Below, in pieces: positions 1 through 64,000 of a DNA stretch of 64,000 bases. The notes under the pieces are model-generated. The model searched no databases and was not told the origin of the DNA. It saw only the letters and a list, made by a program, of their open reading frames with translations. Each line of letters starts with the position of its first letter. Position 1 is the first letter of the stretch. Position numbers and translations under genes: made by a program. Where the stretch lies: the IMG/VR virus record IMGVR_UViG_3300013132_000048, positions 3,726 to 67,725 of that record; one strand, given 5' to 3'. The DNA is from a virus.

Positions 1-2
1 CC

Positions 3-1316
3 TCATATATTTTAACATTATCTGGCATAGCCCTATCCGGCGCTCGCAGAGTAGATTCTTTTCAAGTGAATGGATTTGAAAAATTTAAAAAAATAACTCT
101 TGCTCAGGAAAATATAACAGAAATAATTTCTGTTCGTGATTCTAAAGGTAATGAATATTACGAAGTTGAAAGCCTAACGCAAGATACTGTTTATAAAGCC
201 ACAATTAATAATTCTCCTGATACTCAATTAGTAAAAGAAAATTTAATTCCAATACCAGCTCCATATAGATTTACTAAAGAAGGTCAATTATCAACAAGAT
301 TTACTACGCTGACATTTGGCGGAGGCTCTGCTGAGTCATTAGATGATGATATGATTCCTGATCCAAGTGAATTCGCTGTGCCATTATATGGCAAAAAAGT
401 ATTTTCTAGATTTACAATAAATCCTGGTAATTTGTTACAAACATCTACTCTTGGTATATTAAGTCCTAATACAACTTTAACAATTGAATATCGTTTTGGC
501 GGGGGCTTATCTCATAATATTGAAGCAAATACCATTAGAAGTATTTCTAGATTAGTAATATCTTTTCCCAGAAATCCTTCATCTGCTGTTGCACAGTTTG
601 TTAGAAGTTCTCTTGATGTTAAGAACCTTGCCCCGGCTAGTGGAGGAGAAGATGCTCCAACTATTGATGATTTAAAAGCTAGAGTAAGTTCTTTTAGAAA
701 TTCTCAATCTAGAATTGTAACAAAAGAAGATTTATTAGCAAGAATATATACGATGCCAAGTAACTTCGGCAGAGTATTTAGAGCATCTGTTCAGCCAAAT
801 CCTAACAATCCTTTAGCAACGCAACTTTTTATTATTTCTAGAAACATTCGCAAACAATTAGTCGTTTCTCCAGATTCATTAAAGAAAAATTTAGCATTTT
901 ATTTGAATCAATACAGAATGATTTCTGATGCAATAGATATTTTAGATGCAAAAATTATAAATTATCAAGTAAAGTTTCAAGTAGTTATAGATCCAAATAT
1001 GAATAAAAGTTTAGTAATGAAAAATATAATGTCAAAATTAACTAAATTTTTTGACATTAAAAATTATTACATTGACCAGCCAATTATTTTAGCAGAAGTA
1101 CAGAATATAATCTTTAATACTAGAGGCGTAATCTCAATTGTTTCAATTTCACTTGAAAATATATCAGGACAGGTTGGAGATTCAAATCCAAGATCATATT
1201 CGGAATTTGAATTTGATATCGCAGCTAATACACTAAATGGAATCGTGTTTCCTCCCCCTGGTGGAATTTTTGAATTAAGATTCAAAGACTTTGATTTAAT
1301 TGGAGCTGCTCTCTGA
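3..1316 (+). CDS. Baseplate wedge subunit (T4 gp6 / baseplate J-like), 5'-truncated by the window edge
   Basis: The frame is open from position 3 (SYILTLSGIALSG...). Motifs LTFGGG, IEYRFGGG..HN and ASGGEDAPTIDDLK...SQSRIVTKEDL match gp6/J-type wedge proteins. Confidence 0.85.
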   Translation, partial: SYILTLSGIALSGARRVDSFQVNGFEKFKKITLAQENITEIISVRDSKGNEYYEVESLTQDTVYKATINNSPDTQLVKENLIPIPAPYRFTKEGQLSTRFTTLTFGGGSAESLDDDMIPDPSEFAVPLYGKKVFSRFTINPGNLLQTSTLGILSPNTTLTIEYRFGGGLSHNIEANTIRSISRLVISFPRNPSSAVAQFVRSSLDVKNLAPASGGEDAPTIDDLKARVSSFRNSQSRIVTKEDLLARIYTMPSNFGRVFRASVQPNPNNPLATQLFIISRNIRKQLVVSPDSLKKNLAFYLNQYRMISDAIDILDAKIINYQVKFQVVIDPNMNKSLVMKNIMSKLTKFFDIKNYYIDQPIILAEVQNIIFNTRGVISIVSISLENISGQVGDSNPRSYSEFEFDIAANTLNGIVFPPPGGIFELRFKDFDLIGAAL

Positions 1317-1326
1317 TAGGTAAAAA

Positions 1327-2907
1327 ATGTATAGAATATTAAGTGCCAGTAAAGACAGTTATATTACAAATAAAGTAATTGCAAACAAAAGATGTGAAAC
1401 ATCTAATGTTGGACAGGCAGGAACTTTAGATCTATTTCATTTATATAATGAAAGTATAATTTCTGGCTACACCGGCAGTGTCGAAGAATTATCAAGAATA
1501 TTAATTGAATTTGATTATTCTCCAATAGCCGAATTAACATCTTCAATCTTGGATCTTAATGATTCATCATTCAAGGCTTATTTAAATTTAAAAAATATAT
1601 ATGGTGGTCAAACAGTTCCTAGTAATTTTACATTAAGAGCCATACCAGTTTCTAGAGCATGGGACGAAGGAAGAGGATTTGATGTAATTGCGTTTAGAGA
1701 TTTAGATACAGTAAACTATATCAGTGCATCTAAAAGCTCTGGGACCGCTGTAAGCTGGTCTTTAGCTGGCGCGGGTGCCTCGGGGACGCTTGGAGCACTA
1801 AATATTGATATAATCGTATCTGGCAATATAGGCAATGGACTAGAAGATCTTACTGTTTCACAATTCTTTCCAAGAGGTGATGAAGATTTAATACTAGATG
1901 TAACAAAATTAGTTTCTGCAAGTATATGTGGAAATATAGAAAATAATGGTTTTAGAATTGGATTTATTGATTCCGAAGAGCTAGACCAAACAACTAGATT
2001 TGTTAAAAGATTTGCATCAAGACATACAAATGATAAAACTTTACATCCAAAAGTAATTGTTACCTATAATGATGTTCTGCAAGATGATTCTGGGCATCCT
2101 CAATTTAATGTATCTCAAAGTATCTTTGTATACAATTCCATAAATGGAAATTACGCAAATTTTATATCTGGTAGTAGTCCAATTACAGGTTTAAATTCTT
2201 TAGTTTATGAACTAATAGCAAGTAAAAGTATCTCATATTACACAAGCAGTTTTAGCATTTCTCATTCTGCTAGCATTACACATAAAACTAGTTCCCTGTC
2301 CTATTTAACAAGATCATATTCTGGCTCTCAGTTTAATATTGGAACAATTCCACAAATAGGCATTTATTATGCAGATTTAAATTTAAATACAGCAGAAGAT
2401 GCTGGATTACAAGCCTATCTCTCAGGTGCCTCAGAACAAACATTCTTAGCCTCTTGGAAAAGTTTAGATAAAACAATTTTATTTGCTCAACAATATGTAA
2501 CTTATCAAATTCCATTTGGAACATTTAGCAATACTTTTGAAAAAAATTATACTGTTAATATTACCAATTTAAAACAAACTTATAACAAAGATGAAATTGC
2601 TAGACTTAGAGTCTTTATTCAAAATAACAATACAGAAATGGTTGCTTACAAGTTTCCAACAGAAACAAAATCTTTGATATTAAAAGATATAAAATGGAGA
2701 CTAATACAAGCGTATACTAAAAAAGAAGTAATTCCGTTTACTAGTTCTGCTACAAAATTGTCTACCGATAATTTGGGTATGTATTTTGATCTATATTTAA
2801 AAGATTTAAATGTGAATGAACTCTATGAAATAGAATTGATGATTACAGAAGCTAATAGAGATTATTATATAAAAGACAAAGGGTTTATATTTAAAATTAT
2901 AAGCTAA
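1327..2907 (+). CDS. Virion structural protein with DNRLRE-like beta-sandwich N-terminus
   Basis: 526 aa ORF in the baseplate cluster. KDSYI...NVG...SRILIEFD...AYLNL...VSRAWDEG pattern; Ser/Thr/Gly rich. Confidence 0.6.
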   Translation: MYRILSASKDSYITNKVIANKRCETSNVGQAGTLDLFHLYNESIISGYTGSVEELSRILIEFDYSPIAELTSSILDLNDSSFKAYLNLKNIYGGQTVPSNFTLRAIPVSRAWDEGRGFDVIAFRDLDTVNYISASKSSGTAVSWSLAGAGASGTLGALNIDIIVSGNIGNGLEDLTVSQFFPRGDEDLILDVTKLVSASICGNIENNGFRIGFIDSEELDQTTRFVKRFASRHTNDKTLHPKVIVTYNDVLQDDSGHPQFNVSQSIFVYNSINGNYANFISGSSPITGLNSLVYELIASKSISYYTSSFSISHSASITHKTSSLSYLTRSYSGSQFNIGTIPQIGIYYADLNLNTAEDAGLQAYLSGASEQTFLASWKSLDKTILFAQQYVTYQIPFGTFSNTFEKNYTVNITNLKQTYNKDEIARLRVFIQNNNTEMVAYKFPTETKSLILKDIKWRLIQAYTKKEVIPFTSSATKLSTDNLGMYFDLYLKDLNVNELYEIELMITEANRDYYIKDKGFIFKIIS

Positions 2908-2910
2908 TAT

Positions 2911-5900
2911 ATGGCACAAAATACATCAAAAAATATATTAGAAAATAAGCCAAGCTTATTTACTCCGTCTGTTGTTAGAAATTTAAAAAATCAAATGTCT
3001 AACAATGCCGAATATAAAGTAACATACGGAGAAGTAGTTGCGGATACGGATATAGAATCAACTAGTTCTATAAAATATGCATTACCAGGTGAAGGAATTA
3101 AATCTACTCAGCAACTAAACATAGATTGGAGCAGATTTGAAAATCATACATTTTTTAATTCAGCTCAAGTAAAAACAAATGTAGCTTTTGATAAAATTAT
3201 TAATGAATATCCATTTGATGGCAAAGAGCAAGAAATTGAAAATTATTTAGATAATTTAACCGGTTTTGAAAAATGGATCTATGATTCTTATCCAAAATAT
3301 AAAGGTTATTTATTTTTCTCTGGAACAAATGTTGGAGAATCATCTGGCGGAACATATGTAACGGTTAAAGATATTGCTGGTGCAGCTTATCCGACAGTTT
3401 CCCGGAAAACAAATGGCGTACCAATTTTAAGCCCTGGTAATAAATCATTATCTATAGAATTTTACTTATTTGTACCAGAACAATCAAATACGTCGCAGGT
3501 TTTGTTAGATAAACACATTGAAAGCGGAACAAATAAGCAAGGATTTTATTTGGGTCTTGAAGCTGCTGCTTCTACTACTCAAACATCTATGAGCTTTTAT
3601 ATTCTTTCTGGTACGGTAAACAGTAAAGTTACTGTAGATATAGACAAAGGTTCATGGAATCATTTTGCATTTGTTTGGGATAGAACACCGGGAATTTATA
3701 AAACACTTGCATATAAAAATGGCGAATTAGAGGCTAGTAGCTCATATGGAATTGAATTTAATGAAATATTTGCATCTCAACCAGACCTCTTAATAGGTTC
3801 TGGGAGTGCTGTTACTGGGCTATTTACTCCACAGACTACATTTTCTGGCGCATTAGATGAGTTAAGAATTTGGCACTCTGTTAGGAGTTTAAATGATATT
3901 CAGCAAAATATGCAAAAGGCAATTTTTGCAGATAATAATTTAAAATTATATTATCGTCTTAATGAACCGGCAAATATAAACAGTGCTCTTGTGATTGATT
4001 ATTCATCTAATTCATTACATGGAAAACTATCAAATAGTGGGTTAACGTTAGGAGTAAGGGAGATAGCAACTGGTTCTGTTGCCGGATCTACTCCAATGGC
4101 ATATGAAAAATTAGAATATTGTCCAGTATTATTTCCAAGTTATCCGGACATTAGTAATTTCAGGTATGAACTTTTATATAGTGGATCAATATATGATAAA
4201 TCAAATCCAAATTTAATTACAAAACTAATACCTCCTCATTATCTTTATGAAGGTCAAATAGAAAGTGCTCTGGAGACTGAAGAGGGAGAAATTGTAACAA
4301 CGTTACAAGGTGGCACAGATCCAAGATCCGTGAAGCTCGGTGCGACTCAGACACTACTGTTATTACTTTATACTTGGGCTAAATTCTTTGATGAAATGAA
4401 ATTGTTTATTCAAGCATTTGCTGATATTAATTTTATTGACTATGATCAAACTGATACTGTGCCAGATCAATTCTTATTACAATTTGCAAAAAACTATGGA
4501 ATTGATTTACCACCATTATTCTCCGGCGCATCCGTTGGACAATTTTTAAATGCAGAAAATATTCAAGATAATATTAGTACAAATAATTTGTCTTTACAAT
4601 ACATTCAAAATCAAATTTGGAGAAGAATATTAAACAATTTACAAGATGTAATTCAATCAAAAGGAACAATACATTCTGTTAAATCTTTTATTAGATCCGT
4701 AGGAATTGACCCAGATAATAATTTTAGAATAAGAGAATATGGCGGACCTACAAAAAGAGCTTTATCTTTCGTAAGAGATAATCGTTCTGAAGTTTCTACT
4801 GCATTATCTTTTATATCCGGTGGTTTAATTACTAGTCCATTTTTAAGTGCCTCTCGTATAGAGCCTGGGATACCTTTGCCCGTTGGTACAGCTAATGATG
4901 ATTTATTTACTTCTGGCTCTTGGACCTATGAAGCCACTTATGTTTTTTCTAAAGATAAGAGATATCAAACATCACAATCTTTATTAAGATTAAATACAAC
5001 AGGATCCGGTATTTCTGGACCAGAAGTTTGGGGAAATCTTGTATTTGTTTCTGGCACAAACGATGGAACATTAAATGCCTTTCTAAGACCAAATACAAAC
5101 TCATCGAGCCCTGTGCTTACATTAACATTAACAGGAGTAGATTTATTTGACGGTAATCAATGGTATGTTTCTTTTGGAAGAACTAGAAATGATTTATTGC
5201 CATCAAACATGATTTCTCTAGTTTCATCTTCATATTTCTTAAGAGCAGGAAAACAAAACTTTGGCTCTATTTCACAACAAACTCAAACATTATCTTATTT
5301 TGATGATTCATTAGGTGGCGGAAACAATATACAACAGGTCTTAGATACCAGTTTTAATGCTTCTGGCTCTTATTTTACAATAGGATCACAATCAATAGAT
5401 ACTACTTTACCAGCATTTTTAAATGCTAGCATGATAACCAGTCCGGTTCATGGAGTTACTAATTTTAATGGAAAAATAACCCAAATAAGATTTTGGACAA
5501 AAGCTCTTACAGAAAAAGAATGGAAAGAACATATCTTAGATTATAAGTCAGTTGGCGTACAAGATCCATTAACTAATTTTAATTTCATAACAAATAAAAG
5601 CGGTTCATGGGAAAGAATAAGAATTGATGCATCTACAGATCAAATAGATTTGGAAACAAACACAGCAGGAAATATTAATATATTCGATTTCACTCAAAAT
5701 AATTTTCATTTATCTGGTACTAATTTTCCAGCAACATCATCTATAATAAATCCAGAAAGATTTTATTACAGTTATATTTCGCCAAAATTTGATGAAGCTA
5801 GCACAGTAGATAAAGTAAGAGTTAGAAGTTTTCAGGAATTTGAAAATGTACAACTATATCCATGGGCAGAAGTAGCACCAGTTTATCAATTGATTCCATC

Positions 5901-6342
5901 AGAATTACCGACTGACAATACTAGATTTACAATAGATTTTAGCGTTATAGACGCTCTTGATCAAGATATAATAACCATATTCTCGACACTAGATAGCCTA
6001 GATAATATTCTAGGAAATCCAGAATTACTATTTGCTCCTGATTATCCAGGGTTATCAAATTTAAGAGAAATTTATTTTAATAAATTAGTTGATAAAATTA
6101 ATATTAAAAACTTTTTTGAATTTTTCAAATGGTTTGATACGAATATAGGAACATTTGTTGCTCAACTTATACCAAGAAAAACTAAATTTTTAGGGACAAA
6201 TTTTGTAATTCAGAGTCATATGTTAGAACGACCAAAGATGGAATATTTATATAACGAAATTTATCTTGGTGATAGTAACAGAGACGCATTAAGATCTGTA
6301 ATATTATTACAATTATTTACAGGAACTTTCGTCAAATATTGA
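2911..6342 (+). CDS. Large baseplate/tail protein with LamG (concanavalin-like) domains and a gpI/gp7-like wedge segment
   Basis: 1143 aa. LamG-like WNHFAFVWD...YKNGEL...FSGALDELRIW and FNGKITQIRFW. Wedge-type IWRRILNNL..IQSKGTIHSVKSFIR. Confidence 0.7.
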   Translation: MAQNTSKNILENKPSLFTPSVVRNLKNQMSNNAEYKVTYGEVVADTDIESTSSIKYALPGEGIKSTQQLNIDWSRFENHTFFNSAQVKTNVAFDKIINEYPFDGKEQEIENYLDNLTGFEKWIYDSYPKYKGYLFFSGTNVGESSGGTYVTVKDIAGAAYPTVSRKTNGVPILSPGNKSLSIEFYLFVPEQSNTSQVLLDKHIESGTNKQGFYLGLEAAASTTQTSMSFYILSGTVNSKVTVDIDKGSWNHFAFVWDRTPGIYKTLAYKNGELEASSSYGIEFNEIFASQPDLLIGSGSAVTGLFTPQTTFSGALDELRIWHSVRSLNDIQQNMQKAIFADNNLKLYYRLNEPANINSALVIDYSSNSLHGKLSNSGLTLGVREIATGSVAGSTPMAYEKLEYCPVLFPSYPDISNFRYELLYSGSIYDKSNPNLITKLIPPHYLYEGQIESALETEEGEIVTTLQGGTDPRSVKLGATQTLLLLLYTWAKFFDEMKLFIQAFADINFIDYDQTDTVPDQFLLQFAKNYGIDLPPLFSGASVGQFLNAENIQDNISTNNLSLQYIQNQIWRRILNNLQDVIQSKGTIHSVKSFIRSVGIDPDNNFRIREYGGPTKRALSFVRDNRSEVSTALSFISGGLITSPFLSASRIEPGIPLPVGTANDDLFTSGSWTYEATYVFSKDKRYQTSQSLLRLNTTGSGISGPEVWGNLVFVSGTNDGTLNAFLRPNTNSSSPVLTLTLTGVDLFDGNQWYVSFGRTRNDLLPSNMISLVSSSYFLRAGKQNFGSISQQTQTLSYFDDSLGGGNNIQQVLDTSFNASGSYFTIGSQSIDTTLPAFLNASMITSPVHGVTNFNGKITQIRFWTKALTEKEWKEHILDYKSVGVQDPLTNFNFITNKSGSWERIRIDASTDQIDLETNTAGNINIFDFTQNNFHLSGTNFPATSSIINPERFYYSYISPKFDEASTVDKVRVRSFQEFENVQLYPWAEVAPVYQLIPSELPTDNTRFTIDFSVIDALDQDIITIFSTLDSLDNILGNPELLFAPDYPGLSNLREIYFNKLVDKINIKNFFEFFKWFDTNIGTFVAQLIPRKTKFLGTNFVIQSHMLERPKMEYLYNEIYLGDSNRDALRSVILLQLFTGTFVKY

Positions 6343-6436
6343 TCAAGTAAAAAGATAGATAGAAATAAATTATTATTATAATAATTCATTTTTTGTTTTA
6401 ATAATAATTAAGAATTAGCTGTTTCATAGGAAATGA

Positions 6437-7336
6437 ATGTCTACATTAGCACAAGTAGAAAGTAGTCTTGGATTAAGATTTACACCGTTTGACGATTCTC
6501 AACAGATTTCTGTAGATGTATTGATTGCAATTAGGAATCAAGTTTCTTCTGGATATAATACGAGAAACATTGATCAATATCGTCAGGGAGTAGAAATTAC
6601 CGCAGGCAAATATCTTTTCAATTCTACTCAGCCAAAATTATGGGCAGGAAATATTTTTCAAATCGTAAACCTTTCAACTTTAGGACAAGCAAGAAGTTGG
6701 ACCGAATATACAAATAGTGAAATTTATAACGATTTAATAATTGATTTCAATCCAGTTCAATATATTCTTTCTGGTAAAAATTATCCATTTCCAATTTATT
6801 TTAATAATGGACCTATGCAGGAAGAAGAGGCAATAATAGAGCCCTTAACAATTCCATATCGAAAAGATTATATTTGGGGAGCAAATCCTCCAAGACAAAT
6901 ACATGCTGAATTAGAAGATGGAAATAATTTTGCAGATCCAAAAAAGGGTTCAAGTTTAATAAAACAATTTATAGAATATGACCCACCGTTAGATCCATAT
7001 TATTTTCTAGATGATGGACAGCAATATTTTGGAACTTCTGTTACATCTTCCGTAATAATAGAAGGATTCTCTCCTATATTAATTAGAAACATTGATCCTT
7101 TTAATGATACTAATGATGAGAAAATTGTAGCACAAATTTCTTCTTCGCTAAATAATACTGTTGCAAATATGGATTTTATTTCTCAATTAAAACTTTTACA
7201 TTTAGAATTAGATGATGATATTAGAGAAACCTATACACAAAAATCTGCTACTGCTGGATATTCTGTATATGGACCGCAACAAGCAATATATGGTACAGAT
7301 TCTATTGCATACAATGGATGGCTAAGGGGTAGCTGA
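6437..7336 (+). CDS. Hypothetical virion structural protein
   Basis: 299 aa ORF in the co-directional structural cluster; AGGA upstream. Confidence 0.55.
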   Translation: MSTLAQVESSLGLRFTPFDDSQQISVDVLIAIRNQVSSGYNTRNIDQYRQGVEITAGKYLFNSTQPKLWAGNIFQIVNLSTLGQARSWTEYTNSEIYNDLIIDFNPVQYILSGKNYPFPIYFNNGPMQEEEAIIEPLTIPYRKDYIWGANPPRQIHAELEDGNNFADPKKGSSLIKQFIEYDPPLDPYYFLDDGQQYFGTSVTSSVIIEGFSPILIRNIDPFNDTNDEKIVAQISSSLNNTVANMDFISQLKLLHLELDDDIRETYTQKSATAGYSVYGPQQAIYGTDSIAYNGWLRGS

Positions 7337-7341
7337 ATATT

Positions 7342-9996
7342 ATGTCGAGACAAGAAAAAAAGACAAGAATGAGAATGCTACCGCCTAGAGTGCAGCTACA
7401 ACAACGAGATGCTCTTACCGGTTCTTATCCTACTACCGTTAGATTTTCTACAGACGGGAGAACAGGTAAATATCCAATTAGTTTTGATGATACTGAAACA
7501 ATTAATTTTAATACCTATTATAGTAGCTCTTTATATGATTTAACTTCTTTAAAAGTAGACGTTATTCATTATCAAAGGTGGAATGAACAAGAGTTTATAG
7601 ATAATGATGGCACCAATATATTTTTTAAACAAACATATGTTGGCACTCCATATAATGGAACAGAAGATACAAATATTAAAAATATTAACGATACAGGAAC
7701 GATAGGTACAAACAATTGGTTTAAAGGACCATCTTTAGATTCTAATTCAAATTCTACTTGGCCAGGTAACACTACTCCGCATCCTAAACTAAGCTCTATA
7801 TATATTGCCGATACAGATTTAAATAGAATTGATAACACGTATGATTATACAGATGTGGATCCAAATAGAGATTTTACAATAGCCATGTGGATTAATCCTG
7901 AAAGCTTTACACTTGATACGCCATTAGTAAGACTTTCACAAACAAATAATAGCTTGGCTGGCAGTCAATCATGGTATTTTGCGTTATTTTTTGGTCAACT
8001 TTGTTTAGTTTTAATTGATGAAACTGGCACCTATGATTCTGGTCCATATGCATTAGCATATTCTGATGATATTGCAGATTCTATAGGCAACTATCAAAAT
8101 AAATGGGTCCATGTAGCAGCAACTTATTCTGGCGGTGGAAGTGCTGGAATCAAATTATATATTAATGGTCTGCCAGTAACAAATAGCACCTCCGATTTGG
8201 GTGTATATATTAAAATGAGCTCATCCAGTACGAGATTAATTTATGGTTCAAGCGGCGGGGCTGGGAATAATTTATATTATGGATATATGTCTGAATTTGC
8301 ATATATTGGTAAAACGTTAACGGATCAAGAAATTAACGACCTTTATAATCTTAATTTGATAGGCAAAGCGATATACGATAAAGTAGATATCGGTTATTCT
8401 CCAGCGATTGGTTTACCTAATACCAATAATTGGCTACAGCAACCAGATGCATCAGATGTTGAAGAAATTATATATTCAACAATTGTTGCTCCAACCGGCT
8501 CTGTAATATCGAGCGTGATTGATAATCTTCCATTCATACACTTTACTCCAGGACAAGAAATCACTCCGTTTCGTGACAGTGATCAACCTGCTGTAGATGG
8601 TAAATCTTCTGGTGATTCTTTCTATGCTACTGGTAGTGCCGTTGCAGATGTTGGAGAAGGATTTACGTCTCCTCTTTGGAGTAAAAATAAAATTGAAATT
8701 GATATCTCTACTGATACTTCTGCCTCCTTGTATACATATGCCAGGAAAGCAGATATAACAAAAAATTTAGCATATTATAATTTTATAACAAAAAAATGGG
8801 AATTGCTTGCAGGAGATCATGGTCCATATCTTTTTAATCAATTTGGAACAGCAAGGATGGCATTTAGTCCAAGCCTAATGACTTGGACTAATGGTTTAGA
8901 TCCAGGAAACAAAGGATTAGCTACCACAACATTTGGTTTTCCTTTTCATTCTTTATATGCGGCAACCAGTTCTCAGCTACTTTCAATGAAAAATTATATA
9001 AATGAACCTTTTCTTTTGGAAAAGGTTGTAATTGATTTCACGGGATCATTTCAATCAGGATTTAGTCAAGTATTTCAACCTGGTACTTTATTTTCTGGCG
9101 AAGATCCTCCTTTGCCATATGATCCGACTGCCCCAATTGAATTTTCAAGTAGTTATGCGGTTAATAACTTTTTCATATTAAATCAAAGATTATATAATGC
9201 ATCAACTAGGCTATTTTCTGGTTGGTCTGCTAACAACACACCGTATTATATAAATTTTTCTTTACCTAATGGTACAATCAATACTGTTCGTGATTTAATT
9301 GGTTATGGTTCTATTGCATCTTTTAACAATGCTTTTGGATGGGCATATACAGCTTCTAATAATCCGGACGCTCTATATGGTGGAAGATGGAAAAGAGATT
9401 TAAATATTATCAATACTATAAGTTCTGACGCAACAAAATCATTATGGTCTGGACATTATGAAATGTCATTTTCTATAAAATCACCAAATAGATTTGGCGA
9501 TACTCCAAATGAGATTAATCCAAGTATATCTACTCCCAAAGCATTAGGATGGCAAGTTTTTAATCTTGGCAATACGCCCGCAGGAGTTGGACATCTTCAA
9601 AATGGGGGAACTTTGGGTCTGAGTTCTATTACTCCCAGTGGTCGAAATACGGTTTCTCCACTTGCACAATTAAATGTTATAAGTTCTTCTGCTCCTATTA
9701 ACTCATTAGTAAAAGTACCTTATATAAATTTTAAAGAATACAATAAAATAAATCCATATTTGCTTTTTCCAACAGATAATTTAATAATTGGATGGGCTGC
9801 GGCGACAATGGATGACTATACATTTATAGGTAATGTAGCTGCTTCATCAACAAATTTAACGGCTTCAATGTTAACAATTGCCGCAGGACCAGCAAAAATT
9901 ACTTTATATGGTTCCTACATAAGAGAAGGACGAGAATATAATGATGGAACAAATCAGCTTCTATCATCAGATAGCGTACATGAGGTAATAGAATAA
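7342..9996 (+). CDS. LamG-domain tail/baseplate protein (possible receptor-binding or carbohydrate-binding)
   Basis: 884 aa. FTIAMWINP...NKWVHVAATY...KLYING...MSEFAYIGKTLTDQEI is a Laminin_G_3-type pattern. Confidence 0.7.
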   Translation: MSRQEKKTRMRMLPPRVQLQQRDALTGSYPTTVRFSTDGRTGKYPISFDDTETINFNTYYSSSLYDLTSLKVDVIHYQRWNEQEFIDNDGTNIFFKQTYVGTPYNGTEDTNIKNINDTGTIGTNNWFKGPSLDSNSNSTWPGNTTPHPKLSSIYIADTDLNRIDNTYDYTDVDPNRDFTIAMWINPESFTLDTPLVRLSQTNNSLAGSQSWYFALFFGQLCLVLIDETGTYDSGPYALAYSDDIADSIGNYQNKWVHVAATYSGGGSAGIKLYINGLPVTNSTSDLGVYIKMSSSSTRLIYGSSGGAGNNLYYGYMSEFAYIGKTLTDQEINDLYNLNLIGKAIYDKVDIGYSPAIGLPNTNNWLQQPDASDVEEIIYSTIVAPTGSVISSVIDNLPFIHFTPGQEITPFRDSDQPAVDGKSSGDSFYATGSAVADVGEGFTSPLWSKNKIEIDISTDTSASLYTYARKADITKNLAYYNFITKKWELLAGDHGPYLFNQFGTARMAFSPSLMTWTNGLDPGNKGLATTTFGFPFHSLYAATSSQLLSMKNYINEPFLLEKVVIDFTGSFQSGFSQVFQPGTLFSGEDPPLPYDPTAPIEFSSSYAVNNFFILNQRLYNASTRLFSGWSANNTPYYINFSLPNGTINTVRDLIGYGSIASFNNAFGWAYTASNNPDALYGGRWKRDLNIINTISSDATKSLWSGHYEMSFSIKSPNRFGDTPNEINPSISTPKALGWQVFNLGNTPAGVGHLQNGGTLGLSSITPSGRNTVSPLAQLNVISSSAPINSLVKVPYINFKEYNKINPYLLFPTDNLIIGWAAATMDDYTFIGNVAASSTNLTASMLTIAAGPAKITLYGSYIREGREYNDGTNQLLSSDSVHEVIE

Positions 9997-9997
9997 T

Positions 9998-11323
9998 ATG
10001 CCAATCTTTGACACATTTGAAACCGAGTCCATAAGTTCATATAGTGGTAGTTATATTTCGGATTATTATGCTTATCTCGATTCAACAGTTAATGCAAATG
10101 GAATTAATCCTGCCGGTTCTTACTTTTCTTCTAGAGTAGGTACAAACGCTTCTGGAAGAGGAAAAATTTTTGATTTAGCATCTAGACAAAAAACATCTTA
10201 CTATGGAGAAGTTGAATTTGATTTGGAAACCTACCTGAAAATCAATAATATAAATTATATTGGTAGACCGCAAAAATTTGTTAATTTTTTTTCTGAAGAA
10301 GAATTTTATTTTGATTCAGTAATGCCTTATCCATTTGATATCCACACAGCAAATGGAGCAAAAAGTGTATTTAGCGATGTAACATACACTTTATTAGGAA
10401 ATAGGATAGGACATACTTTATATTTAACTCTTGGAACAGAATTAACTGCTTCTAATGATTTCGTAAATATCGCAGATAAAAAATGGATTTTTAGTTTTCC
10501 ATTTAGCTCTAAATATAAAAATTTAAAGAGATTAATAGACAATACTACAATAGAACAAACAATCGAATATTATCCATCTGGAATTTTTGGGAGCGAAACT
10601 CCTAAACAAAACGTTGAATGGCAAGTATGGAAATATGGCACAGGAACTAATCCTGGGATTTTACCTAGTCCTATTAAAACTACTACCCCCCAATTTTTTG
10701 TTGCATGGCTAGTTCCATCGCAATCTTTTCCAAACGGAACTTTGTCTGAGTCTGGTTCTTTGTTTTCTACAGATAGAAATCTAAATAATACTTTTATAAT
10801 CCCTTGGAATAGAAAAATTAAAAATAATATTTTTACAGATACAATCGAAAATCTAACATTGGAAAGCCAATATAATTCTTATTTTGGATTTGGTAATTCT
10901 TCAAGATATAAATTACCTTCTTATGTAGAACAAACTAATTTACGTTCCATATTTCCAATATTTCCAATTACAACAGGATCAAATGGACAATCAATATTAA
11001 AATTAGGCGTTGGAACTCTTTTAAGAGGATATAAATATGGAATCATTTCCGCAAATCTACTAAAGACAAAAAATGTATTTAGAACTGGTAAATTTGGACA
11101 ATTCAGAGATATGCTAGAACAAAGACCAAATACACAATTTATCATAAAGGGTAATTTTTTTTCCAGCAGATTTTTTCCAATAGATGTAACATTTGTCACA
11201 GGTTCTACCATATATACACAAGCAATTGATTATGTAACAGCAACAAATCCTAGTTACAATCCATATGATAGTGGTATTTATGATTACCATTATAGAAGTG
11301 GACAACCCTTTACGGATAGATAA
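9998..11323 (+). CDS. Hypothetical virion structural protein
   Basis: 441 aa ORF tightly coupled to both neighbours; C-terminal FRTGKFGQFRDMLEQR segment. Confidence 0.55.
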   Translation: MPIFDTFETESISSYSGSYISDYYAYLDSTVNANGINPAGSYFSSRVGTNASGRGKIFDLASRQKTSYYGEVEFDLETYLKINNINYIGRPQKFVNFFSEEEFYFDSVMPYPFDIHTANGAKSVFSDVTYTLLGNRIGHTLYLTLGTELTASNDFVNIADKKWIFSFPFSSKYKNLKRLIDNTTIEQTIEYYPSGIFGSETPKQNVEWQVWKYGTGTNPGILPSPIKTTTPQFFVAWLVPSQSFPNGTLSESGSLFSTDRNLNNTFIIPWNRKIKNNIFTDTIENLTLESQYNSYFGFGNSSRYKLPSYVEQTNLRSIFPIFPITTGSNGQSILKLGVGTLLRGYKYGIISANLLKTKNVFRTGKFGQFRDMLEQRPNTQFIIKGNFFSSRFFPIDVTFVTGSTIYTQAIDYVTATNPSYNPYDSGIYDYHYRSGQPFTDR

Positions 11324-11324
11324 A

Positions 11325-12284
11325 ATGACGGGAATCTTAGATCCAAAGCAAAGAATATTTGACTCGATAATAACTCAAGAAGGTCGAGCACAAATCGCCT
11401 CTGGTAAGTTAAAGGCAGAGTATTATTCTTTTTCAGATTCTGGCGCTATCTATCAATTAGATACAATTGTATCTGGCGGTTTAGATGTAACATATCGTCT
11501 ATGTTTTGAAGCAACAAATTTACCCCAAGATATGATTACATTAGAAGCAGATGATTCTGGAAAATTAATTGGCAAATTTCCAGGACAAGCAAATGAACAA
11601 ATTATAATTTCTAATGGTCAAATTTTATCAGGAGCAACCAGGGAAGAGCAAGCTCCTGTATCTGGATCCCAATTTAATTCTTTAGCTGGAATATTGCTAA
11701 GTTCTAGTATAGATAACTTTAAAAAGCTACAAATTTTAGCTAGTCCAGATCCAATAGATAAAAATTACAATGAATTTATAATAAATCCTAAAGAAATAAA
11801 TTTCAAAATAACAGATGGAAATCTTCCAATAGAAACAAACGGCATAGAAACAATAACAATAAATGAAGTAGAAAGCTTATTTCAAGATAAAAGATTAAGT
11901 CATGTTCCTAATTTTGATTTTTTACCGCCAGTTAATAGAGCAAGAATAGGTTCTACCGAAAAAAATTCATTAGGTGATTATGTTAATATAAATCAATCAC
12001 CAATTCTCACATATGAAGATTTAGAATCTGAAATAAAACAGTCAAGAAATAAAGGATATTCAAATTCAATTTATTTTACAGAAACTTCTAGAGAAAATAA
12101 TTTAGTATGTCAATTTTTTGAAATATCAAAAGGACAAATGATAAAATTAGATGTAATTGACTTTGGGTTATTTCCAGGTGAAAATGAACAAACATCGAAA
12201 CATGTATTTTTTGCCGGTAAGATATTTATCGATGACAATGGTTCGTCTACCTTTGTTAATATGTTTACATTAATTTTTTCTTAA
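11325..12284 (+). CDS. Baseplate/tail-collar type protein
   Basis: Start moved to ATG 11325, just after the upstream stop at 11323. N-terminus MTGILD...DSIITQEGRAQIASG...YYSFSD resembles the N-terminus of the 22603 product. Confidence 0.6.
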   Translation: MTGILDPKQRIFDSIITQEGRAQIASGKLKAEYYSFSDSGAIYQLDTIVSGGLDVTYRLCFEATNLPQDMITLEADDSGKLIGKFPGQANEQIIISNGQILSGATREEQAPVSGSQFNSLAGILLSSSIDNFKKLQILASPDPIDKNYNEFIINPKEINFKITDGNLPIETNGIETITINEVESLFQDKRLSHVPNFDFLPPVNRARIGSTEKNSLGDYVNINQSPILTYEDLESEIKQSRNKGYSNSIYFTETSRENNLVCQFFEISKGQMIKLDVIDFGLFPGENEQTSKHVFFAGKIFIDDNGSSTFVNMFTLIFS

Positions 12285-12285
12285 T

Positions 12286-14748
12286 ATGAAAATATTTGCT
12301 AAAAGAGATAGAGGATATCTAGAAATACCAGAAGATTTTGCTGTATTAAGCCAAATCTCTAAAAATGGTAAATTTGTATATGAAATAACATATCGGGTAG
12401 ATCCAGTAAAAGCTGTTCAATCTAATGCTTTTACTGTAATGATTCATATATCTACAAAACCATATATTAAAAAAATAAATCCAATTTTTGCAAATGGTAA
12501 AAATTCTAATGAAAATATTATTTTGAATATTTTACAAAAAAAATCAAAACAAAAAGATTATGTAAGACAACAAAAAACAGAATATATTTTGTCTCAAAAG
12601 TCTGATATTACTACTAAAATTCCAAATAATCTAACTGGAGCCTTGAGCAACGCCAGTACAAGACAAACAATATCTATTAAAAATATTAAACAACTATCCC
12701 CTGCGCCAGTAGAAGAATTAAATAATTCAAATTTAAATTTACCTGTTCTTGAAATGAATCTGAATAAAATAGATTTAAATAGTAATTCTGTTACTACTGA
12801 AAATACACAATTTATAAAAAATCAAGCTAATTTTTTGCTCTATGAAAAAAATATAGATCCCGCTAATTTATATGGTCTAAAAACAAATACTATTGTTAGT
12901 GCTAGACAAGTAATAGATGGTACTATTGCAAAAAAACCATATTATAATCAGAAATTATTACAATATAATCCAGGCGCTTCTACTTTAGTAGAAAATTTCT
13001 TAAATAAAACAATATTAACTTCACAAACAGAATTAAATGCAACTGATTACTTGAATATATTAGTTAATAAACAAATAACTTATGTTGAAGTTACAGAAAC
13101 AATAGAAATTCCTCCTGCTGCAATTACAGATAATGAATTTTATGTAATTTTTGAATTACAAAATACCAAAACTACTCTTGAAATTGAATCTGTATATGTA
13201 AATCATGGTAATAATCTAGCATCGATTAATATTCCAACGGAACCTCCTTCAATTGTTGATTTAGCAGTAAATAAGCCTGGGAAAGTTTCTTTTTTGGTTA
13301 AACAAGAAGATGAAAATGCAGTTGCAATAAATGTTTATAAAAAAGAATTAAAACCAACGGTCGTAAACACAGATTCTGTTTATAATTTTGTTGGAAGAAT
13401 TGATTTAAATAAAGAAAAAGGATATCAAAGGTTTGAAGATATTGCTGCAAGCCTACATCCTATAATCTATAGATTTATTCCAGTGAATTCAAATGGAATA
13501 TTATCTTCAGTTTTTACAAGTAAAGTTATAAAATTTGACACATCACAAATTTCTAAAAATATAAAGAAAAAAAGAAAACAATATTTTATAGGATATAATG
13601 CAACAATCAATGCACAGAGTATTAGCATTGAAATCAACAATGTGCCATCTGGTGCTAAAATTTTACGTATCTTAAAAAAAGATAAAAAGATTTTACAAAA
13701 AGATTTTATACAGGTTGGAGAAAACTTTAATATCGAAGGAAATACATCTAATGTTGTTATTTATGAAGATTATAATGTAAAAAAAGACAGAATATATGAA
13801 TATATTTGTGAAATTGAATATAAAGATGGCACAGTAGAAAAATCAGCAAATAATATTATAGTAGAATATAGTCCAATAACAAATAATATTTTGTCAATAG
13901 AATTAAATGATGCAAACATAATCGAATCTGGTCAAAATTTTGATGCAATTTTTAATATTAAATGGTCTTATATATCAAATTCTTTTGAATTAGTTAAAAA
14001 GCTATTAACAGAACAAAATCTTCTTTCACAGTTTAACCAAGATATTTTTGATAACAGAGAAAATTTAAATAAATTATTTTCTTTTGGCGTTACAAGAACA
14101 AACGTAACTACAAATCAGGTTGATTCTTTTGGCATAATAGATAGTTTAAATTTTTCTGACTTAAAATATGGAAAACCAAAGGGCATTCCTCCTATAAAAT
14201 CGGGATTTGAATATCGTTATACAGTAACTGCTTATTTAAGAAATCCAGAAACCTTGCTTCCTAAGTTATCTAGAACAGTTGCTACAAGTCAAAATCTTTC
14301 CTATAGTTTTCGTCCATCTAAATGGTTACAGCCTGTAACGTTAAACGCTGGTAATATAGTTACAGAAAGAAGTCTGGCTTCACATTATGCAAAAAATGAT
14401 TTTACTTTTGGCAGAGTTGTAGAAATAAAATCCGTGACTCTTTCTTTGGCAGATACTTTACCTTCAGTTTCTGATGTTAAAGCTACTAGATTGAGAAAAA
14501 ACGAAGTTTTAGTCCAATGGAAAATTTTAGGAAACGTTGGAAAAATTGATCATTTTGTTATAGTATTAAATGTGTTAGAAATGCAAACAATAATTGGAAA
14601 AGCACACAATATTACTAATTCAAATTATTTTCAATTTTTAGATAAATTGACAAACGGAGAAACTGGAGCATTAACATATTCAATAATTCCTGTATACTTC
14701 GATTATAGCCCTGGCACAGCAACAAAAACTAATTTAGTGATTATTTAA
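12286..14748 (+). CDS. Hypothetical structural protein, probably with Ig/FN3-like beta domains
   Basis: 820 aa. Repeated YEDxxV...YEY and YRYTVTAY type patterns. Confidence 0.5.
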   Translation: MKIFAKRDRGYLEIPEDFAVLSQISKNGKFVYEITYRVDPVKAVQSNAFTVMIHISTKPYIKKINPIFANGKNSNENIILNILQKKSKQKDYVRQQKTEYILSQKSDITTKIPNNLTGALSNASTRQTISIKNIKQLSPAPVEELNNSNLNLPVLEMNLNKIDLNSNSVTTENTQFIKNQANFLLYEKNIDPANLYGLKTNTIVSARQVIDGTIAKKPYYNQKLLQYNPGASTLVENFLNKTILTSQTELNATDYLNILVNKQITYVEVTETIEIPPAAITDNEFYVIFELQNTKTTLEIESVYVNHGNNLASINIPTEPPSIVDLAVNKPGKVSFLVKQEDENAVAINVYKKELKPTVVNTDSVYNFVGRIDLNKEKGYQRFEDIAASLHPIIYRFIPVNSNGILSSVFTSKVIKFDTSQISKNIKKKRKQYFIGYNATINAQSISIEINNVPSGAKILRILKKDKKILQKDFIQVGENFNIEGNTSNVVIYEDYNVKKDRIYEYICEIEYKDGTVEKSANNIIVEYSPITNNILSIELNDANIIESGQNFDAIFNIKWSYISNSFELVKKLLTEQNLLSQFNQDIFDNRENLNKLFSFGVTRTNVTTNQVDSFGIIDSLNFSDLKYGKPKGIPPIKSGFEYRYTVTAYLRNPETLLPKLSRTVATSQNLSYSFRPSKWLQPVTLNAGNIVTERSLASHYAKNDFTFGRVVEIKSVTLSLADTLPSVSDVKATRLRKNEVLVQWKILGNVGKIDHFVIVLNVLEMQTIIGKAHNITNSNYFQFLDKLTNGETGALTYSIIPVYFDYSPGTATKTNLVII

Positions 14749-14752
14749 TTAT

Positions 14753-17700
14753 ATGACTCCAAGATTTGGTATACCATTAAGAAACGATAGCACCCTATCT
14801 TTGGGCGGATTAAGTACGCAACCAAGAAGTGCAACTACCAGTACATCTGAAGATCGAAGTAGATTTGGTTCTGGCGGAACAGGTGTAGGAAGTTTTTCTG
14901 GTGCTTCAACAAATCCTGGAAGTATTCCTAATATCTTACCTGGAAGCCCTTTCCTTCAAACAAATCCCGCAGTCCAATTATTACGACCACTTTTTCCATT
15001 TAGAAATATCAAAACATATGATATTGATAATTTATCTGTTGCACAAACAACCATAATAAATGGTCAGTTTGAGCCAATAGCAAAAAATGGAATATCTCCT
15101 CTCCGACCAGAAATATTATCAGTAATAGATTTTTTACCAATCTATACAGGAGATAGTTCATCTAGGGCAGAAAATTTCTTTCTAACAAAAAATACTACTC
15201 CCGCTGGAGATTTGATTGATTTACAATATCAAGCCTCTAACCTTAGACAAGAAACATTAGTTAGAATGATGAGTAATATCGAAAAGGCTGCTGTAAAAAA
15301 TACAAATAATTCGATTACTCAAAGTTCAAAAATTACAACTTCTCAAGCCCTAATATATCCTAAACTTTTAAAAGGAAATTCTAAAAAGACTCCGGTAAAT
15401 ATAACAGAGAATTCTTCTAGAGCTAGATTAAGTCCTCGTGAAGAAAAAATAAAAGAGATACAGAATAAAATAAATGAAATTAGAACCGAATATGATCAAA
15501 CAATAAGAGATTTAGATTCCACAGTTTCTTTTTTCTCAAATGCATTATCTACAATTGAAATTGTTAAAAAATCTCTAAATTTAAAAACAATACCATCTAA
15601 TCTTTATAATAGAAATTTTCTTTCACTGGATCGGTTCTTTGAGAAGAAAATGCAGTATAATCTTGCAAAATTTTCTTCATTCTCAGATACAAAAATAATA
15701 TTGCAATTATTATCAGATTTTAGATCAATATTAGAGACTTATTCTTTTTCTCTATTGGATATAAAGGATGACGATAGAGTAAGTGATACATCTCCTATAA
15801 AAATTGACCAATCATATACAATTTCAAAAAGTTTTAATTTTAATATTTCCACACTACGTTCATCTAGCAGGGTCATAAATGCTACAGAACCGAATTTCTT
15901 TAATTCTTTCATAAATTCTTTACCTGAAAATCCAGATGATAGAATTAAAATTCTAACTACCCTTATTAGTAAAGAATATCGTGTTTCAAAAGGTTTAGGT
16001 CAAAAAAATATTCAATTAACTTTAGCTGGTAGATTCAATGCCCAACCTAATGGTAATCCATTTGATAATATAATTGGCGAGGTTGGATCTAACATTTTTG
16101 AAAAACCTGAAGGTACCAATAGTTTATCTTCCTTACTCTATGTCACAGATTTAGGCGGAGGAATGATTCTGCCATTTGAAAGCAAATACATAGATTCTGA
16201 AGAACAAAGACAAGTTTATGTTCCAGGCAGCAATTATTTTGTTGATTCAATAATAAATGTCAATCAAAATACTCCTGCATTTAATACAAAACCTTATACA
16301 GATTATGTAACAAAATTTAATACATTAGTCAATAGTGCGAGAGGAATCATTGAAGATATCTTTGATTTTGACAATCCAACAAGTCCATTAATATCTACTA
16401 AAATAAATGATTCATTTTTAAATGCCATAAAAAATAATTTATCCACATTAACAGATTTAAACTTAACAAGAAATTTAAATCTAAATCAAGTTATCGTCTC
16501 AGCTTTATTTAAATTAGCAAATAGAGATCCGCAGTTAAAAAACTTATTATTTCAATATCTTTGTCTGGCAGGTATTACTGCTAATAAATTAACTGTTAGA
16601 TCAGAAAAAAGAGAAATATATAATTTATTGGCAAATGACTTAGTGTCAACAACCAATTTAACTGCTGCGGCGGCTACTGGTATTGTAAGAAAATTAAACG
16701 ATAACGAAGTAGCTGGGAATTTAAGCGTAATTTTAGGTCTTATCGCAAGGCAAATTGAAGACAGGGTGTTTACAATCACAAACATTGTTCCACCAAGCTA
16801 TGCTTCAACTTTCGATTTTAGCGAAACAGAAGGACTACGCCGACCGGGAATACGAGCATTTACTAATGATGGACTTAATACTGCTATTTCTAGGAGAAGT
16901 TTCTCTCCAAATACTTTTGATACTACAACCAGTTCAGTTTCTTCTGTAAATAATTTTACTAAAATTAAATTTCAAAAAGGTAAAATATATAGAGCATTAA
17001 TACATGAAACTTTAAATCCCGGTAGTGGTACCACTAATTTTATTCAAGAATTTATAAAAATTTCAGATTCTTTACAAGATGCCGCTGTCTCCCAAGGTAC
17101 CAATTCTTATCTATTAGACGACGGCACCCGCAGAACAAGATACAATTATTTAAGTACATCAACTCAATTGTTAATGATATTCGAAATTTTTGCCAGCTAT
17201 ATAAACAAATATGTTTATTGTACTTATGAACGTTCTGATAACTTGTTAGAAGGGATGTTAACAGTTGATAACTTTGGAAATAAAAATACATTATATGCAG
17301 TAAATGAAATTTTAGCACTCCCAGTTACTCCTATTACCAAAGATGACATATCTAACAAGATACAGAAGTCTAATTTCATTGATCTTTCTACAAAAAGAAA
17401 TCTAGATCTTTCTTTCTTACAACAAGGAAGAAATCCAACACTTAGAACTGGTTTAGATACAAGATTTGGAACAATTTCTACAATTGCAGGAAACAATTCT
17501 TCGCAAAGAAATTCACCAAATACATCAACTTCTGCAAATATCTCTAATCAAGTTAGTAGAGAAGTTCAAAATGCATTCGATAGTTCTGGAGATGTAAACG
17601 AATTAATTTCTTCAAATTATCAGGAAGCTTCTTCGTTAGCTAATATTTCTACTTATATTGTTCAAAATAGTCTAAATCCTAATTTGATACTTTCTTACAA

Positions 17701-19015
17701 ATCTCCTTATGCAGTTGCCCGAGCCAACCTATTCACTATAAGAAATAAAATTAATGATGAGGAAAAAACTATTGCAAATATACTTCACATTCTTTACGTT
17801 ATTTCTTCCTGGTTACTACAAGGTTCAAGATATGCAACAACATTTTTCAATCAAAATACTCTTTTAACATTTTTAAAAAACAACAATATAACTACATTAG
17901 ATCTATTACAAAACCCCACTCAAATTAGAAACAGCGTGTATACTTTAGATTTAATCAAAGAAAAAATACCAAATAAAACATTTAGCCAGGATTTAGGAAC
18001 AACATATAATAATGTTATTATTTCAGATATAATTCAGCCAGAAGAAAATAGAGCATTGAATTCACTGCTCCAACAATTTGAATATACTGTCAGAAACAAA
18101 GCAGATAAAAAAATTAAATTATTAACTGTTGGTGTTCCATCTGGCTTTTCTAAACAACTTTCCGATAGAGTAGATATACGGAATATAAATGAGAGAACTT
18201 TTAGAGATAAGCAATTTGATGTAATCTCGGTAAATGTTTATAAGAGAGATGCAAGATTTGATGATTTAGTTTTTAAACCTCAAAAATTTTTATTTGACAT
18301 AAGCCTCTATCAAAAAGAAATAGATGTTGTAAATATTAAACCAAGAGCATTGGAAAGTTTTAGAAATTTAATAGGACGAGCAACTGTTACAGATTATGAA
18401 GATACTAAATCTAAACAGCAAATAAACTATAGGAATATTTCGTTAAATCCTAAATATAATTTTTTAACTAATGACCAAAAAAGAGAATTAATCAATAATC
18501 ACTTAACAAGTTATTTACTGGCATCATATATTAATTTATTAACTGGAATAAGATTTTATGAAGATGAATTCTTAGAAAAAGAATATACTCAGGGAACTCA
18601 AATAAATTCAAAAGTTTTAAGTTTGGTTTATGATTATATTGTAAATGTTATAGGAATACAAATTCCACAGAATCTAACATTAGAAGAAATGTTGAAATTG
18701 CCAAATTTAAATGCAGATGCTAAAGATATTTTAACCCTAGTATCTTATGGTAGTTTTGTATTTGAACCAGAGTATATTAAAGCCTCTGTCATTCAGCCAA
18801 AATTATTTGAAAGAATATTTACAATACCTTTAGATATAACTAAATTTGAAATAGATGAAAGTCTGACTATTGCCACAGACAGTGGAAGATTAGCATACAG
18901 ATCAAGCTATATTCAGGAAAAACTTACAAGAGTAAATAATAAAATTTATTTAAAAGAAAATACAGATGGTCTTATTTTCGAAGATTATTTTATAACAATT
19001 GAAGCAGGATTCTAA
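14753..19015 (+). CDS. Large hypothetical virion-associated protein
   Basis: 1420 aa ORF with low-complexity N-terminus and a coiled-coil stretch; stop overlaps the next start (TAATG). Confidence 0.55.
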   Translation: MTPRFGIPLRNDSTLSLGGLSTQPRSATTSTSEDRSRFGSGGTGVGSFSGASTNPGSIPNILPGSPFLQTNPAVQLLRPLFPFRNIKTYDIDNLSVAQTTIINGQFEPIAKNGISPLRPEILSVIDFLPIYTGDSSSRAENFFLTKNTTPAGDLIDLQYQASNLRQETLVRMMSNIEKAAVKNTNNSITQSSKITTSQALIYPKLLKGNSKKTPVNITENSSRARLSPREEKIKEIQNKINEIRTEYDQTIRDLDSTVSFFSNALSTIEIVKKSLNLKTIPSNLYNRNFLSLDRFFEKKMQYNLAKFSSFSDTKIILQLLSDFRSILETYSFSLLDIKDDDRVSDTSPIKIDQSYTISKSFNFNISTLRSSSRVINATEPNFFNSFINSLPENPDDRIKILTTLISKEYRVSKGLGQKNIQLTLAGRFNAQPNGNPFDNIIGEVGSNIFEKPEGTNSLSSLLYVTDLGGGMILPFESKYIDSEEQRQVYVPGSNYFVDSIINVNQNTPAFNTKPYTDYVTKFNTLVNSARGIIEDIFDFDNPTSPLISTKINDSFLNAIKNNLSTLTDLNLTRNLNLNQVIVSALFKLANRDPQLKNLLFQYLCLAGITANKLTVRSEKREIYNLLANDLVSTTNLTAAAATGIVRKLNDNEVAGNLSVILGLIARQIEDRVFTITNIVPPSYASTFDFSETEGLRRPGIRAFTNDGLNTAISRRSFSPNTFDTTTSSVSSVNNFTKIKFQKGKIYRALIHETLNPGSGTTNFIQEFIKISDSLQDAAVSQGTNSYLLDDGTRRTRYNYLSTSTQLLMIFEIFASYINKYVYCTYERSDNLLEGMLTVDNFGNKNTLYAVNEILALPVTPITKDDISNKIQKSNFIDLSTKRNLDLSFLQQGRNPTLRTGLDTRFGTISTIAGNNSSQRNSPNTSTSANISNQVSREVQNAFDSSGDVNELISSNYQEASSLANISTYIVQNSLNPNLILSYKSPYAVARANLFTIRNKINDEEKTIANILHILYVISSWLLQGSRYATTFFNQNTLLTFLKNNNITTLDLLQNPTQIRNSVYTLDLIKEKIPNKTFSQDLGTTYNNVIISDIIQPEENRALNSLLQQFEYTVRNKADKKIKLLTVGVPSGFSKQLSDRVDIRNINERTFRDKQFDVISVNVYKRDARFDDLVFKPQKFLFDISLYQKEIDVVNIKPRALESFRNLIGRATVTDYEDTKSKQQINYRNISLNPKYNFLTNDQKRELINNHLTSYLLASYINLLTGIRFYEDEFLEKEYTQGTQINSKVLSLVYDYIVNVIGIQIPQNLTLEEMLKLPNLNADAKDILTLVSYGSFVFEPEYIKASVIQPKLFERIFTIPLDITKFEIDESLTIATDSGRLAYRSSYIQEKLTRVNNKIYLKENTDGLIFEDYFITIEAGF

Positions 19016-20841
19016 TGGCTCAAACATTACCGTCAAAAAGAGCAATTGTTGTTGATGCGCCTGAAGTACCCAAGTTCATAGGTGAATTTGTTTATAATTT
19101 CTTTACAAAGGATGAAAGACTAAATGATTCTGGAAATGAAACTATAGAAGGATTGCGTGAACGTCCTTCTGAGAATTTAAACTCTGTTGTTTTAGATTCC
19201 ATTAATTTTAAAAGATTTATCCCTAGATTAGTTAGATTCGAATGGAAAAGTGTTCCATATGGAAATCGACCAGATCTAGCTATTAATATTTCAATAAAAA
19301 GAAATATAAATAAGATTCACAGCGAAGAAAATTTTATTTCTGACGAATACACAAATATTTCTTTTCAAGACAATGGACAAGATCAAAAGCTTCAATATTT
19401 TATTAAAAGACAACTTTCTGAAATTATTGCAGATCAAAACAACGTAGATTCAGCTTTGAATCCTAGCAAAGCAGCCCAAAGACAAAAATTAATAGATGGA
19501 TCACAACTAGATATAGTTAAATTTATAAATGATAACACTTCAGATTTAATTGATGGAAATTTTTTAGCTAAAGCATTCGTACAGATGAGAAATAATGGTA
19601 TTTTATTTCTAAATAATTCTGGACCGGGCGTAGATGCACTGTCAAAACAAATAGAAAATAGAACAAGAGGCGTAAAAGTTCGTGCTCAATTAAATAATAA
19701 GTTTGTTAACTCGATACTAAAAACTTCTCAAAATAATACAATATCCCTGTTTAAAGATGAATTACAGCCAATTTTAGAGGAAACAAAAAATATTCAAGAA
19801 AAAGCTCTGACAGAAAAAGATTCTTCAATGCTAAACGGATCAGATTATGATTTTGAATTTTATGATTTCCTTGACTTTAGATCTGGTATAGATCCTAATG
19901 CTTTTGATTCTACAGTACAAGTAGTTGGGTATATTATAGAGAAAAAAGAATATTTTTCTGATGGTACTTCAATAGATAGAGAACCAATAGTTGTTGAAAA
20001 TAAAAATGCTTCCACAACCGCAGATATTAAAATCAAATACGGAACTACCTACGGATACAAAATAAAAAGTGTAGTTTATGTTGAAATAGCTGTTGAAGAT
20101 AGTGAGTTTAATTCCGTTGCTGCTTTATCTTTTCTCGTTTCTTCAAAACCAAGCAATGAAATAATTGTTAAAACTGAAGAATTTGTAGCACCACCTGAAG
20201 TAGCAGATTTTAAAGTAGGCTGGGATTCTTTTAGACAGGCTGCAAGATTAACCTGGTCTTTTCCTCCAAATCCTCAAAGAGATATAAAATATTTCCAAAT
20301 TTTTAGAAGAAGCAGAATTGAAGAACCATTTGAATTATTAAAAATGTATGATTTCAACGATAGCTCAGTTCCACTAGTACTACCAGAAACTCCAAATAGA
20401 GAACTAGTAGAAAAATTAACTTCTCCAAAAAGTTATTATTTAGATGCAGAATTTACAAAAGATTCACGATTTATATATACAGTATGTGCAATAGACGCAC
20501 ATGGCTATAGTTCAAATTATAGCATTCAATTTGAATGTTACTTTGATAAATTTGCAAATAAAATTATTATTAAACCAATTTCTTTAGCAGGAGCACCTAA
20601 AGTTTATCCAAATGCATATTTGTTAAGAGATACATTCGTAGACACAATCAGAGATAGTAATCATAAAAATTTAGAAATTGTTTTCAATCCTGAATTCATG
20701 ACTGTTTTGGACACAAATTCAAATAATTTAAATGTATTAAAAACAGATGCCGATTCCTCGTATCAACTACAACTCATAAATGTAGATTTGCAAACGCAAG
20801 AAAATATTAAAATTAATTTAATTAACAATAGAAGATCTTAA
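19015..20841 (+). CDS. Fibronectin type III-like structural protein
   Basis: 608 aa. APPEVADF...ARLTWSFP...YFQIFRR...YLD...YTVCAIDAHGYSSNYS is FN3-like. Confidence 0.6.
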   Translation: MAQTLPSKRAIVVDAPEVPKFIGEFVYNFFTKDERLNDSGNETIEGLRERPSENLNSVVLDSINFKRFIPRLVRFEWKSVPYGNRPDLAINISIKRNINKIHSEENFISDEYTNISFQDNGQDQKLQYFIKRQLSEIIADQNNVDSALNPSKAAQRQKLIDGSQLDIVKFINDNTSDLIDGNFLAKAFVQMRNNGILFLNNSGPGVDALSKQIENRTRGVKVRAQLNNKFVNSILKTSQNNTISLFKDELQPILEETKNIQEKALTEKDSSMLNGSDYDFEFYDFLDFRSGIDPNAFDSTVQVVGYIIEKKEYFSDGTSIDREPIVVENKNASTTADIKIKYGTTYGYKIKSVVYVEIAVEDSEFNSVAALSFLVSSKPSNEIIVKTEEFVAPPEVADFKVGWDSFRQAARLTWSFPPNPQRDIKYFQIFRRSRIEEPFELLKMYDFNDSSVPLVLPETPNRELVEKLTSPKSYYLDAEFTKDSRFIYTVCAIDAHGYSSNYSIQFECYFDKFANKIIIKPISLAGAPKVYPNAYLLRDTFVDTIRDSNHKNLEIVFNPEFMTVLDTNSNNLNVLKTDADSSYQLQLINVDLQTQENIKINLINNRRS

Positions 20842-20844
20842 AAA

Positions 20845-22497
20845 TTATAAGGTCTTTATATACAATCTTTGACCGGCATCATAAATTCTTTCCCAGCCTA
20901 ACTCTTCAGAGTATTCTTTCTCTGTTAATTTCCTGCTATCCATATTTGCTCTGCAACGAAGCCGGTTGTAAGTCTTAGTATAGTCAGTCCATTTCCATCC
21001 TAATGTGTCTCTAGTGGCTCTAAAACCTTTTTCTTCTAAATGTTTGCCTAATCCATAGCGTAAGTCCACCCAGTTGTGTATCTCGCTTACATTCGAATAT
21101 AGGAAATTATTTTCAAGATACTTCAATAGTTTAGAAAATCCGCCAACTACAGATGTAGTAGTTTGCGAACAAAATCTTTCTATTTTGCAGATATTGCTTT
21201 TTTGTTTATACGATAATATCGAAACAAGTTTGCCATTAAATTTTAATCCTAAATGTTTTGCATTTGTTGTTCCCATTAAATGATTTTGTTCAAGAAACAG
21301 ATCAGCATCTTCTTGTGTAATAAGGCATAGTTCACATTTTCTTGCATATATTTTATATTGTGTTTTACCTAGAGCATTATCAATAATAGACTGGACGATT
21401 GCAGTTTTATTTTTTATTTCATCTTCTCTAAATTGAAAAATTCTTAAATTTAATTCTTCAAAATCTTTTCTAAGATTGAAATGATATTCTTTTTCTTTTT
21501 GTACGTCTGAGTGCCAATAGAGTCCATCCACATTTACAAATATGTTTTCTGATAATTTAAAATCTGGTTTGTATGGTTTTGCAAGCTGCTCTATTTTTTT
21601 ATTATAATGTTTGCTGTTAAAAACACTCTCAGAATAAATTTCTAACGATGTCTTTTTTTCATCAAATTGTGAAAGTATTTTTTCTAGTTGTTCTTTTTTA
21701 ATCTCATTTTCCCCTATGAAATGTTTTAATATCCAACCATAAGAAGGCTTGATACCAGATTGAGATTTATACCATTCTTTAATAGTTGTATTTTCACCAG
21801 TGATAATTTTAGTAGGTTTTAGCCAAGAATTAGTTGTGCCATATCTTTCAATCATTGTTTGATTTTTTTTATCAACAACACCAGACAGAGCAAATGGATG
21901 CTCAACATTATATTTTTCTAAGAATGTATTTTTTTTACGATTTTTTATCGTTTCATTTTTACTAGGATGTTCGACATTATATTTTTCCATACTAGTATTT
22001 TTAAATTTTTCTTTTACTTCTATGGATTGCATATGATGTGCAACGCCAAAATGTCTGATAGTAGTTTCTCTTTTTTTATTTTTTATTTCTTCTAATTGGG
22101 ATACATGCTCTACCCCATATTTTTCTTTTAATTTAGTTGAAATTTTTTCTTTTATTTCTTTTGATTTAAATGGATTATCAGCACCATATTTCTTTACTAA
22201 TGTTTTTTTAACTTTTTCTTGAATTTTTTTTGCTGTATCGGTATCACCATGTAGCGAACAATTATTGCCATATTTTTCTATATTTGTATTTTTTCTATTT
22301 TCTACAGATCTTGCGGGATGACATGATTTTTGCACATAAACATTTTTTGGTATAGCCCAAAACCAATCTTTAACAATCTTATCCCAAAATTTAGATTTTT
22401 CTTTCCATCCGTTGTATTCATCTTCACATAAAACAATATCAGTTCTTCCTTGTAACTGGAAACGTTCTAGTGCTTTTTCATAACTTATTTTTTTCAC
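20845..22497 (-). mobile_element. Free-standing homing-endonuclease-like gene (tandem KYG repeats + Vsr/PD-(D/E)XK-like domain + C-terminal domain), antisense to the structural operon
   Basis: About 7 repeats of ~23 aa (EKYG/EKYN/ERYG), then KPDF...VNVDGLYWHS...IFQFREDE, KIYARKC and IYDAGQ. Likely start GTG 22497 (VKKISYE) with AGGT upstream; the track start at 22599 runs through intergenic DNA. Confidence 0.7.
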
Positions 22498-22602
22498 TAT
22501 ATACCTATACAAAATGTTCAAAATTAAAAATTCTTCATACTTAATGAAATAGAATGTTGTACCATAATTATACAACAGGATTATTGCAAAGGATAACAAA
22601 CA

Positions 22603-23316
22603 GTGGGATTTTTACAAGGCGATACCAATAACATTATTTTAGATGCAGTTCTAACAGATCAAGGTAGACAATTTCTTTCCCGAAATGATGGAAGTTTTAG
22701 CATAGTAAAATTTGCCCTTGGGGATGATGAAGTTGACTATTCTATTATTCAAAAATATGGACGAACTGTAGGAAAAGAAAAGATTGAAAAAAATACCCCA
22801 ATTTTTGAAGCTCTTACAAACGGATCATTAGCTCAAAAATATCGCTGTATTTCTGTATCAAATCCAAATCTTATTCGTTTGCCAAATATTACTTTTACTG
22901 GCGAAGGAGTAGATTTAACAAACAATATTCTTTCAATTGGAAATACGACACAAAAAAGACGTACAATTACGGTATCTCAAGATATACAAAATGAAACAAG
23001 TATCGATGTTGAATTACGAGATCAATCATTTATTGTTGAAATGAATAACCAATTCCTACAAGTTATTGGAACTGCGCCAGATAATATCGATGGTCAACAA
23101 AAAGCAACTTATATTATTGCTCGGGATGCTGGAGAAACCTCTCTCGGAGGCTCAAAACTTACTATTACTATTGCTACCAAGTCTATCACAGAAAGTCAAT
23201 TCCAAGTTTATGGCGCAGCATTCAACAAAAATTTAATAACAACTTACGTAAAAGTTTCCGGCGTCCAATCTGGTGCCGTATTAGAATTCCAAACTCAAAT
23301 TAATAAAACAATTTGA
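22603..23316 (+). CDS. Baseplate/tail-collar protein (N-terminal half of a collar-fibre-type domain)
   Basis: GTG start with AAGGA upstream. ILDAVLTDQGRQFLS...IVKFALGDDEVDY resembles the LTxxG...IxxxAVGD start of P2 gpH-type collar domains. Confidence 0.65.
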   Translation: MGFLQGDTNNIILDAVLTDQGRQFLSRNDGSFSIVKFALGDDEVDYSIIQKYGRTVGKEKIEKNTPIFEALTNGSLAQKYRCISVSNPNLIRLPNITFTGEGVDLTNNILSIGNTTQKRRTITVSQDIQNETSIDVELRDQSFIVEMNNQFLQVIGTAPDNIDGQQKATYIIARDAGETSLGGSKLTITIATKSITESQFQVYGAAFNKNLITTYVKVSGVQSGAVLEFQTQINKTI

Positions 23317-23364
23317 AATTTTCATAAAAAATAATAATTAGAGTTTAAAGAAAATAGGTAAACC

Positions 23365-24594
23365 GTGGCAATATTTAAAGAATTCAGCGCCGATGATATT
23401 AAAAGTAATCGTTCATATCTAAATCAATTAGTCGATATACTTGGGTCTGATATCTCCAGTTCAGCTACCAGAAGACAATATCAGGTTTTCGTTACAGGTG
23501 GGCTCGGTCCAGGAGTAACATCATCATTATTTCAAACCGTATTTGATCAAGATTTTACTCTACAAACAGCAAATGCTGTATTTGATGTTACCTTCGGATT
23601 ACACGAAGAATCTGCCGTTGTTACAAATACAAATCCATCAATAGATACAAATGGGAAATATATATTTCCTGCATCATCACTAATGATGAGAGAAAAAATG
23701 GATATTTATCGTCTTTTTGCACAAAATCTTCTTGGAGATTCAACGGCAAAGTTTACAACGCAAGTATCTGGTTCTACTCAAAATGAAATAAATGAAGCTT
23801 TATTCTTTTGCTTTAAACGTTTATTTGCTCGTGATGCGGTTAAGCGTGAAACGTTTGCAATCAGATTTTTTACAACTGCTGCAAACCCAGGTGCTACAGG
23901 AGAAAATTTAATTAAAGTTTCATCAACCGGATCAGTAATTGTAACAGATATTAATTCCAGTACAAATAAATTCTTTGCTGCTGGTGGTCAAGTGTCAACT
24001 CTTGTAAATTCTGCTGATGTTAATTATCCTATCGGTTTATTATTCCTAGATAAAGGAATAGTAGTTCTAGATATTTCAAAAAGTTTTGATTTGGCTGGTC
24101 CAATTACTGGTGCATTAAGCAGTGTTCAATTTTCTTCAGGCATACAGGCAAATTTCTCTGGTTCCTTTACTCAACTCATGGCGTCAGCGTCAATGGATGA
24201 TTTCTTGGACCATGTTTGCTCAACAAGATTTACAGGATCTGATGAAACATCAATTACATTCCAAAATATAACTAACATTAATAGTACATTGTTCTTTTGC
24301 CGATCAGCAGCAGATGAATTCAATTACTCATCTAATCCAACATTCGTAGATGCAAATAATAGAATTGTTGTAATAGATGAAGGTCAAGAAGAAATTCAAA
24401 GAACATTCACGTTTGTCAGTAGCATTGGATTATATGACGCTAATGATAATCTTTTAGCAGTTGCTAAAGTTAGCCGCCCGGTTCTCAAGGACGATGAAAG
24501 GGATTTAACATTCAAAGTCAGACTCGATTTTGCAAAAATAAGAAAAACAAAAGATATTCTTAAAAAGAAAATAAAGTTTTCAACAAAAAAATAA
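23365..24594 (+). CDS. Baseplate/tail structural protein
   Basis: GTG start with AGGT. C-terminal EFNYSSNPTF...SSIGLYDANDNLLAVAKVSRPVLK...FKVRLDF; paralogous to the C-terminus of the 26100 product. Confidence 0.7.
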   Translation: MAIFKEFSADDIKSNRSYLNQLVDILGSDISSSATRRQYQVFVTGGLGPGVTSSLFQTVFDQDFTLQTANAVFDVTFGLHEESAVVTNTNPSIDTNGKYIFPASSLMMREKMDIYRLFAQNLLGDSTAKFTTQVSGSTQNEINEALFFCFKRLFARDAVKRETFAIRFFTTAANPGATGENLIKVSSTGSVIVTDINSSTNKFFAAGGQVSTLVNSADVNYPIGLLFLDKGIVVLDISKSFDLAGPITGALSSVQFSSGIQANFSGSFTQLMASASMDDFLDHVCSTRFTGSDETSITFQNITNINSTLFFCRSAADEFNYSSNPTFVDANNRIVVIDEGQEEIQRTFTFVSSIGLYDANDNLLAVAKVSRPVLKDDERDLTFKVRLDFAKIRKTKDILKKKIKFSTKK

Positions 24595-24654
24595 TTTTTA
24601 TAAACTAAAATCTTCTTATTTTATTATATCTCATATAAGATAAAAAAATTTTTT

Positions 24655-25752
24655 ATGAAAAAATATGATTATATATGTATAACATGTAATAATAATTTTC
24701 AACACAGAAAATCAAATCGAAAATATTGTTCGATTGAATGTTGCAAAAAAGATAAAAGAGATCGTCGCAAAGCAATATGTAAATCTTGCAATAAAGAATT
24801 TTTTAAATATTCATCAAATCTTATAATGAAATATTGTTCAAGAATTTGTGCTTCTAAAATTATTGGAGAACAAAAAACATTAAAAAGCACATTTCAAACA
24901 GAATGCACTTGGTGTAAAAAAATTATAAAAAAATGTTTAAGTCGAAAAGGAAAAACAGGAAATTTTTGTTCAATTATTTGTGGAGAAGCGTTTAAACGTG
25001 GAATTGAACAAAAATATATAATAAAAGCTTGTAAACGATGTAATAAAGAATATGAAACATTATATCGTAAAAAAACCGAATATTGTTCACGTAAATGTTC
25101 TTCGAATTATCAACCAGGAGAAAAACATAGTGGATATGGCAAGGAAGGTCCAACGAAAGGAATAAAACCTTGGACTTACGGTTTGAAAAAAGAAACAGAT
25201 ATAAGAATCTTAAACCTTTCTGAAAAGATAAGAAAAATACATAAAGAACAGTTTGCTTCTGGTTTGCGAAGCAATGCTATGGAAAATAATCCAAATTGGG
25301 GTAAGAAAAGAGAATCTCGAACAAAAGAACAATTAGAAAATTATTCTAAAGCTGCGATTAAAAGAATAGCAACCATGGCAAAAGGAGGATATATTAAAGG
25401 ATATTATATTAGTGAAAAAGCAATTAAAAGAAAAATGTATTATCGCTCTTCTTATGAATTGCTTTTCATGAAATTATCAGACATTGATGATAATGTAATC
25501 ACATATGAATATGAACCGTTTTATATTAAATATAATATAGGAAAAAGATACCTGCCTGATTTTATTGTTCATTTTAAAGATGGTTCTAAAACCATAATTG
25601 AAATTAAATCTGATTATACTAAAAATTTAAAAAACTTTAAAGAAAAAGAAAAAATTGCAAGAATTTATTGTGAAACAAATAATATGATATATAAAATATA
25701 TACACTAGAAGACATTAAAGAATATGAAAAAAAATTGAAAAATTTAATATGA
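24655..25752 (+). mobile_element. Homing-endonuclease-like gene: Cys-rich zinc-finger repeats + NUMOD-like segment + TnsA-like PD-(D/E)XK nuclease
   Basis: Repeated CxxC...(Y/F)CSxxC units, PWTYGLKK and NPNWGK segments, C-terminal YRSSYE...YLPDF...IEIK. Very Lys-rich and AT-rich. Confidence 0.7.
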
Positions 25753-26087
25753 AAAATCAAAAAATAAAAATCGGAGCAAGAATATACAATATTTCAATAG
25801 AAACATCAGAAGAAAATTCTGTATTTAAAGAGCATGAAGATGCATATGGATATATTGAATATCCTACATCTGAAATACATATCCGATCTAATTTAGAAAA
25901 AACTTTTCAAAAAGAAATATTGATTCATGAAATTTTACATGGATTATTAGACAATACTGGTATTGCTGAAATTAATACAGATAAAATAACAGAGGCATTG
26001 GCTCCTCGCATATATGCATTTTTAGTAGATAATCCAGATTTTCAAAAAAAACTTTTACAATTTGAAAAAGAAGATGACAATACTTAA
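25749..26087 (+). CDS. Small zincin-like (HExxH) protein
   Basis: YGYIEY...IHI...EILIHEILHG; ATGA overlap with the upstream gene. Confidence 0.6.
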   Translation: MKNQKIKIGARIYNISIETSEENSVFKEHEDAYGYIEYPTSEIHIRSNLEKTFQKEILIHEILHGLLDNTGIAEINTDKITEALAPRIYAFLVDNPDFQKKLLQFEKEDDNT

Positions 26088-26099
26088 TATACACGTATT

Positions 26100-28439
26100 A
26101 TGTCAATTCAGAAAATAAATCCGGATGATATTGAAAGTTTTACACTAGAAACAAATCCATATAGAACATACACTAGTTCATCTAATGGAGTTACTGGCTC
26201 TGTTAATTTATTTGCTCGTCGCTCATCTTATGAAAAAGAAATATTTCCATTGTCGCTTTTCAAAAAAAGTGAATACAATGACGATAATTTAGAAAATTTA
26301 AGAAAATTAGTATTAGCAAATACTTCAAGCAATATAACAGATTCTGTTTCAGGATATTTGTTTTCTGTAAATAATCAGCAATCTTCTGCTAGAAAAGAAC
26401 AAAAATTAGACATTTTTAGATTTGAACCTCCGTTTGTTTTTAATTCCAATACACTAAGAAAGAAAATAACAACGGAAATTTTAATGCCATATTACAGGAT
26501 AACATATCCAAATGCACAATTTGCGATATCCAATTATCATTGTTTAAATTTTTATACTGCCAGTAATGTTCCAGATAGTTCTGTTTTGTTATATGCAAAT
26601 CCTAGCAGAACAGGAACTAATCCAGATGATTTATCAATATATGGCTTTTCTGGGTCTTTTAGTTTTGATTTTTGGATTAAACCAAAATATACTTCATATG
26701 ATTATAAAGCTGGTGCGATTGCTCATTTAACCGGGTCTTATTGTCTTTCTTTGCATAGTGGTTCTTCTAAAGATATTAACGGATATCCAGATGCATTTAA
26801 ATTAATTTTACAATTAACTGATTCTGCAAATATTCCACCTTCTTTAATAACATCAGGTCAATATATTTTTTCCTCTTCTGATAATGCTATAAAAAGAGAT
26901 GAATGGAGTCACGTTACTGTTCGATGGGGCGGTCCATTTTATAATAATGGAACAGGATCTTTTTCAATTAATACTGTTGAAAATTCGCAGTTTACTATTA
27001 CAAATTCATTAATTTTTGGTGATTATCCAAATGGCAACCCTTCTGTATTGTGCATTGGAAACTATTACGAAGGTGAAAATGATGCATCAAATGATAGTGC
27101 ATTAGATTATTTCTTCACACAAGAAGTAACAGAAAGAGAAGGGCTAACAACGTTAATCACTAGTGATCCTGGTGTATTTTATCCTCCATCTGGTGTTTTT
27201 GGCTTTACACATCCATTAAATGCAGAAATTCAAGAGTTTAAAATTTATGACCGCTATTTGTTTGTTAATGAAATTCAACAATTAAATGTATCAGCCCCGG
27301 CAACAAATACTTCTAACTTGTTATTTTATTTACCACCATTCTTTACAGAAGAATCTCCGTATAGAAAATATTATCTTGGAGACGGAGGAATACCTATAAC
27401 ACCATTCCAGAGCCAAGATGGTTCCTCTAGGCATCCTTTCTCTGTTGACATGGCATTTTCTGTTGGCGGCTTGTATATGAATTTAGAAAATTATGTAAGA
27501 GATTTTGCCACAGGAAATTATCCAAGATTATGGTCTCTAACCTGTTCTCTTATAAATGATAATTTTCAAACTCCTGAATCTGCAAATACCATATTATATA
27601 ATACAGGATCAAATAGAAAAAGATTGTTCACAATATTACCATCTGATAATGGCAAAACTTTTCCAAATTATAGTTTCTTAACATCCCTTTCCCGATCTCA
27701 ATTTGTAGCAGACACAGGAACATACGCCCCTGGATATGTTACATTAAAAAATCTGGTTCCAGAACCAGAATCAACAAAATATTTTCCATATGAATCTGGA
27801 TCATTTTTTGATCAATTAGTCGGACCAAATCCAGGATCTTATACAGTTCAGAATTTTTCTAGTAGTAGTTTAGCTATTGTTAGAAGAACAAAAGATACCT
27901 CTTCTAATCAGATAGCGATATTTGATATAAGTAACTTATTCTACGGGAAACAAATTAAGCCAGGTAGTTTTAATATAACAGATATCGCAATATCTGGATC
28001 CGATAGGACACAAAAAATAACTCTTAAAGATGATAATTTAGGCAATCTTTATAGAGCAGATGCTTTAGGAGAGCATCCAACATGGGCTAGTGTTGGAAAT
28101 ATCTTTTATAATGAAGGAATTGTTATAGTAAAGAGTCCGCAATTAACATTTTTCGGAAGTGAACAATTTGAAATTAATTTTCAAGGCGTTCAGGATATTC
28201 ACGTATTAACAATCAATGCATTTGCTAGAAGTTTACAGTTGATTTCATCTTCAAATACTTCATACACAACTCAAAGTATTGATACTAATGCAAACAATAC
28301 AGATTCAAGATATGTGTATATTACAAGTTTATTAATTCATGATGACAATTTAAATGTTATTGCTAGAACAAATATAGCACAGCCAATTGTAAAATATAGC
28401 TCGGATAAATATCTGTTTAAGTACAAAATGGATTTTTGA
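26100..28439 (+). CDS. LamG-containing baseplate/tail structural protein
   Basis: FSFDFWIKP...WSHVTVRW...EIQEFKIYD (LamG-like). C-terminal IKPGSF...VGNIFYNEGIVIV...YITSLLIHDDNLNVIARTNIAQPIVK...KYKMDF. Confidence 0.7.
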   Translation: MSIQKINPDDIESFTLETNPYRTYTSSSNGVTGSVNLFARRSSYEKEIFPLSLFKKSEYNDDNLENLRKLVLANTSSNITDSVSGYLFSVNNQQSSARKEQKLDIFRFEPPFVFNSNTLRKKITTEILMPYYRITYPNAQFAISNYHCLNFYTASNVPDSSVLLYANPSRTGTNPDDLSIYGFSGSFSFDFWIKPKYTSYDYKAGAIAHLTGSYCLSLHSGSSKDINGYPDAFKLILQLTDSANIPPSLITSGQYIFSSSDNAIKRDEWSHVTVRWGGPFYNNGTGSFSINTVENSQFTITNSLIFGDYPNGNPSVLCIGNYYEGENDASNDSALDYFFTQEVTEREGLTTLITSDPGVFYPPSGVFGFTHPLNAEIQEFKIYDRYLFVNEIQQLNVSAPATNTSNLLFYLPPFFTEESPYRKYYLGDGGIPITPFQSQDGSSRHPFSVDMAFSVGGLYMNLENYVRDFATGNYPRLWSLTCSLINDNFQTPESANTILYNTGSNRKRLFTILPSDNGKTFPNYSFLTSLSRSQFVADTGTYAPGYVTLKNLVPEPESTKYFPYESGSFFDQLVGPNPGSYTVQNFSSSSLAIVRRTKDTSSNQIAIFDISNLFYGKQIKPGSFNITDIAISGSDRTQKITLKDDNLGNLYRADALGEHPTWASVGNIFYNEGIVIVKSPQLTFFGSEQFEINFQGVQDIHVLTINAFARSLQLISSSNTSYTTQSIDTNANNTDSRYVYITSLLIHDDNLNVIARTNIAQPIVKYSSDKYLFKYKMDF

Positions 28440-28489
28440 TAAATTAATTCATTGCTCTCTCTTCTTACTAGGGTAGGGTTCCACTAGCG

Positions 28490-28963
28490 ATGCTAAAACG
28501 CCAGAAAAAAAGAAAAAGAAGAAAAAGAAAATCTAGATATATTACTGGAATCTATAAATCTGTAAAATGTTTAAATGAAATTCGCTATCGCTCTTCTTGG
28601 GAATTTTATGTTTGCAAATTTCTTGATGAGCAACTTGATGTTATTTCTTACGAATATGAATCAATTAAAATACCATATATTTCAAATATAAAAACTAAAA
28701 GAATTAGAAATTATATACCTGATTTTGTTGTAAATTATATTGATGGAAGTAAAAAAATAATTGAAGTCAAAAGAAAAACTGCGATCAATAATGATATAGT
28801 TGTGAAGAAAGCAGAGGCAGCAAGAAAATGGTGCGAAGATCTAACAAAACAAGGAAATCAAGTGACTTACGAGATGTGGACGGAAGCAATAATATTCCCG
28901 ATACGTCAACGATTTCTACTGTTAGAGAAAATACAGAAACAACAACGGAAGAAAAAAGATTAG
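28490..28963 (+). CDS. TnsA-like endonuclease / T4 gp4-like head completion nuclease
   Basis: YRSSWE...YEYESIKIPY...RNYIPDF...IIEVK...KKAEAARKWC. Confidence 0.75.
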   Translation: MLKRQKKRKRRKRKSRYITGIYKSVKCLNEIRYRSSWEFYVCKFLDEQLDVISYEYESIKIPYISNIKTKRIRNYIPDFVVNYIDGSKKIIEVKRKTAINNDIVVKKAEAARKWCEDLTKQGNQVTYEMWTEAIIFPIRQRFLLLEKIQKQQRKKKD

Positions 28964-29505
28964 TAGATTTGGGTCTTGATATTTCCACGTCAGTTGTCGG
29001 TATATGTGCATTGGACAGTAAAACAGGACAGCTTGTTAAGTTAACTCACAAGAAGCTTGTTAAGTTTGACGATGAATATGAGAAGGCAGATAACTTCCTT
29101 GCAGATTGGGTAGAACCATCTTGGAAAGTTCGCCGCATATACATTGAAGAAGCTGCCAAAAAGTTTACACCAGGGTTTTCCTCTGCTGACACAATAATGA
29201 CATTAGGACGTTTCAATGGTATCGTTTCTTATTTGGTTTATCAGTTATTCGGCATTAAGCCTATTATGGTTAATGTACGCTCTGCACGCTCTAAACTTAA
29301 CATTAAAATAGATTATAAAGATAAAACCTCCACTACCAAGGATAAAGTATTCTTGGCTGTAAGAACTCTTAATCCCAGCTTTCCTTGGATAATCCGTGAA
29401 GCAAAGAGTGGTCAGTTTAAAGGGCAAATGATATATGATAAAGTAGGGGAGGATATGTCCGATGCGTGGGTTATTTGCCGTGGCGGAATGTTATTAAATC
29501 CTTGA
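28828..29505 (+). CDS. RuvC-like Holliday junction resolvase
   Basis: LGLDISTSVVG, IYIEE and DMSDAW acidic motifs. Start uncertain: ATG 28828 overlaps the upstream gene by 136 nt; TTG 28969 is the alternative. Confidence 0.75.
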   Translation: MVRRSNKTRKSSDLRDVDGSNNIPDTSTISTVRENTETTTEEKRLVDLGLDISTSVVGICALDSKTGQLVKLTHKKLVKFDDEYEKADNFLADWVEPSWKVRRIYIEEAAKKFTPGFSSADTIMTLGRFNGIVSYLVYQLFGIKPIMVNVRSARSKLNIKIDYKDKTSTTKDKVFLAVRTLNPSFPWIIREAKSGQFKGQMIYDKVGEDMSDAWVICRGGMLLNP

Positions 29506-29511
29506 GGAAAT

Positions 29512-30132
29512 ATGTCATCTACAAAAAGAAAGAAAAAAGGACCAGCGTTTGATTATTACCCTACGCCAAAATGGTGCGTAACAAGATTATTAGAAAAGGT
29601 AAATTTTAGAACTTCTAATAGTCATTGGCTTGAGCCTGCTGTTGGCGACTGTTCTATTGTTGATGCTGTAAATGAATATTGCGAAACAAAGAATCAACTA
29701 AAGCCTAATTGGTCTGGATTAGAAATCCAACCAGGATTTGAAGAAGCAATTAAACAGAGAAATATAAATTATCAAATTGGAGATTTCTTTAATCGTTCTC
29801 TAGATTTAGGAAATCCAAATATTATCATAACGAACCCGCCCTTTAGTTCTGCATTGGAATTTATTAAAAGGGCTATAGAGCTTCAACCGGAGCATGTATG
29901 CATGTTGCTTCGTTTAAATTTCCTTGGCTCTGAGGAGCGTTCTAGCTACCTTAGAGAGCATACTCCAGACATCTACGTGATTCCTAATAGACCATCCTTC
30001 AATGGTGGCAAAACAGATAGTATTGAGTATGCTTGGTTGGTATGGTCCTCAAGAAATAACTACGGTTTAAATCAGCATGGTTCTATGTGTATTCTTGATT
30101 CTACAAATAAAAACGAGAGAAAAAAGAAATAA
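29512..30132 (+). CDS. Orphan DNA amino-methyltransferase (probably N6-adenine)
   Basis: DYYPTP, WLEPAVGD (SAM-binding motif I) and ITNPPF (motif IV); GAGG upstream. Confidence 0.85.
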   Translation: MSSTKRKKKGPAFDYYPTPKWCVTRLLEKVNFRTSNSHWLEPAVGDCSIVDAVNEYCETKNQLKPNWSGLEIQPGFEEAIKQRNINYQIGDFFNRSLDLGNPNIIITNPPFSSALEFIKRAIELQPEHVCMLLRLNFLGSEERSSYLREHTPDIYVIPNRPSFNGGKTDSIEYAWLVWSSRNNYGLNQHGSMCILDSTNKNERKKK

Positions 30133-31112
30133 TGCACACAAGAGGACAGGTTATAGAGTTTATTGAAAAAGTTTTTGGTAATGGGATTCAATCTAATCAA
30201 GGATTGAATATCTCAGTTGCTTGTCCTATTTGTAGAAAAACAAAAGATTCTACATATGATAAGAAAAAATTAGTAATACGTACTGATAATTTCTTAACTC
30301 ATTGTTGGATATGTGGTTATAAATCTAAAAATATATTAGAATTAATTCAAAAATTTCGCAAAGAATATTCTGAGGAATATGTTAAAGGATTCTTAAATTC
30401 TGAAGAATTATTTGCCGAAGTAAAAGAAAATTTAAAAGAGGATCAATCTATCAGATTGCCTAATGATTTTGAATTATTAGCTACAGCAGATCGACAAGAT
30501 CCGGTAGTCAGAAGATATATTGCATATCTAAAATCAAGAGGCATTAAAAACATAAACTTAGAAAATTCTTTGTGGTACTGGAGATTTGGATTTAGTCGAA
30601 ATGATCCAAGATATAAAGATCGAATTATCTTTCCATCGTTTGATAGAATTGGCAATTTAAATTATTTCACCGCAAGAAGTATCAATAAATTTACAAAACC
30701 CAAATATGTGAACCCTCCAGTAAATCGTAATTCAATCATATTTAATGAAATTATAATTGATTGGAAGAAGCCTTTGGTTCTTGTTGAAGGTCCATTTGAT
30801 TTGATTAAATGCACTGAAAATGCAACCTGCATTTTAGGTTCTGAACTGAATAATGATTATTTACTATTTCAGAATATTATTCGCAACAATACTCCTATAA
30901 TTTTGGCATTAGATCCAGATGCACAAGATAAGCAAAATAAAATTGCTAAAGAATTATATTCATGGAATATTGATGTAAAAGTATTAGAGATACCAGAAAA
31001 ATATTCTGACGTTGGAGAGATGGACTCAGAAGTGTTTATATCTATTTTAAAAGATGCTATTCCATTTAGTATCAAGTACTCCCTAAAGAGTAAAATTGCG
31101 AGGATAATATAA
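30132..31112 (+). CDS. DNA primase (zinc finger + TOPRIM)
   Basis: CPIC...HCWIC zinc finger; RIIFP, KYVNP, LVEGPFD and ALDPD TOPRIM motifs. Confidence 0.85.
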   Translation: MHTRGQVIEFIEKVFGNGIQSNQGLNISVACPICRKTKDSTYDKKKLVIRTDNFLTHCWICGYKSKNILELIQKFRKEYSEEYVKGFLNSEELFAEVKENLKEDQSIRLPNDFELLATADRQDPVVRRYIAYLKSRGIKNINLENSLWYWRFGFSRNDPRYKDRIIFPSFDRIGNLNYFTARSINKFTKPKYVNPPVNRNSIIFNEIIIDWKKPLVLVEGPFDLIKCTENATCILGSELNNDYLLFQNIIRNNTPIILALDPDAQDKQNKIAKELYSWNIDVKVLEIPEKYSDVGEMDSEVFISILKDAIPFSIKYSLKSKIARII

Positions 31113-34100
31113 TGTTAACGGTTCAAATATCCGATATTCACTGGCGAGGAATTACACGACATCAAGAATATACGGAAGCTTTTAATCGTTTATACGATAA
31201 AATAAAAGCTATTAAGCCTGATTTAATAATAAATACCGGAGATTCATTCCACACAAAGACTCAGGGTATTACGCCAGAAGTAATTGAAAAACTTACATGG
31301 ATGTTTAGGAGTTTAGATGAAATCGCTCCTACAATTACAATACTTGGAAATCATGATGGTAATCTATCCAATAATGATAGACAAGATATTGTTTCTCCAA
31401 TGTTTGATGCATTAAGATTACCAAGATCTATTTTATGCAAACAATCTTTTAGTTTTAATTTAGAAGATAAATTGCCGCAAATTAAAGGTGCATCTAAATT
31501 TAGATTTCATATCTATTCTCCCTTTGATCAAGATAATTGGGATAAAATCCAAATAGATTCAAGAAGAATAAATATTGGCTTATTTCATGGTTCTATGCTT
31601 GGCTGCGAAACAGATCAAGATTTTATGCTAATCGAAGCAGAAGCTGATCTATCATATTTTAAAAATATTGATTTCCTATTATTAGGAGATATCCATAAAC
31701 ATCAATGGATTTCTAAAAGAATGGATAAAGATGAAGTGTTAAAGCCATGGGCAGCTTATCCAGGGTCGCTGATTCAGCAAAACTTTGGAGAAATAGAATC
31801 CAAAGGATTTTTAGTATGGGATTTAAGAGAAAAAAATGATTGGGATGTTAATTTTCATCAATTAGAAAATAAAATGCCATTCATTACAATTCCTTGGATG
31901 GATAATGTTTTCGACACAATACAAAATGTTGCTGTCGAAAGAAAAGAAAATGCATTTTTACCTGGAACTAGATATCGCATAAGTTCTTCCCAGGCGCTCT
32001 CTCAAATAGAGACTAAACAATTAATAAATGAATTAAAAGAAAATAAAAAAGCCGATGAAGTTACCTTTAAATATGAATTTATTAATCGACTTGACACAAT
32101 TGATACGGATAAAGGATTATCGTTATCTAAAACAAATCTAAAAACAAATATAGATGGACTACAAGAATTGTTTCTCCAGTATCTTGAAGCTCATAAAGAG
32201 AATATTTCTCTAACAAAAGAACAATTAGCTCTTGCTCAAGATAAAATAAAAGATTATTTAAAACAGGTTAATTTACAAGAGCCAGATCTATTACATAGAA
32301 ACGTATCTTGGACGGTTAAAAATCTGGAATTCAATAACATATTCAGATATGGCGAGAAAAATTCTATAGATTTTAAAAATTTAGATGGTATTGTTGGCAT
32401 TTTTGGACCCAATAAAACAGGAAAAAGTTCAATAATAGGTTCATTGATGTATGGCTTATTTAATACTACCGATAGAGGTCCAGTTAAATCATCTTATATC
32501 ATTAATAAAAATAAAAATAATTGTTCTGTTGATGTTACATTCAATGTAGACAATACAGATTATCTTGCAAGACGACAAACTTCTAGGGTAATAAGTAAAA
32601 AACAAAAAGATGATGATAAAACAGTAACTACTTTAAATCTTTATCGTTTAGAAGATGGAAAAAAAATTGAATTAAACTCAATTACTAGAGAAGAAACAGA
32701 TAGAGAAATAAAGAAACTAATAGGAACATCAAATGATTTTCTATTGACAGCCTTATCCTCTCAAGGGGATATGAATAAATTTATCAATGAAGGCGCAACG
32801 CAAAGAAAAGCAATATTATCTAAATTTCTTAATTTAGATCTATTTGAAAAATTGCATTCTTTATGCAAAGAAGATTATTCAATAATAAATGAAAGAACTA
32901 AAGAATATAATTCTAAAGATTGGGCTTCTACATTAAATAAAACATTCGAAGAAATAGAATTTCTTGAAAAAGTAATAGAAGATCAAGAAAAAGAAATCCA
33001 AAATTCTAAAGAAATTATTGAATTGCATAAAATATGGTTTTCAAAAAACCAACAACAAATAGAAGATGTTGATCTTGCTAAATTACAAAATAATATTAAT
33101 AAATTATCTTCTGAAATTTCTTCATTAGAAACAAACGAAGAGCTTAGTTTAAAAACGTCAACATCTTTAAAACAACAAATTAAAGAACTAAAAAAAGCAA
33201 ATACAGAAATCAATATAGAAGAATTAAAAGAAAAAGCTCTTAAACTTGATGAATTGAAAAAATTATTGCTTGATACTAAACCTTCTCTCTCAAAAGAAAC
33301 ATTAATTTTAGAAAATCAAAAAAAATCTATTAAAAAACTAGAAATAGTTCCTTGTGGCGACTCGTTTCCAACATGTCATTTTATAAAAGATTCTCATGAA
33401 GATAAGAAAAATTATAAAAAACAACTAAAAGAAGTAGAAAAGATAAAATCAACTGTTCAAGAACTTGAATCTACTCTTGAGTTTCTTTTGCAAGAAAAAA
33501 TAAATGAAAGATTAAATCAATTTAATCTAAACGAGCAGAAAATAAAATCATTAGAAAATGATCTTAATTCAATTTTGTCAAAATTAGATCTAATAGCAGA
33601 TCAAAAGAGTTTTATCTCATTGAAATTAGCAGAAGATAAAGTAAAATTGCAAGAAATAAAATCACGAACAACAGAGGAAGTTCAGGAAGAGGCTGAAAAA
33701 AGACAAGAGACAGTTAGTTCGTTACAGGTTAAAATAAAATCATTAGAATCTGCTATAAAACAACAGTTGATAAAAATTGGTGCTAAGTCTGAATTCTTAG
33801 AAAAGACAAAAAAAGAATATAATGAAGGCAAGGGATTAATTGAAAAACTAAAGATTCATGATGCAATATTAAATGGGTTCAGTAAAACAGGGATACCTTC
33901 AATTGTATTAAAAACACAATTACCAACCTTAAATGCCGAGATTGAAAAAATCTTAAGTGGAGTTACTGATTTTAAAATTGTTTTAGAAATGGATGTAAAT
34001 AGCAATGCTATGGATGTTTTTATTCAAGACTCTCATTCTAAGAGAGTAATAGAATTAGCTTCTGGCATGGAAAAAATGATTTGTTCTATCGCCTTAAGAG

Positions 34101-34330
34101 TAGCATTGCTAAATATATCCAGTCTTCCCAGACCTGATATGTTTATTGTTGATGAAGGATGGGGTATATTAGACGAAGACAACATAAGTCGATGTATGGA
34201 ATTGTTTCTTTCTTTGAAAAATCATTTTAGAACAATTTTATTAATATCACATGTAAATCAAGTAAAAGAAATTGTAGATAAAATAATAGAAATTAAAAGT
34301 GATGGTTTAGAATCTCACGTAAGGATTTGA
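31112..34330 (+). CDS. Fused SbcD(Mre11/gp47)-SbcC(Rad50/gp46) recombination nuclease-ATPase
   Basis: N-terminal phosphoesterase motifs SDIH, TGDSFH, GNHD, FHG, GDIH. Then Walker A GPNKTGKS, Q-loop, coiled coil, ASGME signature, IVDEG Walker B and ISH. Confidence 0.9.
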   Translation: MLTVQISDIHWRGITRHQEYTEAFNRLYDKIKAIKPDLIINTGDSFHTKTQGITPEVIEKLTWMFRSLDEIAPTITILGNHDGNLSNNDRQDIVSPMFDALRLPRSILCKQSFSFNLEDKLPQIKGASKFRFHIYSPFDQDNWDKIQIDSRRINIGLFHGSMLGCETDQDFMLIEAEADLSYFKNIDFLLLGDIHKHQWISKRMDKDEVLKPWAAYPGSLIQQNFGEIESKGFLVWDLREKNDWDVNFHQLENKMPFITIPWMDNVFDTIQNVAVERKENAFLPGTRYRISSSQALSQIETKQLINELKENKKADEVTFKYEFINRLDTIDTDKGLSLSKTNLKTNIDGLQELFLQYLEAHKENISLTKEQLALAQDKIKDYLKQVNLQEPDLLHRNVSWTVKNLEFNNIFRYGEKNSIDFKNLDGIVGIFGPNKTGKSSIIGSLMYGLFNTTDRGPVKSSYIINKNKNNCSVDVTFNVDNTDYLARRQTSRVISKKQKDDDKTVTTLNLYRLEDGKKIELNSITREETDREIKKLIGTSNDFLLTALSSQGDMNKFINEGATQRKAILSKFLNLDLFEKLHSLCKEDYSIINERTKEYNSKDWASTLNKTFEEIEFLEKVIEDQEKEIQNSKEIIELHKIWFSKNQQQIEDVDLAKLQNNINKLSSEISSLETNEELSLKTSTSLKQQIKELKKANTEINIEELKEKALKLDELKKLLLDTKPSLSKETLILENQKKSIKKLEIVPCGDSFPTCHFIKDSHEDKKNYKKQLKEVEKIKSTVQELESTLEFLLQEKINERLNQFNLNEQKIKSLENDLNSILSKLDLIADQKSFISLKLAEDKVKLQEIKSRTTEEVQEEAEKRQETVSSLQVKIKSLESAIKQQLIKIGAKSEFLEKTKKEYNEGKGLIEKLKIHDAILNGFSKTGIPSIVLKTQLPTLNAEIEKILSGVTDFKIVLEMDVNSNAMDVFIQDSHSKRVIELASGMEKMICSIALRVALLNISSLPRPDMFIVDEGWGILDEDNISRCMELFLSLKNHFRTILLISHVNQVKEIVDKIIEIKSDGLESHVRI

Positions 34331-34331
34331 T

Positions 34332-34850
34332 ATGAAAAAAACAGAAGAGTCAGAAACAAAACAAAAAACAAAAAAACCTCCAACTAAAACTTTGGTCAAA
34401 AAACAATTGCCAACAATAGAAGAAGAGCAAGTCGTTGTAGACCTGGATCCATCAACAAATAAGTTTATTATTGAAACTAATATTTGTGAACCTTGGGCAG
34501 TATCTAACTTTACAATGCCAAAATTACTTTTTACAAAAAGTATTAATTCAAATGAGCAAAAAATAAAGGATAAAAGTTCAATTGGATTTGATTTGCATTA
34601 TGTAACAAAGCCAAATCAACCATTATCAATTGTAAAAGCTGCAAAAAATGGAATTGAAAAATTAAAACTGCATCATGTTGACGCCGAAGGCGCAATTCAA
34701 TCTACATGGACTTTTCTAAATGCTAGAATTGCTGGAATCGATTTCGGTTCTCTCTCATATGAAGCAGATGGAACAGAAGAAAAGCCATGGAATCAAATTA
34801 AAATTGAAGTTGAATATGAGAAACTTTTAATTGATGGATTCGAAGTTTAA
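34332..34850 (+). CDS. Divergent tail-tube (gp19-like) paralogue
   Basis: LKLHHVDAEGAIQSTWTFLNARIAGIDFGSLSY...IKIEVEYE resembles the C-terminal half of gp19-type tube proteins. Confidence 0.5.
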   Translation: MKKTEESETKQKTKKPPTKTLVKKQLPTIEEEQVVVDLDPSTNKFIIETNICEPWAVSNFTMPKLLFTKSINSNEQKIKDKSSIGFDLHYVTKPNQPLSIVKAAKNGIEKLKLHHVDAEGAIQSTWTFLNARIAGIDFGSLSYEADGTEEKPWNQIKIEVEYEKLLIDGFEV

Positions 34851-34908
34851 ATCTAAATTTTGATAGGATATTATCTAATAAACCCTTAACACATAAGTTG
34901 AGAATAAA

Positions 34909-35187
34909 ATGGGAAAAAAGAAGAAAGTAACAACTGTAAATTATAACAATTCACCAAATCCAATCGTCATTAAAATGATTAATCATTTTTCTGACCTACT
35001 AAAACTAGGGTATACGAATGATACCTGGACAGAGGCATCAATGGTTCTAAGAGATATTTCTAGAAATGTTTCTCAAGAAACCATGAATGACCTTGGGGTT
35101 CTTTGGTCGCTAGCATATGTAGCTACTGATTTAGTAGAGATTGATCGTAGAGTAGAAAAAGTAATAAGTACTCTGAATCCTCAGTGA
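34909..35187 (+). CDS. Hypothetical protein
   Basis: 92 aa ORF with a candidate extended -10 (TGATAGGAT 34861-34869) upstream and a terminator downstream. Confidence 0.55.
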   Translation: MGKKKKVTTVNYNNSPNPIVIKMINHFSDLLKLGYTNDTWTEASMVLRDISRNVSQETMNDLGVLWSLAYVATDLVEIDRRVEKVISTLNPQ

Positions 35188-35195
35188 TTCAAAAG

Positions 35196-35223
35196 AAAAA
35201 GCCCAGTAAAATGGGCTTTTTTT
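35196..35223 (+). terminator. Intrinsic terminator, possibly bidirectional
   Basis: AAAAAGCCCA-GTAAAA-TGGGCTTTTTTT hairpin with A-tract and T-tract. Confidence 0.75.
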
Positions 35224-35241
35224 ATTTTTATAGGATATATA

Positions 35242-36237
35242 ATGGAAAAAAGACCCATAATCTTAATTGATGGTTTTAATTTTTTTTTACGCCATTTTAT
35301 GGCAAATGAAGAAATAAATGACAAAGGAGAGCCTATAGGCGGAGTTATTGGATTCTTAAAAGGAATCAATATCTTTTTAGAAAAATTTTCTCCACAAAAA
35401 ATTATTGTCATTTGGGAAGCCGGTGGACCTTCTCCGAGAAGAAAAAGAATATATTCAGAATATAAATCTAATCGTGGAAAAGTAAAAGAATTTACAAAAT
35501 ATAAATCTGGTACAGGCGACATGAAGGATGTCCTCAGATTAGATGAAGAAACAAAAGTAAATCAACTTTTATTGTTATCAAAATTGTTAAAAACAACACC
35601 AATTCATCAAATTTTTGTTTCAGAAACAGAATGTGATGATATTATTGGATATTTGATTCGAGGGAAATTAGCAAATGAAAAAGCTAAAAAAATAATAGTA
35701 TCCTCAGATAAAGACTTTATTCAACTTTTAGATGATATTTCTGTAGAAATATATGATCCAGCAACTAAATCTTTGGTAAACGAAGAAAAAGTATTGGAAA
35801 AATATTCTATTTCACCTAAAAATTTCTGCTTGGCAAAAACTCTAGTAGGAGACGAGAGTGATAATATAAAGGGTATTATGGGAGCAGGATGGAAAACTGT
35901 AGCAAAAAGATTTCCAGTTCTTTCAGAAAAAAATAAAGATGTAATGATTTCTGATTTATTAGAAATCTCAAAACTAAATTTAAACTCTAAAAAGCAAATT
36001 AAAATATATAATGATGTTCTTATTAATGAAGAATTAATAAAAAGAAATTGGAGTTTAATGTACCTCAATATATCTACATTATCAGCCAGTCAAATCAATA
36101 AAATTGATAACACGATAGATAGCCAAGAATATAAAATGGATAAATTGTCATTCATAAAAATTTTACTAGAGGCAGGTGTTTCCACTAATTTAGACATAGA
36201 TGGGTTTTGTTCAGATTTAAGAAATTTATTACATTAA
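35242..36237 (+). CDS. 5'-3' exonuclease / flap endonuclease (T4 RNase H-like)
   Basis: ILIDGFN, RRKRIYSEYKSNR, ECDDIIG, SSDKDFIQL and LVGDESDNIKGIMGAGWKT motifs. Confidence 0.9.
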   Translation: MEKRPIILIDGFNFFLRHFMANEEINDKGEPIGGVIGFLKGINIFLEKFSPQKIIVIWEAGGPSPRRKRIYSEYKSNRGKVKEFTKYKSGTGDMKDVLRLDEETKVNQLLLLSKLLKTTPIHQIFVSETECDDIIGYLIRGKLANEKAKKIIVSSDKDFIQLLDDISVEIYDPATKSLVNEEKVLEKYSISPKNFCLAKTLVGDESDNIKGIMGAGWKTVAKRFPVLSEKNKDVMISDLLEISKLNLNSKKQIKIYNDVLINEELIKRNWSLMYLNISTLSASQINKIDNTIDSQEYKMDKLSFIKILLEAGVSTNLDIDGFCSDLRNLLH

Positions 36238-36269
36238 ATTGAAGAATAGTTTATTCAACATTTCTAATG

Positions 36270-36278
36270 TGTTAGGTT
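36270..36278 (+). promoter_or_regulatory. Candidate extended -10 promoter for the helicase gene
   Basis: TGTTAGGTT fits TGn-TAnnnT; GGAG RBS at 36297-36300. Confidence 0.35.
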
Positions 36279-36305
36279 CGAAGAAGTTCCTCAACTGGAG
36301 TAGTT

Positions 36306-37760
36306 ATGAATACAATGAGTGCAGTAGCAGAGAAACAAATTTTTGAAAAAGAAATTCAGCAGCAGCAACAACAACAGCAGAGCAAAGTTTTCTCTTTTGA
36401 TAGAAGCTTTCAAGAAAAAATTGTACAAGCTTGCCTTGTAGATCGGTTATGGGCTTCGCAATTTTCAGAAGTCCTAGATGTAAATTACTTTCAATTCCCA
36501 TATCTTAAGCTTATAGCTTTTGAATATTTTCAATATCACAACAAATATAAGGAATTTCCTTCTTTTGAATTATTGCTTAATATTCTTAAAGATAAATTGA
36601 AATCAGACAAAGATTCTCTCTTACGAGAACAAATCAAGTCTTTTCTTGTTAAAGTAAAAGACAATGAAGATCTAGGAGATTTGGGATATGTTAAAGATAA
36701 GTCTCTAGACTTTTGTAAAAAAGTAGGATTACAGAAAGCCCTAGAACAATCAGTAGACCTTCTTGAAACGGAAAAATACGAAAAGATCGTTGATCTTATT
36801 AAAAATGCTATTACCGCTGGCAATAGCAATACACCAGGACTAGATCTATTCTCTGATGTTGATGCTAGATATAGTGAAACATTCCGTAAAACAGTAGCTA
36901 CCGGAGTAATGGAGTTAGATCAACGAAAAATTCTTAATGGCGGCTTAGGAGCTGGTGAATTAGGTGTAGTTATTGCTCCGACCGGTGCAGGTAAAACACA
37001 TGTATTAGTTCATTTGGGTGCTCAAGCATTAAAACAATGCAAAAATGTTTTATATTATAGCTATGAATTAAATGAAAGAGCAATAGGCGTTCGTTTTGAT
37101 TCTCATCTTTTAGAAATAAACTCTACAGATTGTTACGAACAAAGAGAGAGAATTAAAAAGTTTTATGAAGAAAATTCAGAGAATCTTGGAAGATTAAAAG
37201 TGAAATATTATCCAACTGGTTCCGCTACTGTAAATACAATAAGATCACATGTGGAAAAATTAGGAGTACAAGAAAAATTTCGACCAGATTTAATCATTAT
37301 TGATTATGCTGGTATTATGCGTTCAACAGAAAAATATGAACTTCTTCGTCTTGAATTAAAAAAGGTGTACGAAGAATTGCGTTCTCTAGCAAATGAACTT
37401 GATGTTCCAATTTGGACAGCCTCTCAATCAAATAAAGAGGGTGCCGATAAAGATGTAGTTGATTTAACAAATATGGCAGAAGCTTATGGACAAGCTCACG
37501 TAGCAGATTTCATTCTTGGTCTTTCAAGAAAATCTGCCGATAAATCAACTGGATATGGAAATATTTTTGTTGCTAAAAATCGTGCAGGCATGGATGGTGT
37601 CAAATATCATATTCATCTTGATACTGGAAAATCATTACTTAGAGTAATAACAGAAGATGAAATCAGAAATATTTCTACCGAAGAGGAAGATGTGTCAGAA
37701 GATTCTATGAAATTCCTAAGAAGAAGATTTAAGGAAATGCAAAGAAAAAATGATCGTTGA
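36306..37760 (+). CDS. Replicative DNA helicase (DnaB/gp41-like, SF4)
   Basis: GELGVVIAPTGAGKT Walker A; YYSYEL, IIIDYA, WTASQ, AEAYG and KNR motifs. Confidence 0.9.
   Translation: MNTMSAVAEKQIFEKEIQQQQQQQQSKVFSFDRSFQEKIVQACLVDRLWASQFSEVLDVNYFQFPYLKLIAFEYFQYHNKYKEFPSFELLLNILKDKLKSDKDSLLREQIKSFLVKVKDNEDLGDLGYVKDKSLDFCKKVGLQKALEQSVDLLETEKYEKIVDLIKNAITAGNSNTPGLDLFSDVDARYSETFRKTVATGVMELDQRKILNGGLGAGELGVVIAPTGAGKTHVLVHLGAQALKQCKNVLYYSYELNERAIGVRFDSHLLEINSTDCYEQRERIKKFYEENSENLGRLKVKYYPTGSATVNTIRSHVEKLGVQEKFRPDLIIIDYAGIMRSTEKYELLRLELKKVYEELRSLANELDVPIWTASQSNKEGADKDVVDLTNMAEAYGQAHVADFILGLSRKSADKSTGYGNIFVAKNRAGMDGVKYHIHLDTGKSLLRVITEDEIRNISTEEEDVSEDSMKFLRRRFKEMQRKNDR
36357..36380 (+). repeat. CAG/CAA trinucleotide tract encoding Q8
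   Basis: (CAG)3(CAA)3(CAG)2 in frame near the helicase N-terminus. Confidence 0.9.
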
Positions 37761-37808
37761 AAGAAATTCAATAATTAAAATTTAATAATCAGACAAATTA
37801 GGTGAGAT

Positions 37809-38789
37809 ATGGCTCTATTAGAACGCAGATTAAATTATAAACCCTTTTTATATCCAGAAAGTTATAACTACTGGCTTAAGCAACAGCAAGCGCATTGGCT
37901 TTCTTCTGAGGTTACTCTTAATCAAGACCTTCTTGATTGGAATATGAACCTTACGCCCTCAGAGAAGTCTATTATTGGTGGCATTCTAAAGGGATTTACT
38001 CAAACCGAAATATTCGTAAATGATTATTGGTCTAATAAGGTAGGTCGTTGGTTCCAGCATCCAGAAGTTGTTATGGCTGCTACAACTATGGCTTCCTTTG
38101 AAACCATCCATACACAAGCTTATTCTCTACTTGATGAAACCCTTGGATTTGCTGATTATGAAGCATTTCTTGCGGAACCAACCATCAAAGCCAAGATTGA
38201 TCGTCTTGTAGAAACTGGTAATATTGATACAGCCAATATGACAACAGAGAAAAAGATGGTAATGGCTAAATCTCTTGCTGTATTCTCTGCATTTACGGAA
38301 GGCGTTTCTCTTTTCTCTTCATTTGCTGTCCTTTTGCATTTCTCTCGTTATAATAAAATGAAAGGTATGAGCCAGATTGTCACATGGAGCATTAAGGATG
38401 AAACTCTGCATTCAGAATTTGGCTGCTATCTTTTTAGAAAGTTTATAGAAGAAAATCCTGAAATCTGGAACGATGAGTTTAAGAAAGAAATCTACCAAGC
38501 AGCAAGAGATACTGTAGCTTTAGAAGATAACTTTATTGATAATGTATTTCAACATGGAGATATTGAGGGTCTTACAAAGGAAGATTTAAAGGATTTCATT
38601 AGACACCGCACAAACATGCAACTTGGTAAGCTCGGTTTAAAACAAAACTGGAAGAATGTAGACAAGGAAGCATTGAAACGTATGGAATGGTTTGATGCTA
38701 TTGGCGCTGGAGTCAGACTTGATGATTTCTTTAGCGTTAAACCAACGGACTATAGTAAAGGTGTTGTAAACTTTGATGAAATGTTTTAA
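37809..38789 (+). CDS. nrdB: Class I ribonucleotide reductase beta subunit
   Basis: FTQTE, FETIHTQAY, EGVSLFSSF, DETLH and C-terminal DFF...DY ferritin-like motifs. Confidence 0.93.
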   Translation: MALLERRLNYKPFLYPESYNYWLKQQQAHWLSSEVTLNQDLLDWNMNLTPSEKSIIGGILKGFTQTEIFVNDYWSNKVGRWFQHPEVVMAATTMASFETIHTQAYSLLDETLGFADYEAFLAEPTIKAKIDRLVETGNIDTANMTTEKKMVMAKSLAVFSAFTEGVSLFSSFAVLLHFSRYNKMKGMSQIVTWSIKDETLHSEFGCYLFRKFIEENPEIWNDEFKKEIYQAARDTVALEDNFIDNVFQHGDIEGLTKEDLKDFIRHRTNMQLGKLGLKQNWKNVDKEALKRMEWFDAIGAGVRLDDFFSVKPTDYSKGVVNFDEMF

Positions 38790-38820
38790 TTAAGAGAAGT
38801 TTATTTTCATTTATTTTATG

Positions 38821-38829
38821 TGCTATTGT
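38821..38829 (+). promoter_or_regulatory. Candidate extended -10 promoter for nrdA
   Basis: TGCTATTGT in the nrdB-nrdA gap. Confidence 0.35.
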
Positions 38830-38864
38830 GTGTTTAAGATAAGGTGTCAATTTTAGAGGATTAT

Positions 38865-41800
38865 ATGAAGACATTAGAACAATTAAAAGCAGAAGGGGAA
38901 GCCCCAAGCTGGCTAACGAGCGATGCATTCCAGACTTTGAATGGCGGCTACCTTTGGAATGATGAAACTCCAAAGGCTATGTATCGCCGTGTAGCTACGA
39001 GCGTAGCCCTTTCTCTTAAGAAGCCAGAACTTGCAGATAAGTTCTTTGATATCATGTGGAAAAACTGGCTATGCCCTTCTACTCCAGTTTTATGTAACGC
39101 AGGAACAACTAGAGGATTACCTATAAGTTGCTTAACTGGAGATTCTTGGGTCAATACAAAATCCGGGGGAAAACAGATTAAAGATATCCAGATTGGAGAA
39201 CTTGTTCTTACTCACAAGGGTCGTTGGCGTAGAGTTATTTCAAAAACTTCACAACAATCTAAAGATCCAATTTATGTTCTTAAAGTTCGGACAAGAATGA
39301 CTCCTATTAAAATAACAGGGAATCATTTAGTTCTAACGAATTTAGGTTGGATACGTGTCGATGAACTTAATCCATCTAAACATTGGATTGCCGTTAATAA
39401 AGATATTGAATTTGAGGAAAAAAATCACATTATTTCATTGAAAGAATATTGTTCATATTCATATAAAGAGCACAATGGAAAAATTTGTAAAATTCAAGAA
39501 ACAAAATCAAAAAAGAAGCGAGATATCCTAAAAGAACAAATTGTATCATCTCATTCACAGCCATATGCAAATATACCTGTTGACGAAGAAGTGGCTTGGG
39601 CTCTTGGATTATGGTTTGCAGAAGGAAGCAGATCGCAGAATCATAAAAAACTAGCGACTGGCATACGAATTACGATAGGTTCAGATGAAGAACATTATGC
39701 AAAACGTTTTCTTGACATAATGAAAGAAAAATTTAATTTAAATGGAAATTATTATTTTTCCGAAAGACCAAACCCAAATAAACCTGGATATATGAATTCC
39801 TGGATCTCTGTAAATGTGAACGGAAGATTAATAGGAGAATTCTTTGATAAAGAATTTGGAATTGGCTGCAAGAATAAGCAAATTCCTGAATGGATTACTG
39901 CTTTACCAAAACCAATTTTAAAATCGTTTGTTCAAGGAGTTTTAGATGGAGATGGAAGTCGTAGTGCATCTGGAACTGATAAAATTACATTAGCAAATGG
40001 ACCAATGATATTGGGACTGTATAATTCTTTATTGAAGCTTAATATTCCTTGTTCGCTACAAATGCAGACAAAAGCATCTAAGCTTTCAAAAGATTCTTTT
40101 GTTTATACGATTGACATGTATAATGGATATGACATGTCAAAGGCAAGAAAAAGACCATCTGTAGGTATTCAATTTGAAAACAATCTTTATGCACCAATAG
40201 CAAGTTTGGTAAAAACTGATATGAAAGAAGAAGTATTTGATATTGGAGTCGAAGAAGACCATTCTTTTTCAGTGAGTGGAGTCGTTGTACACAATTGTTT
40301 TTCATCATACATGGCTGATGATACCTATGAGATCCTTGAAACCCTACAGGAAGTAGCAATGCTATCCAAGTATGGTGGTGGAACGGCTATACACGTTAAT
40401 GATGTTCGTGCTAAAGGTGCTCCAATCTCTAAGGGTGGACATTCAGATGGTGTAGTTCCATTCCTTAAAATGGCAGATAGCGTTATTCTTGGCATATCTC
40501 AAGGTTCTACCCGCAGGGGGGCGTGTGCTGCATACATTGATATTGAACATGGCGATTTTGATGAGTTTTTACAATCCCGCAGACCTACGGGAGACGTTAA
40601 CAGACAATGTCTTAATCTTCATCATGGTGTATGTGTTTCTAATGCGTTTATAGACAAGGTAAAGGCTGGAGATGTAGAAGCCCGGAGACGTTGGAAAGAG
40701 CTGATTAAGAGCCGTGTAGAGACAGGAGAACCCTATGTTTTCTTTACGGACAATGCTAATGATCAAGCGCCGCCTGTATTAAAAGAAACCGGTATTAAAC
40801 TTAAAGGTTCAAACCTTTGTGTAACGGGAGATCAATTAGTTGTAACTTCTAAAGGATTACGTAGTGTTCTTGATCTTGTCAATTCTGGAGAAGAATTAAC
40901 TTTGTTTGATGGAACTAAGACAGTAAATGCTTCTCCCATGAAGTTAATAGAAAAAAATGTCCCTGTTTATCGTATTACTACAAAAACTGGTCGAACACAT
41001 GATGTTACGTCATATCACAAAATAAAAACAACTCGTGGAATGATTGCGTGTGAAGAACTAAAAGCTGGAGATAAAATTTTTGTTCAACGTAAGGAAGGCT
41101 TGTTTGGAAATGCTCATAAACCAGAGTTAGCATTCTTACTAGGACTTTATCATGCAGACGGTACACAGACAGACAAATGTGTATATATTGATATCTGGGA
41201 AAATGATTTTAAGCTTCGTTCAGAGATAGAAGAAGCGGTAAAAAAAGTTTACACACAAGAGAATTGGCTTCAATACGATGTTAAAAATCAAACCGGCAAA
41301 ATTGTTGGCAAAAGGAAAGCAAAAATTCCAACTTTCATAAGGCAAAATACCGGTACGTCAAGCGTTCAAAAACTTCGTCTTGGGTCATCTAATTTAAAAA
41401 AATTTGGTTTTAAAAAAGGTGTAATACCAGACTGGATTTATCAAGGTGATAAAGAAACCATTTCTCAATATCTTAGAGGCTTATATATTGCAGATGGAAC
41501 AATCAATGTTTCTAAATCGTATGGAAATCCTCTATATCTTTCATTAGTTTCAATTGATCGTGATTTTCTTGGAAAAATACAAATAATTCTTTCTAATCTT
41601 GGTATTGAATCAAAAGTATATTCATTGAGAAAAGCGGGTAAAAGTTTACTTCCTGATGGGAAGGGCGGGAACAAATATTACGACACAAAAGAATGTTGGC
41701 GTTTAAATATTAGCAATAAAACCGATGCAATAAAGTTTGATAAGCTTACAGGATTTCTCACGTATAAAGGAAAATCTATTCAAGAAAGAAAATATAGAGA

Positions 41801-42845
41801 TAATACCCAAAAAAATGATGAAGTAATTTCAGTAACTTATTTGAATAATCAAGATGTGTATTGTACAACGGTTGATTCAAAAGAACATGTTTGGGTTTGT
41901 AATTCTTTTATAACTTCAAATTGTTCCGAAATCTTCCTTCCAACAGACAAGGATCATACATTCGTTTGTTGCCTATCTTCCCTTAATCTTGCAAGATGGG
42001 ATGAATGGAAAGACACGGACACGGTTCAACTATCCGTATGGTTCCTTGATGGTATAATGGAAGAGTTTATCCAGAAGGCATCCGGTCTTCGTGGTTTTGA
42101 AAGAGCTTTGAGATTTGCTACAAAATCCCGTGCTCTTGGACTTGGTGTTCTCGGTCTACACTCATACTTCCAAAAGAATATGATTGCTTTTGATAGCCTA
42201 CAAGCTTATCTCCAGAATAAGATTATATTCAAGAAGATTAGAGAAGAAGCTGAGTTAGCAACATCAGCCCTTGCTGCTGAATATGGTGAACCAGAGTGGT
42301 GTAAGGGTCATGGCAGAAGAAATGCTACCCTTATGGCTATAGCTCCTACTGTATCTAACTCCCTTATTGCTTCTAACGTATCCCAAGGTATTGAGCCATG
42401 GATTGCTAATGCATTTGCCCAAAAGAGTGCAAAAGGAACATTCGTAAGAAGAAATCCAGAACTTGAGAAGCTTCTTAAGAGCATTGGACAGGATACAGAC
42501 GAAGTTTGGGGTTCAATCCTAAAGAATGATGGCTCGGTTCAACAGTTAGAATGCTTAACCGCTGAACAGAAGGAAGTATTCCTTACCGCAAGAGAGTTAA
42601 ATCAGTTTGCCATCGTTAAGTTGGCGGCTGAAAGACAGAAGTTTGTTGATCAAGGTCAAAGCATCAATATCTTCTTCCCAGCTAACAGCGATCCAAAGTA
42701 TATCAATCAAGTTCATTTGGAAGCTGCTAATAGCGGATTAAAGAGCCTATATTATCTCCGTTCCACATCTGTTCTTAAAGCTGAACAGAACAGTAATGCG
42801 GTATATAAGAGAGAACTAACAGAATGCACTTGGTGCGAAGGATGA
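38865..42845 (+). CDS. nrdA: Class I ribonucleotide reductase alpha subunit with two inteins (mature protein ~569 aa, no ATP cone)
   Basis: Start ATG 38865 with GAGGA. STPVL..GLPIS|C, SKYGGG, QGSTRRGA, TGEPY, GSNL|CSE, CCLSSLN, AIAPT, SLYY and C-terminal CTWCEG. Confidence 0.95.
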   Translation: MKTLEQLKAEGEAPSWLTSDAFQTLNGGYLWNDETPKAMYRRVATSVALSLKKPELADKFFDIMWKNWLCPSTPVLCNAGTTRGLPISCLTGDSWVNTKSGGKQIKDIQIGELVLTHKGRWRRVISKTSQQSKDPIYVLKVRTRMTPIKITGNHLVLTNLGWIRVDELNPSKHWIAVNKDIEFEEKNHIISLKEYCSYSYKEHNGKICKIQETKSKKKRDILKEQIVSSHSQPYANIPVDEEVAWALGLWFAEGSRSQNHKKLATGIRITIGSDEEHYAKRFLDIMKEKFNLNGNYYFSERPNPNKPGYMNSWISVNVNGRLIGEFFDKEFGIGCKNKQIPEWITALPKPILKSFVQGVLDGDGSRSASGTDKITLANGPMILGLYNSLLKLNIPCSLQMQTKASKLSKDSFVYTIDMYNGYDMSKARKRPSVGIQFENNLYAPIASLVKTDMKEEVFDIGVEEDHSFSVSGVVVHNCFSSYMADDTYEILETLQEVAMLSKYGGGTAIHVNDVRAKGAPISKGGHSDGVVPFLKMADSVILGISQGSTRRGACAAYIDIEHGDFDEFLQSRRPTGDVNRQCLNLHHGVCVSNAFIDKVKAGDVEARRRWKELIKSRVETGEPYVFFTDNANDQAPPVLKETGIKLKGSNLCVTGDQLVVTSKGLRSVLDLVNSGEELTLFDGTKTVNASPMKLIEKNVPVYRITTKTGRTHDVTSYHKIKTTRGMIACEELKAGDKIFVQRKEGLFGNAHKPELAFLLGLYHADGTQTDKCVYIDIWENDFKLRSEIEEAVKKVYTQENWLQYDVKNQTGKIVGKRKAKIPTFIRQNTGTSSVQKLRLGSSNLKKFGFKKGVIPDWIYQGDKETISQYLRGLYIADGTINVSKSYGNPLYLSLVSIDRDFLGKIQIILSNLGIESKVYSLRKAGKSLLPDGKGGNKYYDTKECWRLNISNKTDAIKFDKLTGFLTYKGKSIQERKYRDNTQKNDEVISVTYLNNQDVYCTTVDSKEHVWVCNSFITSNCSEIFLPTDKDHTFVCCLSSLNLARWDEWKDTDTVQLSVWFLDGIMEEFIQKASGLRGFERALRFATKSRALGLGVLGLHSYFQKNMIAFDSLQAYLQNKIIFKKIREEAELATSALAAEYGEPEWCKGHGRRNATLMAIAPTVSNSLIASNVSQGIEPWIANAFAQKSAKGTFVRRNPELEKLLKSIGQDTDEVWGSILKNDGSVQQLECLTAEQKEVFLTARELNQFAIVKLAAERQKFVDQGQSINIFFPANSDPKYINQVHLEAANSGLKSLYYLRSTSVLKAEQNSNAVYKRELTECTWCEG
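39129..40295 (+). mobile_element. Intein 1 in NrdA (389 aa, LAGLIDADG endonuclease)
   Basis: Begins CLTGDS, block B ITGNHLVLT, LAGLIDADG motifs WALGLWFAEGS and FVQGVLDGDGS, ends VVHN followed by +1 Cys. Confidence 0.93.
40818..41921 (+). mobile_element. Intein 2 in NrdA (368 aa, LAGLIDADG endonuclease)
   Basis: Begins CVTGDQ, block B VTSYHKI, motifs FLLGLYHADGT and YLRGLYIADGT, ends FITSN followed by +1 Cys of the NLCxE motif. Confidence 0.93.
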
Positions 42846-42863
42846 AAGATAATATATATTGAT

Positions 42864-43361
42864 ATGTCAGATATTATCTTTGAAGCAAAACGTTTACAAA
42901 ATTTGGCGGGTCTTTTAATTGAAGAAACTCGAAATATTTCTTATACGGCAATTGTTTTATATAAAGATTCACATCTTAAATTAATTTCTTCTCTTGAAGA
43001 TTTAATTCCAAAAGATTGGAAAATTGTTGCTCATCATGTAACTATCAACATGAAATCATTTGCAGGAGATATAAAATTGCTAAACTCCAATCACCTAGTG
43101 GAAGTTAATTCATTTGTAATAAATGATAAAGTTTGTGCATGTGGAGTTAAAATAATAACTGGCATTATAAGTGAAAATGATAATCCGCACATAACATTGG
43201 CAATTAACAAAGCTGCTGATGCAAAAGCCAAAGATTCTAACAATAAAAAACTTTGGGAAAATGCAAAAACAATAAATTCTCTTATACTAGAAGGTAAATT
43301 AGTTGAAGTAGCTAAGGGAGAAAGTTTTTTTGCAGAAAATTATCCTACTGCTGAAACATGA
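42864..43361 (+). CDS. 2H phosphoesterase (cyclic phosphodiesterase-like)
   Basis: Two HxT motifs (HHVTI, PHITL) followed by AKDSN, as in tRNA-ligase CPD-type domains; preceded by a ~22 aa leader. Confidence 0.75.
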   Translation: MSDIIFEAKRLQNLAGLLIEETRNISYTAIVLYKDSHLKLISSLEDLIPKDWKIVAHHVTINMKSFAGDIKLLNSNHLVEVNSFVINDKVCACGVKIITGIISENDNPHITLAINKAADAKAKDSNNKKLWENAKTINSLILEGKLVEVAKGESFFAENYPTAET

Positions 43362-43370
43362 AAGGTAAAT

Positions 43371-44057
43371 ATGACAATAAGACTAATAGACCTAAGAGCC
43401 CAACAAACAAATCCATTTCCCAGAAAAAAGAGTTCTGATGGAAAGGTAATAAACACATCCAAGGTTGTCAAAGGTAAGACTTTGGTTCGTGATCCAAAAT
43501 CAATAACCGGTATTGGTATTCACCAAACAGCCTGCGTATTTGGACCATTAAATGATAGAGAAAAGGCTTATAAACGTGCTAGCGGTATACCAGCACATGT
43601 TACAGCCTTTAGAGATGGTGTATATGTAGCTGCGGCACCATTAGATTGGTTTCTATATCATGGAAATGAGCTTAACTCATTTAGTCTTGGATTAGAGTGC
43701 GAAGGACATTATCCAGGCTTACTAGACGACCCTAAGACGCCCATTAGAGAAGATATTAAGACAACCTGGGGCGGCACCCCAACACCATTAGATGATAAGG
43801 CTATAGAGACGTTTAGAGCCGCCCTTAAGTGGTTGGTAGATAATGGTAGAGCCGCCGGTATGCCAATAGAATATATCTGGGCACATAGACAATCAAATGG
43901 TCAAAAGCCTTCAGATCCTGGTATGGGTATATGGCAAAAGGTTGTATTGGAATATGGTGTTCCTGTATTGGGATTAAAGACACAACCAGAGAAGGCGTGG
44001 CGAGATGGTAAACCAATCCCAACAAATTGGGAAACTGGTGGTGTAGGCAAGTATTGA
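43371..44057 (+). CDS. N-acetylmuramoyl-L-alanine amidase (Amidase_2-type, candidate endolysin)
   Basis: GIGIHQTA, PAH, LYHGN...SLGLECEG and IWAHRQ...KPSDPG zinc-amidase motifs; AAGGT RBS. Confidence 0.85.
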   Translation: MTIRLIDLRAQQTNPFPRKKSSDGKVINTSKVVKGKTLVRDPKSITGIGIHQTACVFGPLNDREKAYKRASGIPAHVTAFRDGVYVAAAPLDWFLYHGNELNSFSLGLECEGHYPGLLDDPKTPIREDIKTTWGGTPTPLDDKAIETFRAALKWLVDNGRAAGMPIEYIWAHRQSNGQKPSDPGMGIWQKVVLEYGVPVLGLKTQPEKAWRDGKPIPTNWETGGVGKY

Positions 44058-44060
44058 TTT

Positions 44061-44390
44061 ATGGATCCAATAATATTTTTGGTTATTGCAAGTTATTTTA
44101 TAGTATTTTCAATGGGCTATATGATAGCTAAATCAAATAATCAATCTGTGTTAAATTTGAACAACGTTCAACAAGATAAACCCGTTAGCTTCTTGGCTAA
44201 AACTGTTAAAGAAGAAAAAACTGGAAATAAAAAAATAGAAATTAATGAACGGAAGTTTATAACTGAAATAAAAACTGATACTCTAGAGAAAAAGTTTAAT
44301 GAATTAGGTAAGAAAATTGTTGCACAAGATGAATCTTTAAGTGCAAATGTTTCAAAACTTGCTTCATTAAAAAAATCTAAAGAGGGTTGA
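44061..44390 (+). CDS. Small single-pass membrane protein
   Basis: N-terminal hydrophobic helix IIFLVIASYFIVFSMGYMIA, then a charged soluble tail ending in an amphipathic-looking helix. Confidence 0.7.
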   Translation: MDPIIFLVIASYFIVFSMGYMIAKSNNQSVLNLNNVQQDKPVSFLAKTVKEEKTGNKKIEINERKFITEIKTDTLEKKFNELGKKIVAQDESLSANVSKLASLKKSKEG

Positions 44391-44446
44391 ACGTGGGATT
44401 TAAAATACCAGAAATAGAAGAAAAGAAACAAAAGAGGAGTAAAAAA

Positions 44447-45460
44447 ATGGCTAAGTTAGGTAAAGGCTTAGATGTTGGTACATCATTCGTTGTATTAGCA
44501 TCTGAACATGATAAAGGTGCAGTAGAATATAAAGATTTTCGTGATGCATTCTATGTAATCAAACCAGCAACTCCAATCGCTGCAAAGATGATTGAAAAGG
44601 GTCTTGCTGGTAAAACATTTGTAAAAGATGCAGATGGAACCTTTGTTATTCTTGGTAAAGATGCTATTGAAAAGGCTGTAGAACGTAATGATAGCGCAAA
44701 GCGTCCTATGTTCCGTGGCGTAGTATCATCTAAAGAAAAGGATGCTCGTAGAGTCCTTTCCTATATCCTTAAGGAAGTAGCAGGCGAACCAGCAGAACAA
44801 GGCGAAAAACTTGTATTCTGTATTCCAGCCCAGCCTATCGATCAAGAAGATGAAGAGTTTGACGTTGGATATCATGAAGACGTTGTAAAGAAAGTTCTTT
44901 CTGATCTCGGGTATGCTCCAAGAGCTATCAATGAGGCAGAAGCACTTTGTTATTCAGAGCTTGAAAAAGATGATTATACCGGCGTTGCCTTGTCATGGGG
45001 TGCTGGTATGGTTAACGTCTGCGTAATGCTTAACGGCGAACCTGTACTAACATTCTCTACTACCAAGAGTGGTGACTGGATTGATCGTATGGCTGCTGTT
45101 GCTACTGGACAAACAGATAGCGTAGTTCAAGCTGAGAAAGAGGGCGGCGTATTTACAATTGGAGAACCTAATGATAATCAGGTTCTTGCTGCTGTATCTT
45201 CGTATTACGAACGTCTTATTGATTATACCACAAAGCAGTTAGCGGCAGCTCTTGCAGATCATAAGGATCTTCCAAAGTTTAAGGATCCTCTACCAGTAGT
45301 AGTAGGAGGAGGAACTACCCAGGCTAAAGGCTTTGTTCCTGTCTTTGCAAAGAAGCTAGAAGAGAATGGTTTTCCAGTTGCCGTCAAAGAAGTAAGACAC
45401 GCTTCTGATCCCCTTCACGCTGTTGCTAGGGGATGCCTTATTGCTAGTCAAATACTTTGA
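44447..45460 (+). CDS. Actin-like ATPase (volactin-like family)
   Basis: Start ATG 44447 with strong GAGGAG RBS (44434-44439). Phosphate-1 GLDVGTS, connect-1 INEAEA, phosphate-2 SWGAGMVN, GDWID, adenosine VVGGGT and connect-2 AVARG. Confidence 0.88.
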   Translation: MAKLGKGLDVGTSFVVLASEHDKGAVEYKDFRDAFYVIKPATPIAAKMIEKGLAGKTFVKDADGTFVILGKDAIEKAVERNDSAKRPMFRGVVSSKEKDARRVLSYILKEVAGEPAEQGEKLVFCIPAQPIDQEDEEFDVGYHEDVVKKVLSDLGYAPRAINEAEALCYSELEKDDYTGVALSWGAGMVNVCVMLNGEPVLTFSTTKSGDWIDRMAAVATGQTDSVVQAEKEGGVFTIGEPNDNQVLAAVSSYYERLIDYTTKQLAAALADHKDLPKFKDPLPVVVGGGTTQAKGFVPVFAKKLEENGFPVAVKEVRHASDPLHAVARGCLIASQIL

Positions 45461-45480
45461 CATAATCTAATGTATGAAAT

Positions 45481-45506
45481 AAAGGACTGCGAAAGCAGTC
45501 CTTTTT
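45481..45506 (+). terminator. Intrinsic terminator closing the actin-like gene unit
   Basis: Perfect 10-bp stem AAAGGACTGC-GAAA-GCAGTCCTTT with a GNRA loop and T-run. Confidence 0.88.
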
Positions 45507-45518
45507 CATTTGTAGAAA

Positions 45519-45525
45519 ATATTTA
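45519..45525 (+). promoter_or_regulatory. Candidate phage late-promoter motif ATAnTTA
   Basis: ATATTTA directly after the terminator and 6 nt before ATG 45532; the same motif recurs before several structural genes. Confidence 0.35.
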
Positions 45526-45531
45526 TTGGAC

Positions 45532-46569
45532 ATGAACAAAGATTCTTTAAAAGAAATTGTTAAAGAGATGATTGTCAAAGAGTTTATGGCAATTAGCATG
45601 GGCGGAGGAAGTTTAGTTCCTTCTGGACAAATCGCAGGAGGACCAGCTTTACCTATTGGCATGGGAGTTACAATTCCAAAAGATATTACACCTCCTGCTG
45701 GTAGAAGAAAGAAAAGAAGAAAGAAAAGAAAACTTAATGAAGCTAATTCTGTTATTGGAATGAATTTGGCAGCATGGGGAGTGGACACTCCTGAACAATT
45801 GTTTGGAAGTAATTTTTATACGGATCCAGATACAGAAATGTATTCAGATAATGATGAGACTAATATTCCAAATAATAAACCTGCAAAAAAAAGCAATGCA
45901 CATAAACTAAATCCAAATAAAGATAGATTATCTTCCAAAAAGAATAGTATAAATTCAGACAAAGAAAGTAAAATACTAAAAACAAGTTCTGAAAAACCTT
46001 TAAAATTAAAAAGCAATAATCCATTTCATAAATTAATGTGGGCTGGCGATGCACCTATCCCAAATATTTTAAAAGTAAAATATGTTATATTAGAGAATAC
46101 TATAAAAGAAAATGAACAATATTTTGGTACTTCTGGCAATAATCAAGCTATATGTCATCTAGACAAAAATATTTCCGAGCAAGTAAAAGATGCATTGACT
46201 AATTTCCTGCAATTCTGTCAAGCAATGTTAGGCATCAAGATATTCCCAGAAATCTATATTCTATCTGAAAGAATGCCTGGAATGACAACAGGTGCATATC
46301 TTCCAAGTAAAAGAATAGTTTTGGCTCTAGCTGAAAATAGATTGATGATTGATGTATTTAGAACAATTGCTCATGAATTAACTCATTGTAAGCAGCATGA
46401 ACGTGGAGAATTAGATAATTTACCTGAACGTAAAGGTGAAGATGACATGAGTGATGTTAATACGCCATATGAAAATGAAGCTTATATGAATTCAGGAAAT
46501 TTCTCAAAAGCTTGGGCAAGACTTTATAAAAACATGACAAGAGATGAAATATTTTCCGCCACAATGTGA
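45532..46569 (+). CDS. Multi-segment protein with C-terminal zincin (HExxH) domain; candidate internal virion protein
   Basis: Start ATG 45532. LKEIVKEMIVKE leader, low-complexity middle, C-terminal IAHELTHCKQ...YENEAY. Confidence 0.65.
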   Translation: MNKDSLKEIVKEMIVKEFMAISMGGGSLVPSGQIAGGPALPIGMGVTIPKDITPPAGRRKKRRKKRKLNEANSVIGMNLAAWGVDTPEQLFGSNFYTDPDTEMYSDNDETNIPNNKPAKKSNAHKLNPNKDRLSSKKNSINSDKESKILKTSSEKPLKLKSNNPFHKLMWAGDAPIPNILKVKYVILENTIKENEQYFGTSGNNQAICHLDKNISEQVKDALTNFLQFCQAMLGIKIFPEIYILSERMPGMTTGAYLPSKRIVLALAENRLMIDVFRTIAHELTHCKQHERGELDNLPERKGEDDMSDVNTPYENEAYMNSGNFSKAWARLYKNMTRDEIFSATM

Positions 46570-46626
46570 ATTATGAAATAATAAAACTTTATCCATATAT
46601 TTATGAATATGGAGTAAAAAATATAA

Positions 46627-47403
46627 ATGAGATTTATTGTTGATTTATCATTAAGATTACTGACACTCGTTTATATCACGTTTTTAGCCTCCTGCAATCA
46701 AAATCAAAGAACTCTAAACCATATTGGTACCCCGGAGTTAAACCTTGCTTTAGAATCTACAATAGCTTTTATTGCAGAAAGAAATTCTTCAGATATAAGA
46801 AGGACCGTTGATATTACTTGTTCTGGATTTTTCATCGATGAACGACTTATTTTAAGTGCTTTACACTGTTTTCAAAGTACAAGAGTCTTTATTCTTCCTA
46901 CTGGAGAATTGGTACAGATACCAACAATCTTAGATCCTACGGGAAGAGAATTTCAATTTGTTTATCGGAATCAAATTGATCAAAGTTCTCTTATCATTCT
47001 TAATGAAGAAATTAATATTGCAAGTGTTGTTGCGGTTGATTTAGAAATGGATTTAGCGTTATTATCTCTTACAGAAAACACAAGATCTAGCAATGCATAT
47101 TTATCGGTTTCTGATTTTGAACCACAGATAGTAGATACTGTGTATACAATAGGACATCCAATTGAGTTAGCTTGGTCTATTTCCAATGGAATTATTTCTA
47201 GAATATTGTCAGATAGAAATGTAATACAAACAAATATTACAATTGTTGGTGGATATTCTGGTGGTCCGTTACTAAATATTAGAGGCGAAGTTATTGGCGT
47301 TGCTGATTCTTATATCAGAAATGTCTCACAAGTTTCTTTCTTTATCAGCAGGCAAAGAATTCAAAATTTCTTACAAAGTTATCGTTCACATGCATCAAGA
47401 TAA
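46627..47403 (+). CDS. Trypsin-like (S1) serine protease, predicted lipoprotein
   Basis: Triad motifs SALHC, DLALL and GYSGGPL; hydrophobic signal ending in lipobox LAS-C; GGAG RBS. Confidence 0.85.
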   Translation: MRFIVDLSLRLLTLVYITFLASCNQNQRTLNHIGTPELNLALESTIAFIAERNSSDIRRTVDITCSGFFIDERLILSALHCFQSTRVFILPTGELVQIPTILDPTGREFQFVYRNQIDQSSLIILNEEINIASVVAVDLEMDLALLSLTENTRSSNAYLSVSDFEPQIVDTVYTIGHPIELAWSISNGIISRILSDRNVIQTNITIVGGYSGGPLLNIRGEVIGVADSYIRNVSQVSFFISRQRIQNFLQSYRSHASR

Positions 47404-47635
47404 AAAAATATTGAAAGAATTCATTAGATTGATTATAGAGAATGTTTTGGACAAGATGGGTGCCCAACATGTTAGCTCTTCTATTCGTGGCTCCTGGTTC
47501 CCTGTATACGCTTACAGAGGGGATCCCGGAGTTGCCCGCCATCGAGAAGTCATGAGAAAAGTAAGAAAAAATTTACAAAGAAAAGCTTATTCTCACGATC
47601 CTCCAAGAATGGGATTAACTGATATAAAAGAATAA
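47390..47635 (+). CDS. Small hypothetical protein with ILKEFIRLIIE leader
   Basis: Start moved to ATG 47390 (MHQDKKILKEFIRLIIENVL), overlapping the protease stop by 14 nt. Confidence 0.55.
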   Translation: MHQDKKILKEFIRLIIENVLDKMGAQHVSSSIRGSWFPVYAYRGDPGVARHREVMRKVRKNLQRKAYSHDPPRMGLTDIKE

Positions 47636-47642
47636 TATATCG

Positions 47643-47651
47643 TGTTATCAT
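47643..47651 (+). promoter_or_regulatory. Candidate extended -10 promoter giving a leaderless mRNA
   Basis: TGTTATCAT ends 6 nt before ATG 47658; no SD sequence present. Confidence 0.4.
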
Positions 47652-47657
47652 AGTTGC

Positions 47658-48008
47658 ATGATAAATTGGGTAAAAAACTTCTTTTCCAGTAAACCTATAA
47701 CTAAAGAAAAAAGTTTAAAAACTATTGCAAAAATTGCAAAAGATTTAGTTGTAGGCGATGATATTATAGTCTTTTTTAAAGACCCAAATAGAATTTTTTC
47801 TCCTCATCCACCAGCAAGATGGAATTTAAGTGAAGAAGAAAACAAATCTGGAAAATTAAAAGGTACAGTTACTTTAATATTAGAAGAATCAAATACTGTG
47901 ACCGGTTTAGAATTATCCTGTATTTGCATTAGCAAAAATCAAAATAAATGGAGAAGTACTGTATTTTTCTTAGATGAAATACAAGATATTGAAGTGTTGA
48001 AAGCATAA
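47658..48008 (+). CDS. Hypothetical protein
   Basis: 116 aa ORF with no recognisable motif. Confidence 0.55.
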   Translation: MINWVKNFFSSKPITKEKSLKTIAKIAKDLVVGDDIIVFFKDPNRIFSPHPPARWNLSEEENKSGKLKGTVTLILEESNTVTGLELSCICISKNQNKWRSTVFFLDEIQDIEVLKA

Positions 48009-48017
48009 GGATATAAT

Positions 48018-48275
48018 ATGAAGACATTACACATTCACGCTCAATATGATCAGCACCTTGAAGCACGCATCTCTGGAACTAGAGAAGCCTTAGAGGCACT
48101 CCAGAAAGCCATTAATCAACTTATATCTTCTGACAAATCAGAGAAAGAAGTTATTATTGAAATGGAATGTCGTGATGGCGAATCATATGAACTTACGTTG
48201 CAAATGAAATCAGATTTAGAAAGTGATAATCTCCCTTATATTTCATGGGGGAAATGGGATGGAGAAAGCGTATGA
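48018..48275 (+). CDS. Hypothetical protein
   Basis: 85 aa ORF with AAGGA RBS; ISGTREALEALQKAI...DGESYEL segment. Confidence 0.6.
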   Translation: MKTLHIHAQYDQHLEARISGTREALEALQKAINQLISSDKSEKEVIIEMECRDGESYELTLQMKSDLESDNLPYISWGKWDGESV

Positions 48276-50035
48276 AAGAAAAACATCAAAACAAAGTAGA
48301 ACTCCTAGGACATTATGGAGGGGATTTAAGTCATGCTCAATCAGCTTGGACAAGCACCGTTAGAAATATTGATGAAGCCAAGATGAATAGAATGCCGGCT
48401 CTATTAAAAATGCTTGCAGAAAATCATCACGAAACTCCATTTGAGAAATCCAGCCTTCATTTCCTCGTAACAACCGAGGTTGCATCGCATGTGCAAATTC
48501 TAAAACATAGAATTGGCGTATCTTGTCTTGCCGGGGATACTAAGATTTATATTCCCGTTCCTGGTGGTGGAGTAAAGAAAATAACATTGGAAGAACTTTA
48601 TGAGCGTCAAGAAGGCGGTATCTTGTCTAAAAGCAAGAACCAAAAGTCGTACAAAAGGCATGACCCAAGAAAACTTTCCGTTCGCACAAGAGAAGACGGA
48701 TCATCCTTGGTTACTAAATCAAAAATAAATAAAGTCTTTTATAATGGAATGCGAGACGTATTCGAATTTACTACCTCAAGCGGAAAGTCAATAAGAGCCA
48801 CATTCGATCATAAATTTGCCACTCCTGATGGGTGGCAAGAGATTGGTAAATATCTAGGCGTTGAACTAACGGGAAGTTTGGCTACGATGAAGCATCCCGG
48901 ACCAGTAGCTACTAATGGAGTTAGAATAGAAGTTCCGGAGTATCCTTATACGTTCAGAAGCTGGTGGGAACAGTATGAAAACAAATATACTAGAATGGAA
49001 GTTGCATCATTAACTGGTATGTCATATCCTAATGTTAAAAAGTGGGGTTATATCTTTAACATTACATTCAAACTCGACAACAATAAGGATTTCAAGAAAG
49101 ACATGATTCCTTGGAACTATAAAAAAACTGGCTATACAGTTAACAGGAAAAAGCATGGTTTGAGTTCAAATATCAACAAAAACCTTTCATATAAGTCTTG
49201 GCGTGCTAGTGTAGGAAATTGGACACGCCAGCAACTTCCTACTCTGTTAGAGAAATTTCATCATACATGTCAAGCACAGCTAGGAGAATGTTCAAGAGAC
49301 TTTGTGTGTCATCACGTAGTTCCGGTTTCGGTTGATCCATCAATAGCAACAAACATAGAAAATCTAGCTTTGGTATGCTCTTCTTGTCATAAATTTATTC
49401 ATAAAACAACAGCCAACGAAATATCATATGCCGAATCTTTCCGGAAACAGGATATGAAAACAGTATTTTCTAATCGAAAGCCTAAGACCGGTCGAAAGCT
49501 AGCTTTCGACTATGAAGATATTATCAAAGTTAAATACTGCGGTTTACAGAAAGTATATGACTTGGAAGTTGATAAAACCCATTGTTACGTTGCCAATGGT
49601 TTTCTTGTACATAACTGTAATGGCGAAAGCGCACGCTATAAGGAGCTTAAAGACGACAAATACTACGTCCCCCAGGATTGGGACGACCAGGAAGTAAACC
49701 TTTATATAGAGCATATGGAGGGCAGTCTTAAGAGCTACCATGAGTGTCTAAATCGTCTTGTAGCCAAGGGTGTCTCTCGCAAGAGAGCCAAAGAGAGTGC
49801 AAGACTATATTTGCCATATGGTAATCAATTAACGGCTGATGTTATGTTTAACTTCCGTTCATTTGCTCATTTCCTTGGGTTAAGATATTCTACTCATGCT
49901 CAAGTTGAGATTAGGGAGATCGCCAGACAGATGCTTGAACAGGTGGTTAATATAGAAGGGGATCCTTTCCATCATACGCTACGTGCATTTAAGTTAGTAG
50001 ATGAAAATGGTAAGATAAGAGAACCTTTTGAATGA
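48272..50035 (+). CDS. thyX: Flavin-dependent thymidylate synthase with intein
   Basis: Start ATG 48272 (GGAG RBS, ATGA overlap). HETPFE, QILKHRIGVS|CNGESARY, ESARLYLP, NFRSFAHFLGLR and HAQVEIR motifs. Confidence 0.92.
   Translation: MKEKHQNKVELLGHYGGDLSHAQSAWTSTVRNIDEAKMNRMPALLKMLAENHHETPFEKSSLHFLVTTEVASHVQILKHRIGVSCLAGDTKIYIPVPGGGVKKITLEELYERQEGGILSKSKNQKSYKRHDPRKLSVRTREDGSSLVTKSKINKVFYNGMRDVFEFTTSSGKSIRATFDHKFATPDGWQEIGKYLGVELTGSLATMKHPGPVATNGVRIEVPEYPYTFRSWWEQYENKYTRMEVASLTGMSYPNVKKWGYIFNITFKLDNNKDFKKDMIPWNYKKTGYTVNRKKHGLSSNINKNLSYKSWRASVGNWTRQQLPTLLEKFHHTCQAQLGECSRDFVCHHVVPVSVDPSIATNIENLALVCSSCHKFIHKTTANEISYAESFRKQDMKTVFSNRKPKTGRKLAFDYEDIIKVKYCGLQKVYDLEVDKTHCYVANGFLVHNCNGESARYKELKDDKYYVPQDWDDQEVNLYIEHMEGSLKSYHECLNRLVAKGVSRKRAKESARLYLPYGNQLTADVMFNFRSFAHFLGLRYSTHAQVEIREIARQMLEQVVNIEGDPFHHTLRAFKLVDENGKIREPFE
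48524..49615 (+). mobile_element. Intein in ThyX (364 aa) carrying an HNH endonuclease
   Basis: Begins CLAGDT, block B ATFDHKF, HNH CQAQLGEC...HHVVP...NIENLALVCSSCHKFIH, ends VYDLEV...FLVHN followed by +1 Cys. Confidence 0.92.
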
Positions 50036-50039
50036 TATA

Positions 50040-50306
50040 TCAGAGCATTTCACGCCAAGATATAGAAGCAAAGTAATCAACGTTTGAGCCACCACTATCA
50101 ATACGGGTAACAGCTAATACAACTTGGTCTAGAGTATTACTAACGTCAGCAGACATAACAAGAAGAGATGTTAAATCTCCGGCAGTTGTTGTAGTAACTG
50201 TATTTCCTTGTCCCACAACATAACCGCTTTTTATTACTGTACCGCCAGATACAGTATTTGTTCTGCCACCCTCAACTCCTGTATCTATTGGTATATTAAA
50301 TGCCAT
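50040..50306 (-). CDS. Small beta-rich protein, possibly a C-terminal fragment of a virion protein
   Basis: Likely start ATG 50306 (MAFNIPID). Gly/Thr/Val rich, ends DQVVLAVTR...YFASISWREML; ATATTTA motif upstream on the minus strand. Confidence 0.45.
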   Translation of the reverse strand: MAFNIPIDTGVEGGRTNTVSGGTVIKSGYVVGQGNTVTTTTAGDLTSLLVMSADVSNTLDQVVLAVTRIDSGGSNVDYFASISWREML

Positions 50307-50380
50307 ATATGTTCCAGAATTATATATTATAAATATATTCACAAAAGAGATAAGATAGTTCTAATCATAAAGAGGAAAGA

Positions 50381-50473
50381 ATGGGAAAATATAAAGAACT
50401 TGCAGAACAGATTGGAAATCTTGTAGACCAAAAAAATGCAGCATGTTATGTTTGTTTTGTAAAGCTACAGTAA
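50381..50473 (+). pseudogene. Truncated 5' copy of the DUF1599-like gene
   Basis: GAGG RBS + ATG 50381 gives MGKYKELAEQIGNLVDQKNAA-CYVCFVKLQ*. The first 21 aa align with MKNYQELAKDVADLVTEKQKA of the 51052 gene. Confidence 0.7.
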
Positions 50474-50482
50474 ATTACTGAT

Positions 50483-51055
50483 ATGATTTGTATTAAATGT
50501 AATCTTGAAAAACCAAATAATGAATTCTGTAAAAAATGTTCAGCAAAATCTGGTTTCTCCAGTATTTGCAAACTTTGTCAAAGCATATATCACAAAAAAC
50601 GTTACAAAGACAATCGAAAACAAATAAGAGAGTATGCAAAATCTTATTATAAAGAGAATAAAGAGTTAATTTTACAAAAAGTCAAACGATATAGGGACCA
50701 ACCAGAAATAAAAGCTAAACGAAGAAAAAAAATAAAACAAGATAAATTGGAAAACGTTGCCATATATTTGTGGAAATATGCAAAAAGACGAGCAAAAGAA
50801 AAACAATTGCCGGTCACACTTGTATTAGAAGATATAAAAGTCCCAGAATATTGTCCAGTATTAGGTTTTAAACTTATACCAGGAGAAGGTAAAGTGCATG
50901 ATGCTTCCCCAACACTTGATAAGATAATACCATCATTAGGATATATACCAGGCAATATTATTGTAATGTCTAAAAAAGCAAATACTCTGAAAAGTAATGG
51001 AACTTTAGAAGAGCATAAAAAATTAGTAAAATGGATGGAAGAACAAAAATTATGA
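50483..51055 (+). mobile_element. Free-standing HNH-type homing endonuclease
   Basis: N-terminal CIKC...CKLC, basic helical linker, C-terminal CPVLG...TLDKIIPSLGYIPGNIIVMSKKANTLK. Confidence 0.8.
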
Positions 51056-51348
51056 AAAATTATCAGGAATTAGCAAAAGATGTTGCAGATTTAGTAACAG
51101 AAAAACAAAAAGCTTATGGAAATTCTTTCGATCAGGCTGGAGACTTCTTGAAATTATTATATCCGAATGGAATTCCAGTAGACTCTTATACGGATGCTTT
51201 ATGCATAGTTCGTATTTTTGACAAGCTTAAAAGATTAGGAAATTCAAGTAATCTACCTGTTAATGAAGGTAAAATAGATGCTTGGAAAGATATTGTAGGA
51301 TATGGTTTACTTGGATTACACAAAGACTCTACGCCAAAAAAAGAATGA
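51052..51348 (+). CDS. DUF1599-like (nucleotide-modification-associated) protein
   Basis: Start ATG 51052 (ATGA overlap). KQKAYGNSF...RIFDKLKR...DAWKDIVGYGLL pattern. Confidence 0.65.
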   Translation: MKNYQELAKDVADLVTEKQKAYGNSFDQAGDFLKLLYPNGIPVDSYTDALCIVRIFDKLKRLGNSSNLPVNEGKIDAWKDIVGYGLLGLHKDSTPKKE

Positions 51349-51407
51349 CGTATATTTTCTACATACTGTTTGATATTATAGATTAAACATCTAACGAAAG
51401 AAAACAA

Positions 51408-52334
51408 ATGTCATTAGGCTTGTGCTGTCAATTCCTTTCTATTGAAAAGAAGCGTACTGGTAATATTGTTTACAATAATATTATTGAGGAAAAAACTTTA
51501 CAATTGGGTGCTTATAATTCTGGAAAGTATTCTACTGAGCGCATTATAAATACCTATCATCATAATGTCGATCAACATATCAAACTTGTTCCACTTCTAA
51601 TAGCGAACGATATTCGTTCATTTCGTCTAACTTCTGGTTTGTTTCCCCTCTGGGAGTTTAGCCATCAAATGATTAAAGACGATGATTTACTTGTAGACAA
51701 GCTTGCAAAACTTGGTAAGCTATTCACAGACAATAATATTCGTGTGACTTGTCATCCAGGTCAATTTACTGTTATTTCTAGTGATAGTGCAAATGTTGTT
51801 AAGAATAGTATTGCAGAGCTTGAATATCATGCATGGGTCTTTGATGCTATGGGTCTACCCCTTTCAAGTTATGCGGCTATTAATATTCATGGTGGTAAGG
51901 CAGAACGCTCAGATAGTATTGTAAGCGTTTACCGTTCTCTGCCAGATAATATTCGTTTGCGCCTTACCTTGGAAAATGATGAGAAGTGCTATAGCGTAAA
52001 TCAATTACTAGACATTCATGATCGTTGTGGTGTTTCTATTGTCTTTGATAGCCATCATTTTACTTTTAATACTGGCAACATGTCGTTTGCTCAAGCTTTT
52101 GATGATACTCGTTCTACTTGGGGTAATATTAAGCCTTTACAGCATATTAGCAATACAGAGCCCGGTTTTGAGAATGCACCGTTTAATCAGAAGCGTGCCC
52201 ATTCGCAATATATTCACTATATCCCCGATATGCAATTAGAGGCTATTCGAGAAGATTCTATTGATGTTGATGTAGAAGCAAAACATAAGAATCTTGCCAT
52301 TCTTGCTATGCGTGAAAGATTTGACATAATTTGA
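51408..52334 (+). CDS. uvsE: UV damage endonuclease
   Basis: LGLCC, FRLTSGLFP, HPGQF, INIHGG, LTLENDE, VFDSHH, QHIS, RAHS and VEAKHKNLA motifs; candidate extended -10 TGATATTAT at 51371-51379. Confidence 0.92.
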   Translation: MSLGLCCQFLSIEKKRTGNIVYNNIIEEKTLQLGAYNSGKYSTERIINTYHHNVDQHIKLVPLLIANDIRSFRLTSGLFPLWEFSHQMIKDDDLLVDKLAKLGKLFTDNNIRVTCHPGQFTVISSDSANVVKNSIAELEYHAWVFDAMGLPLSSYAAINIHGGKAERSDSIVSVYRSLPDNIRLRLTLENDEKCYSVNQLLDIHDRCGVSIVFDSHHFTFNTGNMSFAQAFDDTRSTWGNIKPLQHISNTEPGFENAPFNQKRAHSQYIHYIPDMQLEAIREDSIDVDVEAKHKNLAILAMRERFDII

Positions 52335-52373
52335 TTTATATAATCATTTTCTTTTCTTTTATGCTTTCTATAA

Positions 52374-52697
52374 ATGAAAGCAAGAAGAAAACCTGGTCAA
52401 GAAAAACTCGCCAAGGATAAATGCGAAATATGTGGCGGCAAAGAAGCTTTACATATTCATCATATTATTCCTCAATGTGATTCTAGAAGTACCAATGACA
52501 ATAGTAATCTTGCTATAGTTTGTGCTACAGATCATTCCCTAATACACGAGGGAATTATTACAATAATTGGAGTGTATAAAACTACTGGTGGTAGAAAACT
52601 AATGTGGTTTCGTCATGGGGAAGAGCCACCATTAGAAAAAGAATATTGGCTTATAAAAGAAAATCCATTAGTTATTTGTAAAAAACATAATAACTAA
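52374..52697 (+). CDS. Small HNH endonuclease
   Basis: CEIC...HIHHIIP...NLAIVCATDHSLIH. Confidence 0.8.
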   Translation: MKARRKPGQEKLAKDKCEICGGKEALHIHHIIPQCDSRSTNDNSNLAIVCATDHSLIHEGIITIIGVYKTTGGRKLMWFRHGEEPPLEKEYWLIKENPLVICKKHNN

Positions 52698-52701
52698 TAC
52701 T

Positions 52702-53208
52702 ATGGATTGGTATATTTGGATTTTATTAATTTTAGAAATTCCATTAGTTTGGTTTTTGTGGACTGCTGCACATGAATTATCTCATTTTTTATTTGCAAAA
52801 TCTTTTACAGAGATATATGATGTAAAATGGTGGTTATATCCACATCGAGATGAAGCAGGAAATTTCTATTTTGCAAGAGTTCAATGGAATTGGAATGAGG
52901 CACCAGAATCTCCGGTTCAACATGCAATGATATATCTTGCACCAAGGATAATGGATATTGTTGCAGCTATAGCTCTTCCATTTGCTGCTTTACTACCATT
53001 ATCTTGGATGATTGCATGGATTATATTTTGGGGCGCTGGAATTGTTGATTTTTTTGTTGGTTCATTAGGGATGTCAGAGCTTTCTGATTTACGAAAAGCT
53101 TCCATGTATTTAAATGCAGATCCAAACATATTGAGAGTTTTTGGATTTGTAATAATCGGAATTTCATTATTTCTTTGTATTCTTTTTATTTGTTTAACCC
53201 AGTTTTAA
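52702..53208 (+). CDS. Polytopic membrane protein with HExxH (M50/zincin-like intramembrane protease candidate)
   Basis: Several hydrophobic helices; AAHELSH in the first helix, YLAP, and a later SD motif. Confidence 0.65.
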   Translation: MDWYIWILLILEIPLVWFLWTAAHELSHFLFAKSFTEIYDVKWWLYPHRDEAGNFYFARVQWNWNEAPESPVQHAMIYLAPRIMDIVAAIALPFAALLPLSWMIAWIIFWGAGIVDFFVGSLGMSELSDLRKASMYLNADPNILRVFGFVIIGISLFLCILFICLTQF

Positions 53209-53257
53209 TAGCAATAGAAAATCTTTCTTTCTATTTAAAGAATATAAATAAGCTATT

Positions 53258-55363
53258 ATGAAAAAAGAAAAACAAATAGAGCAAATTACAGAAGCTGTAT
53301 TGCAAAATCTTATTGATCTTGCAAGAAAACCAGCAGGATTAAAATTCTTAGAAAGGTCTTCATTTTTATCAGAACAAGTTAGACAAAAATTTGATATTGC
53401 TTTGCCGACCGATCTAGAAAGATTATCAGATATTTTTAAACGCTCTGAAAAAGAGTTCTACCTAGTAGGTGGTTCAGTAAGAGATGCATTGCTTGGAAAG
53501 GCTCCTAAAGACTTTGACGTAACTACAAATGCTACTCCTGATGAAGTAGAAGAAATATTGGGTGAGTATCCAGAGTATAAAGTTTTAGAATTAGGAAAAG
53601 CATTTGGTATTGTTAAAATAATCACTCCAGAAGGAAATGATTATGAAATTGCTACTTTTAGAACAGACATAGGAAAAGGTAGAAGACCTGATCGTGTTGA
53701 GTTCGCAACAATTGAACAAGATGTGAACCGTCGTGATTTAACAATGAATGCTCTTTTTTATGATATATCAAATAAAGAAATTGTTGATTATGTTGGCGGT
53801 ATTAAAGATATAGAAAATAAAATTGTAAAAACCGTAGGCAATGCAAAAGAAAGATTCGATGAAGATAGATTAAGAATCTTAAGAGCATTAAGATTTGCCG
53901 CTAGATTTGGAACTGAATTAGATAAAGAAGCAGATGAAGCAATAACGCAAGATAATTCTTTAGAAGGAATTTCCGGAGAAAGAATAAGAGACGAATTTTT
54001 AAAAGGAATAAAGTCTTCAATTAGTCCAATCAATTTTTATCAATTGATAGAACGTTATAATTTATGGGATCAGATATTCCCAGGATTAATTGTGTATAAG
54101 GAATATCCGGAAACAAAAGATATTCCGGTTGCTTTGGCACTTTTGTTGCAAGATAATGAATCAAAAGCTGTAGCTGTCAAATTGAATAGAGCAAAATATA
54201 CTGGAGATGAAGTAAAACAAATTCAATTCTTACTTGATTTTAAGACCATTTCTCCAGAAACAGCATTTAAATTAAAAAAACTTTATAAAGTAAGCGGATT
54301 AAATAAATCTTTATTGCGAAATTTTGCTGAATCTATTGGAATTCCTAATAAAATAGTTGGAGCATTTATTCAATATGAGCCATCAGTTTCTAGCGATCAA
54401 TTTCCAGAATTAAGCGGAAAAGAACTTGGACTTGCAATCGCTAACCGTGAAAAAGAAAAATTTAAAGAGATTTTATCCGAAAGTAAAACCAATCTTACAA
54501 AAGTATTAGAAAATCTTTTTATTGAAAATAACGACGTTATTGATGAAATGGCAATCAAGCAGTTTAAGACTGTTGGTGATTGGAACCGTCGTTCTTCATT
54601 TGGTGATATAGATAGAAAACTATTAACTTCGCCACGAGGCGTAGAAAAGATTAAACGTCAATGGGAAAAAACTCCATTTGATTTTGATATGTATCTTGTA
54701 AATGATCGTAGAGTAAATAAATCTAGATTCAGAGAAGTTGGATTAGTTAATATGAGTTTCGTAAGAGATGAAATGAAATTAACGGCTGAAGAAATTCCAG
54801 ATCCAGATGAAAATACAATAACAATTATATATACCAGTAATACTGGTGCTGAACGTTACATGGCTTCGGGATGGATATTGGCACATCGTTTAGGTCATGC
54901 TCTTGCAAGAGGCAAAGGAATTACAGCAGAAAAATGGCAAGAATTTATAAAAAGTTTACGTAATCGTGTGGCTTCTATTTTAAAACAAGTTTATGGAATT
55001 GATGTTTATAATAAAACATACGATTTTCAAGGAAACGCTGATAAAGATAAGATATTAAAATATGTTGCACAGCAACTTGGTACAATGAAAAGTGCTCGTG
55101 ATAATAAAATGCGTAGCTGGTATGAATTTGCTTATGAGTTATTAGCCCAATATCTTTTAACTGGAAAGATTAAATTTAACGAATTGCGTCAGAAAATTGT
55201 TACGGGGATTGCAGGATGGAGTCGGAAACAAACTCGTTATAGCAAAGATGAAGAAGCTCGTAACATAAGCAATGCAGAGGATTTAGAGATCATGGCATCA
55301 GAAATAGAGGTTGATTTAGAATTAATACTTGGTTCTGCTATTGGTAAAGTTTTTGTAATGTGA
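53258..55363 (+). CDS. cca: tRNA nucleotidyltransferase (class II CCA-adding type) fused to a C-terminal unknown domain
   Basis: YLVGGSVRD...KDFDVTT, EIATFR, RRDLTMNAL, EDRLRILRALRF and SGERIRDE motifs; ~270 aa extra C-terminal domain. Confidence 0.85.
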   Translation: MKKEKQIEQITEAVLQNLIDLARKPAGLKFLERSSFLSEQVRQKFDIALPTDLERLSDIFKRSEKEFYLVGGSVRDALLGKAPKDFDVTTNATPDEVEEILGEYPEYKVLELGKAFGIVKIITPEGNDYEIATFRTDIGKGRRPDRVEFATIEQDVNRRDLTMNALFYDISNKEIVDYVGGIKDIENKIVKTVGNAKERFDEDRLRILRALRFAARFGTELDKEADEAITQDNSLEGISGERIRDEFLKGIKSSISPINFYQLIERYNLWDQIFPGLIVYKEYPETKDIPVALALLLQDNESKAVAVKLNRAKYTGDEVKQIQFLLDFKTISPETAFKLKKLYKVSGLNKSLLRNFAESIGIPNKIVGAFIQYEPSVSSDQFPELSGKELGLAIANREKEKFKEILSESKTNLTKVLENLFIENNDVIDEMAIKQFKTVGDWNRRSSFGDIDRKLLTSPRGVEKIKRQWEKTPFDFDMYLVNDRRVNKSRFREVGLVNMSFVRDEMKLTAEEIPDPDENTITIIYTSNTGAERYMASGWILAHRLGHALARGKGITAEKWQEFIKSLRNRVASILKQVYGIDVYNKTYDFQGNADKDKILKYVAQQLGTMKSARDNKMRSWYEFAYELLAQYLLTGKIKFNELRQKIVTGIAGWSRKQTRYSKDEEARNISNAEDLEIMASEIEVDLELILGSAIGKVFVM

Positions 55364-56608
55364 TTATTTTATTTTTTCTTCTTTAAGGAAGAAATTTATA
55401 TCCTCAAATCCTTTGATCTTAGTTGATCCTAATTTACATAATTTTGGAATCGCATCATAAGCATCTTGATGAACATCAAGAATAAGAGCATCATGCAAAA
55501 CAAACATAGGTACAATGATATCTTGTAGCTGTGCCGAATAAATCTTTTTTATAATCTTTGTAAAACCTTGCAATGCAACATCTACTGCGGTTGATTGAAT
55601 ATAATAATTCAACAAGACATATGGTTTTACATCAGGGCATGTAATGTATCTACCATAATAATTCTGTATATGCTTATTTCCAGAATTTATAAATTGTTCT
55701 TTTAAGAAAGTTCTTGTTTTTTCGATTCCAAAATAATCTTGGATCGAAGAAATGAATTCTTCTGGATCTGATATCTTTTTTTCTAATTGCCTATAAAGTG
55801 TTTCTTCATTAGCTCCATAAAGCTGAGATATCAGGGCTATTTTTACTGTATTTCTATCTAGGTTTTCTAGACCCATCTCTTCTTTAAATTTTGCATAGAT
55901 ATCTTGTGGCAAACCTTTTGCCCTATCTAAATTAGATATTGCCATTAAAACTCTTGGTTCTAATGAAGAAAAATCTAAATAAACTATTTTACCTTCTGTT
56001 CCAAATCTAGATTCTAAAACATCCCTATAATCTTTTTTTAATAAAAGAATATTAGGACCAGATAAAATCGATAGTCTGCCGGTAATGGTATCTAATGTAG
56101 AATATTGTGGTGATTTGCCATAGCCCTCATTTGGTAGAAATGATTTAATCAATTCTTTTTGTCCAGGGGAAGCTATTTCTAAATATTTAAAACAATTATT
56201 TGCATTTATTCTTGCTTGTTTTAATTTCTTGAATAAGAACTCATACTCTTCATGAGTTTTAAGATATTTTAAATCTTTACTTTCAATTTGATTAATAATG
56301 TTTGAAACAAATGCTTTCGTTGTTTCTAAAAATTCATCTTTTGGAATTATTTGTTTCCAGGGTACAGAATTAATATTTAATTTTTCGTTTAATAATGCTC
56401 TATAGACATTAATCCATTTATCTTTTGGAAAAGATGCTATTTCTATTCCAATTAATTTGACTAATAGTTTTAATTGTTCATTATCAATATACAACATGTC
56501 TTCTATGGAACTTGGAGATGTATTAGATAATAATCTTTGTTGATCGATAAAGATATTGGATGCTTTTGTGCCAAATATATTTTTATCAAAGTAATATGAA
56601 TATGCCAT
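55364..56608 (-). CDS. Minimal family A DNA polymerase domain
   Basis: TITGRLS, motif A LDFSSLEPR, motif B RNTVKIALISQLYG, NYYIQSTAVD and motif C VLHDA; only 414 aa. Confidence 0.8.
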   Translation of the reverse strand: MAYSYYFDKNIFGTKASNIFIDQQRLLSNTSPSSIEDMLYIDNEQLKLLVKLIGIEIASFPKDKWINVYRALLNEKLNINSVPWKQIIPKDEFLETTKAFVSNIINQIESKDLKYLKTHEEYEFLFKKLKQARINANNCFKYLEIASPGQKELIKSFLPNEGYGKSPQYSTLDTITGRLSILSGPNILLLKKDYRDVLESRFGTEGKIVYLDFSSLEPRVLMAISNLDRAKGLPQDIYAKFKEEMGLENLDRNTVKIALISQLYGANEETLYRQLEKKISDPEEFISSIQDYFGIEKTRTFLKEQFINSGNKHIQNYYGRYITCPDVKPYVLLNYYIQSTAVDVALQGFTKIIKKIYSAQLQDIIVPMFVLHDALILDVHQDAYDAIPKLCKLGSTKIKGFEDINFFLKEEKIK

Positions 56609-56653
56609 GTTGTCTTATGATGACAAATGACTAAATGAATTTAAACACAAGGA

Positions 56654-59600
56654 TCATTCAGTAGGTGGTGTTGCACTTGCTCCAGTACCATTTTGTTGTT
56701 CCAACGCTCTTTCAACAACTGTAATTTGATTTCTAATATTTGCCGTGGTGTTATAATATTGACCATAAGCATCAAATGGAGCAAATTTAATATCTGTTGT
56801 AAAATTACCTGGAGATATCTTATGTGTTAATCCTGTAACTCCATAGATATTATCTAAACTTGTTCCCGTTTGAAAATCAATAAAAAACTGTTGTGCATAT
56901 TGAATAAGTGGGCAACCAAGTGTTGTTAAATTTAATTCAGCCGGGATTACTTGCATTGGCAATCCTCCTGGTTGTTCACCGTTTGGTTGTAATTGTGTAT
57001 TCCTAGGTGATCTTAACATATTTACTGTAGATAATTGTGAATTTTGCATGGAAGACAAATTAGCTTGTTTTACAGCCGTTCCTTGAATGCCATATATGAT
57101 ATATGGTACAGTTTGATATAAGAAATTTTTCAATGCTCTAGAACCCCCTGCAACACGAATTAAATTTTGTTCACTTAATAACGCATCGATACTGGTATTG
57201 TTCACTGTACCAGTAGGAGATATTATTTCTAATAAGCCAAGATCTAATGCTCTTTGCAAATTTGCTCTAGCATCAGCTTCTTGATTTGCCTCTACGGGAG
57301 ATGAATTATTTTCATCTGGTGCAGTTGTGTTATTTGATCTTCCAAGAGCTGCAATTTCATTGTCTCTAGTTGCACGAAGTATTTGACCCTGAGACTCATA
57401 ACAATTTGCTACACGATCATATACATGTAATCTTAATATGCTTTTAGCAGTAGATTCATCTATTTCATCCCCGTCTCTTGTACCAATTCTTTGCGGAATG
57501 CATTCAACATATATTTCTATTTGAGGCATTTGAAATGTTCCATCAGGTGTAACATTAGAAAGAATTGATTCCATTCTACCTTGCAATGCAGGAACCTCAT
57601 ATCTAGACTCTGTTCTTCTTACGCCATCTTCAATGTTTTCTCTATAAAATGATCCCTCGCTATCCCATAATCCGTATGATGGTGCCGCTGGATCATCAAT
57701 AATAGTTGATTGCAAAAAGGTAAAAAATTCTCTAATATTCATAGCTACAGAATTACTAGCTGCCTCTAGTCTGTTTCTTGCTAATTCTTGTGAAAAGAAG
57801 TCTAAATCTACTCTAAAACTAGCAACATTTATTTTTCTTGCATATCCTGCTTTAGAGTTAAAAGGATAAAAAAGCATTTGTACTTCGTCATATTTTTTAG
57901 TATTTGCTAATGGTTGACCTACGAAATGCAGTAATAGAGTAGCCAAGCTAACTGTTCCCTGTACGGGATCTGTTTGATAACGATTCCTGTATTGTGTAAG
58001 TCTGGTTGAATTTCTTGGTCCTCCAAGTACTCTTCCATCAACACTGGCTGCTCTTGTTCCACCAGCAGGATTTTGATCATTTTCACTGTCAGGTCTTAGA
58101 AATGCATCAGGTGTATTAATTGACATTTTTCTTATTTTTTCTTCAATGCCCTCTATTATAGTAGTTCTTATTTCCTCTATAATTGTATTTCCATCGGTTC
58201 TTTCTTCCCTATTTGTTGCTGATATATTATTGTAGAAATTTTCCAAAGCATCTCTTAGCTCTCTAGTTGCTGAATTTACGTTATTATCGTTTAAACGTCT
58301 ATGTAAATCTCTATATTCTCTTGTTAATTCTGATGTCATTCGAAAATTAGAAGTTGCTGTCATTGCTGCATCTAAAGCTTGAATTCCACGTATTTCTCTT
58401 GTACTAGTCCCAGAAGTCTCAGAGCCAAAAACACGATCTCTTAAACGCGCTATATTTGCTTGCAAATCTCTTAATTGTCTAATGCTATTATTAACACTAT
58501 CAGCAGTGATACCTGAATCTATTAATTCTGTGCTTAAATCCGAACCACCACGCATAGCAAGTTCTAAATTTATATCTACATTTCCACCTTCGGTAAAGCT
58601 AAAAGAAGAATTAATTATTCCATATCTTTCTTTTACTCGCATACCGTTGATTAAATCTCCATAAGGATTATTTGGAGCAACATTTGTGACTAAAAAATTT
58701 TCTGGATGAATCCATCCATATTCTATTTCTATTTCATTTGCACTATATAAATCTGCTTTAACGAAATCAGCAATATCATTTAATCTAGAACGATCATGAA
58801 GAACCATAGCTAATTTGGCAGTTTTAAAACTGGCTAATCCAGTACTAGGTCTAACTTCTATTGTTAGATCTTTAATTGTTAAAAATGGTCTAAATTTATC
58901 TAATACTGGATTTGCTCTTAATTGTGGATCGTCTATTTCATCTGCATTAACTAATGTTTGTGGGGATGTAAAAATTTCCATTCCCGCAATTGTATATTGT
59001 TCTGATTGAGGAAATTGCGAGGCTAAAGAACCAGTGATTGTGTTAGCTGACAGCATTTGATAAGTTGGAGTTCCGTTAGCTACAGATTGAGCGCCTAATA
59101 AAAATTTAATCAAACTTAATCCTTGAACTCTATTAGTAGTAGTGTCAATAACAGGTCTTGGAAGAAAGAATTTTATTTCTGCATATGGTAGGGCTCGTGA
59201 AAATTCTATATTAGAAATACCGTTCATAAAAACACATACAGCATTTGTATTTCTAACTGTTGGAGAGATTCTGGTAGAATTTGAAAGTATTACTGATAGT
59301 CCAGGATTATCTTTTGTTGGATTAGATAAATTTTGATTTATTATATCAGATTCTAAAATCGCTCTATCTCCTTCAAAATTAGAAGGACCAACAATCGCAG
59401 CATATGTTTCTTCCACCATAGATTCTAAAACATTTAAAAATGAATTTGGATCAGTGCTTGGTCCATAATATATTTCTAAATAATTTTTAATTGCATTTTT
59501 TTGCTCTTCGGTTGCATCAGTTGTAAATGAATTAATTGTAGAAATCAATTCATATGTCAAAGGACATCCTGATGTTGTATCAATAAGTTGATTTAAAATA

Positions 59601-59785
59601 GTAGAAATAATAGAATCTACTGTTTCTGGTGTGTCACCTGACGTTGAAGTAGAATCACCAGATATTGCCGCTTGAGTTCGTTCTTCACGAATTGAAGTAG
59701 CTATTAAATCTCGAATAGAACTTAATCCAAAATATTTGGATAGTTCATTTACAGCTCTATTCATTTTTCTAGTTCTAATTGTCAT
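56654..59785 (-). CDS. Large tail protein, baseplate hub-like
   Basis: 1043 aa. LHDRSRL...IEIEYGW N-terminal pattern and C-terminal LTTLGCP...IYGVTGLTHKISPGNFTT resemble hub/gpD-type proteins; lies downstream of the LysM-type gene. Confidence 0.6.
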   Translation of the reverse strand: MTIRTRKMNRAVNELSKYFGLSSIRDLIATSIREERTQAAISGDSTSTSGDTPETVDSIISTILNQLIDTTSGCPLTYELISTINSFTTDATEEQKNAIKNYLEIYYGPSTDPNSFLNVLESMVEETYAAIVGPSNFEGDRAILESDIINQNLSNPTKDNPGLSVILSNSTRISPTVRNTNAVCVFMNGISNIEFSRALPYAEIKFFLPRPVIDTTTNRVQGLSLIKFLLGAQSVANGTPTYQMLSANTITGSLASQFPQSEQYTIAGMEIFTSPQTLVNADEIDDPQLRANPVLDKFRPFLTIKDLTIEVRPSTGLASFKTAKLAMVLHDRSRLNDIADFVKADLYSANEIEIEYGWIHPENFLVTNVAPNNPYGDLINGMRVKERYGIINSSFSFTEGGNVDINLELAMRGGSDLSTELIDSGITADSVNNSIRQLRDLQANIARLRDRVFGSETSGTSTREIRGIQALDAAMTATSNFRMTSELTREYRDLHRRLNDNNVNSATRELRDALENFYNNISATNREERTDGNTIIEEIRTTIIEGIEEKIRKMSINTPDAFLRPDSENDQNPAGGTRAASVDGRVLGGPRNSTRLTQYRNRYQTDPVQGTVSLATLLLHFVGQPLANTKKYDEVQMLFYPFNSKAGYARKINVASFRVDLDFFSQELARNRLEAASNSVAMNIREFFTFLQSTIIDDPAAPSYGLWDSEGSFYRENIEDGVRRTESRYEVPALQGRMESILSNVTPDGTFQMPQIEIYVECIPQRIGTRDGDEIDESTAKSILRLHVYDRVANCYESQGQILRATRDNEIAALGRSNNTTAPDENNSSPVEANQEADARANLQRALDLGLLEIISPTGTVNNTSIDALLSEQNLIRVAGGSRALKNFLYQTVPYIIYGIQGTAVKQANLSSMQNSQLSTVNMLRSPRNTQLQPNGEQPGGLPMQVIPAELNLTTLGCPLIQYAQQFFIDFQTGTSLDNIYGVTGLTHKISPGNFTTDIKFAPFDAYGQYYNTTANIRNQITVVERALEQQNGTGASATPPTE

Positions 59786-59794
59786 ATGAAAATA

Positions 59795-60088
59795 TCAACC
59801 AATAAATTTAACAACATCTTCTAATTTTGGAATTACAATAAAAGTACCAGGAGGAATTTGCAATCCCCAGCCGATTCCAGATGCAGCAGCTAAAACCCAC
59901 CACAATTTACCATCACCATATTCTTCTCCAGCAAGAATATCTAATCTCACATTTTCTTCACAAAGATAAGTTTTCTTTCTGATATTACCATTTGTAATAT
60001 TATTTCTAATGGCTAAAATTGCTTGAGATGTACCATATTTTTCACCAAATTTTATTACCGTTGTACGGGCATATCTTTGAACTGTCAT
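59795..60088 (-). CDS. LysM-like baseplate protein (gp53 / tail X-like)
   Basis: RLDILAGEEYGDGKLWWVLAAASGI...GTFIVIP. Confidence 0.8.
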   Translation of the reverse strand: MTVQRYARTTVIKFGEKYGTSQAILAIRNNITNGNIRKKTYLCEENVRLDILAGEEYGDGKLWWVLAAASGIGWGLQIPPGTFIVIPKLEDVVKFIG

Positions 60089-60113
60089 TTATTAGATACC
60101 TTTATTTTTTTAA

Positions 60114-63100
60114 TTATTCAAATTCTGTTAATATTGGTGTTACCCTTCTTCTTCTTATTTCAAAGTCGGATTCATCATCTATTTCATCATTTATATTAAA
60201 TCTAGTTGCATTGTTAAGTGTGCCAACTGGATAAATTGGTGCTCTATTAAACCCATTAGAGTCTATTCCGGGGGCAATATCGTGTATTGGAGTAAAGCTA
60301 GCTCTAACTTTGCACATTTTAGGCGCTCTTGAATTAAGAACATCTGTTTCCCACATTATGTTTTCTTCAATCCAAGTAAATGATAAATTTGTTATAAATC
60401 CTGCTAATCCTTTACCTCTAGTTGTTTCAAATGATTTAAATATAGGATTTTGTGTCTTATCTAAGAAAGATTGAACTTCGCTAGCTACTGAGCTAGTATC
60501 TAAAGATGCTGAACTTGTTTGCGGCGGAGCATTTGCTCGGGCAACCCTGAGTACTTCAGAATCTATCGGATTAATGAAATAAAAAAATGGTAATCTTAAA
60601 TAAAACTGATCAGCAGCTTGAATTTCATTCCCTGGAATCGGATTTTTAAACCTTATTTTATAATAATTTTGCAAGGGGTTGATCTCGTCTATTATTGCTT
60701 CAACTACTTCAACTATTGCGTCTTGCTCTTCAAGAGAAGTAAAAATTCTTGCCTGTCGTCTTGAAGTTTCAGCTTCATCTCCTCCTGATGGCGTAATTAA
60801 TTGAAGACCTTCTTTTGCTGGAATTTCATCTGTTATAGAATGCCAATATTCTCTATTAGCTTGATAGATATCTGCTCTAAAAGAGAATGTTATATTAAAA
60901 GCTTCCCCTACGCCAAATAATCCTCTCAGCATAGCATCTCTAGTTAATTCAATCTCCTGTAATAGTCTTCTTTGATTTTCTTCAGCATCAGCTCTTCTTG
61001 ATGCTGCCGCAGCATTGTTAATTTGAAAAACAGTATCCGATTCTCCGACTCCAAATAGTCTAGCCAAATTAAATCCACTAAAATTACTCTTAATAACATC
61101 ACCAATTCTCAATCTAATCATGGGAGATGATCCTGGTAATTGAGAAAATGGTTGAATAAATTTATTTCCATCTGTTGATTGTAAAGCTCTACCTTGAGTA
61201 AATTGAGGATATAATAACGTAGTTAATTTATTTACTTTATACCACATATCATCGAAATCTTTTTCATTAGTAGCAACAATTATAAAATCAAAAGAAATAT
61301 CTCTTTTTGTTGATGTATATGTTTGTACAGAATCTATTCGTCCATAACCATCAGTTTCGCTATAGCGTGGTGTATAATTGTCTGCTAAACTTTCTAAAAA
61401 GGCATGGAATGAAATTATTTCATTTGTTCTTAAATCATGCATATAAAACGGAACATAGCTTGCATCTAATTTTTTCTCTATTTCTGCAACTTCTTCTTGT
61501 CCTAATCTTGATCTTGATGTCTGTGTTGTATTTCTTCTGTTTAGAAGAATTGATGTTTTTTCTGATCCATTTCCTGTGATTCTTGCTTCTGCTTGCAATA
61601 AAGTTTCTGGTAAAATAAATCTGGATGGAGTTGTATTACTAGCAATTGCTTGAGTCGCATGGCGGACGCCAATAGTTTTAGAAGCTTGTTCAGATAAAAA
61701 AGTTTTATATGGCAATGCATATGTATTTATTTCTTCTTCATCTCCATTATTGATAATATCATTTATATTGTGCTCGTAAGTATATGTGCGTACATTATAC
61801 TTATTAGATCCTCCATTAGAAAAATTTGGATCTATAGTCTTTCTATACAAAGATATATCTCCTATATTTGCTAAAGAATTTAAAAATCCAATTAATTTAG
61901 AATTTTTTAAGTCTAAATACGCTTTATAGTTATTAGTTATGTCGGAACTAATACCAATTTTTGGATTATAATCGAGTCCACCTAATGTGGTAGCATCTGG
62001 ATTCTGTATAGTGTTCTCTCCGTCCGCACGCCTCACTTGATTTGTTACTTGATCAACGTTGACTGATATGAATGGATTGGAAATTCCACTTAAAATTTCT
62101 TTATTAAACAGTCTTACTATTGTTCTCATTATTAAATTATAATATTCAGGAGATTGTTGATATCTAGATATTGTTCTTATATCTGGTGGGACCGTAGTTA
62201 ATGGTGGAGATTTTGTTCGTCTAACAAGCCCTAATCTACTTGAACTTGAACTGCCACCACTTGAAACAAAACCAGAGCTTGTTGAACTTGAACTGCCACC
62301 ACTTGAAACAAAACCAGAGCTTGTTGAAGAAGAAGAAGAATTATCAAGTATATTTTGAATATCTAAATCAAAAAATATTTCCAATCCTTTCATTACGCAT
62401 TCATGATAAGAATGCTGTGTTGGTATAAGAAGAATTGAATCTACATTAGAAGAAATATTATCAATAACGTTTGCAATTATACTGATTAATAATGCGCCAG
62501 CAACGTTTGAAACAGTACTATCTAAACTATCAAATGGAGCTAAATAACTATTGACATTTCCATTAGAAAATATTTTTTCATCAGTTTCTGTTTTTATATC
62601 AGTTTTATTATTTGGTTTACTAAAATTAGAATTAATTTTTTCTAAAATTTCAGTTTGAGTAAATCTATTTACCGGAATTTTTAGTCCTAATCTTGTTGCT
62701 CCAGGTGAAGGTGAATTGCTAGAATAATATCTATCTTTTATTTCCGAATAAATGTCTGCGGCAAACGTTGAAATATCTTGTTTATCATTATCTGGAGTAA
62801 AGTTTTCTCCAGAAGATTTCATTAGTAGTTGAATTGCAAAAGTTTTTAATTTTTCTATGTGAATTGCATTTAATTCTTCATTTTCAAGATTTGAATTATT
62901 AGTTCTTGGAAATTTTCTTGGAGAATGTTTACCTAGATCTGGTTGAACAATTAATTTTCCTACTGTTAGGATTTCATTTTTCTCAACATAATCACTTTGA
63001 TCTTTTACATAAACATTGTTCGGGTTTTGTAAATTATTATCAGATAAAACATTATTAATTGCGTCTACAACTAATCCTGATGAATTATTACCATTTGGAG

Positions 63101-63590
63101 TTACTTGCGAATAAACCTGTTCAATATCTGGACCAATTGGAAATTCTTTTCCTTTACGTATTTGTAAAGGTATATAATTTTGTCCTTCATTAAAATAATT
63201 TACAGCTTGTCTCCCATCTGAATTAGGAGATCTTATATAGGTGTCTGTAAATTTAGTTTCAGCAGCAGTTGGATTATCTATTATAGGTGCTGTAAATCCC
63301 CCAGGTAATTTTTGAGTTGACATTACAGAACCAATCGATACGCTATATTTATTCTGTCCTTCTTTAGACATTTTATAGAGATGAGTAGATGTAATTTGTT
63401 TATAATTTTCTGTTACATCATCTCCAAACGGTGACGCCCCACCAATAGTATTTTCTGTAAATTTTGCCGGTCTTTTTTCCTCCATTGCCGTTGTATATAC
63501 AATGACTCGTGTAGTCGAAGGATTTAATAATTTTTTTTCCTCGGGCTTTGGTAATATGTCTGTAAAAATTGAAAAATCATCAATTGGCAT
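60114..63590 (-). CDS. Large tail protein with tube-initiator-like domain
   Basis: 1158 aa. FHAFLESLADNY...YGRIDSVQTYTSTKRDISFDF...LYPQ...PMIRLRIGD and GFITNLSFTW...APKMCKV..SFTPIHD. Confidence 0.65.
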   Translation of the reverse strand: MPIDDFSIFTDILPKPEEKKLLNPSTTRVIVYTTAMEEKRPAKFTENTIGGASPFGDDVTENYKQITSTHLYKMSKEGQNKYSVSIGSVMSTQKLPGGFTAPIIDNPTAAETKFTDTYIRSPNSDGRQAVNYFNEGQNYIPLQIRKGKEFPIGPDIEQVYSQVTPNGNNSSGLVVDAINNVLSDNNLQNPNNVYVKDQSDYVEKNEILTVGKLIVQPDLGKHSPRKFPRTNNSNLENEELNAIHIEKLKTFAIQLLMKSSGENFTPDNDKQDISTFAADIYSEIKDRYYSSNSPSPGATRLGLKIPVNRFTQTEILEKINSNFSKPNNKTDIKTETDEKIFSNGNVNSYLAPFDSLDSTVSNVAGALLISIIANVIDNISSNVDSILLIPTQHSYHECVMKGLEIFFDLDIQNILDNSSSSSTSSGFVSSGGSSSSTSSGFVSSGGSSSSSRLGLVRRTKSPPLTTVPPDIRTISRYQQSPEYYNLIMRTIVRLFNKEILSGISNPFISVNVDQVTNQVRRADGENTIQNPDATTLGGLDYNPKIGISSDITNNYKAYLDLKNSKLIGFLNSLANIGDISLYRKTIDPNFSNGGSNKYNVRTYTYEHNINDIINNGDEEEINTYALPYKTFLSEQASKTIGVRHATQAIASNTTPSRFILPETLLQAEARITGNGSEKTSILLNRRNTTQTSRSRLGQEEVAEIEKKLDASYVPFYMHDLRTNEIISFHAFLESLADNYTPRYSETDGYGRIDSVQTYTSTKRDISFDFIIVATNEKDFDDMWYKVNKLTTLLYPQFTQGRALQSTDGNKFIQPFSQLPGSSPMIRLRIGDVIKSNFSGFNLARLFGVGESDTVFQINNAAAASRRADAEENQRRLLQEIELTRDAMLRGLFGVGEAFNITFSFRADIYQANREYWHSITDEIPAKEGLQLITPSGGDEAETSRRQARIFTSLEEQDAIVEVVEAIIDEINPLQNYYKIRFKNPIPGNEIQAADQFYLRLPFFYFINPIDSEVLRVARANAPPQTSSASLDTSSVASEVQSFLDKTQNPIFKSFETTRGKGLAGFITNLSFTWIEENIMWETDVLNSRAPKMCKVRASFTPIHDIAPGIDSNGFNRAPIYPVGTLNNATRFNINDEIDDESDFEIRRRRVTPILTEFE
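62240..62328 (-). repeat. Perfect 42-bp tandem duplication (2.1 copies), in frame
   Basis: TTGAACTTGAACTGCCACCACTTGAAACAAAACCAGAGCTTG at 62240-62281 and 62282-62323; encodes STSSGFVSSGGSSS twice, next to a (GAA)n poly-Ser run. Confidence 0.95.
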
Positions 63591-63605
63591 AAATTATAGT
63601 AATAA

Positions 63606-63779
63606 CTATTTTTCTATTTTATTTTCAGAAATAATATTATTATTTTCTAAAGAATTATATAATTCTTCTATTGATTTTATAATTTCTTGCCTCTTATCTT
63701 CAGGTATTTGATTTATTAAGAATTGATTCTTTGGATTTGAGATAAATTTAATAAATAATTTATTTTTATAATTTTTCAT
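63606..63779 (-). CDS. Small hypothetical protein (57 aa, below the ORF-track cutoff)
   Basis: ATG 63779 to TAG 63606: MKNYKNKLFIKFISNPKNQFLINQIPEDKRQEIIKSIEELYNSLENNNIISENKIEK; fills the gap between two co-directional genes. Confidence 0.55.
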   Translation of the reverse strand: MKNYKNKLFIKFISNPKNQFLINQIPEDKRQEIIKSIEELYNSLENNNIISENKIEK

Positions 63780-63783
63780 ATTA

Positions 63784-64000
63784 TTAACCCTTTACCCCAG
63801 GCACAACTAGTTCCCTGTCGATTAATATGTTCGCAACATCATCTGCGCTCAAATTCACTTTAAGATTTATTGTAAAATTAAGACTACCAGTTTCAATTCT
63901 ATAACTCATATCTTGTCCTAAAGATTCGCCTATTCGCTGGAGATTTGATGCAATTTCTATTGGCATTGCAACTAGATTTATTAAATCATTGTTTACTCTC
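63784..64000 (-). CDS. C-terminal end of a gene entering from the window edge (possibly tape measure protein)
   Basis: Frame open to the edge (RVNNDLINLVAMPIE...NFTINLKVNL...). Position upstream of tube-initiator, LysM and hub genes is typical of tape measure genes. Confidence 0.45.
   Translation of the reverse strand, partial: RVNNDLINLVAMPIEIASNLQRIGESLGQDMSYRIETGSLNFTINLKVNLSADDVANILIDRELVVPGVKG

Follow-up and report, generated by a model that had tools for sequence, protein, structure and literature searches.

What use would a phage have for an actin of its own, encoded directly behind a small membrane protein and a cell-wall amidase? The known phage cytoskeletons comprise the tubulins PhuZ and TubZ, plus one DNA-tethering actin, AlpC. 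The locus considered here lies in a window of 64,000 nucleotides from an uncultured freshwater jumbo phage (IMG/VR record IMGVR_UViG_3300013132_000048), in which a sequence-only reading had described three tightly packed, co-directional genes closed by a GNRA-type terminator. This layout is upheld. On the plus strand, an Amidase_2 peptidoglycan amidase of 228 aa (43371..44057; Pfam Amidase_2, E 4.6e-8, 33.9 bits against a cut-off of 26) is followed after a 3-nt gap by a single-pass membrane protein of 109 aa (44061..44390), then by an actin of 337 aa (44447..45460), and the unit ends at an intrinsic-terminator-like hairpin with a 10-bp stem, a GAAA loop and a T-run (45481..45504). Terminator-like sites number 6, as compared with 2.3 +/- 1.8 in shuffles. 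The length of the actin is counted from the ATG; its reading frame is open from a TTG at 44387, and one gene caller starts at a GTG at 44393, which gives a 355-aa protein (P0001). The junction between the amidase and the membrane protein is bridged by at least 31 letters in X2 alone, which may be the source run, and contigs of X4 and X5 reach 26, so that independent support for this junction is weak, a limit that leaves the pair of membrane protein and actin unaffected; the junction from the actin to p347 is bridged in X3 and X4.

Two details of the earlier reading of the actin gene hold only in part. Its Shine-Dalgarno sequence, AAGAGGAG (44434..44441, plus strand), is located 5 nt before the ATG and places the gene among the 5 of 45 that have a consensus match of at least a 5-mer, but it is not the single strongest in the window, because the gene for the small subunit of ribonucleotide reductase (RNR) has a 6-mer. 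The codon bias is real (CGT and CGC make up 64% of 11 Arg codons, and GCT 54% of 39 Ala codons), but UvdE, at 87%, and the small subunit of RNR, at 55%, have it too. The GC content of the actin gene is 0.42, as against about 0.31 for the window.

The actin is a member of the Pfam Volactin family (PF25216). Its score of 213.6 bits (E 6.3e-63; 213.2 bits in the genome search) is far above the cut-off of 35, and the match is full-length, residues 6-333 being aligned with positions 3-320 of a profile of 321. Its scores against Pfam MreB_Mbl (16 bits, cut-off 27) and Salactin (22.1 bits) fall below the respective cut-offs, so that it does not qualify as an MreB; no Pfam match to ParM or FtsA was obtained at E <= 0.1, a PDB sequence search returned a single match at E 0.33, and no PHROG family was found for the amidase, the membrane protein or the actin. 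The wider family comprises 999 representative clusters at 50% identity, and relatives of the phage actin occur in 361 viral contigs. Intact actin-fold motifs had been read from the sequence, and a 70-row alignment bears this out: D9, G11 and T12, S183, G185, G187 and N190, G209, D210 and D213, and G288 and G289 are invariant, and T290 is conserved in at least 90% of rows.

An AlphaFold2 (AF2) model of the actin (pLDDT 93, pTM 0.90) has as its nearest solved folds in Foldseek BeeR (8r2n), MamK (5ljv) and MreB (TM 0.63-0.72), all of which form filaments; Hsp70 and EutJ rank lower, and ParM (1mwm) is 50th. Volactin (VolA, HVO_2015) of Haloferax volcanii, the founding member of the family, is described as forming dynamic filaments in vivo and as influencing cell shape (PMC10869688). 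Polymerisation is not provable from sequence alone, and the protein might be imagined as a non-polymerising ASKHA ATPase, an enzyme or a chaperone, that is held at the membrane; both the behavior of volactin and the ranking of folds speak against this, and we regard it as very improbable. The resemblance to volactin that the sequence-only reading had drawn from a string of motifs holds at the level of the Pfam family, but not at that of the archaeal volactins proper. A quick IQ-TREE search of 69 rows, rooted with MreB as outgroup, places the phage proteins in a clade of their own (19 rows, SH-aLRT 96), whereas the archaeal clade (12 rows, 100), which represents volactin sensu stricto, and the bacterial clade (99) group elsewhere. 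The phage actin is about 35% identical to volactin.

The gene directly upstream of the actin appears to be its dedicated companion. Of 80 related viral loci, 79 contain a match to a partner HMM constructed from an alignment of 44 members (A1), in each case co-directional with the actin and immediately upstream of it, and the sole miss (L078) is a locus cut at the contig end; clustering by blastp places the partner in 78 of the 80 loci, with the next commonest real neighbor in 32. The related loci repeat one pattern: an actin that is 72-92% identical and, directly before it, a partner that begins with a transmembrane (TM) helix and is conserved in its C-terminal block. Partner and actin distances are correlated (Mantel r 0.77; none of 2000 permutations as high), which shows a shared history; the partner diverges about 3.2 times faster than the actin. 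The pairing is not universal among phage members of the family, because two megaphage relatives (LR745208 and LR756511, 33-38% identity) have no membrane-protein neighbor within about 1.8 kb. No fusion of an N-terminal TM anchor to an actin was seen among the 26 long family members inspected.

The amidase, which had been proposed as a third component, does not share this linkage. Only 1 of the 80 related loci has it at a distance of 5 kb or less from the actin, and a tblastn search (E <= 1e-4) of G004, a complete genome that bears the cassette, detected no homolog. In the closest relatives, the gene order runs from the amidase through p347-protease and thyX to partner-actin, and thus the adjacency in the window is attributable to a local rearrangement. 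The conserved unit is therefore one of two genes, partner and actin, and not of three. Lysis genes usually have this layout, with a small membrane protein close behind the endolysin (here at 3 nt), and the C-terminus of the partner is highly charged, like that of many holins; the locus could accordingly be viewed as a lysis cassette, consisting of the amidase as endolysin and the 109-aa protein as holin or spanin, with an unrelated actin merely downstream. This is highly unlikely, given that the membrane protein tracks the actin and not the amidase, that its conserved part is a cytoplasmic C-terminal block predicted to bind actin, and that it has no holin or spanin match in Pfam or PHROGs. The amidase itself is most likely the endolysin of this phage.

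The possibility that the three genes act jointly on the host wall, cutting it or altering its shape while filaments guide the amidase from within, requires more attention, because such a combination occurs in bacteria. In 59 of 63 bacterial loci with a volactin-family actin, one family of single-pass TM-Amidase_2 proteins is encoded directly upstream (Amidase_2 was checked with Pfam on 4 of the 59, all at E <= 1.4e-14). In this operon of Acidobacteriota, the partner is one protein of 380-400 aa with an N-terminal DPxxRLRYLR motif, a TM helix and an amidase, and no description of this operon was found in the literature searched. Coupling between actin, membrane and amidase thus exists in the family, and the phage locus, in which the genes are packed and co-directional, likewise has an Amidase_2 gene before a membrane partner and an actin of the same family. 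In the bacterial operon, however, the amidase is fused to the partner, whereas the phage amidase is a soluble protein in which neither a TM helix nor a signal peptide was seen, and it is not conserved beside the pair, which elsewhere lies among replication genes. No specific similarity was found between the phage amidase and the amidase domain of the bacterial partner (blastp E 0.15, hhalign 0.4%). A joint wall-remodelling function of the three phage genes is consequently improbable.

The partner contains one hydrophobic helix (residues 4-22, mean Kyte-Doolittle 2.3), a variable linker and a conserved C-terminal block at about residues 58-107, with the consensus I.IDD.KFVT.I.T..LEKK...LG......DDI...VSKLAQLKK.K. 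The C-terminus is expected in the cytoplasm, because in 43 of the 44 partners more K/R residues follow the TM helix than precede it, in agreement with the positive-inside rule. The protein belongs to no Pfam or PHROG family, DNA-binding families included; a search of the ESM Atlas returned unnamed viral clusters only, with scores up to 0.86, and the partner's own model there has a pLDDT of 0.56. The C-terminal block resembles that of the archaeal DUF7139 protein by eye, but a comparison of the two alignments (A1 and A3) by hhalign gave a probability of 2.3%, and the bacterial TM-amidase partner gave 0.2%; both candidate homologies were rejected as unsupported.

Modelled together, partner and actin form a predicted complex with an ipSAE of 0.80 (0.81, 0.78 and 0.80 in separate runs), as compared with 0.00 for the best of three controls. 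This value is the model's own confidence; 116 of 157 solved complexes score as high, as do 2 of 215 mismatched pairs, counts that are approximate for the present purpose because our own alignments were used. The runs share at least 83% of contacts, and the pLDDT of the partner is at least 69. Of eight invariant or nearly invariant residues in the C-terminal block, six (L82, G83, D90, K99, L100 and K104) lie in the predicted interface, and I61 and D62 lie outside it; on the actin, the predicted contacts include residues 169-177 (hinge helix), 196-198 (IIA hairpin) and 321-336 (C-terminal helix). The model lends support to the view that the conserved C-terminal block binds the actin, and the earlier proposal that the membrane protein is a partner of the actin agrees with it. 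Judging from residue lists and the secondary structure of the separate actin model, a helix of the partner would occupy the groove between subdomains IA and IIA.

In type II plasmid partition, ParR binds the end of the ParM filament with its C-terminal helix, which fits into the groove formed by subdomains IA and IIA, and the predicted contacts include the equivalent hinge helix, IIA hairpin and C-terminal helix. An upstream adaptor followed by an actin is also the order of AlpA-AlpC and ParR-ParM as described (PMC4446434), and an HTH of the ParB type is present at the N-terminus of some cellular relatives within the family (P0176, 27.8 bits). These similarities raise the question of whether the actin partitions a plasmid-like phage genome, with the partner as adaptor. 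The partner, however, is a membrane protein that lacks a DNA-binding domain, no cargo-binding element such as a DNA-binding domain or centromere repeats was detected at the module, where the repeats around the cassette are two-copy and chance-like, and the carriers have large, lytic-type genomes, of which the T4-like G004 is an example. A segregation system of the ParMRC or AlpACS kind is therefore very unlikely here.

The genomic backgrounds of the pair are diverse. Between the window and genome G003, 22 of 45 ORFs match at a median identity of 36.8%, and the actin is the highest at 79.6%; G004 and G005 each match 3 of the 45 ORFs, namely the actin (74% and 72%), the partner (31% and 30%) and UvdE. 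G003 compared with G004 and with G005 gave matches for 16 of 285 ORFs, again with the actin highest (71% and 70%). The actin is hence the most conserved protein between these backbones, at 70-80% identity as against medians of 29-37%, and such identity in genomes that share so few ORFs points to many interaction constraints. G004 encodes a split PolB, rIIA/B and UvsX, whereas the window encodes a family-A polymerase, and the pair is thus housed in at least two unrelated jumbo-phage backbones; its carriers are probably viruses of bacteria. Its neighbors in all backgrounds examined are genes of replication and nucleotide metabolism: RNR and ThyX in the window, the clamp loader in G004, and gp32, RecA, dUTPase, FEN and DnaB in others. 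Neither a chimallin nor a PhuZ family was found among the 37 ORFs of the window and the 77 ORFs of G004 that were scanned.

This placement bears on whether the filaments would act on the phage or on the host. A membrane-anchored phage actin might disturb or replace the envelope cytoskeleton of the host, for instance by preventing division or making the cell larger, and not organize DNA; the reported effect of volactin on cell shape, the coupling of all three branches of the family to envelope proteins and the lack of a DNA-binding element in the module are in keeping with such a role. The location among replication genes in several backbones fits a replication-linked function at least equally well, and co-polymerisation with host actins is unlikely because the phage actin is 15-18% identical to MreB or MamK. 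On balance, host takeover seems rather unlikely, and the consistent placement of the pair favors the positioning of replication or assembly over the reshaping of the host.

Since a highly conserved actin is paired with a membrane partner that is predicted to grip it, these phages probably build membrane-tethered filaments of their own. The reading that we favor, with some reservation, is a two-gene cytoskeletal module in which a membrane-anchored partner and a filament-forming actin organize phage replication or assembly. A feasible model may be that the N-terminal helix of the partner lodges in the cytoplasmic membrane of the host and leaves the C-terminal 85 residues or so in the cytoplasm, where the last 45 or so conserved residues, apparently disordered alone, would bind the actin. 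One segment of the partner would extend the beta2-beta3 hairpin in subdomain IA by a further strand, and the terminal amphipathic helix (SKLAxLKK) would pack on the hinge helix, the hairpin of subdomain IIA and the C-terminal helix of the actin. The actin would bind ATP and polymerise, and with the partner bound, its filaments would be tethered to the membrane, their ends being the most likely points of attachment. Expressed alongside the replication genes, the module could organize phage DNA replication or assembly in space, and the amidase would be a neighbor placed there by rearrangement.

It is also tempting to speculate more broadly, although we hold the following only tentatively. Freshwater jumbo phages may possess a self-contained actin cytoskeleton anchored by its ends to the membrane, encoded by a cassette of two genes that has spread across unrelated phage lineages, with the actin, as the most conserved shared protein, under eukaryote-like constraint. 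At the host membrane, it might organize replication or assembly in the manner of an actin counterpart of the PhuZ spindle, and the Volactin family as a whole might be defined by filaments coupled to a dedicated envelope protein: CdpA-like proteins in archaea, TM-amidases in bacteria and small anchors in phages.

No paper describing a phage pair of anchor and actin was found in the literature searched. Such an actin with its own membrane adaptor, if the reading is true, would represent a third design of phage cytoskeleton, and an abundant one, judging from the number of viral contigs with relatives. The PhuZ spindle of nucleus-forming jumbo phages, as described, is likewise a cytomotive filament for intracellular organization, but it consists of a tubulin and has no membrane adaptor. 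A parallel in gene arrangement is prophage CGP3 of Corynebacterium glutamicum, in which a phage actin, AlpC, is co-transcribed with an upstream adaptor that binds it, AlpA; these early genes are reported to be required for efficient phage replication (PMC4446434). AlpA, however, is an adaptor that binds DNA and thereby links the phage DNA with the filaments, whereas the partner described here would be a membrane anchor, and the actin, by its Volactin Pfam match, would belong to a different subfamily from AlpC.

With volactin itself, the phage actin shares both the family and a position beside a membrane protein gene. In H. volcanii, volactin is encoded next to a CdpA-like membrane protein, HVO_2016 (DUF7139) (PMC12126565), and this archaeal pairing is already published; in the archaeal loci compared here, an adjacent protein with 3-4 TM helices was present in 12 of 12, with DUF7139 confirmed on two. 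Volactin filaments are described as reaching the membrane by their tips (PMC10869688), which matches the end-type binding site predicted for the phage pair. The phage version differs in being virus-borne and located among replication genes, and its single-pass partner of about 100 aa is analogous, not homologous, to the multi-pass DUF7139 neighbor. The pair accordingly offers a handle on how filaments of this family attach to membranes, a point left open by the work on H. volcanii, and, being small (109 and 337 aa), it lends itself to direct tests in a model bacterium. On the bacterial side of the family, Bryobacterales genomes with a volactin-like gene also carry a separate, true MreB (489 bits).

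Comparison of related loci indicates that the conserved unit around the phage actin is a pair, consisting of the actin itself (337 aa, 44447-45460, plus strand) and the 109-aa membrane protein encoded upstream of it (44061-44390, plus strand; hereafter the partner), which has one N-terminal hydrophobic helix and matches no known family in Pfam and PHROG searches. Among the best 80 of 361 viral contigs encoding an actin relative (actin identity 72-92%), tblastn with the window neighbors as queries detected the partner in 46 loci at 28-55% identity, an ORF scan showed that almost every locus has, ending at the actin start or running into it, an ORF of 97-137 aa whose N-terminus holds a hydrophobic helix, and an HMM built from 44 aligned partners matched 79, the sole miss (L078) being a locus whose actin is cut at the contig end. 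By blastp, the partner cluster occurs in 78 of these 80 loci and the next commonest real neighbor in 32. Synteny in relatives thus bears out the proposal of the sequence-only reading that the membrane protein accompanies the actin. The partners begin with a helix bearing an LGYxxGRxD motif (mean majority fraction 0.39) and continue through a variable linker (0.29) into a conserved C-terminal block (0.57). Because K/R residues are in excess after as compared with before the helix in 43 of the 44 members (median N-terminal flank, 3 residues), the C-terminal part should be cytoplasmic, on the same side as the actin. Partner and actin distances are correlated (Mantel r 0.77, a value reached in 0 of 2000 permutations), which indicates co-inheritance rather than co-evolution as such, and the partner diverges ~3.2 times faster than the actin.

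The amidase (43371-44057, plus strand; Pfam Amidase_2, E 4.6e-8) had been proposed as a third component. The original description holds for the three genes and the gaps between them, for the Shine-Dalgarno sequence and for the GAAA-loop terminator, and a PHROG search returned no family for the amidase, the partner or the actin. However, tblastn found the amidase in one of the best 80 of 361 loci (L004, at the locus edge, ~4.7 kb upstream), and no homolog of it in the complete cassette-bearing phage genome G004 (tblastn E <= 1e-4), where the same run detected both actin and partner. The closest relatives (L002-L009, actin 89-92% identical) are arranged as amidase ... p347 - protease ... thyX ... 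partner - actin, whereas in the window the pair lies between the amidase and p347, the gene downstream of the actin; at the DNA level, homology of the cassette begins at 44232, in the middle of the partner gene, and ends at 45460-45474. Contigs of the sequencing runs X3 (501 nt, no differences) and X4, neither of which is a likely source, span the actin-to-p347 junction, and the amidase-to-partner junction is bridged by at least 31 letters in X2 only, possibly the source run. Gene order thus indicates that the adjacency of the amidase in the window is a rearrangement, the amidase being a neighbor and not a component of the cassette. In a separate observation, an X4 contig joins 42844 to 43367, skipping a 165-aa gene (42864-43361), so that in a related strain the amidase directly follows the RNR large subunit.

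The actin frame is open for 20 codons 5′ of the ATG (44387-44446), and a public gene call begins at GTG 44393 (P0001, 355 aa); relatives and the Shine-Dalgarno sequence support ATG 44447 as the start. That Shine-Dalgarno sequence, previously singled out as the strongest in the window, belongs to the top 5 in a set of 45 genes and is not uniquely the best, and the codon bias also remarked upon is real, although UvdE and the RNR small subunit show it too.

The actin gives a full-length hit to Pfam Volactin (E 6.3e-63, 213.6 bits), and its Salactin (22.1 bits) and MreB (16 bits) profile scores are both under their cut-offs. The family is large, with 999 representative clusters at E <= 0.001, 297 of them at E <= 1e-30. 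No variation is seen in the phosphate-1, phosphate-2, and adenosine motifs over a 70-row alignment, from which the fold was predicted with a pLDDT of 93 and a pTM of 0.90. Foldseek placed the BeeR filament 8r2n, MamK 5ljv, and many MreB entries at the top for this model (TM 0.63-0.72, 15-18% identity) and crenactin, FtsA, PilM, Hsp70, and ParM at lower ranks; a PDB sequence search gave nothing significant. In a quick tree search on 69 rows, with two Bryobacterales MreB proteins as the root and SH-aLRT as the sole measure of support (several unnamed representatives lie on long branches), the 19 phage-clade rows cluster as one group whose internal branches are short (SH-aLRT 96), the archaeal (12 rows, 100) and bacterial (18 rows, 99) proteins form separate clades, and these two clades group with two megaphage proteins (97). 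Because the phage rows form their own group, the actin, although a member of the Pfam Volactin family, lies outside the archaeal volactin clade; the resemblance to volactin noted earlier therefore survives as family membership but not as membership of that clade. Elsewhere in the family, two metagenomic proteins of ~700 aa carry inteins at their best-conserved motifs: in P0121 the insertion precedes GDW(V/I)D, and in P0135 it is at the phosphate-2 loop (Pfam confirms Intein_splicing and LAGLIDADG_3). About a dozen more two-stretch matches look similar. Cellular-looking members include P0176, with an N-terminal ParB-type HTH fusion (27.8 bits), P0171, with a C-terminal Wzz/GNVR/ParA-like BY-kinase module, and P0126, a tandem double actin; an N-terminal ParB-type HTH match in P0142 (21.1 bits) is under the cut-off.

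Complex prediction with the actin and partner residues 40-109, each with its own alignment, gave an ipSAE of 0.80 (runs 0.81, 0.78, and 0.80), against 0.00 for the best of three controls. A benchmark, which is a rough guide here because own alignments were used, has 116 of its 157 solved complexes reaching that mark, as against 2 of its 215 mismatched pairs. The runs share at least 83% of contacts, with a partner pLDDT of at least 69. The prediction, made as the sequence-only reading had suggested for the tail of the membrane protein, supports binding of the partner to the actin but does not show it. The predicted contacts come from partner residues 64-107, including six of the eight (nearly) invariant C-terminal positions: residues 85-88 pair with actin 25-29, the β2-β3 hairpin, and residues 93-104 lie against actin 169-177, 196-198, and 321-336, which in the secondary structure of the AF2 model are the hinge helix, a subdomain-IIA hairpin and the C-terminal helix. 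We take these segments to be the IA/IIA groove region, used by ParR on ParM and by longitudinal filament contacts; if this assignment is correct, the partner would hold filament ends. Alone, the partner has little structure in its ESM Atlas model (pLDDT 0.56), which fits folding upon binding.

The source IMG/VR virus record is linear, 67,725 bases long and 18% complete by CheckV; the window (its bases 3726-67725) has a GC content of ~31%, and its DNA occurs in lake and freshwater metagenomes. Baseplate-wedge and Laminin_G_3 fibre-like genes lie ahead of a replication and nucleotide-metabolism block (primase, SbcCD-like fusion, FEN, DnaB, RNR small subunit, RNR large subunit, ThyX, UvdE, tRNA nucleotidyltransferase, and a family-A polymerase fragment); a tRNA-gene search of the window came back empty. 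Given this completeness and gene content, and a nearest complete relative among the genomes examined (G003) of 297,894 bases with terminal repeats, the window is a piece of a jumbo myovirus-like phage. Genomes were compared by blastp of ORFs of at least 100 aa (E <= 1e-5, at least 50% query coverage). G003 matches 22 of the 45 window ORFs at a median identity of 36.8%, the actin being highest at 79.6%. Two other phages, G004 and G005, which are relatives of one another (124 of 180 ORFs, median 67%), each match three of the 45, namely the actin (74 and 72%), the partner (31 and 30%), and UvdE; when G003 is compared with each of them, 16 of 285 ORFs match, again with the actin highest (71 and 70%) and medians of ~29-30%. 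G004 is a T4-like phage that encodes a split family-B polymerase, rIIA/rIIB, UvsX, clamp loader, ligase, and PhoH, whereas the window phage has a family-A polymerase. Because so few ORFs are shared and the polymerase families differ, the pair is carried by at least two unrelated backbones, with the actin as the most conserved protein common to them. Such conservation reflects either horizontal transfer or a constraint far above that on all other proteins in these genomes; the partner identity of only 30% argues against a recent split.

The pair is surrounded by genes for replication, recombination, and nucleotide metabolism in every background examined: RNR and ThyX in the window, the clamp loader in G004, and elsewhere gp32, RecA, and dUTPase on the upstream side and FEN and DnaB on the downstream side. 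The best reading, and in our judgment a reasonably probable one, is that the two genes encode a membrane-anchored system of phage actin filaments tied to the replication phase; it retains the family and the membrane partner of the original interpretation and drops the amidase. No phage volactin-family actin or membrane partner of one is described in the openly accessible literature searched, in which nothing was found on DUF7139, PF25216, or PF23600 either. A trypsin-like protease (phrog_9683) is encoded shortly downstream of the actin in the window (46627-47403) and in G004 (L172:3217-3954, followed by a subtilase); this shared position may be chance, because the two proteases have no direct similarity by tblastn.

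In species genomes, the best 80 of 136 actin relatives comprise five at 68-76% identity and 75 at 33-38%. The five lie on short MAG contigs of scattered taxonomy and are probably mis-binned phage DNA, because four of them carry the phage partner. Twelve of the 75 are archaeal (Halobacteriales, Thermoplasmatota, Methanobacteriota, and one unlabeled), and all 12 loci encode an adjacent co-directional protein with 3-4 TM helices, with DUF7139 in both of the two scanned. This agrees with the adjacency of CdpA-like HVO_2016 and volactin HVO_2015 in H. volcanii, as reported in PMC12126565. Five archaeal volactin-like proteins (L101, L102, L143, L093, and L099) are near-identical (branch lengths 0-0.02) under the MAG labels Halobacteriales, Thermoplasmata, and “bacterium,” which suggests inconsistent labels or very recent sharing. 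The 63 bacterial loci among the same 75 belong mostly to Bryobacterales and other Acidobacteriota, with a few Alphaproteobacteria, and these genomes also carry true MreB. Directly 5′ of the actin in 59 of the 63 (L087-L161, e.g., L119:1844-2971) is one membrane family with an N-terminal DPxxRLRYLR motif, which would face the cytoplasm, one TM helix (hydrophobicity score KD19 at least 1.4 in 53 of 59) and Amidase_2 (Pfam E 1.2e-17 to 1.4e-14 in the 4 of 59 checked). The phage partner has no detectable homology to the archaeal or bacterial membrane partner, and the window amidase no specific relationship to the bacterial TM-Amidase_2 protein. An actin with an envelope protein is a theme common to phage and cellular relatives, each with parts of its own.

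The RNR large subunit (38844-42845) contains two inteins (Intein_splicing, LAGLIDADG_3, and Hint) and ThyX (48245-50035) one with an HNH endonuclease; thyX of the closest relatives is contiguous across 48522/49619 and hence without the intein. A single 1072-aa ORF (31112-34330) joins an SbcD-like Metallophos nuclease domain to an SbcC-like AAA_23 ATPase domain. The family-A polymerase may be split or highly diverged, since a 414-aa ORF (55364-56608, minus strand) matches its C-terminal part only (profile positions 109-353) and is preceded by a 1043-aa ORF (56654-59785, minus strand) with no family match. Mobile-nuclease genes are numerous (24655-25752; 28490-28963; 20845-22599, minus strand; 52374-52697) and comprise two TnsA-like endonuclease-domain proteins, a 584-aa homing endonuclease (DUF7487, phrog_3339), and a free-standing HNH.
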